Positions 1-64,000 are shown, numbered from the stretch's first letter. The stretch is DNA of 64,000 nt from Moniliella sp. 'wahieum' (GCA_003971905.1 RSEE01000054.1:124001-188000), one strand, 5' to 3'. The notes: a model not told the origin generated them from the letters alone. A program made the numbers and translations.

Positions 1-1384
1 CCCGCCTGAACGATCATCAGTTAAACATGGACCTCTAGCGGGACTGTCACTGTTACCGAAGGATCGCTACTCTCAGCTGTGCTGTTACATGTTCATGTTA
101 TTTGGACTAAAATCAGTGGCCATTTTTCGTGTATTTGTATGGAGTGCGCGATCCTTGGTGTCACGGGCGGGCGCCGCCAGGGGGCCCGCCCTGGGGTTTT
201 TGGGGTACAATCCCTTAGGCGACGGTAGGTCGACTCCGGTAGTTTCGGGCTTAGGCTGGTTGGTGTGCCCGAGCGGACCTAGGGACGAGGAGAGGCCTTT
301 GGTGGGGCGGCTGCACGTGTGGCAAGGCTGCGTCTGCACCGGCTTGGGCCGTAGTAACGTGTCTGAAGCCTCCGGGACTTAGGGACGGGAGGAGGCAGCG
401 GCGGACAAACACTGCCTTAACTGGGACTGGGAATCGCCGTGACCGAAGGAGGGCTCGCGCGATTGGACTGACGAAGGGCTGGAGGACGAGGTCGGAGGAG
501 ATGTCGGACGCTAACAAGAGGAGCTGCCTGTACTGGATCAATTGGCTGGAAACGGGCAAGAGTCGGACAGGATAGGCGGGAAAGGGACGAAATGGAGGGT
601 GGAGGAAAAAATCCCCCACCAACCGGGGGTACAGGCTTAATCAAAAAAGGGGAAAACAGACACAAAGGGGGTGTAGAAAGAAAGGCACGTCAAAAGAGGG
701 GTTGATCGCCGCAGGCGCGATCGAGAAAGGAAAAAAGTGGTGACGGGCGACGGACGTCGCAAAGATACTGAATACAGTTGGTGGTCTCGTTTTGACCACC
801 GACTTGGACTTGGGCGGGAGGCGACTGCTGTCGCGCGTACGCATGGCAACTCGGACCACCGTACTTAATTTAGCCAACCATCATCACACTTGGTTGGCCT
901 GCGGTGCACGCTCTATGGGCATGTGCGGAGCAGGCGGGCCTTAGCTTGGGTCGGACCATCTCGTGTCCGCCGCAGCCCGTGACACTCCCAGACGATGATC
1001 GATGAACGCCACAGTCTGCGTTGAAGGCTGTTCAAAACTCATTATGTATGATGGACCTTGCCTTACTACTATCACCGCCGCCACCACCACCACAGCCACC
1101 ACCATCACAGCCACCACCATCACCTCGACCTTTGCGGATCCACTCCGGGTCCAACAACCCCGCACTCCGCAGCCCATTCTGGATTTATTATGTTCATCCC
1201 ACAATACCACCGTCTCCCTGTGTGTTCTCTCTACACTCACTCTCAGAGAGCAAGGATACCATATTCCTTCCTCTTTCGTACCCCTCTATCTCTGCTTCAC
1301 TGCTCGTCTGCCAATTCATCTCCATAATGTGAGTTCCACACCTCGGTCGCATAACCCGCGATGTTCTTGGTAGGGAAACTGACT

Positions 1385-2999
1385 ATGGCTGCATTACCAA
1401 GTTTTCCTTTGAGAGGCAAACGCGTGCATGCACAACGATCTCGTCGGCAAACACATTGCAGGCGATCGACTCGAGTTTGTCTCCATCATTGGACTCGGCG
1501 CGTATGGAGTAGTTATTTGGCTCGCGATCTGAAGCACCCACTGCATTCTTCTCAAGAACATTGGACGTCCACTTCCATCCAAGCAATGCCCCATGGCGCT
1601 GCTGCTGCAACAGGATTGTACGCTGTCAAATGCCTACATCGCTTGGGGGGCCTCGCCTCGAGCACCTTTCCAACAGCGGGAGATTGCCCTACACAATCTG
1701 GCAGGCACCTACCCATCCGTGGTTACTCTTTATGAGGTACTTCAAGATGCTAGTTGCTACGTCATCATGGACTTTGTCCGGACGGAGATCTCTTCTCCAT
1801 GATCACAGAGAAACATCGGTATTCCGTACAAGGGACAAATCCACCGGGGTCGTCTTCCTCCCACGAGGGCATGTTTCGTGGTTGAGGACGACGAGTATTT
1901 GACAGCGAGGACTGAGATGGATGCCACCATCAAGGATGTCTTTGGGCAGATTGTTCAAGCCGTCGAATATTGCCATGGTCTTGGAATTTACCACCGTGAC
2001 CTCAAGCCCGAGAATATCTTATGCTTGGAAGGTGGCTCGCGAATCATGCTTGCTGATTTTGGTTGGCCACGACGGACAAGAACAGTTCAGATTTTGGTTG
2101 CGGGTCAACATTGTACATGGGGCCCGAATGCCGTGGGGCATCCTTAGCCGACCCAACTTTTACGACTCATCAGCCAACGACGTATGGAGCATGGCGTTAT
2201 CTTGGTCAATCTGGTATGTGGTCGCAACCCATGGAAACAAGCAACAGCGTCGGACGAGACCTTCCGGGAGTTTCTGCGTAACCCTGACTTCCTTATGGAG
2301 ATCCTGCCTATCTCGAGCTCTCTCAACGCGATCCTCAAGCGCATTTTCCCCCTTCCCTGAAGGACGGTGTTCAATCCATGAGGTCAATGCCCTTCTACGC
2401 GGATGTGATCGATTGACTGCAACTAATGCTGAGTTGATGGCACGACACGAAGCGCGACGAGAAACTCACCAGCGGGCTCAAGTTGCTCGTACACATGCTG
2501 CTGAAAAAGACGCCATTTCCACAATAAGTGGTTGTCATGATCAGAAGAATAGCTGCTTGTCACGCGAAAACACCTTGCAAACCCCTCCTATCTCGATCAT
2601 GGAACACCCATGCAAGTCCTTCAGCTCGTTCACGCTTTTTCTACAATCAAGGGCATACACATGCAGCTAATCTAATCGGTCCATTCGCCATCATAAGGCA
2701 AGAGCATGGGCATTGACCACCCGAAATCCTTTAGGGAACTTTCATTCGTTCTCTTCGTCTTTTCGATACATACACACCGCAATTCTTTCTCGCTTCAATC
2801 AAAATGCACAAACGGGGGAGCACCGGCTGTTAATACACTACTGTGTAACGGTTTGAATTCAACCACGGATGATTCCTCCCAAGAGGTTCTTTCAGACAAA
2901 GCTACGGTTGACTCGTCAAAGAACTTCGGGTCCTCTTCTACTGCTCCTACTTCACATTCATCGTCCATTGACTCGTCGGTGCCCAGCCTGATACGCTAG
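1385..2999 (+). CDS. Ran1/Pat1/Sks1-like Ser/Thr protein kinase (frameshifted in assembly)
   Basis: Motifs across frames: IGLGAYGVV (Gly loop, from ATG 1428), YAVKCL, EIALH, IYHRDLKPENILC, MLADFG, FGCGSTLYMGPEC, DVWS, GRNPWKQA; Ser-rich tail. Ends approximate. Confidence 0.85.
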
Positions 3000-4010
3000 C
3001 ACATTTGCCGCGTATGGGCAAACAAGACAAAGACGCTGTTGCATGCCCTTTCGACTCGCTGTACGGTTTCCCAACCGACAATCAACCGTTCCCAAGTTAG
3101 ATCCGCCCTTCACCCTGGACCAAACTGCTTTAAATGACGGTCACTGCGTATTCCACTACCCTCCCTCCGACTGGCGGTGTGGGTGTATGAGTCAGAAGCC
3201 AATACGGACGACGAACATTGTCCCCCCCTTGAACAACGTAACAAGAACGTAGGGCAAGTGAAGGCATCATTTATAGAACCCAATGGTTCCCACTATTTGT
3301 CGATTCCACTGTGCTTGCTGCAGAAATGGATCGCTGCGGGTGGAGGTCAACTCACCAAGTATAGCAGGCTATACGCGTTCTCCATTAGTACAGAGTATCA
3401 GCCTTTTGTACATGTAGATGAACTACTATAGATCAACAGCCATATACTACTCAGCTACTCTTCCTCATATATCTTGCTCGTCATTTGTACACATATGCAC
3501 ACTTCTTTCGGCCAGGGGGATGCGGCTTCTCGCTATCAGCATACGCCGCTCGTAATGCCTGATGATGGTAGTGGGGGGCCACCGATATCAAATCAGACTT
3601 CTCATTAGTGGGTGGGGCGCGAGTACCCTGCAAACACGGATGCGCGAGCTAATGGGCAACCCGTTTGCTCTATAAGTGTCTGGCTATATAGGTTTCAAAT
3701 TTGTCAAATGATATGTGGATGGATCCATAGGGATGGTACCTGGTACAAAACTACTAATAGCGGCAGGGTCAGAAAGCACACAGACGACCGAAGAGAGCAG
3801 GTGGTTGATACGACTTGGAGAACCGGGACGGGCTCCAGCGTGAAGCTGGGCAAGAATACATGTAGGGAAACCACTTCAAAGGAGGGGCGACCATCGGAGT
3901 CAGATGTGTCACGAGATTTTCGGGGAAGTCGATCGCATACTCCGCCGGGGGGCTGCGAATCAACGCGGAGTGATATCAATATCGGGCAGGCGGGGAGAGG
4001 CTTATGGGGA

Positions 4011-7000
4011 TCAAGCTTTCTCTCCTCGGAGAAGGGAAGTAGACGTGGGGTAGTCGACCTCATCCCGGAAAAGGTCCAACGGGGTTGAGAAATGGGCCGG
4101 CGGGCGACGGGTTGCTAAGCCCAACCCAGCAGGCCCTTGATCGGGAAGGAGAGGCAGTGGCTTATTAGCCCTTTTCCAATCCGGGGAAAGTTGCTTGTTG
4201 CAGGGACTGGTCTCGGGAAGACTGGCTTTGGGGTCGCAAGAGGGTACCGCACTACGCCTTAACACACGCCGAGAAGGGGAGTGGGTTGGCCCCGATGGCA
4301 TGGCCGATGCCAGGTGCTCATCCTGGGAATGAAGCCGGTGAGGAGCGAGGAACGAGGTTTTGGATGGAAAGGGATGAGTCTCAGGGCCGGTGAGATCAAC
4401 CGAGCCGATGCCAGCCGGGGACGATGGAGCAGGAGCCGAAGGAGAAGCAGACCATCCTGCGGCCTTACCTCCTCTCTGGAAATGGGGCATAGCGGCTAAA
4501 ACGGGGGAGGTGCCGAACATCGTGGTCGATGTTGGAGTACTCAAACCCGTTGATTGCGAGGTACGCGAGCCGGATGCATGTGAACCTGAATAGGACATTA
4601 ACGCAGAGGTGTACTCTGTGGCTGAACCACGAAATGAGAAGCACCACTTGAAGATGTGTTGTTTGGGACGTGACGATCGGACCACAAGGAGCATTTCGGC
4701 TCGTGTTCCCCATCCAATGAAGGCGTCGTTGTGAGCGGCGATGATAGGATAGCTCCATCTCCCGCCATGCTAGACTGATGGGATAGCATAGTGGATTGGG
4801 TTAAACTTGACCGATAGCTCCAGCCATCGCCCGAGACCGAGGGTCGGAATGACCGAGGGGAGGCAGGCGTGCTGGAGCATGTGCTGCCGCTGCGATGGTT
4901 CAACGCTTCCAGCCCACCCAGAGACTCATACTTCTGGAGATCTCCATGCGAATGGGGGATATCAGAGGGCGAGTCTTGATCAAAAGACAGGCCAAGAGCA
5001 GTAAGTAGATCGTGACTAACCTGGGCCTTGAGCGTACGACCCGCCGGCATACGCGCGGTAACCACACTTTCTACCCTTTCTTCCTCAGTAATATCTGATG
5101 GGCGCCCTTGCAGAGAAGGAGTTCGGACTCGGTGAGCGGGTGAAAGCATGCGGCGAACCAGACAACGCGGATTGTGCAGTGACAGTGGCGAGTGAAGAAG
5201 CAATTGATGGCGCGTGTTGTAGGATTGCAGTAGAGGCTGGAGGATAGTTGAGCGACTCAGGACTGTCGTTGTACGTCGCTCCTGTGCATAGTGCGTTCTC
5301 TTTCTCGGGCTTGATGCTTGGTGTAAAGATCTGGGTAGGGATCAGGCAGGGGGGGAGGCCCTCAGACCATCGCTCGAATGCGCGGGCCACTTTCGAGCAC
5401 CTGCGGAGGGGTTTGAGGGGCAGATGCGAAGCGGATGTTCGGTATTTCTGAATGAGCTCTGCAGAGCCCTTAGTTCCTTGGCTTGAACCGCAGGTTTGGT
5501 CCAACGGCCATTCTGAAGACGGCCCATCCCAGTCAAGATGAGGCCAATAGGTTGACCACGACTCGTTGAAACGAGAACTTTCACCGAGCGGGCGGCTATG
5601 GGCCGCTGAGGCGAGACTGGTGGAGAGGTGAATCCTGAGCCTTCTGCCGGTTGGCTCGAAGAGGATTGGATCCAGCCTCATGCCTGATCCGTGGAAGTAG
5701 GGGGGGACGGCAGGAAGTATTCTAAACCTTGCACTGAAGCAGAGGGTCCGAGATTCGAAGGGGCCAAGGGAAAGTCGCCATTACTGGGGTCACAGGTATA
5801 TTCTGGTTTTGAGAAATACCAAGGGGCACAACTTTGTGTCCTCGCTGTGCCCTCGCTGAAGCCGACACCGTCTCGGCGTGCTGGCTCCCTTGCGCGCTGC
5901 GCATGTGGGCGCGGCCAAAACAAGTCCGGCATACCCTTTGTCCCTGGGAAGGCATGATCAGCTGAAATAGCCCCATCCTTGTGGGGTACAGGGGGAGGGG
6001 GCAAGTTCTCATTGCCTCCCGTGAGCCGGAATAGCTCGTCCGTTTCATGCGTAGCACCCGGTTGGAGCACCGGGGACGAGCATACAGGTGAGGAGAATTC
6101 AGCCGTGCGAGGACTTGGGGATAGCCACAAGCCCAAGCCTGATGTATGAGACCCCGCAGTCATGGTCGCGCCCGAGGGGAACCGATTTAATAGGGGTCGC
6201 AACGATCGTTTCACTGCACTATTACCACGTTGGGCTTGGGGTTGAACTGGTTTTACACCCCCTCATTTGACCATGTTGGCGTGAAGGTCGAAGGCGACAA
6301 TGGAGCAGCTGCCGAGGGGTGTGGTGATGATTTGGAGGTTCAGGGAGTAGTAGTACGTTCATAGGGCCACTAGATCCCGCGGGGCTGGCAGGTTCCGAGC
6401 GAGTCCGAACAAAAGAGCGAGCAGCCCACGGTGCCAGAGAGGGGCGCGAAGTCGTGGCAGTCCGGGGCGATGAAATGGAGCTCCAGCCACGGCGAGACGC
6501 CACTCCAGGTGAAATGGATAGATCGTCGGACTTCCGTATCGGACTGGGGGCCAGTTGAGCCGAAGGACCGAGAAAATGAAGATCCAAAGGAGGTTGATCC
6601 CCGGAAAGCATCCTCGGCGTCGCCGGCATGGTCTTGCCGCTGTTTGGTACGAGGTCAAAGTATGATCCAGCAGACGGATCGGGCGTACGTGCCGTAGCCA
6701 TGCCATTGCCGCACTCGACATTGGAGTGGAGGGTGTTATCCTTGATTCGGTTTGAACCGTAACAGTTTCGACTCCATGGTGGTCAGAGTCGTTGACTTGA
6801 GCCGCAACTTCCCGCATTGCGGTCTGTGCACGTATCAGCGTCTTGCCTACTCGATTTGCCCTGGGCGTTGACAGTTTCGAAGTGCGCTTTATCATCTCCT
6901 ACAAGTGAGAGAGGTCAGTATCCCATAGGGAGGTGGAAGGAACAGAGATACGTACGTCAAGGAGCAATGGGTACTGGCAAATCCGCTGGACAGGTTTAAT

Positions 7001-8558
7001 CAGGAAGGCACCCAAGCTGTAGTAGGGATCCAGAAAGTACTGCTCGACGTCGGATCGTCCCAGCATGCATACTGATGCAATGGACCCTGCCCTCTTGTCG
7101 CCAAATCCAACGCGTGTGCATAGTTGGCACAAAAAGGCTTATAGATGCGCAATTCAGAGGCCATGGCAAAAACACGCGCCCAACACCATGTGCTTGTCGC
7201 TCGATCTCGTGAAGGCGGGATCGTTCCAATGGAACCTCCTGCGAGTCCCAAACAGCAGGAGACGGGCAAAGCACCTGCTCGATCTTGGTGAGTAAGCGGC
7301 GCTGGACGTCCACGATCTGGTCAAGATTGCCAAAGATAGAGTGCAGCACGTCCTGGCCCAACACATCGTACTTGGCCAGAACACGGGCGAAGCCTTGAAT
7401 CCGTTCCAGATCAGCCACGTAGTTTCGCTCAGTTGTTAAGAGCTCATGCATAACCCTTGAGAGTTGAACGGAACGCCCATCGATAGTGGAGTCAAGCGTA
7501 GCAGGCAGCGTGGTAATGCCCCGACTTTCTTCTTCTGACGAATTGTGGGTCCAAGGAGGAAGAAGTCGACCTCGAGCTTCCAATAATTCCAGCAGCCGGT
7601 CGACAGTGTTGATGACCCGGATGAAGCCATTGGTATCATCCTTGTATAGATCGGAAACGGAGAAGCACCACTCGCTCTCCCAACCTAGACCGGTTTCCCA
7701 AGTAGGAAAACGGGAGCCACTGGCGGGTGCTGATGGTGAACATGGCGGAGCACGCAAAGCCATGATGAACTTTGCAGTCAAACGTTTCGCCTGGTTGACA
7801 CTTGTACTGGTGGGCCGATCAAACGAGTCACCCGGGTCGGCCGAGGGGTTCAATGGCAATTGGCGAGCGCCCAGTGAGTTGAAGAGAAAACAAAGGGCAC
7901 TTCCGGTGCGTAGACAAGTCCAGACCTGGCCCACAACGTCATTTGAATGATCAAAGGAAAGGGACAGGGACGAGAACGAGGCCGAGTCTGACAATGAGGG
8001 CAAGCTGCCCTGCGATAGGGAAGGAGGCAGGCGAGAGAAAGTTGGTGTCGAGGGAAAAGAATAGTACTCTACAAAACCAGGAACTCGCGCAAGGCGTGCA
8101 CGAAGACGGACGCACTGCTGGAACAGGCTCAGCGCAGGAGGTGCATCGGAAGGCTGTCGCTGAGAAGAGCAACACTTGGGAGGGGACGAGAGAGCGTGGG
8201 GGTGTGGCGAGAGTGCTGGGGGTGCTGGGAGTGGGAGTGCCAGGCACTGCTGCCGATACGGCGAAGGTTGCAGCGGCCGAGGCAAGCGCAGACAGACTGA
8301 GCTTACGTGTGGATCGACGGCGTGCAAACGACTGTGTGTTGGAGGTGTTGGGTGGGTGGGACATGATGGGAAGGGCACAGCAGAAGCCGATGTCTGCTGA
8401 GCCTCAGGCGGCAAACATGAAGCGTGGGGCAGAAACGGAGAGGTGGTGGTGGGGCAGGACGGGCAGCAGGGCCAGGTGGGATAGGAATGCGGCATATGCC
8501 GGTCCCGCCGGCTGCTGCTGGTTGGATGAGCGATCGATATTCGCTGGCCATCGATCAT
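4011..8558 (-). CDS. Cdc24/Scd1-like Rho guanine nucleotide exchange factor (CDC24-type CH domain + DH domain + long disordered tail)
   Basis: CH-like VWTCLRTGSALCFLFN...FSVSDLYKDDTNGFIRVINTV; DH motifs VMHELLTTERNYVADL, IFGNLDQIVDVQRR, LGAFLIKPVQRICQYPLLL, AMREVAAQVND; intron 6899-6955 (GTACGT..CTGAC..TAG). Extent of the tail is inferred from overlapping S/P-rich ORF pieces. Confidence 0.75.
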
Positions 8559-9841
8559 GCATCATGCGTCGTGTATGTCATGCGTCGTGCCCAAACATCG
8601 CACCGCGTACATGCTGAGTGGCGACGCGGCGACATGTGACCGCTGGCCGCTGACCCATCACAGGTCGCGGGTTCAGATGCCGATCTCAGGTCTGGGGCGG
8701 CCTGAGCGGCACAGTGCACCCGTGCAGGAGGCAGAGTGTTGTGCCGTCCTGCGCCTGGGCCGAGTGTGCGGCCGGGTGCAGCGCGTCTGTGCGGCCCCAA
8801 TTTTTTTTTTAGCGGTGAAGGTGACCGCTGACGCTGCACGGCGCCGGCGACGCACAACGCGGAACGCGTAGCCTGCGCTGCTCTCCGCTGCCCTGTGCAG
8901 TCCAGCACTGCACTGCGGCTGCATTGCTCGGGAAAAATGAATCCAGCACCATGGTGCTCCAATTCCAACCACTGTGCCCTGCCGTGCCGTGCTGCTACTA
9001 TCCGCTCCAGCCCGCCCAAGCCCTGGCTGCGATTTGGCGCACTGGCCCCAAGCCGCATGATCGACAGCGGCACAAACTGGTCAGCCGGAGGGCGAGGCGC
9101 TGCACGTTGGAACTAGACCGCAGGTCCGCCGGTGATGCGCACGGGCGTTGGGGCCAGCTGCAGTCTAGGGACCAAGGGGCTAGTGCTAGTGACATTCACT
9201 ATTGAATGTGAATGTGTGACGCGTCCTCCGCAAAAGTGCTCACGCGCGCGCTCACGTGATTATGGGAGCTCGGAGCTCTGACGCGTCCACGCCCGCAATC
9301 GCGTTTCTACCCCTGAGACGCAGTACGCAACACCGACTGAATCACACTGTGCGAATAGTACGACGGATGGCAGAAGTGAAGCACCGGGCATCAAAAGGGG
9401 AGGGGTCGAGGGGAAGCTGCAAGCTAGCTGAAGCGTGGAGCCTCGGCCGTCGAGATTGGCACATAGCCGGGTAAGAATCGCAGCGGCAGCTTAAGCCAAA
9501 AGATGAGAGGGATGAGATCGATGAGATGAGATCTGAGAAGGAGCCAAGCAAAAATGGTTGTTTTGAATTCCCGTTGTATCCCATCGACTTCAGCCGCCCC
9601 CCCCCCCCCACCCCGACCAAACCCTCTCACACTACGGGAATCGATCGCCCCCCAACAACAGAGAAACTGCTATTCCTCGCACCCTGCCGGTCGGTGATCG
9701 ACCCACGGTAATAACACAAACTATAGGAAACGGCACAGAAAAAAGGGTGACGGCATGTACTTCAGATCGATGAGTGTCAATGTTCTCCCACAGAGAAAAA
9801 TGATACGAAATGGTCCCTCAAAATAACACACAAGCACACGG

Positions 9842-10337
9842 TGAAAGATTGGGGGCTAGGGCGAAGCACTAGACTAGGCGATCAATGGGTGAGCGCGATG
9901 AATCGGTCACACCAATGAGAGCCCAGAACCGCGGTTGTCCGTTAACTGAGAAGTAGCTACGCTACCAAGCTAAGGACGATTGCACTGTGCAGGGTGGGAA
10001 CAGTCAGAGATAGCTTCTTGTAAGCTCCTGACGCTAGTCCAACCTTCAATGCAACCGCTGGACAAGGACAAGCGCCAGAAGCAGGAAGAGAACAGGAAGA
10101 GAGAGAACAGGAAGCTCACTGTGCAGGGTGGGAACAGTCAGAGATAGCTTCTTGTAAGCTCCTGACGCTAGTCCAACCTTCAATGCAACAGGGAGAAGAG
10201 GAAGGAGGGGAACGGGCGCGACGGTAACCAATCCGGAGCGCGCGAGTTGCGGAACTCTATAGCCAGTTCCGCTTGCCAGCGACATGGCCGATCCAGCCAT
10301 CACACCAAGTGGTGCCACATGCCACCACACTCCAACA
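9842..10337 (-). repeat. 3' LTR
   Basis: Near-identical to 13094-13587; preceded by the polypurine tract on the minus strand. Confidence 0.95.
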
Positions 10338-10825
10338 CCCCCCCTCGGCCATGGCACTGGTAAACAACACCAGAGAGAAGATAGACGAGGCGCGAAAAAA
10401 AAGAGGGAGAAGAAAAAAAACGAATCGAACAAAATAACGACGATAGAGCTTGAAGCGCGCAACGTCGAATCCTTGTAGATAAAGTTGAGATAAATATAGC
10501 CAAAAGAGAGAAAGAACCGAGACAGCACCAGGCTCTGAACGAACATGGATCTGCGCATTAGAGCCGAGCCGGAAATCAGAAGAAAATAAAAGACGAGACG
10601 AAGGTAGATCAAGACGAGTGGTGGATGGTCAATGAACGTGGAGCACATGTGCACCTTCACACCAGCCGCCTGGAAGCAAGCCCCGACGAATATGACGGAT
10701 GGCAGGGCGTGCACGCCAGTACGCCGCCTTGGCGGCACAGGACCCCCCCTTGGCAGTAAGGTACCCCCCCACGGCAGCAAGGTGCCCCCCTTGGGAGCTT
10801 GGCACCCCCCCTGAATAGCACGGTA

Positions 10826-11044
10826 CTTGGCAGTTACTGCTTCCATTGGCTCCGTCGGAGGAGCGAATCCCTGCCGCAGACGGCTGTTGTTGACCAGCAT
10901 CTTCGCAGCGCCACTGTCAAATGTGAACAATGCTGGGATGCAGGCACCACATGACTGAATATTGGGTGCGCGCTCAGGTCGCTTAGTGAGCAGGCTGCTC
11001 AGCTGGACGTTCAGGTGAACTTCCAGGCGACCCCGCGCGTGTCC
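10826..11044 (-). pseudogene. Truncated Copia-type aspartic protease (start of pol)
   Basis: LFTFDSGAAKMLVNNSRLRQGFAPPTEPMEAVTA resembles the Copia PR pattern DSGA..HM.....F..........V..A; similarity stops after VTA. Confidence 0.65.
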
Positions 11045-12978
11045 CTATCCAGAGGGAGCCTCTTCAGCAGACACCATTCCATCAGCCCCCGATGTATCTC
11101 GGCCTGCATCGTCAACAGGGACCGGCCGCGCCCCTGCCTGCAAAGATGCACGGGGGTGCCCCAGTACCCGGCGCAGTCAGATCCTTTGTGTTGTTCCCTT
11201 GGCCAGGGGCATCCGTGGCACAGTCACGTTCAAAGTGTCCACGCCCGCCGCACCGCCAACAAAGGGCTGACGCCTTGTCCACACGCAAGATCGAGATCCC
11301 ATCATTGGGCGCAGTTGCCCCGACCCGCATCGCTTCGTATTGCCGTGCCAGCAGCGCACTCGATTCCATGTCTAGGCGGTCGTCTGCAAGCTTGTTCACA
11401 TCCCACCATAGCGTATTCATGGCCTGCATCGACTGGCGGTGATCTCCAGCGCGGTACACCATTTCTTGGTAATGGGGGTGTAGAGTTGCTGCCTTGAAAA
11501 AATCTCTGAGGGCGTCATGGAACAGGTCGGGGGTCCAGTTGCAATCCCTGAGGACATTGTACTCTAGGACGAGCTGGTACCACCGAGCCAAAGCCGCCGA
11601 AGCTGTATCGCGCAATGGATTCCAGCGAGCGGCCAGGCGATTGGTGATGGTGCCTGTATTAGCCGATGTAGTCCGCGCTAGCCGCAAAAGGGTAGCAATG
11701 ACCTGGTGCGGTTCATGCATGAGCATGTTGCTGTCATAGGCTTGGAGACGCGCATCAGTTTCCGCCGTGAGAGTGGTAAGGATCAGCATAAAAACCTTCT
11801 CCTTAAAACCATTGTCCACAGCAACCGCGTTGCCACATATGATAGGCCAAACACCATGTACGCCCGACGTGCGGAGTTCGAGACAGCGAAGCCAAGCAAC
11901 CGCATTTCCAGCTTGGAGATCGAGCAAGACATAGGCTGTGCCCATGCCTGAAACGCCGTTCTGTGCCTTAGTATACGCCTTGATAAGATCGTTCACGCTC
12001 GGATATAGTCCTTGTCACCTACCGTTATAGGTTGGGTGCATTCACTCGACTGATATGCCCAGCACGGTGTTGTATCACCTTGGAAAGGGGGTGCAACTTG
12101 GCAGGCTTGCGGCGCGCCCCATCAAAGGGGGTAAACGAACGAGGTTTGCTCGGGGGGGCAGCCGGCGGCAACGAGTCCCGGGGCATGGAGGGCCCCCGTG
12201 GGCTGGCGGACACAGTGGGCAGCCGGGTCACGGGAAGAGAGCGATCGGAACTGCCGATCTCAGCCTCTTCGGGCATCTCTTCAACCACAACAGAGTGCGA
12301 CCGGCGGATGTTGACTCGAGTTTCCACGTGAGGAGCAGGAAGTGCCACTCAGAGCGGCACGAGGTGAATGCAGCAGCCGCATCCCGGTCCAAATCTGCCC
12401 AAGTCAGGCCGTCGCGTTGTGCCTTGTAGAGGGGCGAGTCTTGGGGGACGCCGAGCTTGACAAAGTCGAAAATAGGACGCACGGGATCCATAATAGGAAC
12501 ATAGTCGGCGTCGTCAAACGTAAAGCGATCTAGGCGATAGTAGGCCCGCCATGCAGCATTGACATCGGGGCCGCGAAGGACACTCACCAGTAGGGAAAGC
12601 TGGGTCTTCAGACCATTCAGGGTGTCCTTGCGGCGAGTCGTAGCCAGGAGTTTTGCAAGAGAACAGCTCCTCTGCCGTGATACGATTTGGTGCAGCTCGT
12701 CAACGCAGTACTGAACAAGATCGGCCACCTCGCATTCGAAACCGTCATCTGGCACAGGCGAGCCTGCCTTCGGCTTGCCAACCTCGTCCCAGCGTGCAAT
12801 TTCTTCAACCACCGCATCGCCGTAGGAGAGTGCGGGAGGGCCATAAGAACACGTTGGTAATCGTCGTCGTGGTGACCTTTGCGCATGAACGTGAACTGCG
12901 GCCAGACCATCATGGGAGGAGCCTGAGCAGTCGAGGCCGGCAGACCACCTGATTGTCGGCTTCGTTGTCGCTATTCAT
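11045..12978 (-). CDS. gag: Retrotransposon Gag with CCHC zinc knuckle (frameshifted)
   Basis: ORF pieces 12617-12913, 12228-12812, 12025-12348, 11112-11996; CWRCGGRGHFERDC = CX2CX4HX4C; first ATG after the PBS at 12978. Confidence 0.8.
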
Positions 12979-13082
12979 ATTGGGAGAGTCAAAGAGTAGG
13001 GTGGGAGGGTGGGAAGAGCAGAAAAAAGATACCGAGAAAGGGAAGCGTGAAGCGCTTCAGTCTTGAAGCGGCCAAGACGCTC

Positions 13083-13093
13083 GGTAGCTACCA
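13083..13093 (-). promoter_or_regulatory. Primer-binding site (likely initiator tRNA-Met)
   Basis: TGGTAGCTACC directly after the LTR-terminal CA; TGGTAGC is complementary to the GCUACCA 3' end of eukaryotic tRNAi-Met, as in Ty1. Confidence 0.75.
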
Positions 13094-13587
13094 TGAAAGA
13101 TTGGGGGCTAGGGCGAAGCACTAGACTAGGCGATCAATGGGTGAGCGCGAATCGGTCACACCAATGAGAGCCCAGAACCGCGGTTGTCCGTTAACTGAGA
13201 AGTAGCTACGCTACCAAGCTAAGGACGATTGCACTGTGCAGGTGGGAACAGTCAGAGATAGCTTCTTGTAAGCTCCTGACGCTAGTCCAACCTTCAATGC
13301 AACCGCTGGACAAGGACAAGCGCCAGAAGCAGGAAGAGAACAGGAAGAGAGAGAACAGGAAGCTCACCTGTGCAGGGTGGGGAACAGTCAGAGATAGCTT
13401 CTGTAAGCTCCTGACGCTAGTCAACCTTCAATGCAACAGGGAGAAGAGGAAGGAGGGGAACGAGGGCGCGACGGTAACCAATCCGGAGCGCGCGAGTTGC
13501 GGAACTCTATAGCCAGTTCCGCTTGCCAGCGACATGGCCGATCCAGCCATCACACCAAGTGGTGCCACATGCCACCACACTCCAACA
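13094..13587 (-). repeat. 5' LTR
   Basis: Near-identical to 9842-10337; followed directly by the PBS on the minus strand. Confidence 0.95.
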
Positions 13588-14334
13588 CACGGGACCCTCT
13601 GTGATGAAGCGTCGCGTGCGCGTCCACACGTCACGCTTTGCCTTCAACGTCATATGTTTTTGTTCGTGTAGCAGAGTTTAATTGAATGTTCAGGGCCGCG
13701 GCGACACTTCGCGTTCTGCGTCCACGGTTATAGGTTTGAGACGCCTACAGTCCGGGGAAGGAAACAATCAGGGAGAGGATATATTGATTGCCATGTATTA
13801 ATTCGTGCGGCAAAGAAAAAGGAGGGAAACGGGAAACGGGGGTGGCGACGAAAAGGGAAAGAGAGGACGTCTTCTCACAGATATACTCTCTCTACTAACT
13901 GAGAGAACAGGAACTTGTTACTGAAGACTATATGCACGCGCACACGCACTGATCAGTAGTGGGATCAAGATATTTCGGTGCTCAGTGTTTTACTGCTGAG
14001 TGGTATATTTTCTTAACAACACGTACTTTGGCGCAACCCCACCCCCCGCTTTCCACAGGGGGGAAAAACCTTTAGCGTTCGTCAACCATCATTCCATCCA
14101 CCCCCACTCCTCTCCTTCTGATTTCTCCTTCGCTGTTCACCAGACGCTCCTGATACCGCGCCACCCTATAACTCTTCATCGGCTCTTCGCACTAATGAAC
14201 ACCCGGGTTTCCTGAATTCATGAAGAGAAGATCTCATGGGGAGATGAGTGGGGGAGCAAGCATTTTTGACGCAGGGCAATAATTCCTTGGGATGGACTCC
14301 CCATCCTGCATATATGTGGTACTCTTGGACGCTT

Positions 14335-16394
14335 TTACTTCCGATACCGCAGCTTGGTAAAGTTAAAGAAGAGCTGCAGCACCCCGCGCTCGAACGAGTT
14401 GCGGAACCCCTTGCGCCGCCCCATCTCCCACGGCTTTTACGATGCGGAACGCAATGTCCTCGTACGGAGGTCCGGCGCGGAACACCAGGAGCACCGTTTC
14501 CTCCTCGTCGCCCGGATGCGGCGCAGCTCATACGTGGGCGCCTTGAGCGGATCAATCAGGTCGGATAAAAATGTTGAACTGTAGCTCTTGGACCACCTTG
14601 GGTGGTGGGTTGTCGGTATCGTAGTGGGTCTGGTTGTACTTGTTCCACTCAAAGCCGGTTAGCGACGCGGTTCATAAACCGAGGCTTGCGCGGTCGGTAC
14701 TGTTCTCCCACGCATACGTCCCTTTGACTGCCGTCGGCACATTGAACGCTTCCTGGCCAAACGCCTCCACTTCGTCGTCCGAATCCTGGTCCATCGCCCG
14801 CGCTGCATCGGCTTGGTACCGCGCCAGGTCCTCGTCGCCGTCAAAGTCCTCGTCACCCCCACGCACTTCTTCTTGCGTCCCAGTCCGAAGAGCCGGCTTG
14901 GAATGGGAAGCCCGCGCCTTCTCCCTGCGCCATGGGCACAAAGGTTTGGGCCAGTACGGCCTTCCGAACCATGAGGAGAAGGTTCCGGTCTTGCGCCTGG
15001 TCCACGATGGGGAACTGGTCGACAAAGGGAAGGGTGGAGTAGTCGGTTTCTGGGATGGTAGGTGGCTCGAGATCCAACGTAAAGTTGGTTTCGGTGGGAA
15101 CGGAAGAGGGAGGGAGGGACCGCTGGTGAAGGAGCGCGACCTCACGTTGTTTCCTCCGCAAAAACTCGATCCGGTTGGCAAGGACAAGTTTATGGATTTC
15201 CCTCAGCTGGTGCCGTGCTAGGAATACATCATCTTGCGCACCAGCAACAGCCAGTATTCCATATCGATTGGTTCGCCCGAGCTGAGTTTGGCCACGACAG
15301 AGCGCTTCAGTGTCTCCAGTTCGTCCGCCGTCTTGGCCTCGAGCATGCTCTCCATTTTGGCTTGCACCTCGGGCTTGTCCTCGCGCAAAGAGGCAAGTGT
15401 CGTCACACAAGAGTTGAAGGGCATGCCAAAAGGCCCGATTCCGTGCATCCGTTTCGAGAGAGAGGTACATGGCAATGTCCGCCTTCAGCTCCACCACCTC
15501 CCCCTCATCGAGCATTTGAAAGACCGAGTCGGGCTCCTTCAGATCCACTTCCAATCCAGCCTCATCGTCCTCGTCGCCCTCGCCCATCTCCTCTTGCGGG
15601 AGGGCCATGCCATTGCGTTCTGCCAGCGCCATCTCGACCGATTTCGCCGACCGCCGGGCGCCCCGGCCAGGCTCGGCCCAGCGCAAATCATCGCCATCAC
15701 ATCGATTGGTTTCGCCCGATTCTCTCGTATCCGGATCGCAGCTCGCTTCTTGGCCTGCGTCAGAGAAAACTCATCTTCCTTCTCCACCCACTCTATCGCC
15801 CCTGATCCTGGTTCAAGCGAGTCAGTCGCTCCTCTTCCTCCCGGCGGAGCTGCGCCTCCTTCTCTCCGCTGGACTCGGCGGGCGGAGAGGAGCGCAATCT
15901 CTTCCTCGGCCTCTTTCCTCCGCACCTCGTCCCGCCGCCTCGCTTCCTCGGGGGTGAGACCCATGCGTCGTTCCTTCTCTCCTTTTTGCCCATCGCTGCG
16001 GTGGGCGCTGCTCCCTTCCCCGGCATACAGCAGCACCTCTGCCTGCTTTCGCCGTGCCTCGGTTCCTCCTCTTCCAGAGCACGTTTCCGTTTTCTCGCGC
16101 CGGCGCTCAGCGCGCTTGCGGTCCCTCCGCTCCTCATCCGTCTCCGCCGGCGGGGCGAACGTTCTCGCTCATGACGGTGACGAGCATGAGGCGAATCGTG
16201 TCGGTGACGCGACCGGGCGTCCCGGCGGTCGCGCTCTTCGTGCCGCCGCTCGTCGCGGCGATCGCGGTCGTGCTCCTCGTCTCGTCGGGAACGATGTCGG
16301 TCTCGACGGTCGGAGTGGGAGTGGGAATGGAGTGGGAGTGGGAGGAACGGGGACGGCGGTGCGTTGGGGGGCGCAGCGTCAGAGATTCGGGCAT
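14335..16394 (-). CDS. Cactin (spliceosome-associated)
   Basis: R/E/D-rich N-terminus; KEDEFSLTQAKKRAAIRIRENRAKPID; KLSSGEPIDMEYW; C-terminal EWNKYNQTHYDTDNPPPKVV, DLIDPLKAPTY, FRAGPPYEDIAFRIV, LQLFFNFTKLRYRK*. Confidence 0.9.
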
Positions 16395-16561
16395 GGTGGT
16401 GGTGGCGGGGCTGCTGATCAAGTTGAGCACCTGCAAGCTGCTAGCAGCGCCATTCCGCCCTGCGGTGCGGAATGCGCGTGGATTTACCCCAGCTGTGCTC
16501 AGCGACAACCACGTCGCGTCAAGGCAGAGAGGAGGCAGGTCGACTGACAGACACCACCGCC

Positions 16562-18680
16562 ATGGCCTCTGAGTGGGTGTGGTGCCTCGGCGCGCCCGGC
16601 GTGGTGGGTGTTCCCGCAGCAGGCACCGCGCCTGGGTGGGCACGCGCACCTGTGCCCTCTGACCGCCCCTCCTCCCCCCTCCTCCCTCCTCCCCGCCGCC
16701 CGCCGCGCCCGCCTCGTCGCCCGCCCACACCCGCCCGCTCGCCCGCCACGCGCTCAGCAGCCACGAGCGCCGCACGCTCGCCGACCTGGTCGCCGTCGCG
16801 CGCGCCGCGCACCCCAACCCACCTCCGCGCCTCCTCCGCGCCCTGGCCGTGGCCATGCTGCCTACGCGCGACGCGGACGAAATGGCTCGTCTCGCGCGCC
16901 ACGCCACCCTTGCCCGAGCGGCGCCTCGACTTGCCCGCCCCTTCCGCCGCCCGCGCTGCCGGGGCTGCCGCACAGCACGCGCGCACGCGCTCCTGCGCCT
17001 CCGCTGCCCCTCCCCGCACATTGGATCCGCCGACGCCGGCCGGCACCGCCCGCGCGCCCCCGTGCGCCCTGCCCCGCCCCTCCGTCCTCTCGACCGTGCG
17101 GACGCGGGCGAGGCGGAGCCCTCCTCGCCCCTGCCTCGTCCCCGCCCGCTCGCCCGCTCGCGCCTCGGCCTCGGAAACGCCGCATGCGGCTTCGGCCACG
17201 TACGCGAACGCGCGTTCTGCCCACCCGCGCATTGCGCGGCAGGAGACAAGCGTTCTGGGTCCTGCCCCTCCACACCACACCACCCATCCCATCCCAGGAT
17301 TCTCCCTCTGCTGCGCCAACCAGGCGGAAGAAGAACAAGGGCCGCGTGCCTCGCGAATTTCCGCTCGTCACGCGCTACCTTCCCAGCCGACCCGCACCAC
17401 CCCACCGCGACAGACGCGTCTCGCACCCCCGGTGTCCGAGGCGGGGAAAGCGCGCCTCGGCGCCCAAGGCGACCAAGGACACCCCCTTGTCCCGCACAAC
17501 GCTAGTACGGCGACCCATCCTTCTTCCGACCTGCCTGGAACCGCCGACTCGGTACCCGATGGTACTGGCCCAGGCCCTGCCTCTGACACCCTGTCCAAAC
17601 GGCGTTCTCCCCGTCCGCTCGCATGGCGCCGCGATCGAAGCGTAGGAAAACCAGGCCGGACGAGACGGTGCCTACGTCGCAACCGGGGGAAGATGGAGAT
17701 GGAAATAGAGATGGGGATGGAGATGGAGATGGGGGTGGGACGCAGCCGATGGAGCTTGACGTGTTCGGGCCTGTTCCGCTGCCTGCATCAGATCCTTTCG
17801 ACGAGGAGTTCCGCGCGCCCGCGGCGGTGGTACGAGGCGGGGTGAGCCGGCGCTACTCGCTGCGCACGAGGGACGTGTGCCCTCTGCCCCGTCTCCGCCT
17901 GGGTCGGTGGTCGAGACGTCTTCCCCAAGCGAAGTGGTACTTGCGCTAGGACTCGACCGAAGTAACCCCAACGACCCAACCGATCCAACCTATCCACCGA
18001 CCCAGGGCCGGAGGAAGCCCAAGAGGGAACAGCCGATCGTCCCTCTTGGTCGGCGAGGCGGAAGAGTGGGAAGACCTGGCTGACACGGACGACGAGGACG
18101 ACTTTGATTCGCTCTTGCCCCGCCCGTGCCCGCTTACGACGACGAGCACGGCGCCGAGCACGAACACGAGGCCGACAAGTGGGCCGGCATGGCCGAGCGG
18201 TTTGCCTTGTTGCCCGATGCGTTGACCCGGCTAGAAACGCTGTTCGCTCTGGCCTTGGGCGAGTGGGATCCGCCTCTGTCCGAGGCGCAGCGGTTGCACC
18301 AGATTGCCCAGCTAATCGTCCCGGCCTCGGACTTGGACCCCGTTCCGGTCGCGAAGCACAAGGAGACGAACCACGCGCCTTGGGTGCGCCGGGAGCCGGG
18401 CGGTGGGGCCGCCCCCCCTTTGTCGGTGGGGCGGGGACGAGACGCTCGTGTCCGAGCTGGGAGCCGAGCCTTCGTCGGACGATCCCTTGGCGTTGGCCGA
18501 TGCAGGTATGGACGGGGCTGCTTGTTTCCCGCTGGCACCGACGGAAGACCGAGGAATCTGGTTGTCCTCGCCATAGCACACCCTTGGTCCGACCCAATTT
18601 ACCTTTTGCTCATCCATCTACACTATGACGGTAGAAAGGGCCCAAGAAGCAGCCAGCCCAGAGAGGAAACAAACGAATGA
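16562..18680 (+). CDS. Hypothetical protein (very GC-rich, frameshifted)
   Basis: Good start context ACCGCCATGG at 16562, head-to-head with cactin; protein-like segments such as DKWAGMAERFALLPDALTRLETLFALALGEWDPPLS; no family recognised. Confidence 0.5.
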
Positions 18681-18735
18681 ATCAGGGAGTTGTGGAGCAG
18701 GGGGCTGCCCACAGGGTACGGGTACAGGGTACGAA

Positions 18736-20185
18736 CTACGCTATGGGCACGGGCCTAGGTCGCGCCCAGCGCCCCAGTGCATAGTTTAAGCGCAACACTA
18801 CCAAATCCCGGCCCATGCGCACCGAGTCGCGTAACAAGTCCACCTTGGACCCTGAGATCTCGTGCCAGTCCACCGCCACCTCCCCAATCGGCAACGGCAG
18901 CCGTGCCACTCGTCTTCTTCCCGCATCGAGTGCAGGTGTACTTTCTCGGGCGGGGGCGGAGGCCACCATGCGGCGTCCGCACAGGTTCCACCACCTCCTC
19001 CTTTGTCCTCTGCTGCGATCGCCGGGGCAGGCACGCGCCGGGCCAAGCGCGGCTTGTGCCACCTCGGGCTGGGCAAGGGAGGCAGTGGACGCCATCTCGG
19101 CCAGGAGAAGCAGCTCGACATCAAAGATCCACCGATCGATGTGGGCGAGCGGCAGCAGGTGGGCTACGGTGGGGCGCGTGAAGAGTTTGAAGCCGCACTG
19201 GGTGTCAGCGATGGCCGGCTGGATCGGTAGTGATTTCCCCTTGGTGCCCAGGGCAAGGCGGCAGCGACGGTGGGTGCATGAGCAACGAGAGGAGCAGGTG
19301 GAAGCCGTACATGAGCAGATTGCGCACCCACGAGCGCTAGCAACAACGTCAGCCTTCGTACCAAAGAGCACACCCGAGGGAAGAAGAAGAAAGCAAAGCA
19401 GGCACGCACCTTAACCGTGGCCTCGCTGCCGACGAGATGAGCACGAGAGCCAACGACAATGCCGTATCCGGCCGGCGACGCGATCCGCTCCATCTCAGCC
19501 ATGAGGCGGCCCAGGTCCGAGAAGCGAGTGGCGCCATCGGCATCGGCAAACAAGACCAGTTGGCCGCGCGAATGGAGCATGCCATGCCGCACTGCGGCGC
19601 CCTTGCCGCGGTTGTGCTCAAGACGGACGAGACGCATGTCGATGGCGGGGTGAGCGCGGGCATAGGCCAGCACTTGTTCGGCCGTGCCATCGGAGGAGCC
19701 GTCGTCGACAATGAGCACTTCGGGAGTGGGAGCGCGGCCGCGCAGGCGCGCAGGCAGCGCAGCCAGGGCGGCGGCAAAGGCGTCGGAGGCGAGATAGGCG
19801 AGCGCGTCGTCGAGCATCTGGGGCAAGCGCTTCGTCTCGTTGAAGGCGGGCACGACCACCGACACGTCCACGTCACCTGGTGGCACGCACGCTGTCGGAG
19901 AGCGCCGGGGGCAGCGGCGCGGCCTCGTCGGATGGGCGGAGCGGAAGGTGCGCTCGGAGGCGCAGAGGGGCTGCGGGGCAGGCGTGGCGAGCACGAGGAG
20001 CGCGCGCGTGGCGAGGACGAGGACGAGGAGCGGCGCGAGCACCAGCGCCGCCGCCACGCGCGGGTCCGACGACAGCCGCCCAGCGCCGCGCACACAGACG
20101 ACGCCACGCCCGCGGCCAGCGCAGCCATCCACGCGGCGGAGGCGCTGACCGCCGTGCCGCCCGACGCACAGCAGGGCGCAGCCAT
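18736..20185 (-). CDS. ALG5: Dolichyl-phosphate beta-glucosyltransferase
   Basis: SVVVPAFNETKRLP, VLIVDDGSSDGT, NRGKGAAVRHGMLHSRG, LFADADGATRFSDL, GSRAHL, DTQCGFKLFTR, WIFDVELL, VDWHEISGSK; intron 19337-19409. Confidence 0.92.
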
Positions 20186-20800
20186 CGGGGCAGTCGGAGC
20201 AAGCGAGGCGGAGAGACGCGAAGAAGAGAGAAGCGAAGCGCAGCAGCCACGTGCAGATGTTGGTCAGCTGCGTCTGAGCGCCGCTGGTGGTGCGGCGCCG
20301 CGCGCCACGTGGCACCCACCGCACCGCCCAACTCCGGCTGCCCCGCATCTTCCCATTTGCGCTGCCACCCCTGGTCGATCGCCCGGCTCGAACCCACGAC
20401 CTGCGCACGGCGTGTCGTGCGCGTGTTGGCTCCACCCCCGGACAGTTTGGCAGTGACCCTGGCCCCACACGGGCGCCGTGCAGCGAGGCATACCCGCGCA
20501 CGAGGCCACAACGGGAAAATGGCCCACGCCCCGTTTCAGAAACCCACAGGAAACGGGACAACCACGCGACGACTGCCCCTGCGCTGCCTGCCCGCAGACT
20601 GGTTGCGTGCTTGCCATGCCAGGCACACGCACGTTCGCACTTTCTTATCAAGCCCGTTTTTTTAGTGCACCCCCCACCACCTCCACCTGTCCAGCACGCC
20701 ACACGTACAGCTGTTCCTTTTCTCTCCGCCATTCCACCCGTGCCACAGCCGCCCCTCTCCTCCTCCTCCGCTCTCCGCCAGCGCACTCCCTGGCGAGAAG

Positions 20801-23319
20801 ATGCTTTCGACACTCTTCCAGCCGTGCGACATCAAGCTCCACTTGCTGCAGAATGTCATTTTTGTCCACCCCCCCGCACCACCGGTCGCGCCCAGCACCT
20901 CCTTGGATCCACCCAAGAGCGAGGATGAGCTGGTGCGCGGACTGGTAGAGGTGCGCGTGCCGAGTGACCGCACCATTGGGGGGCTCAAGGTGCGCATCAA
21001 GGGGATGGAGATGGTGGGCATCCTCGACCGGCGACTCAGTTGCCCACTGGCTTTGACGAGCGCGTCATCCTTGACAAGACGCTCGAGCTGGGCGTGGCCA
21101 AACACAAGGGCCGAACCAGTCGTTCCACAGTCGCGCGCCCAGTCGGGCCACCAGTCGAGCCCCGAGTCGTTTCTACCAGCCGCGCGCCTCCTGCTTCGCT
21201 CCCACCAGCCACGCGCCTTCGCACTGCCTCCCGCGCCCCTTCCCAACCCGTCTCTCGTGTCGCTTCTCCCACACCCAGGGGATCCGAGTCGGACGATGAC
21301 GCTCGAGGTGCCGAAGGAGAAGATCGAGGAAGGAAAGCATCGCGCGACTCTGTTGCAGGCACCGGATTTGCCGGTGCACTTGCGGCTGCATTGAGGGGCC
21401 ACTCTTCCTCTCGCAATTCCCCTTCACAGAAGCAGGAGCAAAGCTGCCATCCCCTTCTCCACGGAGTAGTAGCCGGGCGCGCAACCCTCCTGGCAACTGG
21501 GGGGGGGGGCTGGTATCCACCCCGTTCCAGGACGGCAGAGGTTACGCACCACCCCTTTGAGGACCATGAGGACGAAGCGCGGGGTCGCTCTGTGTTGCGG
21601 CCCAGCGGACGGGACGAGACTCGGTTCGGGTCCCGGTCGCCTTCAGTCGGGCTCTTTCCGGGCCGCGTCCAAGACGCGCGACATACATCTTCCCCGTGAC
21701 TTGGTGGAGGAAGAGGGGGAAGGTATGGACGCGGAGGCCGACGAAGGCATGTTTGTCGCCAAGGGCATCCATGGGTACGTGCTCCCCGTCCCCCGTTCGT
21801 AGCATCTCACCAACAATAACTGACGCTAACCCTTCTTTAGGTTCGAGTTTGCGTTTATCCTTCCGTCCAACTGCGCGCCGTACGAGCGTTCGTCTATGGC
21901 CGGGTGCGGTACATGATCAAGGCGACCATTCTTGGCGGCGGAAGAGCCAAGAGCAATGTGGATGCCGTGCGCGAAATTTTCCCCATGGCTGTACCTTCGT
22001 CCGAGTCGCCCAATACGCCCTTATCGGTACTGTACCACACTGGCATGACAGATTGGGCGGGTGTGTGTCGGTGGCCTGCACGGCCAACTCCATCTCGGTT
22101 GGCGGCATCTTCAATATTGATGTCCATTCGCCCGACTCGCCGACGGATTTGATTGTGTACCAGGTACGCGTCACGCTCGAAACCACTGTGGATCTTTACA
22201 CGGCCAAGGTGGACGGCAAACGACGCGCATCCGGCCTGTCCGGCTGTTCGAGAAGGGGGCCGCGCCACAAGGCGGGCGAGATGGAGAGTGCAAGATCCGA
22301 GAAACGGCAATTCGGTGGAGTGGCACGCAAGATTCTTGGTCGGTCCAGGGCCTGGCCCGCTTCCCGATGACAACACCACCCGTCCCACCCTACCTGGGAG
22401 CAAGGCCGATATCCGATTTTCGCATCAACTCGTCGTCGAGGTCATCCACTCGCGCGACCTGTTGCCGAGGGCCACCCAGCGGACACGGAGCGCAAGCTCA
22501 AGGTGTATGCGCTGCGGCAGCCCGTCGTTATTCCCTCGTGCTGTGTAGCGTACAATGCGGTGACGCTGCCCCGGTACGAGGAGAAGGAGAACGCGCCCAC
22601 GACGTTGGAACACATGTACCGCGTGCCCGAGGAGTTGGCCAGCAACGACAATGCTACCCAATCGCCTTGGTCCGTGGCCGCCGCGCCGTTCCAGGGTGCC
22701 GGACACGACCAGTGCGTGTGCGGGATGAGCATTGCGGATTTGGAGGCCAAGGAGCGCAACATACTGCCCCAGGGCCCCGGCTACCCTGTACCGGTCAATG
22801 AAGTGCGGTCGCATGGCAAAATTGGCGAATATGCACCGGTGGACGATGCGGCGGTGGAGCGCGATAGGGGGCAACATCCGCGTCGGCGTCGTCTTCGGCT
22901 TCGGCGTCAACGTCAGCTTCGGCCTTGGCAGCCTCGGTGCCCGTCTCGGAGGCCACGACCCCATCTCCATCCCGCCCTGGTCGCCTGCGAACCCCCCCAA
23001 GCGGCCGGAGATGCTACGCACCTTATCTACGCCCATTGTGCGCACTGTGGCGGCGCGACCACCGCCGCCGGCCTGGACGGGCGCGCTGGTCGCCGCTCCA
23101 GCCGCACGCGCGACAACTTGCCCCCCACACCGTCGCCTGGCGTTCCGCTCGCCCCCCAGCCCGGGGATCTGGGACAACGCCGGCGCAATCGGGGCCGGTG
23201 GCACAGGGCTCGTCTCTGACTTGGCTCGCATGGGGATACGCGAAGTCCTCGCGGCTCCCCGCCCGCCTATGACAGTCTCGCCTAACTTGCAAGCTACCCA
23301 CCGTGCCACGGCACAGTAA
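20801..23319 (+). CDS. Alpha-arrestin-like (arrestin-fold) protein
   Basis: DIKLHLLQNVIFVHP, LVRGLVEVRVPSDRTIGGLKVRIKG, KGIHG|FEFAFILPSNCAPYERS (intron 21775-21840), RYMIKATI, C-terminal LPRY (PY-like) motif. Confidence 0.7.
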
Positions 23320-23329
23320 TACACGACCC

Positions 23330-26300
23330 AATCCTTTCCTCACGGCCCCTGCGCCACCAGCCAGCGTACCACTCCCGAATCGGGTGTGCCCCAGGCGCCT
23401 CGTCCCGTTCGGCCCTTGTTCTTCTTCTTCGTTTTCGGTAGGCAGCGCCGCAACGTCCTTCCAAATCCGTCTCGAGGAGGGGCGGGATGAGGTGCATGAT
23501 TCTGTTCCAGCCGTTGAAGCGGGGAGATTAGTACCTTGTTTTCGGCAGAGCCGCCAAGTCATCCATCTCCTCTTCGCCTTCTTGCTCTGTCTCTGTCTCT
23601 GCTCGTGCTCTTGTTCTTGTTCTTGCTCTTCTTGTTCCTCTTGGTCCCGGCGAGGCAGAGGCAGAAGGTAAGGCACGACCATGTTGGGCTTGTCCACGCC
23701 GTTTCGGCCGGCGCAGTGTCGTATCCTTCCATGCGAGGCACGCGGCTTCGCCGCGGTGCAGCAAGCTGGTCGCATACTCGGCCCGCGCTACGATCTCAGC
23801 GGGCACACCGAGCAGACGAGCGCAATGGGCCGCGTGCGACACACTGGCAAACCCGGCTGTGACTCTGGTTCCGTATCAGGCAGATCAGTACTGAGGACCC
23901 TGAGCATCGGCGTAGAAGAACAAAGGCCAAGACCTACTTGAAGAGGTACACCATCTCCTCGGGCTCATTCAGCTCGGCGCTGACCCGCCTCCGGGGGAAG
24001 AGGACCTCCATGTGCGCCGGGGTAAAGGGGAGCTGGGCAGGCCGTGTCCTGGGCGTCACGAAGAAGGAGGCCATTGAGAAAACATCGTAGTAGTGGGTCG
24101 CGATGATGGTCTTGGCGTCTGCGTGCCACGTAGAAGCACGTCCTCGGCGATCGAGGCAAAGATGGCGGCGCCATCTTGGGGCACGATTAGCATTTGACGA
24201 CGCAAGAGACACAACGAAGAAGGAGGTGCCCATACCCAATTTGTTCGTGGCTGTGCCCACCTCGTCGAGGAGGAGGAGAGAGCGAGGTGTAGCCTGGCGT
24301 AATGCGAAGGATACCTGTACCATATCGATTAGGAAGCTGCTCTGCACCGAGCCGCCGACTCGACAATGCGAATGCTTCCCAGAACTGGTCCCTGTTGTCA
24401 GTCGCAGTCTCCGGTACGACACGCAGATGGGAAACCATGGAAATCGCCATACTCTTATCGCAAATGCCCATGGTGACCGACTCCGCAGGGACAAGCAGCC
24501 GCACTGAGCCATGTACCTTGGCAGAGAGGGTTAGCACCAAAAGAGCAAACAACATCATTGAGGTGCAGCACATACACGATCAATGCGTTTTGCTTGATGT
24601 ACATGCTCTTGCCCCCACAGTTGTACCGGTTACAATCACCATACTGTTGTACTGCTTGTCTTCGTCTTCGTCTCATCTTCTTTCCCCCGCCCACCTCCTC
24701 CATGGAATCGTCGGATGTGACGGTCACCACATCCTCCCCATCGGTCCTGATGAGGGCGTTCCCCCAAAGCACAGGAGGAAGGAGTGACACCCAACCCCCC
24801 GATCAAGTCGAGGTGATTAGGGACAAACGAGTCAAGGTACTGCTCTGCCATCGGGTGACGACCTTCCAAAGGGGTCAGTTCACATTCCCTCTCTTCTTTG
24901 CTGTAAGAGAAACAAACCGTTGACGACGTGCAGCACGTTTTCCTCTACCAACTTGGGCCGCACGTAATTGTGATCGCGCGCCACCACGGCAAAGGAAATC
25001 AAGCTGCAGCACAGAGTTGTAGCGCATACTCTTTTGATCAGACGGGGAGGACAAGGGATGAGGGCGTGCGTACCAGTCCAATTGGGCAATGCCTGAGCTG
25101 CCTGAAGAAGCTTGTGTTGACGTTGTACCACCTGGTTGTGCAACTCTTCAAGAATCTCTACCTCACGATCCGTGATGGCATTGGAGGTCGCCAACCTAGG
25201 AAACGGGTATGGTCAGTCACATCAAGCTTCAAAGCCCTGCCATTTACACAGTCTGTCCACTGGGAAGTACTCACATGCTCATCCATCTCCTCCATTTCTC
25301 GTGCTTGTGGGCAACTGTCAACTCGGACTCGTGCAGAAACAAAGGGGAGAAACAGAGAGGGTGGACATACACTTATAAAATACTTCCACGTTGCTTGTGA
25401 ACGTAAACCGGAGCCCATCAATCTCAGGGAGCGTGTCCATGTCGGTTGCAACGTCCGAACCATCATCCATCTCGCCGCTGCAATCGAACCCAGTTCCGCA
25501 GCTCTTGGATCGGGAGGGAGATAAAGTACCCCAGCTGGGGAAAATTTGGACTTGCATCCTTTCCCCACGGTCCGTCATACATCATGGTCAATCTCTACCA
25601 ACACCATTTTCCCTCAGATCCCCACCCTGTATTATAGGAATCGACATACACCTCAGCAAACTCATCGATCACCTTGTCCCGCAACCGAGCAGCCACCGAG
25701 GCGAGCAACTCGGGCAAGTCCTCGAACGCTTCACGGAGGTTATCTAAGTCCTGGTCGGTACCCCCACGGATTACCACGTTTCGCTCCTGCGCGCTAACAG
25801 AGACGATCGTAGGGGGAATGGTCAGCAAGGCAAAAGATCTTTGTGGAAACAACTGATGCAGGCTTTTACCTTTCGGTCCAATCGATCACGTTGAGCAGCC
25901 GCTCCAGTGTGTGTAAGGGTACTGGGTCAATCGAAGCATGCAACTGGGAATCTGCACCGTCAGAAACACGCCATGGGATCAAGACACTGATTGGACTAAA
26001 GGGACCCACCGACAAGCAAGGGCGCCTGAGAAACAAAGGTGGCCAAAGTACAATGCGCTTCCATGGCCACGGTGCAGAACTTGTGTACTTTTTTCCACGT
26101 GGACAGAGACACGTTTCCCTCGGCTAAGCTCCCCGTCAAGAGCGAAGGCAGAGCGGCCAACGCCGCCAGCTGCGTCCGCAGCAGCTGCACCTCATCCCGC
26201 CCACGCAGCCCCGCCAAGACCTCAACTGCATCCAGACGCGCGTGATCAGCGCCGCGTCCGTGGATGGAAAGGCGAGCCAGCGGCGCAAGAGACTCCGGCC

Positions 26301-27495
26301 CAAGGGCGACACGGTCCGATCCAACACGTGGAGCAAGCGGCAGTCCTTCGCCCAGGGACGGGGCAGAGTGGAGGACACCCAAGAGCAGTACGAAGGCTGG
26401 AAGGGACCATCAAGAGTGAAGTGAGGTGCATGCGCTCCACTTGGCTGACCAGACCCCCTCCCACCTCGCCATGGGGGGCGAGCAGGCGCCACGCTTGGCT
26501 CAGGAGCGGGGCAAGCGAAGCGCAGGAAGCGGGCATGCTGTCCAGCTCGAGGTAGGCGCCCAGGATCAGTTCCCGACCATACAACTCATCTTGCTCCCCC
26601 CCGCTCCTGCTCCTGCTCCTCCACTACCTGGGCGACGGAGCCACTGGTGACTTGTCCTGCGGCCTTCATCTTGAGTGTGAGAAGCTTGGACCGTCCTGCT
26701 TGGGTATTGAACTCGCGCGCCGGCTTTATATTCAGTTCTCCATCCCAGACCTGGACTGAAGGCAAAAGTCAGCCCTGTACAGGTCGTAAAGAAAAAACGC
26801 GAGAGGGACGTACGTGCGGTGCGGATGTCTTCGGCATGCTCGTAAGATACGGCCGAGCTAAGGAGAACGATGGTTGGGCGGTACTGCTGCTCCAAGACTG
26901 AGTGAAGAAGTTAGTGCTGATCGCAATGGATGGAGCGTTGACACGCCAAGGCAGCGATGGGGGAAGGCGCATGTACTCATGTTAATCGTGTCTTCTCGCG
27001 GGGAAAGTCGGAGGCGGGAAAGGCGAATTGATCTGGGCCTGTTGTGGGTCCGGAGCAAGACCAAAGTCCGAAGAATGGGCACCAAGAAGGGTATCCGGAA
27101 GCATTGTCAGCGTGCGCGACGCGCCATGCCAGACCGAGGCACCCACAGCGCCTTGCTGGATGGAAAGCGATACAAGCGTCGGCAACTCCACCTCCGGCTG
27201 CTCTTGCTCCTCTTCGTTCGCATCGTCGTCGGAAGGAGTGCATGCTCATGGAAAGCGTCATGGCCCACCTCAACCTCCGTTGCATCCGCATCGCTGTGCC
27301 TCGGCTCCTGAGGACGACGAAGGTCAATACGTTGGAGCCACAAGGGCTGCGAGTCGGATGACGGACTGTCCTGACGAGGGCGAGAGGCGTCCAGGCAATG
27401 GCTGGGGACTGTTCAAGGCGAGATTGGGGGCGATGAGGCGAAGCCGCAGTTGAAGAGCCTTCATGCGAAGGTAGGAAGAGCGGTGTTTGCGGCAT
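23330..27495 (-). CDS. MSH5: MutS homolog 5 (meiotic crossover), multi-intron, frameshifted
   Basis: LDRTVSPLGRSLLRRW; Walker A GGKSMYIKQNALIVY; VPAESVTMGICDK; QSSFLIDMVQVSFALRQATPRSLLLLDEVG; TIIATHY; SHAAHCARLLGVPAEIVARA. Ends approximate. Confidence 0.82.
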
Positions 27496-27585
27496 GGATC
27501 TACTGGATATGTGCTCCGTTGTGGTGGCAGGTAACCTGAAGAAGGAAAAGGCAGCAACACATTTCGACGATGCAGTCTACCATAC

Positions 27586-27685
27586 GGTCGGATGGTCTAG
27601 CTGGTCATGACGTACGCTTCACATCCTGGAGCAACAGGTCTCGTTGAGACGCGTAAGGTCCCCGGTTCGATCCCGGGTTCGATCA
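27586..27685 (+). tRNA. tRNA-Val(CAC) with 26-nt intron (27624-27649)
   Basis: Acceptor GGTCGGA/TTCGATC, anticodon stem TACGC/GCGTA, loop TT-CAC-A^C, T-arm CCCGG-TTCGATC-CCGGG, downstream T-run. Confidence 0.93.
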
Positions 27686-28204
27686 TGTTTTGGCTTTCCA
27701 AACAAGAAATATTGATGTCCGAACTGTGAGTTGTTTTTGACCAGGTTCGCCCGTACCTCCCTTCTCCCTTGGCAACATAGTCGTCACCACTCAATCCACG
27801 AGTCCCATCACTTCTCCATCATGCATCACCTGCGTGGGCGAGAGGGAGCCTGCTTGCACGGGCAACATCACATTAAGGCGCACGGCAAGCTCGGCGTCCT
27901 GAGTTATAGCACACGGGGCCAACTCCAATGCGCTTTCGCGTCCAGGAGAAATGAAGACAAACGTCCCTGCTACCAGTCAGATCAACGTTCAACGATCTAC
28001 TTGTTTCCCGCCCCCCAAGAAGGGTTTCCACCAATACAGGCACATCGACGGCAAGTACATAAATGAAGTGTGTCATCAACAAGGAATGGGCCGAGCCCAG
28101 GGGGATTACTGGGCACTACAGCAAGGCCAAGGGGTGGGGAATAGATATGCAAAGAGTGAGAGAGAGTTATGCGGCGTCCTTTTGTCCGAAAGCGTACGCT
28201 CAAC

Positions 28205-31120
28205 TTATGCGTTCAAAGCAGGCGAGGCGGAGGGTTGGGCGGCGGTAGCTAGCTGCAGTTGGGGTTCAGTGCCTTCACCCGAGGGAAGGATGAGTTCCCT
28301 TCGGAGTCCTCTGCGAGGGGGAGGGCGTCTTCCGGGTCGGCGGCCGCGGCAGCCTCGACGGCACTGGCCAATCGAGGTGGAAGAGCGGGGTGAGATCGTT
28401 GTCCCAGACAATGGGGACTTGGACTTCGCCCTCGTCCTCGTCCTCTTCGTCCTCCTCGATGTCGCGCGGGAGTTGAGCAATGGCATCCGCGTCGGTGTGG
28501 GCAGGGTCGGAGGCCAGGTCGGCCTCGAGATCGGCCTGCTTCCTCTGGGCGGCCGATAACTTAGGTACTCGTCGTCCGAGTACTGGTCCCCATCGAGGTG
28601 GAACAGGCTCGAGTCGGGGGGTGGGCGCTGGTTGGCCCGTCGGAAGGCACGGTCGCGCAGGGCCATGATCCGTGCAATGCCCTTTTTGCGTCGCCGGTCT
28701 TCATCCGCGCGTCGTTGTGGCTCTTCTGCCAGCGCGACCGGCGTCGCATTGGGCACGACGGGAGCCACCTCGACCACGTGCTTGCGGGCCATGCCCGTGC
28801 CAAAGCCGCCGGCCAAGAGAGCGCGGCGAATCCAGGGGGACAAAATGTTGGCAAAGTGAAACTCAATGGGCGCGTCGGCGTAGATCTCGACGGTCCTTCG
28901 TACGTCGACCAAGGCCTGAATGGAGGTGGTATCCACATTGCCCACACACGAAAAGTCAAACACAAACGCGCGTAGCAACGGGCGCGAATCGGCCGGGGTA
29001 TCCGTCCGGTTTTCCTCGGCAATCTTCTGATCAATCTCGGCCTTTTGTGTCCAGTGAGGAATCCGGTCGCACGACGCAGCCAAGGCTGCATCGGGCCCGG
29101 GTTATTCCACGGACGGTCGGAACGGGACGCATAGTTGGGCGGTTTGCCAGGACGGGTTAGCAGCTTGGCCCGCTCAATCAGCCCATCCGAAAGGTGAGAA
29201 GCGTTAGGGTAGAGGTACGCTTCTTCGAAGCGGTACACCAGGACACCGGGTGGAGGGGGCTCGACATGCACCGACGGGTCCCGCAACGCATCCTTCGAAT
29301 CCAGCGGAACAAACACAACTCGTTCATCGGGACGGCCACCATCGTGCGAAGAGCGCCGCGAACGGTACGACCACGCCCCGGAACCAGTGACGGTGGTGCG
29401 AGAGCGGGTAAAGGCCGACCGGTTGTCGCCGTGGGAAACACGCACCATGCCGAGCCAGCGGCCGCGAGGACGGGCAATTCGGATCAAGAGCAGCGCTGCC
29501 GAAGCAGCAACCGAAGTGTACACACCATTGTCCACCGAGGTGAAGACGGTAACATGACCATGACCGAGGCGAACCAGATGACCAACTCGAGTGGGCTCAT
29601 GAGCCAGTAGCGGTACAGCGTGGCCGGGGACGTGATCAGGTCGCCAACGGCATGGATGATGACGGCACTCAGGGCCGCATTGGGAATCCACTGCATCACG
29701 CCCGTCAGACCGTAGATGGCAATCAGAACCCCAATGCCCGTGATCCAGCCAGCGACGGGCGTCTTGACACCCGACTTTGCCTTGATGGCCGAGCGGCTGA
29801 AACTGCCCGTGGCAGCGTACGCACCAAAGAAGGGACTAAACACATTGGTGACACCAATGGCGATCAGCTCTTGGGAAGGCACAACAGTGTAGTTGTTGAT
29901 GCGACCAAAGGATTTGGCAATCGAAATGTGTTCGAGGAGGAGAACAATGATCGACACGGGGAGCTTGCTTCCAAGTTTGCCCAAGAGGCGGTGTCCAGGT
30001 TGGGCTTGCCCATATCTTTGAATCCACGAGGAATGGGCCCGAGCAGCGAGATGGGCAGTTTCTTTTCGTGGTCGTTGCCAAGCCAAATACGAGCAGCAAC
30101 GAGGAGAACAATGATCACAAAGGCATTCCGAAGGATGGTGCAGAAAAAGGAGAAGCGGGCCATGTGGGGGTAACGGGTGGGGCCACTTGAAGAACCAACG
30201 GATAAAGTACAGCATGAACAAGGCTGGCAGGCCAAACGCTGCGTCCAAAGTGGTGTCACCCAAATGTTTGAGCGTCTCGATTACGATACGGTAGCACGGA
30301 AGCCTATTGGTGGACAGCTGAGATGCCCATCAGCTTGGGCACCTGCCCAATGCCAATGGTCAGAGCTGAGCCCGTCATAAATCCGGCAATAGCGGTACTG
30401 GGGATATAGTCGATGATCCACCCGAGGCGGCACACCGAGGCCGAGGGTGACCACGCCGCAGATGAAGGCAAGAGCCGAGGCAATCTCCTGCGGCGACCAT
30501 TCATCGGTTTGGTGCAGTACATGCTGGATAACAGAGTGAGTTTCGAGCGACATGACAGCAACGGGGCCAATGGTCACATCCTTGGCCGTAGCAAAGAGGG
30601 CGTAGATCATGACTCCGACAAACGAGGTGTAAAGACCGAATTGGGACTCGAGGCCAGCCACGGCGGCGTAACTGACACTTTGGGGGACGAGGACAAGGCA
30701 GACAGTGATGCCGGCAATCATGTCGCCGGTGAACCAGTTCAAGTTGTACGAGCCAAGCCAGTGGCGAATAGGAAAGAGTGAGTCGAGATATTCGGTCGCC
30801 TGAAAGAAAAGTCAGCAATGTGAGGAGGAGGAAACAGAACGACTGCGTTACACACCATCGCGCCGGGGTTAGAAAAAACATCGCGGAACCAGTCGTTGAC
30901 AGAGACGGTCTGGACGCCGAGGCGGTGGTACTCGAGACCGTCGTAGTCGACGATTTTCTTGCCAACCTTGAGGGCGGCGTCGCGCAGGCGGCGGGAGCGA
31001 CTGGAGGGCGCGTCGGCGGGTGGAGCAGCAGCGAAGTGGCGCTGGCGCGCCTCCTGCTGGACGCGGGGACGTCTGCGTCTGCGTATGCGTCTCCGCGAAT
31101 CCCTTGGACTCGAGCGACAT
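28205..31120 (-). CDS. Sulfate permease, SulP/SLC26 family, with STAS domain
   Basis: GDMIAGITVCLVLVPQSVSYA, FGLYTSFVGVMIYALFATAKDVTIGPVAVMSL, LLEHISIAKSFGRINNY, ATGSFSRSAIKAKSGV, FDFSCVGNVDTTSIQALVD; short intron near 30800-30853. Confidence 0.93.
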
Positions 31121-32035
31121 GGCAGGCAGAAGAGGAAGGGGGTGGCAGGAGAAGAGACAGGAGTAGTGGAGGTGATGGTGGAGGGTATAAAACGCAGAGC
31201 AGCCTCGAATTCTGCGGTTGTCCTCAGTGGTTTCTTCGGCCGACAGGGGGGCGAGAACGGTGAGACGGGAGCGCGAGGGCGGGGGCGTCTGAGTACTCAG
31301 GTACTCAGACAGACTGCTGAGGCGCTCAGGCGAGAGTGGAGTGGTGTTGGCAGCGATGAGGAAAGCCAAGCCCACCTCTTCCGAAGACGCCCATCCGGCC
31401 ATCATTTTTGAGCGCCCGCGCCACGCCGCAGGCTGCATCAGCGGGCAGGGCGGGACCAAGTCTGGATCGCTCGTGCCTGGGTTTGCGGCCGCGGCTGAGG
31501 CGCTGGGCATGCCGTCGTGGTTGCCGTTGAGCCCAATTGCGTCTTGTCCAACACCGCCGAGCACGCCATGCCCCCCCCTGGTGGCCAATTCCCCCCTCAT
31601 TCCGCCCAACGCCGCCGTCGGAAGCGATTGCGCGATGCGAGCGGCCTATCTCCGCTGCTCAGACACAACTGTCTCGAAAAATAACTCGAAACCCGCCACT
31701 GCGGCTACCTCATCGCAATTCTGGGCTGGGCCACCACCCAATCGATCACCATTCTCATCTCCGCTCGACGTCCACCCCAGCATGGGGCAGCACAAGCCCT
31801 TCAACAACCAACATGGCTTCTCGCAACTGGGAACTGACATGTGATGCATGTGACAAAAGATGCTGGAACCTGCTTGCTTGGTGCCATCGAGAGCTGCTCC
31901 TGCCAATCTCAGCGATTTTTCTTTGGGCTGTCGACTATCCGGTCGATGACCAATCGGGCCGTAATTAATCGACTAGCAGGTAAAACAGGGAGAAACGTCC
32001 CCACCAGATTGCAGCTACTGAGAGAAAATAACCGT

Positions 32036-32127
32036 GGGTTCGTGGTGTAGTGGTATCATGCCTCTTTAGGGTCAGCGCATGTGCTTTCTCGTAGAGGTGG
32101 TCCTCGGTTCGATCCCGGGCGGACCCC
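32036..32127 (+). tRNA. tRNA-Pro(AGG) with 20-nt intron (32072-32091)
   Basis: Acceptor GGGTTCG/CGGACCC, C73, anticodon stem CCTCT/AGAGG, loop TT-AGG-G^T, T-loop TTCGATC, T5 terminator. Confidence 0.92.
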
Positions 32128-32867
32128 ATTTTTGCCTTTTAGTTTCCTTTGTCTGCCTCTGGTTCTAGTTATCACTCGTTTTCAGGACCAACATTGCCCT
32201 CTCATGCATGCCATCGTCTCGTCAAACCACCCTTTGGTGTCGCGCGTCATCGAAACCGACGGAACCGATGACGCGGACTGCGTGCTTTCTCTAATAAACA
32301 AAGGGTGTGATGGACAGACAGGACAAAAGCCCGCGGGTCTGGACCAGCATTTTGGCAAAAGTTCACTAGTTCTCACTCCGCAGTGGAAGAGGAAAACCCC
32401 ACCACCACAATCAAAGTGCATGAATGCAACAAGACGCGACCCATACTACTAACCGTCGGGCCCCACGCATGTCCGCATTTTGCACTCCAGCCAGCACAGG
32501 CCAACACCCTGTGCAGGCGACCAAATCCGCTGGGGCGGTCGGTCTATAACACACTCGTTTTCGTTAGCATTGGCGCCCATGCGCTGTGCCTTTCCATCCC
32601 CCGAGGTAACACAAGGGGAAAGGGGCACAGACACCACACCTCTGTCTGGGGCACCGAGTCACCCAGAGGAAAGCGTAATCGGTTTCATTTCTCTTCTTTC
32701 AAACAATAGCTATGTGTAGGGGAAAGAGAAGACTCGAGAGCGACGCAAGCGCACCAGGAAAACTAGGAGGAAAGTATGTAGTCAATGGCATCGTTCGATG
32801 GGCTCGATGGGACAGAGGAGAAAAGTATCGAAGGGGAAGAGAGCAGGAAAAGGGGAGTTGGGTTTTG

Positions 32868-34704
32868 TTAGCGTTCGTGATCGATCGTGACCGTCGTAGT
32901 CAAGCATCCGCCAAAGAGGGGGTATATACCAGAGACGGAAGGGAAAGAGAAACAGTGGAGGGGCTTGGCGCACACCTGCCGAACCAAAGTATATACCGTC
33001 AGGCACACCTCAGGCATATCATGCGCCCCACCCCCAAATGGACGGATATATTCCTCCATCATCAGGCACACACTTTCAGGCACGCATTTCTCCATCATCG
33101 ACATCATAAGGAGCTCAATAAGCTGCAGCGTCATCGTGTCATCAGGCAATTTACAGGCCGCAATGTCCTCTCAACGGTTCGTTTTTTAGGGACAGCTAGA
33201 GGAGGGGAGGGATAAAGTACACATATGCACCGCCCTACCGGTCGGGAGGGAAGAAAGAAAAAAGTACGGAGCCGGGTGAACTGAGAGGCTGAACAGGTGG
33301 GGCCCTACTGGGGCCCAATCCAGCTGCACTTGTCTCGAGGCTCAGGAACACGAGTGTCTGCCCGCTCAAGGGGGACAGTATGGGGGTTGGGGTTCGGAAC
33401 AGCCTGGCAACCTTCCTCCACCATACCAAGGTGGCTGAGTAAGCCGCCGTGGTTTCGACGCCTGAACAGGGAGACGTACCAGAGCGCGAACGGGCAAGAG
33501 GGCCGAGGCACAGTGCCGCGGCCTGGTCCAGGTGGTAGTGAGCAAGGCCGCACCGACTCGCTGCACGTTCAAGGCAGGCAAGACGCCGCGTCGAGGCGGG
33601 TTGAGAACGAGGGCGAGCAGGTCTTGGGAGAGGTACGCAGTCATAGGGCGAGCGGGTTGGTGGGATCGACGACCGTGGCGGCCCATACGTTTTTCTACGC
33701 CCTCGCATCCCTCAGGGCAAGGTGAGGAAGGGTAAAGAGGCGAGGCTCGCTGTGGTGGGCTTGGGCGGGGTCGGGCAGCAAGAGTAGGATGGGTGCGGTA
33801 TAATGAGGTGTGGCCCATAGGATGGTGTGGTTCGCCAGGGCTATGGCGCAGCGGGCTGCGTTGGCACTGTAGCGCAGGTGGAGTCGGAAGAGAACAGACT
33901 CTCGAGGCTGGAGAAGGGAGAAGAACGGGAAGAGGCGTCTCTGTGTTGAGACGGAAACTCTGAATCCAAGGTGGCATCTTCGAAGGAACGACGAGAGTGG
34001 ACGCCTGAGGGACGCGGGGGTGACATGGTGAATGGTAGGCTGAGTGATTGGGTCGGTGAGGAAGACGCGGTAGTCGCGCAGAACAAAGACGCCCTTGGTT
34101 CCAGCGGAAAGGAGCGTTCCGTCTGATGGGGAGAGAGCCAAACGACAGTCGTGTCTGCCAACGTATCTTCCATTTCTTCGTCCGAATAGGGAATACAGGG
34201 GAGAGGTTGCAGTCTCCGACTGTCAGGGTGCTCATTGGGCACATCCATGGCCATTAGTACAGTTGCTTTTGGTTCGGAAGAATTTGCAAAGGAAAGCCGG
34301 CCTGTACGTGAACTCCACAAGGGAGTCATTGTCCATCGAAATAGCTACCGTGTTTCCCAGCCAAGCCCCTCGCCCCCGAATGGTTCCCCAGCGCTTGAAG
34401 GAAACAAAGAGAAGACCAGTGTGGACATCAAATGCGAGAGCTTGAGGAAAACATTCTGCCTGCTCTATCGTGTAAGTCGCTGCTCCTTACATTAATTCAC
34501 AAAACGAGGGGCTGTTGGTCAACGGGATGGGTAAGAGAGTGAGAGAAGAAGAAGAACGTGTGGGAAGCAGCCCCATGGCTGGACCTGTTTTTTCACCGCT
34601 TCGGTTAGGTCGACCGACTCGACATAGGTCTTCGTATCTACATTGTATACCACGACTTCGACTGACCACTCGTCCATGTCACTCATAGAAATGCTGCATG
34701 TCAC
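32868..34704 (-). CDS. Orphan hypothetical protein with a CCCH zinc finger (frameshifted or degenerate)
   Basis: 34228-34288 reads CKFFRTKSNCTNGHGC(+1 nt)PNEH = CX8CX5CX3H; flanking protein-like ORF pieces on the same strand. Confidence 0.45.
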
Positions 34705-35898
34705 ACGGGTATACTAATGTACTGATGGTCGATCCAACCTCCTTTCCCCCCGACCTGCTCGCTGGTTGACTCAGGGCCCACATCCAGCAGCCGTTGGCCT
34801 TATCTGGGGCCGCCACGGGCGGGAATAGCGGTGGCGACCTGCCGTGCGCTATAGGCACCAGTGGCAACGGTCCATCTCAGAAAAAGTAACAGAGATACGA
34901 GGCCCTTCTTGGGGGGGGATATCACTACGCCAAGGGCGCCTCAGGGGCGAACTAATGTTTAAGTCCATACTCTCCGCCTTTTCACGCACTCTTAAGATCT
35001 AACAGGCCATTGTACACACTCTGCATGGCGTGGCGACGGGAGGGGTGCTTGGTGGCACCATTCGCCGGCTTGACGTGTTATATCATGTTTTGACATCGTG
35101 GATTATAGGGAGACATCGTCTACTGCGGGATAGCAGTAGGAAACAGAACCTGGTATAATTGTGGTTCTCCCCGCTCCCCTATACGAAAGAGGGACGGGTT
35201 GGATTGACAACGTTGACATATATTGACTGTGTTGAGCCATCGGGTGGCTCGTGCTTTGGCCACAATGTCCCTTCAGTTCCTCCTCATGCCTGGGAGTTCT
35301 GTTTTTTCTCCTGTTTTTCCTTGTTCAGCAGCTTATAGCCCCTGGTGGCGACTCGCTGCTTGATGTTCCTCTGTAGGCGTTGCTGGTTGGCTTAGACCAC
35401 CACCACCACCAGTGCGATTGCATCACCCTCGAGGACCATCTGGACTCCAGAGGTCTCATCAGATTGTCCTTTTACACAAAACAGCTGTTGTTGTGTGCAT
35501 TGAACCTATATCGTATTCGCAGGCATCTGCTGTTTGTGGTCCTTGAAATATCGAACTCAGAGTTATTCGGGCTGAGGCGCTGAGGCCTGGGGACTGCATT
35601 CATGCATGTGGCATTCCAAATAAGCTTAAATAGGAAGAGGGACACCTGAGTACCGTTCAAACCGCACTCCGCGGAGGCTCTAGAACGAGCGTGGCGGACT
35701 TCTGTTTGCTGTTGGGGTAGAAGCAGGCATCTGCGCAGCGTACCAGGCTCATCACTTTTGCACCATCTCCACTTAGGCGCTTCTAGCTGAGCTGGATATG
35801 ACGGCAATTACGGTGGGACGAAGATCCAATCTGAAAGATCAATGGGATCGCTCCATTGGAGTTGGCCTTAAATTATCTTCCACCGAGAAGGATATCAA

Positions 35899-35993
35899 GC
35901 TTCAATGGGTTAGTGGTATACTACATCGTTGCCAGACAGCCCTAGTGCCTGTGAGACATCGATGTGACAGGGGTTCGATTCCCCTTTGAAGCA
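35899..35993 (+). tRNA. tRNA-Gly(GCC) with 24-nt intron (35935-35958)
   Basis: Acceptor GCTTCAA/TTGAAGC, anticodon stem CATCG/CGATG, loop TT-GCC-A^T, T-arm AGGGG-TTCGATT-CCCCT. Confidence 0.93.
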
Positions 35994-36222
35994 TTTTGCT
36001 CTTTTTTTCTGTCGAGGCAGGCAGGAGAGCAAGCATGTTGCATCCTCGCGGCTAGCGCGAGGCGGGCTACGTGGAAATGGTCCCCTTTGGCTTGAATCGC
36101 GCGTCCTCTTTCCTCCACTTTCCCTATCCCATATCGACCACACACCGCCGTTAGCAAGATCAGGAGGTAAGATGGAAAGGCATGCGATTGACGTGGCGGG
36201 ATGCGATACGATGCGATGCGCA

Positions 36223-38514
36223 TCAAATGTCCAGCACGTTCTCCAGCCCCTGGTTCTGGGACAGACGCAGCATGGCCTGCAGCGTGTCCTCCAACGAGTG
36301 TGCCACCTCCTTGCCGTTGGCACGCACGTTGACCGCCTTGGTCTCCGCCTCGCGCGCACCGACGACCAGGATGAAGTTGTATTGTGCCTTTTCGGCATTG
36401 AAGATCTCTTCTTAAGCGTGTTGTCGGTCACGTCGACATCGGCATAAAACTTGCCCTCGTCATGCAGCTTGTCGGCCACTTGCTGCGCATACGCATAGTT
36501 GTCCACCGACACAGGCACCACCATCACCTGCCGTGGACTGAGCCAGAAGGGCCACTTGCCCGCAAGTGCTCGGTGAGGATCGCAATGAAGCGCTCGAGCG
36601 AGCCGAGGATGGCACGGTGGATCATGACGGGCCGATCAAAGTTGCCGCCGTCGAGGGTGCCTTGGCCGGGAGCGCGCGGAACTTGAGGTCAAACCGGTTG
36701 GGCAGGTTGAAGTCGAGTTGGATCGTGGCGCACTGGAACTCGCGGCCCATGGCATCCTTGATCTCAATGTCAATCTTGGGGCCGAAAACGCGCCATCGCC
36801 CTCGTTCACCACCCACTGGTTCGGCACAAACTTGTCCAGCGCCGACTTAAGCCGTGCCTCGGCCGCGTCCCACACCGCAGCTCCCCAATGTACTTCTCGG
36901 GACGGGTCGACAGGCCGAGCTTGAACGAGAAGCCAAACTTGCCATAAATGTTCTCGAGGAAGGCAAAGCAGTTGGCCATCTCCTCTCAATCTGAGACGCC
37001 ATGCAGAAAATGTGCGCGTCGTCTTGCACAAAGCGCCGGACACGCGTCAGGCCACTCAACGCACCCGATGCCTCGTTCCGGTGGATCACACCAAACTCGG
37101 CCAGACGCAGGGGCAGCTCGCGGTACGAACGGTCGCGATGCGCGTACACCAAGCAGTGACCCGGGCAGTTCATCGGTTTGAGCGCAAACGTCTCCTTCTC
37201 CACTGGCAGCGTAAACATATCGTCCTTGTAGTTGGCCCAGTGACCCGACGTCTCCCACAGCTTGGCGTTAAACATGTTGGGGGTGCCAACCTCGGTGAAG
37301 CCGCGCTTTTGGTACTCCTGCTTCATCAGCGTCATCAGTTCTCGTAGATCCGCGCTCCGTGCGGCAACCAGAACGCTGAGCCAGGACTCATGTCGTGGAA
37401 GAAGAAAAGCTCTTGCTCCTTGCCAATCTTGCGGTGGTCCCGCTTGGCTGCCTCTTCGAGCCATTTCTTGTATTCCTTCATGCGCGCATTGTCAGGGAAC
37501 GAGATACCGTACAGCCGTTGGAGCGAGTCGTTGTTCTGGTCTCCGAGGAAGTACGACGCCGAGTTCTCAGCACGACAGAGCCTTGATGCGTCCCGTATGG
37601 GGGATGTGCGGTCCGACACACAGATCGATCATGGGGCCGCAGCGGTAGACGGTGGGGAAGTACCATCGGGGATTTGTCCTTGATGATGTGCTGCTTGTTG
37701 TGTACGCAAACATCTCCAGTAGTTTTTCCTTGGGCAACACCACCCGCTCAAATGCCTGTTTCTCCTTGATTGCCTTGGTCGTCAGCTTCTCCAACGCGGG
37801 GAAGTCTTCCTGGCGGGTCACGCGGCCCGATTCGGCCGAGTCGCCCATGGCCATTTCAAGAAAAAGCCATCGTCGGTCGGAGGGCCAATGCAGAGGTGGC
37901 AGCCATACAGCAGTTCCGCCGCCTCACCCAAAACGTGAGCAGACGAGTGCCAAAACACACGTTTTCCCTCTGGATGATCAAAGTCGAGCAGCTCGAGCGA
38001 CGCAGGCCCTTCAAACGGACGTTCCAAGTCCCACAGTTGCCCATCCACTTTGGCAATCACAATCTTCTCCGACAAGGACTTGGAGATTTGCTTGGCAATG
38101 TCCATTGGGCTCGTCTCCATGCCGTAGCACCCGGCTGCTCCCATCCGGAAGCGTCACGACAATCTCCTTGCGCGGCTGGGCAGCGACATACGCATCGCGC
38201 TCGGCCTTGGCCTTTTCAAAGAGCTCGATGCGCTTGTCGAGGTACGAAGGGTGGACCGGTTGGGCCTGCGACGGGAAGCGGTGTGTGAGCAGGGGAAGAA
38301 ATGGAGCAGAGGAGAAACCAACTTACCTCGGGCAGCGCCTCCTTGTCCTTCTTCTTGCCCTCCTTCTTGGGCTTGGGCGCCTTCTTGGCAGCGTCCGGGG
38401 CGGCGGGGGTGTTGGATTGGCAAGGCCGAGTTTGTCGCCAACATTCTTGGCCAGGTCGGCGACCTGGGCAGCCGCAGCTGCGGGGGCCGATGGCGCGGGC
38501 TCAGGCGCAGACAT
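36223..38514 (-). CDS. THS1: Threonyl-tRNA synthetase
   Basis: TGS domain ([14 protein letters not shown]), [84 protein letters not shown]; intron near 38269-38326. Confidence 0.96.
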
Positions 38515-38610
38515 GGTGGTGGGGATGGGGATGGAGGGTGGTGGGGATGGGCTACACCACAAGCAAAGCCAGGGCTGATGTCGTCGAGCCATTGGTTGTT
38601 CCTGCCGCTC

Positions 38611-38617
38611 TGAGTCA
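38611..38617 (-). promoter_or_regulatory. Gcn4/CPC-1-type element TGACTCA upstream of ThrRS
   Basis: Exact consensus ~97 bp upstream of the ATG; GTCACGTG at 38675-38682. Confidence 0.55.
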
Positions 38618-38940
38618 CGCGGAAATTCCATTCCGCCTGTTCCGCTGACAAGTCGGGGCCGAGGCAGCGTGCGGCACGTGACATGTGTTTCAGGGCCTGG
38701 TTATCAGTACCAGGGTGCAGTTACAAAAGTTGGTCGTTGTGCCTGGGGGGTTGGCCGCGCCGGTTGGGTGCTTTCGTCCTGTAGATGTCGTCCTCCTTGG
38801 CAAGGACAACAAGAATGCATTGGGAGCGCATCGGCAGGATAACAAGATGGAAATGGTGTATGCAAGCAGATCGTGCAGCCTAGTCGCTTTTCATCGACAG
38901 GCACAACACTGCGTGTGACCCAGCGAAGCTTTTCAACGCT

Positions 38941-41108
38941 TCAAGCCTCCTCCTCCTTCGGGCGGGGAGTGGGTGGCAGGTACTGGGCCAGGGGCAGCAC
39001 GGTGGCCCAAGCGCGTAGTGGTGGAGGCCGAGTCAACACGCCTCAAGCCGGTAGCGACAGCAACGGTGGCGGACGAAGGGGCGGGAGGCCAAGGCGCTTT
39101 GCCCCACTCGGTTCCGGCCAGCCCGTGTCAAGGGCAACTGCGACGCCGACGCCCGTGACGCGTTCGGGTTCATGTCCCAGACTGGATAGTACGGCGGGGG
39201 GCATCGGCGGTGGGCGAGTCGAGGATGGCCAGTTCCGGGGGCGAGAACCACCTGGGAAGAAGGTTAGTACCGCACCGGGATTAAGAGGAGGATGATCACG
39301 GGGAACCCAAGTCCCGCCAGGGTTTGGGAGATGGCGATGGTCATACCGAAAAAGGTCCATTGGATGGCGGTGAAGAGAAAAATCTTACGTCGCCGGACCC
39401 TCAACAGGGGGTTGGAAGGGTCGGCCATGGTGCGGTCTGGACCAGGCGAGAGCGCGTTGAACCAAATGGTTCTGCTCAATCGACCCCCATCCCACCAGGA
39501 GAAAGAGCCGGCAAACACGGCGCGCGGCATGAGCCCAAGGCAAACGAGGAAAGGGCGTGTCATGGTGGCCAGTGTCAAGGCGCCAATGGCCAGGTGAGAA
39601 ACTCGTTGCTCGACCACGCACGTTGCGGATCTCCTGAGGGGCGGAACGGGGGCCGGCAGGGAGGGAGCCGACCACATCTTGCTCCATTTGGACGGTGCGA
39701 ATGCGCTTTAGCTCGGCATACGATGGTTCTTCGGTTGAGCAGCGCTCTGCCTGATTCAAAGTAGGGTGTGGTGGTGGTGGTGGGCCTGGTCCACCTGGCA
39801 TAGATTGAGAGAGTCGGTATGTTCAGGAGCTTGGGGCACGAGTCCAATTCGGAGCCGGAAGCCCGAGAAAGCCAGAGACGAGCGTGGTGGCAGCGAGGAC
39901 AGCCATGTCCCAATGGAAGCCTGCCGGCGTTCGAACGGGGAATTGACGCCTGAGCCATGACGGAGCTAACATTGTGGTCAAAGTAGAAGAGAGCATGACA
40001 AGAAAGCCAAAAGGGGCAGCAACAAAGACCCACTTGACATCAATGTGCCAGAAATCGACAAACCACCCGCGGTCCATGGTGGGGAACCAAGAGCGAGTGA
40101 TCGGCACCCGTTCCAACGGCACTGTTTTAAAGATTCGTGGGGAAATGCGGAAGGCCCGTCCAAAAAATGCAGCCGGCAGTAAAGGCGTAGGAGCCGATCC
40201 CCATTCGTACACGGAAGGGAAGAAATGATGTTCTTCCTACGCCGCCGAGACAAGGTAGACGCTGACGGTGAACAAAATGGCAATCGTCACCGACAGCCAC
40301 CCGGTCGCTTGTCTCTGGGGCTCGGCTCGAATTCATTGATCGCAGCTCGATCCCCTTTTGAATGTAGACGACTCCCACATAAAAGCCAAAGGTCTGTGAG
40401 GTCATGTCGGTGTGATGAAACGGGTATAGTCCGACATGTTGAGCGCTGCTCCGGCAAACAAGAAGCCAGCGGCCCAGATGAGCATCCATGCCTGAAAGCG
40501 CAGGTAATGGAGGTGGTCAAACCCCCAATGGTGGACTGTAACATGTACATGATGTAATTGCACAGATTGATCAGCCCAGTCACACCCACAAAGGTCAGAG
40601 GTTGGCACCCAAAGATGGGGAAGACGATGGCGGCCAAAGCGCTGGCAAGGATAACTTCGTTCACACCGTACACACCCATGCGTGCGGTGGTTCATGTCGA
40701 GGACATACGCAATAGCCGGCATGAGACTGGGTGCTCAAGTTAACCATGCGAACGTGTACAGCCGATGCAGGAAAGACAACGTACTTGATAAAGTACATGC
40801 GCACAGTCGAGTCGAGAAGAGTGTACCAGTTGCGCGGCGCACAAGCGCTGGTCCAGTCAGCGATGAGAGGCAGACGACGGCGCACATCGTAGTACATGCC
40901 TCGGAACGGACAGAATTGGTACATCCAGGACCGTTGTGACCAGGGCAGATCGCCGGAAAAGATGGGGTAGCCTGGGTCGTCGGAAGAGGAGGGTGAAGAC
41001 GCGGGGTGGCAGCGACGGAGGAGAGAGCTCCTCCTGGAGGCGGGAGCGAAGCTTGTCATTGTCCATGCTCCCCACATGGGGCGTCGCATCCACATCCGCG
41101 TCTGGCAT
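38941..41108 (-). CDS. BOR1: Boron/anion exchanger, HCO3- transporter (SLC4) family
   Basis: FRGMYYDVRRRLP, MPAIAYVLDM, GVNEVILASALAAIVFPIFGCQPLTFVGVTG, FYFDHNVSSVMAQ, PAGFHWD, VVEQRVSHL. Confidence 0.88.
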
Positions 41109-41750
41109 TTCTGCCCTGGCGCCCCCTTGCGCTGTCAGGAGGAGGAGGAGGTGGTGGTGGGTGGAACAGGGAGCCGGCGGGTGTTGGAGTGTTGCTGCCA
41201 GAGGGAGAGCATATGGGAGAGCTGCGAGCGCGAGCAGCGGGAATCACGTGATGCTTACTATGTGCTGCTATGGATACGAGCCAAGGGTTCCATCCCAGAC
41301 CATCTCTCTGGTGCCTCGATCGATGGGGAACGACATGTACTTTTTGGTTGACAGACAATCCTACTGTCAACCCGTCCTACTGACTAGCGCCCTTCCTCAC
41401 GCACCCCCCGCCGCGGTTCTCTCTGTCTGACACACATCCCACAACAACCTGTAGGACGACTACCACATTCTGCTGGGGGGAGGATGGCCTAGTGCCAACG
41501 CTGGCTTGGTTGCTGGACATGGAAATTGGATCGGTTGCTCATCAGTGCACCAGCACGCCCCGATGGGTTCCCTGGGAAACGCAAGGGGCAAGCAAGCGCC
41601 GGGCGGGCGTGGCGGGCAGATAGAGGGTACAAGAACAAACACGCAGTGGTCGGGTCGCATGGGTTACAGGCTCACAGGCCAGAGCAAGCACACAAGAACG
41701 GCAAAGCAAGGCAGGATGCGAAGGGCGGATAGGGAGCACGCAGTACGACT

Positions 41751-43293
41751 TCAGTACCGCTCTGCCCGGGCATAGTACGGCTCGCCGCGTGGAGGCGACC
41801 GTTCGCGCTGGCGGTCGTATCCGCCCCAAGCCGGCGAGCCGGCGGGCACGGGCGGTCCCCAGGCCGGCGGCGTGGAGAGCGGAGGAGGAGCGCCCCAAGC
41901 GGGGAGCAAGCTCTGGATGTGCGCCCAGGCGCCGGCGGGGTTCCATCGCGGCGTGCCATACCCGAGCGAAGTGAAGACCTGGGCCATGGTGGCAGCGTCA
42001 AATGGCATGGGGGGCGGAGGCGCGGCGGGCATGGGCGGAGCGGAATACTCGTCGCCGCCGTACCCGTCGAAGCCCGGGCGCCCCCCCATCCGCCTGCTCC
42101 CCTGGTGCGCCCCATGCAGGTCGCGGTGCGCCGCTCATTGCGGCGCCGCCCCGCGGGCGCCACGCGGTGGCCCACGAAAGTTGTGTCCCATGTCAAATCC
42201 CTCGTTTTTGGCCGAGGCACGTTTGATGTCCAACTGGGTTCACTAAAGTCAGCATGCCCGCACCCGAAAAACGGAGCCACAAACAGTCGTCAGGAGAGAA
42301 TGGAACGTACCAGCGAGCCTTGGTAGCTGAGCGGCGCGTCGGCCAGGCAGCGATCCACGCTAGCATCGTCGGCGTAGGTGACAAAGGCGAATCCGCGTGG
42401 CCGGCCCGTCTCGTTGTCCATCATGACGGTCGAGTTGAGTACTTGGCCATAGCGTTCAAACAGTTTGCGGAACGACTCTTGGGTCGCCGTTTGCGGCACT
42501 CCGCCTACAAAGCACTTTTGCGTGCGAGCTTGGTCCGGGCGGGATGGCACGTTTGGGATCGATCTGGGGCAAGGGCACAGTCCGTGGCAGTCAGTACTTG
42601 GGTCCGTTCATTGCACGCCGCACGCCGCAAAAAGCCTAGGGCCATGTCAGGGGGGACCTACAATTTTTCCGTCGAGAAAATGTTCTCGGCCCATCACTTC
42701 GTTGACCGACGCTGGGTCTTCGAACGTGAGAAAGGCAAATCCACGCGACTTGCCCGTGCCGCCCTCGCGCATGATGACGCAGGACGACACGGGGCCAAAC
42801 TGTTCAAAGTACTTGTGCAACGACTCGTCGGTCGTATCCCAGTTCAAGCCTCCAATAAACATCTTGCTGTCCACAACCAAACCAAGAGCAAACAAGCAAG
42901 CAAACAAGCATGAGTCAGACCAGTCCGAACGATGCATTGGCACGTCGGTACGACGCCGAAGAGTACGACAGCACGACCAGTGCACCTAGCTGTCTGCCCC
43001 TACCTGTCTGTCCCCCACGCTCAGGGCTGGGGTTGGGCGGGGGTGCAGGAGACAAGAGAAGACACAGAAAACAAACGCGGCTAGTTACACGACTAGTACT
43101 TACCCTTCATCGTAGTCGGACGCAAAGGCGGCTGCATTGCGCACCGCGCGTCGCTCGGGCCGAGGGCCCGCGGCGGGCGGGAGCGGGGCGCGGGGCGCAC
43201 TGGCAGGCGCAGACGTAGGTGCCGGGGGGGGCGGCGGACGGAGGGATTCGGCGCGCTGTAGGGCGCGCCGTACAGATCATCCTGGCTGTACAT
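41751..43293 (-). CDS. Two-RRM RNA-binding protein (Hrp1/Musashi/hnRNP A-like)
   Basis: KMFIGGLNWDTT...GKSRGFAFLTF; IDPKRAIPR; KCFVGGVP...GRPRGFAFVTY; Gly/Tyr/Pro-rich tail; three introns. Confidence 0.9.
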
Positions 43294-43466
43294 CTCGATC
43301 GGTGGGGGGGAGACGGTTAAACGCTGGTGGACCAGACGGTGGCGGTGTCTGGGCGCCAGAGCAGCTGAACGCAGGCAAACATCCGCTGCCGCCTGCCCCG
43401 GAACGCAGAAGCAGCGGGCGGAATACTCTGTTTTTGTCTGGCAACGTTGCAAATTTTCATTCCTGG

Positions 43467-43535
43467 CATCCTACAGGCATCCTACAGTCTCCTACAGTCT
43501 CCTACTACAGTCTCTTACGGTCTCCTACAGTACAG
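43467..43535. repeat. Short degenerate tandem repeat (~10-bp CCTACAGTCT unit, ~6 copies)
   Basis: catcctacaggcatcctacagtctcctacagtctcctactacagtctcttacggtctcctacag. Confidence 0.85.
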
Positions 43536-43581
43536 CTCCAATCAATCATTCGAATCATCGACGCATCGATCAGCCGGCGGG

Positions 43582-45230
43582 CTACGGCCCCTTGAGGCTC
43601 GTCCGCCCCGCCGGAGGATGGTGTCGGTGGCGAGGATCTGGGTGGCAATCACGCTTGCCGCATGCAGCAGGTTGCGTTTGACGCGGTAGTTGTCCCACAC
43701 GCCCAGCGCCGCCATGTCCGCCGGCTCGCCCGTCGCCACGTCCAGGCCAATCGTCGGGGTGGCGAACAGGTCCTGCTCTTCCGCCGCCGCCGCCGCCTCG
43801 TCCTCGAGTGCGACGAGCGTGTCCAGCTGCTCCAGCCCCGAATTGACGGCGAGCGTCTTGGGCGTGACCAGCAGGCCTCGGCAAAGGCAGTGACGCCGAG
43901 CTTGGCCTTGCCCTTGGCCTTCTTGGTGGCCACGTGCCGCAGGTAGCGCGCCGCGCCCACCTCGAACGCGCCGCCGCCCGGGATGAGCGCCTTGTCCTCG
44001 ATTGCATTCTTGGTCGCACGCAGGCCGTCGCGCAGGGCATCCTGGATTTGCTGGGTGGTGTGCGCGTTGGGGGCGCGGATGAGCAGGGTGACACTCTTGG
44101 GGTGCTCCACTTTTTCTACAAACGTAAACTTCTCCTCGCCCAGCGTTTGCTCGTAGACCAGACCCGCGTAGCCCAGCACTTCTGGCTTCAAGTCATCCAC
44201 CGAGTTCTGCGCCTCGCCGCCGCAGGCGAGCTGGAGACGTTCCATGTTGCGCCGCTTGGCGCGGCGGAGGGCGAGGATGCCGTCCTTGGCGAGCATGTCG
44301 AGCGAGAGCGGGTCAATGCCCTTTTGGTTAAAGATGACAAAGTTCTTCTTGGGAGCCGACGGGTCCGCCTTGGCCGGCTCGTCGCACACGGCGCGCTTAA
44401 ACTCAATAATCTTGCGCACCTTGGCATCCACAAACCGCCGCTCGCTTTCCACCAGCTTCTCGCGCTGCTCGGCCGAGGAGTAAAAGAAGCCCGAGTTGAC
44501 CTCCGTCTTCTCGTACTCGAGACTGACATTGAGCGTCAACACGTATGCGTTTTCCACCCGGCGCGGCATGTCGGCGTGGCGCGCGCCATGGTCCAGGACC
44601 AGGCCGCGGACCAACTGGGTGTCCGTCTCAGACTTGTGCACATCTTGAGAATCTCAACCATGTGCAGATCAATCGGTTCGTTCTCCTGCTTAATGGCCAA
44701 CACCGCATCCACCACGTCGGCAGCGAGTTGCTTGGCCAGCTTGCCACGCAGCTTGGTCCCCAACGACGTTTGCGCCACACTCACCAGCGTGGCCCGGTCC
44801 ATCGTCGGCACCACCCGCACCTTTTCCAGGTACTCCAGTACTGCCGTTTGGCTACATCGTACCCTTCGCTCAGGACGCGCGGGTGCAGCCGGTCGTCGGT
44901 CACGTACCGTTCCGCTTGCTTCAGCAGCTCGCCCACCAACAACACCACCGACGTCGTCCCGTCGCCGCACGTTTCGTCCTGCGCCACCGCCGCCTTGGCG
45001 ATCATGGCTGCAGTCGGGTTCTGGATCTGCATCTCGGTCAAGAGCACCTTGCCGTCCTTGGTCATCTTGAGGTTACCACTGCCATCCACCAGCAACTTGA
45101 TCGTCCCGCGGGGGCCCAGGTTGGAGCGCACCACGTTCGCCAGCCCCACGGCACCGGCAATGTTGACCTGCAGCGCCTGCTCGCGGCGCACGGCCTCCGC
45201 ACGGGGGTTGATCATCTCCAGCGCACTCAT
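43582..45230 (-). CDS. CCT6: T-complex protein 1 subunit zeta
   Basis: [82 protein letters not shown]. Confidence 0.97.
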
Positions 45231-45643
45231 CTTGAACGGGTGCTTCCAGCGACAAGGGAGAGGAGCAAGAGCTAGGGCAGGAAGCGGCGATGGAGGGGTG
45301 GCGCACCAAAAGAAGACAACGCGTCCCACGCTCGGCGGGCCTCGCGGGAGGGGGCGCGCGGAATGCTAGCGGGAAGAAAGCGGTCGAAGCGCAGCGCAGC
45401 GCCAGTCTCGGTCCTGCTCTCAGTCAAACTTTCATTTTCCATGGCCCCGCCACCTCCTTGCGGACGTATTTATTACCCTCTCGGAGTCAGTAGTCCGCCT
45501 GGCGAGCAGCGCCACATCTTCCTGCCGAGGTGGCCATCGCATCTGCACTAATAAGAGCAACACACTATACACCAGGCCACCTTCCACACACACATCCTAG
45601 CAGAACCGTCACATCCTCATCATCACAATAGGGCAACGACAGG

Positions 45644-46515
45644 TTAGTTGCCCCCGAGGCGCTGGATGGTCTGGTCGCGCTTTTGCTGAAGAGCTTCTAG
45701 CTTGGTCGCCTTGTCGGCATCGTACGCGACATGGAGCTGGTTGAATGGGTTCTCGGAGGATTTCTGCGCACGCACCATCGTCAGTCCCACTCCTCCTCAC
45801 TGCAGGAACCCCCCCCCCCTCCCCAAAAAAATCAAAAGAGCAAGAAACGATACATACGATGAACTGCTTGTAGAGAATGTCGTCAATCTGAGTCTTGCGC
45901 AGCCGGGTTTTCCTTGCGCGCGTTCTGGTACTCGCGCTCCTTGTACGCCTCGAGCGCAGCTTTGAACCGTCGCTCCGGGTGGGCATCCACCATGGCCGCC
46001 TTGGACCCCATTGCCGCCTTATCTCCCGTCTTTTCATTCACCACATCCAGCGCGTCCAGCGCATCGTCAATGTTGGCCGCGGAGAGCTGGGTGATCATAT
46101 CGTCAATCCCAGTTCCCTTGGCAGGCGCCTTGGCAGACGCGCCAGCCTGACCCTTCTTCTTGCCACCTGCTTTGGGGTTGGCCTTGACGTGGGAGGGCAA
46201 GGAAGCTTCTTCCTCGGCCAACAGACGCTCCTTCGGCCTTTTTCCGCGCCGCTTCCGCCGCCTTTTCCGCTTTGCTCTCCCCGGCACTTTTGCCCTTCTT
46301 GGCGCCTTGCTCCCACTTGGCCGCCTCGGCCGCTTCGGCCTGCGCTGCCGCCGCCGCCTGCTTCTTGTCGGATTGCTCTTGCTTGCGCGCTCGGCCCGCG
46401 GCGGCTTTGGAGTTGGCTAAGGTAACAGAGGGGGGGGGGGTCAGTGGGCGTCCGGGCGGTCCCGCGCGTGGAGGATGACCGAGGAGGGAAGACGAAAACG
46501 TACTCTTGGTGCCAT
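45644..46515 (-). CDS. CCDC124/Lso2/Oxs1-family protein
   Basis: NSKAAAGRARK, AAKWEQGAK, LLAEEEASLP, NIDDALDAL, DAHPERRFKAALEAYKERE, KSSENPFNQ; two introns. Confidence 0.85.
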
Positions 46516-46856
46516 CGTGCAACGGTTACCGGGTCTGTGGGTACGAGTGTAATCCGCAAGGGGTGGTGGAAGGGGAGGGGGATGGAGAGGAAGGGCAAGC
46601 GAGCGCATCTGACCTCTGACATCAGATCTCTGATTCGATCATTTAATTTCAGGACCTACTTGCAGTGCGCACTTGCTAGTTACTCGTAGCCCTGTCCGAG
46701 CGGCGGGGGGCCAACTGGCGGAATTGGCGCTGGGGGCGGAACAGCCGCGAGGATTTTTAGGCGAGCTGGCAGCGAGCGGACGAGCGCTGCGCCAGGGAAC
46801 CCACTTGGCCTGCCTGCTCTCCTCCCGAGTCACACCTCGGCCGGACCCACCCACCG

Positions 46857-49244
46857 ATGCAAGCCAAGGGAAAGCCAGGCAAGTCGGTGTCCAAGCCCAA
46901 GGCGGGTGCCAAGGGCGCCAACGCCAAGTCCAAGCCTGCCCGGAAGAAGGAAGGGGAGGAGGAGGAGGCGCTGGTGGCCGTCGTGTTGGCCGACTCGTTC
47001 AATGGGCGCATGCTGCCCTTGACGGCCGAGCGGCCGCGGGCGTTGGTGCCGCTGGTCGGGGTGCCGCTGCTGGACTGGACGTTGGAAGCGTTATCGATGG
47101 CCCAGGTGGAGCATACCTTTATCCTTGTCCGTTCGTTTGCGGACCAAATCAAAGCGCATGTCGCTGGTCGCAAGGGAATCACCGTCGTGCCCATCCCGAG
47201 CGCGATGAGCGTCGGCGACGCAATGCGCGAGCTGGACAATGCCAAGCTGATCAAGACGGATTTCCTGCTGGTGCATGCGATGGGGTGGGCAACTTGGATT
47301 TGGAAGAGGTGGTGCGGATCCACAAGGAACGACGCAAGGCCGATAAAGATGCGATCTTGACGCTGTGCACGATGGGTGCCAGCGGCGACAGTACGCGGCG
47401 ACCGGCCGGCGACCGGAGTTTGATGGTGATCAATCCGCTCACGCACGAGCTGGTGCACTACGAGTCCATCCCGGCCGTGCCGCACAAACGAGCATGGTGC
47501 TCCCGGTGCGGCTGTTTGATGCGGACGAGGGCACGGCGGATGTGGAAGTGCGCAACGATCTGGTGGATTGCGGGGTGGACGTGTGCAGTGTGGATGTGCC
47601 GCCGTTGTTTACGGAAAACTTTGACTACCAACAACTGCGTCGCGACTTTGTCCCGGGCATCCTCACCTCGGAAATTTTGACCGCCAAGATTTTCTTGCAC
47701 GTTGCCCCGGCCTCGCCGTTGGGCACGGCCGCGCCCAGCGCGCTCCTGCCCCGTGCTCCTGTGGCGTGGGACACGCGCATCGGACGCGGATGGGGGTACC
47801 ACATGCGTACGGGATACCAAGACGTACGATGTGGTGGCCAAGGACATTGTCGGCAAGTGGATCACGCCCCTGGACCGGGCGGGTACTTGCCCGGCCACGA
47901 TGGCGGCTTCACCTCCGCCTACCCGGCCGGGCGCTACCAAGCACCGGGCGTGTACCTCAGTCTCTCGACCGACATTGGCAAGGCGACCGTCTTGGGCCGC
48001 GACGCACGGGTTGGCAAACACACATCCATTTCCCATTCCATCCTGGGGGACCATACCCAGGTGGGGAATCAGTGCCGCATTGCGCATTCCTATCTCTGGT
48101 CGGGGTGGTGATCGGGACAAGGTGGAGATGGACCATGTGATTCTGGGGACAAGGTGCGGGTGGGCACGGAGGTACGGCTGGGCCGTGGGTGCGTGGTGGC
48201 AGATGGATGCGTGGTGGGCGATGGCGTTTCTCTCCCGCCGTTTACGCGGGTGGGGCGGATTTCCTATGGCGCCTACCTCGGGCGCTCGAGCAAGGACGAG
48301 CCTGCTTCTGTCCAGCTCGGTGCGGGGGCGTAGGCCATTTGGCCCTCCCATACGGCCGACGATTCGGACGAGGAAGAGGAAGAGGAAGAATCCGATCGAA
48401 GCATGGACCAATGCGTCTTACTTGCAAATCGGACGCGAGAGTCCGAGCCCAACGGACGACGAGGATGTATCGTCGATTGATGGCGACAGCGAGCTGGCAT
48501 CTTCGTCCGACGAGGAGAGTGATACATCGGACTCGCCTACGGAGGAGGACAAGGCGGCTCTGACGGTGACCGAGGGCCAAGCGACCGCGCCGAGGCCCAA
48601 GCCGAGGTGAACAAGATCAATGACTTTTACCAAGAGGCGCTGGCCTCGCTCCAACGCGCTGAGAAGGAGGGCCACCGTAAGGAGAATGTGGCGATCGAAC
48701 TGTCAACGTTACGGATGGCATCAAATGTGGAGCAGCGCGAGTTGGTCGCCGTCGTATTACCTGGATCCTGCAGCAGGCCAAGCCCGACCTGCGTGAGCTG
48801 GGCAGTGTGCTGCAAAAGTGGGGCAGTCTGCTGGCCAAGATAGCAGAGGGCGAAGAGACGTTTGCGATCAGTGCAATGCAGTCCTACTGTGCCGTCACGC
48901 CGGGCTTCCGCCCGCTGTTCGGGCCGCTGCTATGGGCTGCTACAACCTTGCGATCCCGGCGGAGGAAGGGGAGGAGGACGAGGATGAGGAGCAGGGCATC
49001 ATTACCGAAGAAGGTCTGATGCAATGGTACAAGTCACGTGCCTCCAATGTGCCGGACGAGTCGGTGGAGCGGCTGCTGGCGCTGCCTGCACGACTCAAGG
49101 GCAGTGGGAACGAGACGACCAAGGTGCCGGAAGAGGCGGTGTTGGAGCTGCGTGGGCAGGGGAGAGGTGTTGGAGTCGATTCTGGAGGAGTCGGATGAGG
49201 ATTCGGACGAGGAGTCGGAGGAGTCGGAGGAGGAGTCGGACTAA
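46857..49244 (+). CDS. GCD6: Translation initiation factor eIF2B subunit epsilon
   Basis: LVAVVLADSF...PLTAERPRALVPL, VRNDLVDCGVDVCSVDVPPLFTENFDYQ, hexapeptide (LbH) region, ELSTLRMASN (W2), acidic C-terminus. Confidence 0.92.
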
Positions 49245-49355
49245 TATATGACGACACTAGCGGGTACGAGAAAAATGCGCATCTGGGATTTTGCTACAGC
49301 AGCGAAAGGGACTTTTAAGTAGAGTGGGACACAGGACAGTGGTATCGTGGTTGGT

Positions 49356-49703
49356 TTACACCCTCGACCGTACCGGTTCGAGGCCCTCGATGGAGGTGAC
49401 GCTGTTGCCACGGATGACCTGGGGTAGATGGGGTTAGCAGGGACAGCGGCACGACAGCAGCGCAGGCAAGGCAGGACGTACAACCATGCCGCACGGCGCA
49501 GCGTCGACCCAGGCATGCTGGTTGAGGCCGCCGCCGCCGTTGGGAGCGGGCGGGTGGACCTGCTGGACGGCCTTGTCGATGACGAGGTTGAGGAAGACGT
49601 CGTACCCACGCAGGGTGCCTGTGACCTGGCGGTCGCCCTGGAGGGCAACGCGCACCTGCTTGTCGAGGTAGCGCTCCAGCTCGGGCTTTGCGACCTGCGC
49701 CAT
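49356..49703 (-). CDS. SMX2: Small nuclear ribonucleoprotein G (SmG)
   Basis: PELERYLDKQVRVALQGDRQVTGTLRGYDVFLNLVID ... GMV|VIRGNSVTSIEGLE; intron 49419-49481. Confidence 0.92.
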
Positions 49704-50074
49704 GGCGGGGGGGATGGAGGAGGGGAGGCGTGGTGGTGGGGGGCGGGGGCAAGCAGAATACAGCGGGCGGAATGAAGCAGCTGGGGGTGAGTTGATTCCG
49801 GCGGAGGGGGTCACGTGCCAGCGTGACATGTCACATGCATCGCGTGTCACATTTAGAATTTGAAATTGGAATGGGAAGTAGGGATGACGTCACAGGAGCA
49901 GATGGGGGGTAACCCACACCTGAGTTTGTATTTCTGGCGGGGCCATCCATCGCTTGGCCATCGGAGGACGATCGGTGGCCAGAGCGAGTCCATCGGTGGC
50001 CAGAGCGAGTCCATCGGTTGCCATCGCTTGTCCGTCGATCGACCGTCGCTTGTCCGTCGGCTGGCATCGCTTGT

Positions 50075-50184
50075 CCATCGACTGCTGCCCATCGATTGCT
50101 GCCCATCGATTGCTGCCCATCGATTGCTGCCCATCGATTGCTGCCAATCGATTGCTGCCCATCGATTGCTGCCCATCGATTGCC
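50075..50184. repeat. Minisatellite, ~8 x 14-bp CCATCGATTGCTGC
   Basis: Directly readable tandem units; preceded by degenerate CCATCG/CCGTCG-based units from ~49943. Confidence 0.95.
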
Positions 50185-50213
50185 TGCCCGTCGGTTCGTT
50201 GCCATCAAGTGCG

Positions 50214-53200
50214 ATGCCCCCGCCCCCCCCCACGCTGTGGCAGCTCAGCCGGGAGGAACAGCCGCTGCGCCCCGCCGCAGCAACGCCCCGCCGCTCCAAC
50301 AAGCCGGCCGAGCAGCCACCCGACGCACACGACCCCCACTTCCACCAGCGCCTGTGGGAGGCCCAGTACCGCGCCGCACATGCCCCTGAGCGTGCCTTGA
50401 TTGCGCGCGCACGCCACCCGCCCGCCTCGGGCCTCCGCCGCCCAGCACCCGCCCCAGTGCCTGCTCCATCCGCCTCAACCTCAACCTCAGCATCAACAGC
50501 AACCTCGCCATCAACCTCAACATCAACCTCACCATCCGCATCCGCACCCGCATCGCCCTCGTCCGACACCCCGCCCGCTCCGTGCCCCCCTCCTCCCCCG
50601 CCACCCCCACTCGTCCCCGCCGCACCCAAACGCTGAGGCCAGCCGGCACCCCGTCGGCCTCGGCCGCACCCACCAGCGTCCCTCATCCCCCCGCCCCCAC
50701 ACTTCCCGCGCCCTCGTCGTCTCCGTCCACGATGTCGCCCTCCGCCTTGTCCCGCCGCACATCGCCCACGCACAAGAGTGACGCAATGGGGGAGGCACCG
50801 CGCCCGCTGCCGCCAAGCTGGCGCAGGAACAAGCAGACGCACCTGACGACGCCTTCCTTGCCCTCGCTCACCACCTCTCTGCTCCGCCCCACTCCGTCTA
50901 AGGGGGTGCACACCGCCCCTTCTTCCCCCAGTCGGAGTGTCCCGACGTTGACTCCGATCCACTCCTCCTCCACTCACTCTACCTCGAACCTTCGGCCCGG
51001 AGCACGTTGCCGCCCACACCCCGCATTGGCACCCCCGCCAGCACAGCACGCTCCCCTTGGTCGTCGGGGCTGCTGGAAGAGGAGGGAAGCTACACGAGCG
51101 AAGGCTCGGCGTACTCGGACCTGGACTCGTCCGACTCCGAGTCAGACATGGACACGGGCAGTCCAACGGTGCGTTGGTCGGCGTACCAGGCGCAGATCGA
51201 ACATCGTCTCGTCGATGATGACCGCCACCACGGCCCTGATGGTGAGAGGGAGGTGGGGGATGTGGTGCTGCATGGCCCAGCGGGCGGCGTCGCTTCCTCC
51301 CCCCCGTCCCCGAGTACGACACGGGCGGTATATCCGGCCAGGAAAGCAAGATTACCTGGGCTCCACGCAAACCTGCCCCTCCCGTTCCGTTGTTCCGGGC
51401 GAGGGGAGGCGGAGGAGACCGGGGAGGACGAGGTGGTGGGCAGTGCCAGTTCGCTGGTGGTGCATGCGCGCTTTGCCGTGTTTGCCGTGTCGGGTCCGAC
51501 GGTGCTCACGGCCCACAACCATAAAGTCAAAATCTTGCGTGCTGGGACGGTGCGTGCCGAAGTGGCCGGTCTGAGCGAGCCCACTCGGTTGGCTAGTACC
51601 CCCACCAGCGCGGCTGGCAGTACAGCCAGTCTTGCCAACGCTCCCGAGAAGGTAGCTACGATCCAAGACCCGGACCTTGTGCTGCAGGGACGTGTGACGG
51701 CGCTGTGCTTCCTACGGCCTACGGGGACGGAGGAAAGCGCTCGGTATGCATGGGTGGGCACGACGAGCGGGATGCTGTGGGAGCTGGATGTGGTCAATGA
51801 GGTGCGCACTGCGCTCAACCGTGGGTGCACAATGTGGCGATTGTCCGCATCTCCCGCTTGGGCGACCGCATCCTGGTTGTGGACGAGAGAGGCAAAATGT
51901 CCATCTGGTCGCCCTGGCGAGCCAACGCAGACAATTCGGCTAGCGCCCCACCGCGCTCTTCGTTGGGATTGGGAGACAAAACAGCGTCTGCCCGGGGTAG
52001 CACCGAACAGACGCAGGATAAAGAGGAGGCAGCCAGCCTCCCATCCTCCCGCCTCTCTGGCGGACTGACGGACAAGCTGTCTGCCGAGAAGAGTTCATCG
52101 GACCCTTCCACCCGCATGCTCACCACCACCCCTGTCATCCAGAAGTTTCCCGTCGAGGGGAAACACGTTGTGCCGCTGCTGGTGGGCGATCAGTTGTGGG
52201 TGGCAACGGGCGGGGCGACGTTGGGTACCTACCATGCGTCGGAGCCTGGCAGTACGGCACAAGGATCGGGTCACCGCCACAAACATTCCCTCCACCGCTC
52301 CATCCGTAAAAGTTTGCGCCGTGCGGCCGACCTCGCGTTTCATGGCGCGGGAGATCACACGCCTGCCTTTACCCCCAACCTGCGCGACATTCGCCTGCAG
52401 ATCTTCACGCCCCTTGCCAGTGCCGATGACGACCCGAGCAAGGCGCTGTCGGTACCTCCCCTCTTGCCTTCTATCGTGGCGGGGGATGATCGGTCCAGCC
52501 ACGGCGGCAGCCACGGTGCCCTGCTCCCCTGCCACCGTCTTCATCTCGCACACGACAGGCCATGTAAGTTCGCCTGTCCCTTGGCCCTTTTTGTCTCTGT
52601 CTCCTGTCTCCTGTCTCCTGCAGGTCCTTTATCCCTGACTTTTTCCATAAGACGCCCTACTGACTGGCCCACCTCCAGATCTCCGAATGGTCCCGCACGT
52701 CGTACCAGTGTGTGCGGTACACCAGAACGCATTGGATGCGATCCTGTGTATGACGGCTGCCGGACGGTACCTCTGGGCCGGGACAAAGGGAGGCAAGATC
52801 TTGGTATTTGGCCTGGCGGAGCAGAAGAGCGCGCGCCAGCATGCCGGTTGGTGGTGGTCAAATCCTGGGTGGCGCATGGCGGCAACCCCGTTACGCGACT
52901 CGTGACGGACCCCGATGGCATTGCGCTGGGTCGACTGCAGGTCGTGAGCGGCGGGATGGACGGGGCGGTGAGGGTATGGGATGGGCTCTTGACGCACGAT
53001 TGGTTTGAGCGTCGCATTGGCCGCTCCTTGCCGCACGTAGCTACCTCGCGCACCATCCGCACGCTCCATGTGACGTACAATGTCGATGCGGCCGATCCGC
53101 TGCTTCTCCAAAGTCCCAAGGGCAAAACGGAGAACCGGGAATTTCTACAGGACCTTCTTCGAAGTGCTGGACACGCGCCGCCGGTAACGATGACGACGCG

Positions 53201-54560
53201 TGCCACGGAGTCAATCAAGCCGGTTGGCCCCGAGGTGATTGTGTTTGGGTTGCAGGAACTGATTGATCTGGAAGACAAGCGATTGACAGCGAAAAGTCTC
53301 TTGTTGGGCAAGAAGTCGACGACCAACAAGAAATCCGTGGGCAACGACGTGGGCGACCGCATCTCGCACCAATATGCCGCCTGGCGCACCGCGCTCATCA
53401 CCGCCGTCGCCGACATGTTTGGGCAGGGCAAGTACGAGCTGGTGCAGTCCGAGTTGCTAGTGGGCCTAATGACGTGCGTGTTTGTCTCGGTGCAAGAGAT
53501 TCGCGCCGGCACGCTGTCCGAAGCGGCGGTGGGCACGGTCAAGACCGGCTTTGGAGGTCGGTACGGCAACAAGGGCGCTGTGGCAGCGCGCGTCGTGCTC
53601 GACGATACAAGCTTGTGCTTTGTCAATTGTCATTTGGCCGCCGGCCAACGCCACGTCCAAGCGCGCAACACTGATGCCGCTACCATTCTCACCGCACCCA
53701 AACTCTTCCCCAAAAGCGCCGCGGCCGCCAGCACGCTCCCGCCCGGACCCCACACCGCCCCCGGACCCATTCCCCCGGCACTGCGTCGCACCCTCGCCTT
53801 TACCCGTGGCGGCGACGGCGAGCAAATCTTGGATCACGACATTGTCTTTTGGAGCGGCGATCTGAACTGTGCGTCCCTTGCCCCTTGCCCTTCCCCCGTC
53901 GTCCCTTTGCTTTGCTCTTTGCCCTTTCGCCTGTGGTGAACGAGAAATGTAGCGCTAACATCGAGGGATCGCGTCTGGTAGATCGGATCGACCTTACGCG
54001 GAACGAGACGCTGGGGTACCTGCACACGGCAACCTCGCCGCTCTTCGAGATGTGGACCAGTTGGGCAGCCAAACTTGTGGCAATGCGAGTTTTGCGCTGC
54101 GCGGGTTTGTCGAAGCGCCAATCGGGTTTGCGCCGACGTACAAGTACAACCACCTGTCTTGCGAGTACGACACGTCGAGCAAGCAACGTGTGCCGGCATG
54201 GTGCGATCGGATCCTGTGGTGCGATGCCGGGGCGACGTTCCCGTCGAGGTGCGTGCGCGAGCACGACGCGGCGGACGACGAGCTGGTGGAGCAGGTGCTG
54301 GGTGCGGCCTCGACGCCCGTGCCCGCTCGCGAGCCGGCGTTGCGGCGCGGCCGCAGTCGGTGCAGGGCCACAGCTACCGCTCCTGGCCCGCTAGCATCTC
54401 GGACCACCGCCCCGTGTCGAGCCAGTTTGATGTGCGCGTGCAGCGCATCGAGCCGGGCAAGCTGGCTCGGCTGCTGCCGCGCTTGCGCCAAGAGTGGGCA
54501 GTGGTCCAGGCGGCGGCTGGACGAGGCCAAGCTGTTTTACCACACCAGCATCCCAGCTAA
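50214..54560 (+). CDS. Inositol polyphosphate 5-phosphatase with N-terminal Pro-rich and WD40-like regions
   Basis: [76 protein letters not shown]; introns near 52564-52678 and 53869-53980. Confidence 0.92.
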
Positions 54561-54756
54561 ACTACCCCACACGGCTCCCCTGCCCTGTCCTGCTCCTTTG
54601 GCTTTCTATGTAGCCCCTCGGCAGCGCCTCGCGGGATCGGTTGTATGTTGCTTGCATGTGTATATGTATAGATGGACATGGATCGGAAGTTCCCCCCCCC
54701 CCTGCCATCCACGTCCGCGGTGCGCTGTGCGCCGTGGGCCCAACCCCCGTAGTGCC

Positions 54757-57412
54757 TTAGATCTCGCCGGCCTTCTGCGCCTCGAGAAACTTTGGTGGAG
54801 CCGGACCTGGGCCTTGAACTCTTTATCGAGCGCCTTGCGGCGCGACTTGGACAAGGCTTCGCCCTGGGCATCGGTGAGCGGGATGCCCTGGTCGTCGTAC
54901 GTGGCATACTTGGTGCTGGCATCGGGGGCGGAGCGGAACAAGTCGGCCGGGGCGTGCGACCTTTTTGCCAGAGAGCCAACTGCTTGGCGCGCGCGGCCTG
55001 TTGCGCAGCCTGTTTGCGCGCGGCTTTGTCCTGCGCCGCCTGCTCGCGCGCCGCGCGCGCCGCCCGCATCTCCGCCGGCGGCACAAACTTGACCAACGCC
55101 GGACCCGTCGTGCTGTCCTCCAACGTCACCCCCAGCTCGTCCAGACGGCCATCGTCTCGTACCCGGTCGCACAGCGCCAGCAGTTCCTTCGGCAAGGCGG
55201 CCGGCTCCGTCGTGCGCGCCAGCGCACGCACCTCGTCCCGGAACTGAGACAGCAGCGTCACGTACGGCGCGACCAGCTGTTCTTTATCGACCGTTGATGT
55301 GGATGCAGAGGCGGAGGCGCCTCCGCTCGCCGCCCCGTCGTCGCGTCGGCGCCGGCGCAACGCCCCAGCCAAACTGCGTCTCGGTAGGGGACGGGTAGGT
55401 GAGGCCCAAGATGGAGAAGAGGTGGGTCATCCAGTGCACGACCGACAGCAGCGTGGGCATGTGCACGTGCACGGCCACGGGCAGATTGGGCTTGTTGCCA
55501 CTGTCGAGGTACACGTTGGTCTCGCCAATCAAGTCGCGGACCAAACGCAGCGCGAGCGGCGTATCAAAGTTGTCCGCCAACGCGAGGCGCACGGCATGCT
55601 GGGTGCGACCCAGCGCGGCTGCCAAGCTACTTTCGCGGTGCGTGTAGCCATGCGTGATGCCCTCCCCGCTGGGCAGAGGTGGGTCGAGCGCTTGGGCCTG
55701 CGCCGTGGCGTCCGACCCGGCCGCCTGCTGCGCGGCCAACACACGCGCGCGCACGGTACGGAACAAGTTGTCCGTCGCGGCCTCGAACCGGCGCACCTCA
55801 TCAATCGCCTTGGCACTAAAGTCCATCCTGCGGTCCCACGGCTGGAAGAGGAACGCAAGACGCAATTGGCGAGGGCTGTACTGGGCCAAGGCATCGTCGA
55901 CCGAGATAAAGTTCTTGAGCGACTTGGACATCTTGGCGCCTTCAATGTGCAGGTGGCCCGTGTGGAGGAAATAGTTGATCCACTGGTACGTGCCGTGGTA
56001 CGCCTCGCTTTGGCCAGCTCATTGTCGTGGTGCGGGAACTTGAGGTCCTCCCCGCCGGAATGAATGTCAATTTTCGGACCAAACACCGCGCTGGCCATGA
56101 CACTGCACTCAATGTGCCATCCTGGCCGGCCAGGACCCCAGGGCGACGGCCACGCCGGCTCGCCGGCTTGCTGCTCTTCCACAGTGCAAAGTCCGCTGCA
56201 CTCTTCTTGCCCCGGGTCTGGGCCGCGCCCACCGACAGACTGCCCTCGCCCTCGGCAAGCAGCGCCGAATCCGTCTTGCTCGCCGGGCCAACTTGGCGTA
56301 CACGTGGTGCAACGTGGTGCACTGTGTGTGTTGGCACGATGCGCCTTGCTCTTGCGCTGGCGCTTGGCCTTCGACCTGCGCCTGCGCCACGGGTCCACCG
56401 CCGCCCCATCAAACGCACGCACATCAAACCACACATTGCCCGCCGCGTCGGCATAGCCAAACCCGCGCTCTACAATCCGCTCCACAAACGACACGATCTC
56501 CGGCACGTACTCGCTGACCCGGGTCAGTGTCGTCGGACGCTCCACATTGAGCCGTTCCATGTCGTGGAAAAATGCCGCTTCCCACCGGGCGGCCAAGGCG
56601 CGGAAAATCGCAGGATCCGTCACGCTTGCCCCCTTGGCCGCATCCAAGTACGGTGCCAACACATCCCCCGCTGCCGTGTGCAGCGCACTGGCATCCTCCC
56701 CGGCTGGCGCCAGCTTGGCTGCCAGCAAGCCATCGCGCGCCGACTGGACGCAGTCAGATGCTTTTGAGCTTGGCGCTGCTCTCGGCGTTGGCTGGGGTGC
56801 CGTCAGGCTTGGTCAACGGCGTTTGGCCAGGGCTCTGCTCGTGGGCAGCATGGGCGGTACGGACGGCTTCGAAGATCGCTTCGGGATCGGGCGTCGACTC
56901 GTGCGGCGGCGGTGTGGTCCAGGCGGCAAGGTGGGTGAGCGCGTAGGCATCGGTCGCGCGCCGGACCTGGTCCAGCAGGGCCGGGGAAAGCGTAGGCTGG
57001 GCGGTGCGGTTTTCAGTGAGGAGGAACTGCTGGCGGGCACGCAGGATGATCTTGTCATCAATGTCGGTGATGTTCATGGCAAAGTGCACGTCAAAGCCAA
57101 AATAGTCGCGGAGGATGCGGCGGATGATATCCTGGGTCACATAGTTGCGTGCATGGCCCATGTGCGACGCATCGTACACCGTCGGCCCGCAGTTGTACCA
57201 CGTCACGACGCCGTCAGGGCGGACGGGGACAAAGAGGTCCTTGGAGCGCGTCAGGCTGTTCTGCATGCGCAGCGGCACGGGCACCGGCGCTGGCGCGTGC
57301 GGGCGCAGCCAGGGGGCTGGGCAGCACTCATGGCGGTGGCGGAGGTGCTGAGGAAGCGGCGGGGAATGGAGGTGGAGGGCGAGCGGGAGAAGGAGAAGAA
57401 CCCGTGGCTCAT
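54757..57412 (-). CDS. CRS1: Cysteinyl-tRNA synthetase (two in-frame ATGs: 57412 and 57331)
   Basis: [79 protein letters not shown]. Confidence 0.96.
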
Positions 57413-57535
57413 CAACCAACGCAGCAGCCGCGTCGACGGGAGGAGAGGAGGCGGTGGTGGTGGTGGTGGCCAGCAAAATTCTTCCGCCCTCGACGTCGCC
57501 GAGCAGCGGAGAGAAAGAATGATCGATGGCTTCGA

Positions 57536-57542
57536 TGACTCA
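57536..57542 (+). promoter_or_regulatory. Gcn4/CPC-1-type element TGACTCA upstream of CysRS
   Basis: Exact consensus ~124 bp upstream of the first ATG; CCAAT and TCACGTGAC within the next 30 bp. Confidence 0.55.
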
Positions 57543-57676
57543 CCGCCGCCAATTGGGGCATCACGTGACCGGCGCCGCTTCTCTCGCTCGGCGCCGTCTG
57601 TCTGCGCGGCCTGTCTTGGCCGCCGGCACACCACCGCCAGTGGCGACGATGGGCTGGGCTGCGCTCTGCGGTGGGC

Positions 57677-58651
57677 ATGCCGCCGCCTGTTCCTGGACTC
57701 GCCTCGCCGCTTCGTGTGCGGGCGCATGTGTCCTCCACCGCGTCCGCCTCGGCCCCTCCCCCGTACCCCCGCCAGCGGCCGTGCCCCTTTCGGGCACGGG
57801 GCGGCAAGGAGAGCCGGTGCGCATCTATCGCTATGCCGTCGATGCGCACGGCCAACTTTTTCTGCACGACACGCCGGTCAAGAACATGGCGGTAAGGTAA
57901 CCGGATCGCGCTTCGTCTTCACCCCGCTTGCTATATTCTTGCCTGGGCACAGCCCCTTTGCTGTTGCTTCTCGCTGACCCGGCCCCGCTGTTGGCAGACG
58001 TGCTACAAGGACCTAGCCTTTCTTGATTTTTTCTTTGTCCGAATCAAGCCCAACCCGTACCCGGCGGCATCTCTGTCGGAATTGGTCGAAACGCTGGGCT
58101 GTGCGGACGAGGAGCCCGGCCAGGATGGCATCCCGGCATGGGACCGTCACGACTGGCCCGAGCAACTGGTATCGCACAGCTCCCCTAGTGCGACCAAGGC
58201 CGAGGTGGAGCAGCGTGCGGCGCAGATAGCCCAGCGTGCCGGGTACAGGTACCTGAGCCCCTGCATGGGCGAGCTGAACTTTGTCCGTCCCACTGAGCCG
58301 ACGGAACGGCGGTGGTGTACCGCGACTGGTTCCTTGCCCGAAACGCCCAGTGACTTGTCGCTTTTGTGGGCAGGCCGACGATTGGAGCCGTTTGAGCCAG
58401 CGCGCTTGACCCTCCATCCTGAAACGGGACGGATCTACCACCCGTCCCCACGGCCGCTCTTGCGCGCCGGCATGCCTGTCTGTGCCCTGTCCGACTCGCT
58501 CGTCTTGCGCCACCTGGCGGACCGGTTGGAGTTGGTGGAAGAGACAGAAGACGGTCCATCTGCCGTCGCAGCCCATCTGCATTGGCAAGGAACTACCTAC
58601 CCCATCTCTGCCTTCACCCCAGCGTCCCAATCAGACGGCATAGCACTGTGA
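57677..58651 (+). CDS. C8orf82/UPF0598 (DUF4505)-like protein
   Basis: RIYRYAVDAHGQLFLHDTPVKNMA|TCYKDLAFLDFFFVRIKPN, YLSPCMGELNFVR, FEPARLTLHPETGRIYHP; intron about 57892-57998. Start uncertain. Confidence 0.8.
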
Positions 58652-59227
58652 TCCGCACCGTTTGCATCCATCTTCCTCGTCTTGCTACTGTATTATCCTT
58701 CTACGCCCTTCCCCCTACAGGGCAGAAGGAAGGTTTGTTTTGATGGCACGCATGACCGGCACGAGTACAATCATTTCTGCGGGAGCTTTAATTGAAGCCT
58801 GCTGCAGAGGCAAGGTGCCATGGTGATACATAGGTACAGTGGGGTGTGCAGACACCAATGCAGATGCGAGGGAAGACGGAACAATGATCAGGAGGGAAAA
58901 GGAGAAGGCCATGCCCGAGAAACAACATCAACGCCAATGCCAATATGGTATGACCCTGTGGTCCACACAGGGATATAGAAATCAGGAGCGGGGAAAGGGG
59001 AGGGGCAGAAAAGAAAATGGCGGAGAAACCGGTGCCCCGATGGGCGACACACGGTGGAGTAGCGTGGCGAGTGCGGATGAAGGGTTGCCTGGAGGGGGAT
59101 CCGAAGGAACAAGGTTGGAGAGCAAGCCATCCTAATGTCTTGATTCAAGGTCCAGCCTTGGGTGAATGCAGGAAGTTGACAGGATGTGGATCGAGAAGTG
59201 GAAGGGGGGGCGTGCGAGGGGGCTTGT

Positions 59228-59413
59228 TCAGCAATGCTTCGTTTTGCTTGACAAAGCCGAGGAGAGGTCTTCAAGATGGCGATGGGGCCAGAGGGGACCG
59301 TTATCGGGAGCACCGGGGCGGCAACGAGGAAGACCGCAGTTCTTGCACCGCTCCCAGTAGTAACTCACATTGTAGTTGCAGTTTGGGCACCGGAGCTGAA
59401 CGCCGCCAGACAT
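59228..59413 (-). CDS. Small zinc-ribbon protein or first exon (CX2C-X10-CX2C)
   Basis: MSGGVQLRCPNCNYNVSYYWERCKNCGLPR...; start context CAACCATGTCT; TATATAAA at 59622-59629 (minus strand) followed by a CT-rich leader. Confidence 0.45.
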   Translation of the reverse strand: MSGGVQLRCPNCNYNVSYYWERCKNCGLPRCRPGAPDNGPLWPHRHLEDLSSALSSKTKHC

Positions 59414-62400
59414 GGTTGAGCTGCAGCAGGAGGGGCTGGGTCTCGGGGTGGGGTGGGATGGGTTGAGTTGGGGTGGGGTGCAGAAGGCACGCGTGTGTCG
59501 AAGTGGGGAGCGAAGGAGACAGCCAGGGATAGAGGCGGTAGGTAAGACGCTCAACAAAGGAGAGGCGGATCGGCCAGGGACAGAAAAGAGAAGGGAGAAG
59601 GAGGGGGCGCTGGGCAGCGCCTTTATATACTGGCGGGGCCAAGTCCGGGGAGAGAGGGGGGGACTGTGCACAGCACGGTACCTGGCACTGACGCCGTGCT
59701 GCGATGGTGCCAGGCTGAGCTCTCGGTGCTACTGCCTCAGCGAGGCTCAGCGCCCAGCGCCCTCAGCGCCTCAGCGGCCCAACGCGTCGGACGCACGGCG
59801 TACTGGCACCGACAACGGAGTGTGGCTACCGTTCCCCCAGGGCGCAGGCTCAGCGCGCAGCCGCCCAGCGCCGCTCTCGGCTGTGGGGGTGTGGGGCTGT
59901 GGAGTGCGGGGACGCCAAGCGAAAGGAGGGGGCAGCGCAGGCGGAGCTGCGGCAGTACAGCAGCTCCGCCGTTTTCGTTTCGGCACCACAAATCCACACG
60001 GCGTGTATTGTACTAGTAGCAGAGGGTACGTGGCAGTCCCACGAGGGACGGGGTGCTGGGTGCGATTGGGAAGGTGCTATCCCCCCCACACCGCCTCCCT
60101 GCCCCGCGGCCCGTCGCGCCGCAGCTCCCAATCCCACGGTTGAGCGTTGGCTCATATTTGCATAATTGTTGCCCCAGACGAGAGGTGCCCCCACCGTGCC
60201 ATTGTGCTGCTTCGCCCATCGTTCGCCAGCTACGCGTCCAAAGCTGCTCAAGCTTAGTACCTTCAAAAAGCTTCCAGGTGACGGGAGTGAATCATCCGCC
60301 GCCGTGTCGCTCTGCACAGAGAAGCATCACGCATCGGCATCCATTGTCAATTGTGCTTGTCTCCGACTGCGGCTGCGGAAAAGGGTCAACAGACGGTGGA
60401 AATGAGGCGGTGGAGATGAGACGTTGGGGACGCTGAGGCTGGGCGCTGAACGAACGTTGCAACGTGCAACGCCGCGATAGCGTTGGATGGCGGGGGGCGC
60501 GAGTGTGGAGATGTCTCTCCGCCGCGGGTTGTGGGGCGGAAAGGGGCGGAGATGGAATGATGGGTGACATATGATAGCAAGAGGGGAGGGGAGGGGTAAC
60601 CGGTAAGCACCGGTGAGTGTGACATCGTGGTAGGAGCGCCTAGTAGGCTCTCGGACTACGTAGCAGTCTCGGGAGCTAAACAACTGGAACATGGTCCTCC
60701 AGGAGAACCTAATAGCGGCCCTGTCACCAGTCATTAGTGTCACTCACTCTCGAGCTGTGATGGTACGCAACTCCGAGCCGGCGCTGCTGCGGACTGCGAC
60801 TCCAAAAGAAGCTGCACTGCACTTTTTCTTGCCCATGCCCATCTCCATTCCTCACCGGGCCCATCGGACATCCATCGAGAGACGCGATGAAACATCTCGC
60901 AGCTTCAGCACTCGGCTTTTGCGTCATCTATCACGTACGTCATGCAGAGCGCCGCGAGCGCGCGAGCATCACGCAGGGGTATTATTTTACACGCCACTAG
61001 GAACACCACTGGAACACCCCAATTTCCCCAGGTTGCTCGCTGCCTGACACACCGCCTGGCAAGTAAGTCTGACACGTGTTGTTGAGAGGTGGCATGACAT
61101 GCACGATCCAGTCCTTATTTGAGGCGGAGAGGCTCCGAGGCTCCCAGAGGGCTGGGGAGAGATCCGGTAGTGTTTGCGTAAAAACCTCTCTTCTCTCACC
61201 AGGGGGGTGTCGGTGTGCTTACTTTCAGTTTCCTTCAGCGGTCCCATTCAAAAGTGCAGGTCCCTACCGTGGTATATAGCCTGTGCGGGAGAACTGCGCT
61301 ACTGTTGATATACACACCACTCGGCACGTGGCGCGCGCGCGGATGGCGCGAGCTCCCACATTTTAGGTGTGGGCTTCAGCCCAAAGCACACAGAAAAGGG
61401 TGTTTAATTGGAGCAGGTATTGCCCCATCTTTGGAAAACGTGACGGACGACAAGTGGCAAGGGGGAGGCTATATACGCTCTAAGTATGATGTGAAGGCTA
61501 AGCCTTAGCGCTAAGCTATGGCCGTAGTAGACTAGGGCCTAGCCCCACCTAGTCTACGTATGGCCCAACTGCCAAGACGAGAACTTTTGCGTCTCAACCA
61601 GCGCCTGACCATCAGCGCTCAGCCACACAAATTGCGGAACATGATGGTCCAGACGCAATGGGGTAGTCTTTGCGCCCCCAGCACATGGTCTCTTATGCCT
61701 TCAGTGTACATATTATGTACAGCATGATGCTTGATGGAAGCATATAGATATGTTTTCCCTCCGTTCTTCTGTTGTTTTTCCTCTTGTTGTTCGGCCCCAC
61801 TGTGCATTTCCGAATCGCTTGTTGTTGTCTGTAGGCGGCTCTCTTTGGTTCGGTGTTAGACCGCCACCAGCACCACTGCTACATAAAAGGCCTCAGCGCG
61901 CCACAAGGCTGTAATCGTCGCTGCGCTTCCTTTTGGCCTCAGGGCATACTTATGTGGGTTAATTGTATGGTAGAGAGTCCGTGCGGGCGTTTTCTTGTTG
62001 AATTCATTCGAAGCAGGAGATGGGAAAAGAGATTTGAACAAAAAGTAAACGCACACCAGTGACAGTGACCTGTGGCCCGTATAGCTAAGAGACTCTCGGC
62101 CCAGGTCCACAGGTCCAAGCGTACATGTTCAGTGGATTTAGACGCGAAAAGGAGGAATACAGCCATGGATGTTCACAGTGTTTATATGAGGGCAACAGCC
62201 ATTGACGTAGTCATAGCCCGTACAGCATTCTTGATGTGTACATGTTATAGGAACGGGCGCGGTGCGCACAACGAGTGATGCAACGCAAATACGCCAGCCA
62301 ATCATGTGGTGCACATTCGCTGTTGCACACTAAGGGTTGTATTGGGTTCTTCTTATAAGTATACCTGAGAGCCTGTGTCTCTCCCCTGGTGCCTTTCGTC

Positions 62401-64000
62401 CTTGGTCCTCACTTCTTCCCCTTGACTCATTTCCACTTTACACTGTAGACCTGTTGGTCTTTCACCTTCTCTTCTCATGAATAAAACCTGCCAGTTGTTC
62501 TTATACATCCCAAATGGTGATGGCCAACAACAAGCCGACTAGCACTTCTTTCCCCTCTTTCCCCTTCTTTGAGGCACTCCACTCTAGAAGAAGAGCCCTT
62601 TCAATTAACAGTTACCCCGCTTTCACCTCGGCGCCTGAGCCTATACGAATAACAGTGTGTACACAAAACCTCTTCCTTCTCGGACGCTGCCTCTTGCCCG
62701 ACGATACAGCAAAGCACTACTTGCGCATGCCCCCCCCCTAAGCGTCCATTGCAGAGGTCATCTCATGGAGACACTCCGCCCCGGAACTCATGGCCAGACG
62801 CAACGTTCGAGAGACCGTGGAAAAGTCCGATTGTGCTGACCGGCGTCATCGCGTTTTCTCTATATCTTCAAACTTCAAGCTTCATTCTTCATGGACGCGA
62901 ACTTTAGTTAGAGAACTGAAAGCTGGCTCTGTAATGTATCGTGCATGCAATCCTTCCCAACAGTTCAATCACCTCACACATGCCTCTTCCGTTGTCTCGA
63001 ACGCTCCGATTGAAGAGTCCATCTGAGATCTCACGGCCATCTGTTTGTCTGCCGGTAAGACTGGCTTGCCCCGGGCAACACATGATGCAATGCATGGCAA
63101 GCCCTCAGGCCCCTCACCTCAGGCCTGAGCCTCAGGTTTCAGGCAGCTACCTCACCTTGCCAAACGCCGATCCGGCCAAGGCCAGGGGAAAGGGTATTTC
63201 GGCCATAGACGAGATCTCGAATCAAAAAGGCACAGCTGCGCTCTTCTCAGCGAGCACGTGGTCCACTGTGATGCTCTCATTAGGGGGAGTAAATAAAAAA
63301 GCCGTGGGCCATGTCTCTTCCTTTTACGTGAACTTTTCTGATCGGACCAAATACGAAGGCTACCGTCTGTACGGCGACGATATCGAGATTCAGGATAGGG
63401 GGGTCGCGCCGCGCAACGAGAGTAGGATGCAATTGATGGCGGCCGCGACCGCAGCCCCGACGGTGGTGGTAATTTAGTACAGTACGCACATAGGGGCAAA
63501 GCTGGCATAGCATGATCTCATGATCTCGGCATGGATTCGGTACGCGACGTGTGTATACGTACCCTGAAAAAATAGGAGACACGCCACGCACAGTCGCGGG
63601 TGTACCTAGTAAAAGCAAACAATCCGTCCTGCCGTGCGCGATCGCAGGGCAGGGACTACATAGAGTGCATCCGCCAATGCACCCGTGTCTTGCCCGCGCG
63701 GGCTCTTGTCTCTCGCTCTGCAAAGAGAGATGCCATAGTGAAACAATTTGTTTTCTTCAAGCTTCAAGCTTCATATATCCTATAGCTTCCTATACCCCAC
63801 ACGCCGTGAATCTTATTATCGTGGGTAGCTTATTATCCGACGGGTATATTATCGGATCTGAGGATCCCCGCCGGCGAGATGGCATACGCCATCCCGCCTA
63901 ATGTCCCCACTCTTCGGCGTCTCTGAGCACGAATGAGTTCTGAAATACGAGAAAGCCCCGTTGGCGGCGGGGGTTCTAGATCCTGAACTCTCCTCTCGAT

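Follow-up and report, generated by a model that had tools for sequence, protein, structure and literature searches.

A candidate UAG readthrough signal between gag and protease in an internally deleted LTR element of a probably basidiomycete fungus

In the window (by which we mean the whole stretch of 64,000 nt that was analysed), an LTR element on the minus strand carries a TAG codon at the boundary of its gag-like and protease-like sequences. The codon is directly followed by G and, after a spacer of 5-6 nt, by a predicted three-way junction of considerable stability. We suggest that this TAG is a real in-frame UAG which is bypassed by structure-assisted (type III) readthrough similar to that of MuLV, and we consider the probability of this reading to be close to even, although still below it. 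The readthrough interpretation as a whole is unproven, plausible and modestly favoured. What the analysis demonstrates is how the sequence is laid out, which fold is predicted and how stable it is, how the LTR element is built, and that the assembly contains indel errors. We infer that the real DNA has the TAG in frame, that pol follows it in this family, and that readthrough is stimulated by the structure.

The LTR element carrying the stop codon

The TAG sits within a complete, internally deleted LTR element of 3.75 kb, which lies on the minus strand and is flanked by a TSD. As expected of an LTR retrotransposon, there are two directly repeated LTRs with TG...CA ends and a 5-bp duplication, CCGTG, on both sides. 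A primer-binding-site-like (PBS-like) stretch with TGG at its start and the polypurine tract GAGGGGGGG are also present, again in accordance with such an element. The tRNA scan of the window gave no genes, so there was none to match with the PBS-like stretch. The main features of the element, in the direction of its transcription, are:

13094-13587, minus strand: 5' LTR with TG...CA ends (self-BLAST and repeat finder), preceded by the TSD CCGTG at 13592-13588
13076-13093, minus strand: primer-binding-site-like stretch that begins with TGG, directly past the 5' LTR (read from the sequence)
12231-12974, minus strand: upstream open frame of 248 codons, in the frame of gag (frame reading)
11115-12014, minus strand: gag-like open frame A of 300 codons, ending at TGA 11114-11112 (frame reading and Pfam)
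10718-10820, minus strand: four to five tandem units of ~21 nt with G7 runs, at which the protease-like coding ends (repeat finder)
10338-10346, minus strand: polypurine tract adjoining the 3' LTR (read from the sequence)
9842-10337, minus strand: 3' LTR with TG...CA ends (self-BLAST and repeat finder), followed by the TSD CCGTG at 9841-9837

The interior of the element is 2.75 kb long, its tail part being pyrimidine-rich. Gag contains a single CCHC zinc knuckle at 11261-11217, which Pfam recognises as zf-CCHC (E 2.3e-4; score of 21.6 bits, with the cut-off at 20.8). The upstream frame of 248 codons has no Pfam family at E<=1, and none of its 880 candidate homologues reached E<=0.01. About 80 codons of protease-like sequence follow the TAG and end at the ~21-nt tandem repeats (10820-10718), which are probably the site or a by-product of the internal deletion. 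From the full set of gag, protease, RT, RNase H and integrase, the CCHC knuckle and a DSGA motif are present. RT, RNase H and integrase were found neither in the 2.75-kb interior nor elsewhere in the window. We therefore class the copy as a non-autonomous derivative with an internal deletion rather than as an autonomous member of its family. Self-BLAST revealed no second copy of the element within the window.

When the 5' and 3' LTRs are aligned, 7 indel events with 10 gap columns separate them, and there are 0 substitutions in the other 491 columns. In real divergence of LTRs, substitutions would dominate. Their complete absence implies a very recent insertion, and hence the TAG is unlikely to have arisen by decay after the insertion.

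The initial annotation placed the stop in a Copia-like element, a label that our searches do not support. Because pol is absent, the order of integrase and RT is not readable for a Ty1/copia placement, and Pfam detected no copia gag family in the element at E<=1. In addition, the weak gag relative P0006 carries a Ty3_capsid domain (E 5.6e-8 in P0006 itself); the match to it, the only one that reaches past the knuckle zone into the body of gag, has 25% identity over 125 residues. A word-indexed search of longer proteins yielded 6442 candidates for gag, none of them at E<=0.001. Exhaustive phmmer search with gag gave 14 matches at E<=0.001, and in 12 of these the best stretch was located within residues 221-293, which is the knuckle zone. 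P0014, one of the two matches outside this zone, is a TPR protein. Among metagenome contigs, the gag protein had 51 pattern matches with 0 confirmed, and a 32-nt piece of the hairpins had 0 matches. The AlphaFold2 model of gag, computed without alignment, has a mean pLDDT of 36.7, too low for the model to be usable. The nearest clusters in the ESM Atlas consist of unnamed Basidiomycota proteins, with zf-CCHC in 33% of the members of one cluster; we regard these neighbours as a lead only. Host genes in the window (CDC24/RhoGEF, cactin, CCT) are those of a eukaryote.

Sequence layout and predicted fold at the stop codon

Direct reading of the minus strand gives ...GAA GAG GCT CCC TCT GGA TAG(11047-11045) GGA CAC GCG CGG GGT CGC..., exactly as the initial annotation had written it. 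Three features in this region are essential for the interpretation:

11045-11047, minus strand: TAG, the sole stop of frame B between 11177 and 10046, with G as the next base
10968-11038, minus strand: predicted three-way junction, composed of a basal stem and two hairpins whose loops measure 4 and 3 nt (RNAfold)
10907-10927, minus strand: FTFDSGA in frame B, an active-site motif of the retropepsin type (frame reading), belonging to a motif class that is rare in the window

The TAG GGA context provides the G behind UAG that is characteristic of type III readthrough. Frame B is open past the TAG from 11044 to 10046, and the Asp of FTFDSGA (10927-10907) is codon 43 counted from the TAG in the same frame, so the 43 open codons claimed for this interval are borne out. 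It had further been claimed that there is no ATG between the TAG and this Asp. The claim is correct for in-frame ATGs and incorrect in general, since a sole ATG, out of frame, occurs at 10952-10950.

Among the 127,996 six-frame residues of the window, the pattern D[ST]G[AS] is found 7 times. If three preceding hydrophobic residues are demanded, two occurrences in the same 127,996 residues are left, one of which is the FTFDSGA copy. According to our arithmetic, a chance match of the D[ST]G[AS] class no more than about 100 codons from the end of gag has a probability of about 0.5-1.6%. As the motif class is found only 2-7 times in the window, it is unlikely that FTFDSGA appears near the end of gag by chance. 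Its rarity, together with the lack of an in-frame ATG, leads us to propose that protease follows the TAG and cannot begin at an AUG of its own. Pfam assigned no protease family to the post-TAG frame, even at E<=10, and residues 1-80 of this frame, compared with longer proteins, gave 25 candidates with 0 at E<=0.1.

RNAfold reproduced the three-way junction that had been drawn over 11038-10968. The proposed spacer of six nt was confirmed as well, in the form of 5-6 nt between TAG and fold, with one extra C-G paired by RNAfold. The 88 nt starting from the TAG fold with -42.6 kcal/mol (z -4.7), and 0 of 200 dinucleotide shuffles were as stable; for the 71-nt core (11038-10968) the values are -36.4 kcal/mol, z -3.7, and again 0 of 200 shuffles. 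The junction is retained when 301 nt of context are folded.

The predicted fold is notable, although in comparison with the rest of the window it is not as exceptional as the shuffles imply. After correction for GC, 9 of 5812 segments of 88 nt (taken window-wide with step 22) are as extreme. A fairer test takes the 80 nt directly after the TAG and scans both strands of the whole window with step 8. In this setting, 148 of 15,980 segments of 80 nt (0.93%), clustered in 82 loci, equal the extremeness of the fold, which corresponds to about one comparably stable locus per 1.6 kb per strand. Within the internal region of the element, the fold behind the TAG is the only locus of such extremeness on the sense strand. 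The opposite strand is equally foldable (-43.8 kcal/mol), and the fold thus bears no RNA-specific mark. With 4 and 3 nt, the loops leave no room for the second stem of a pseudoknot. Instead of the compact pseudoknot about 8 nt past the stop that belongs to type III, we find a three-way junction at 5-6 nt. The search of Rfam with 9700-13700 resulted in 0 matches at E<=1.

Assembly errors and the path from gag to protease

Reading frames in the window cannot be trusted at face value. Besides the differences between the LTRs, which are exclusively indels, there are 6 intron-free frame breaks in total in three housekeeping genes. A break was counted where positions in both DNA and Pfam profile are contiguous, so that no intron is possible:

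about 44840, 44637 and 43877: three frame breaks in the CCT/TCP-1 gene (Pfam profile continuity)
about 56007: one frame break in the cysteinyl-tRNA synthetase (CysRS) gene (Pfam profile continuity)
about 30433 and 30297-30318: two frame breaks in the sulfate permease gene (Pfam profile continuity)

Four of the six breaks are explained by one base missing from the assembly and two by one base too many. The excess bases are at 30318-30297, with 22 nt for 7 profile positions, and at 44637-44636, with 2 nt for one position. Two breaks were inspected base by base, and one of them, at about 44637, lies outside any homopolymer. Indels thus occur at a rate of about 1 per 580 nt in the housekeeping genes, and the LTRs have as many as 1 per 142 nt. 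Recoding claims that are derived from an assembly with such indels call for accurate reads first.

This is of direct importance here. The initial annotation itself cautioned that the CCHC-bearing gag frame stops ahead of the TAG, and this is the case: its last codon is followed by TGA 11114-11112, with the TAG in the +1 frame. Its proposal of readthrough is supported as to the layout and the 3' structure. In the sequence as assembled, gag ends in another frame, but given the indel errors demonstrated in this assembly, the TAG may be in frame or out of it. The assembly indel it invoked as a remedy is very plausible in view of the indel-only LTR differences and the 6 breaks in host genes.

Three frames are concerned. 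Frame A is gag with its CCHC knuckle, up to the TGA. Frame B is open at 11176-11048, then contains the TAG and continues open through FTFDSGA. Frame C is open at 11223-11014 (70 codons) and spans the TAG. Frames A and B are open simultaneously in one short zone:

11115-11176, minus strand: 62 nt with frames A and B both open and with runs of G4, C5 and G4, where a single indel would join A and B

There are several ways of connecting gag with protease. A is joined to B either by one excess base in 11176-11115 or by two missing bases upstream of the TAG, and the TAG is then in frame. On the way from A to C to B, one base is missing at each step, the second of them within 11044-11014, and the TAG is out of frame. 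If the passage from A to C is a real -1 frameshift, only the C-to-B error is required. The one base too many that A-to-B needs has the same sign as two of the six host-gene breaks. Neither the codon log-odds model (506 training codons) nor the GC3 profile separates frames B and C around the TAG. The offset between gag and the TAG frame is most likely an assembly artefact, yet it is equally conceivable that the TAG does not lie in the coding frame. Judged from the frame pattern alone and at the observed error rates, three readings are about equally likely. Apart from these, a +1 frameshift from gag into the TAG frame was considered and discarded, as the ribosome would still meet the TAG ahead of protease.

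Readthrough is favoured because the one strong fold of the interior starts 5-6 nt past the TAG and because the stop is UAG-G. Estimating from the fold test, we assign a chance of about 1-3% to the occurrence of UAG-G with a strong fold right behind it outside readthrough. The weights of all readings start from rough priors of our own, with in-frame stops at a few percent and with a single frame or -1 frameshifting as common arrangements. Among the points against readthrough are the single, truncated copy without pol and a spacer that is shorter than the documented 7-12 nt.

In our model of readthrough, TAG 11047-11045 would be the true end of gag, and protease (in autonomous copies also pol) would lie in the same frame. 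The apparent +1 offset of gag against the TAG frame would result from an indel error of the assembly in 11176-11115. The majority of ribosomes would halt at the TAG and give rise to Gag. A minority would place an amino acid at the UAG and produce Gag-Pro(-Pol). The G past the stop and the three-way junction 5-6 nt downstream would aid this process, the junction presumably occupying the mRNA entrance of the ribosome at the moment when the A site holds the UAG. In this model, the window contains a young non-autonomous 3.75-kb deletion derivative that still carries the gag-protease junction.

An alternative that we regard as unlikely is an uninterrupted gag-pro(-pol) frame broken by the assembly. 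Two bases would be missing, one in 11223-11115 (A to C) and one in 11044-11014 (C to B); the TAG would never be in the coding frame and the fold would be incidental. Indel errors are common here, and four of the six in host genes are single missing bases, which is the sign needed twice. Openness of frame C across the TAG for its 70 codons and a G4 run within the 30-nt window 11044-11014 agree with this scenario, and so does the codon model in the same window, where frame C scores 5.4 bits against 0.2 for frame B over 10 codons, a difference that is not significant. A single frame for gag and pol is also described as common in LTR elements (PMC5580714). However, two errors have to be assumed, the second of them in just those 30 nt that supply the predicted stems with their 5' arms, which are perfectly paired, and chance has to account for a stable fold (0.93% tail) immediately past the TAG.

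Programmed -1 frameshifting appears quite improbable to us. Gag would end at TGA 11112 and pol would start in frame C, at -1 relative to gag and overlapping it by 108 nt, while one missing base in 11044-11014 would hide the continuity between C and protease. The geometry is a classic one, the -1 frame being open from 11223 and overlapping the gag end, and a single assembly error suffices. Moreover, according to PMC10085805 and PMC3441728, many fungal Ty3/gypsy elements normally rely on -1 frameshifting. What weighs against it is the absence of an X XXY YYZ heptamer from all frames between 11240 and 11000. The stable fold lies 75 nt past the gag stop, too distant for a slip site in the overlap; the arrangement expected for -1 frameshifting, a slippery heptamer in the overlap with a structure 5-9 nt behind, is thus not seen.

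The in-frame UAG might also be real without the fold being its stimulator, protease and pol being reached by another non-canonical bypass as proposed for Tca2; we find this very improbable. In a yeast (S. cerevisiae) reporter, the Tca2 junction, with its stop and predicted pseudoknot, gave no readthrough, and a non-canonical bypass was put forward (PMC2194720). Our fold is devoid of strand-specific pairs, and its spacer is short. On the other hand, no in-frame AUG is available ahead of the catalytic Asp, and the placement of the fold fits known stimulators better than chance.

Finally, we deem it least probable of all that the TAG is a disabling nonsense mutation, carried without any programmed recoding by a defective lineage that is mobilised in trans: a pol-deleted, non-autonomous copy would experience no selection on its gag-pro junction, but there are 0 substitutions between the LTRs, gag is open for 300 codons, and the sole nonsense codon would have to fall by coincidence where gag meets protease, with G and then the only strong fold of the interior behind it.

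Known systems and possible significance

The combination of UAG-G with a compact 3' structure defines readthrough of type III, in which the pseudoknot of MuLV is located 8 nt past the UAG (PMC3159437). The MuLV gag-pol junction, as described in the same source, shares with the present element UAG-G at the gag-protease boundary, a compact 3' structure nearby and the catalytic Asp a few dozen codons further on. The differences are that here a three-way junction (loops of 4 and 3 nt) is predicted in place of an H-type pseudoknot, with a spacer of 5-6 nt in contrast to 8 nt, the host is fungus-like, and the UAG is only presumably in frame.

Structures other than pseudoknots are also reported to act as stimulators, namely stem-loops 7-12 nt past the stop in alphaviruses, several plant viruses and Drosophila kelch (PMC3159437). 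The stimulators of alphaviruses, tobra-, furo- and pomoviruses and kelch resemble ours in being a non-pseudoknot helix a few nt past the stop. As characterised in PMC3159437, they mostly follow UGA-CGG or UGA-CUA at a distance of 7-12 nt and have long loops (about 100-270 nt), whereas the present element has UAG-G and a compact fold of 71 nt.

In-frame stops between gag and pol are described as rare among LTR retrotransposons (PMC10085805, PMC3441728, PMC5580714), and the fungal cases named in these sources and in PMC2194720 (Tca2, VdLTRE5, Tj1, Tosmo1-3 and Tcry1) all employ UGA. Tca2 of Candida albicans and VdLTRE5 of Verticillium dahliae are Ty1/copia elements with the organisation gag-UGA-pol, in Tca2 with a predicted 3' pseudoknot (PMC2194720, PMC3441728). 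They have in common with our element an in-frame stop between gag and pol in a fungal LTR retrotransposon. They differ from it by UGA as opposed to UAG, and both are copia elements, a membership unsupported for the element studied here. Tj1, Tosmo1-3 and Tcry1 are Ty3/gypsy elements of fission yeasts with an in-frame TGA, hence likewise fungal elements with gag, stop and pol in one frame; the stop of Tj1 is essential for transposition (PMC10085805). The account in that source gives a conserved 8-nt context, GAA-TGA-CT, and does not mention a 3' structure, while here we have UAG-G and a fold. Among the papers covered by our literature search, we found no UAG readthrough between gag and pol in fungal elements.

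If real, the case would be new with regard to the known ones in its UAG instead of UGA, in its three-way junction instead of a pseudoknot, and in its short spacer. We find it possible, although somewhat short of probable, that an LTR family in a probably basidiomycete fungus makes Gag-Pro-Pol in the gammaretroviral manner, by suppression of UAG-G with a compact three-way junction 5-6 nt downstream as stimulator. This would be an independent and convergent instance of type III readthrough and the first structure-assisted case of the UAG type in a fungal retroelement. If this is true, the range of stimulator shapes would be extended to a three-way junction, structure-stimulated readthrough would gain a tractable fungal model, and retroviruses and fungal retroelements would have converged on the same solution.

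Open frame and repeats of the element

Between the PBS (a primer-binding-site-like stretch) and the 3´ LTR, as well as within both LTRs, the minus-strand retrotransposon carries the following features:

12231-12974, minus strand: open frame of 248 codons, between the PBS and gag
10718-10820, minus strand: 4-5 tandem units of ~21 nt each, with G7 runs
9983-10189 and 13232-13437: internal tandem duplication of ~134 bp, one per LTR

The upstream frame is the same as that of gag, with stops intervening between both, and neither a Pfam family nor relatives were found for it. Assembly errors could have detached it from Gag as an N-terminal piece; alternatively, it could be an upstream ORF in its own right. 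The ~21-nt units are placed exactly at the end of protease-like coding and may mark the junction of the element's internal deletion. In the LTR duplications, the 73-nt cores are 93-100% identical.

Strongest folds of the window

The predicted fold behind the TAG stop codon preceding the protease motif is weaker than each of the four top-stability 80-nt folds, whose residuals reach -18 to -22 kcal/mol after GC correction:

24921-25008, minus strand
81-240, plus strand
51969-52112, minus strand
58393-58472, minus strand

Frame breaks in host genes

6902-8561, minus strand: CDC24-like RhoGEF gene; the 3´ LTR of the element lies 1.3 kb away
43545-45365, minus strand: CCT/TCP-1 subunit gene
55287-57539, minus strand: cysteinyl-tRNA synthetase gene
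29487-30811, minus strand: sulfate permease gene

The last three, all housekeeping genes, together contain six frame breaks, corrected by addition of a base in four cases and by its removal in two. Because DNA and Pfam profile positions are contiguous at each of them, we conclude that indel errors are frequent in this assembly. The RhoGEF domain match of the CDC24-like gene is fragmentary (profile positions 1-65 and 128-149 only), probably due to additional frame errors. Given such frequency of indels, any frame-based claim in the window requires accurate reads.
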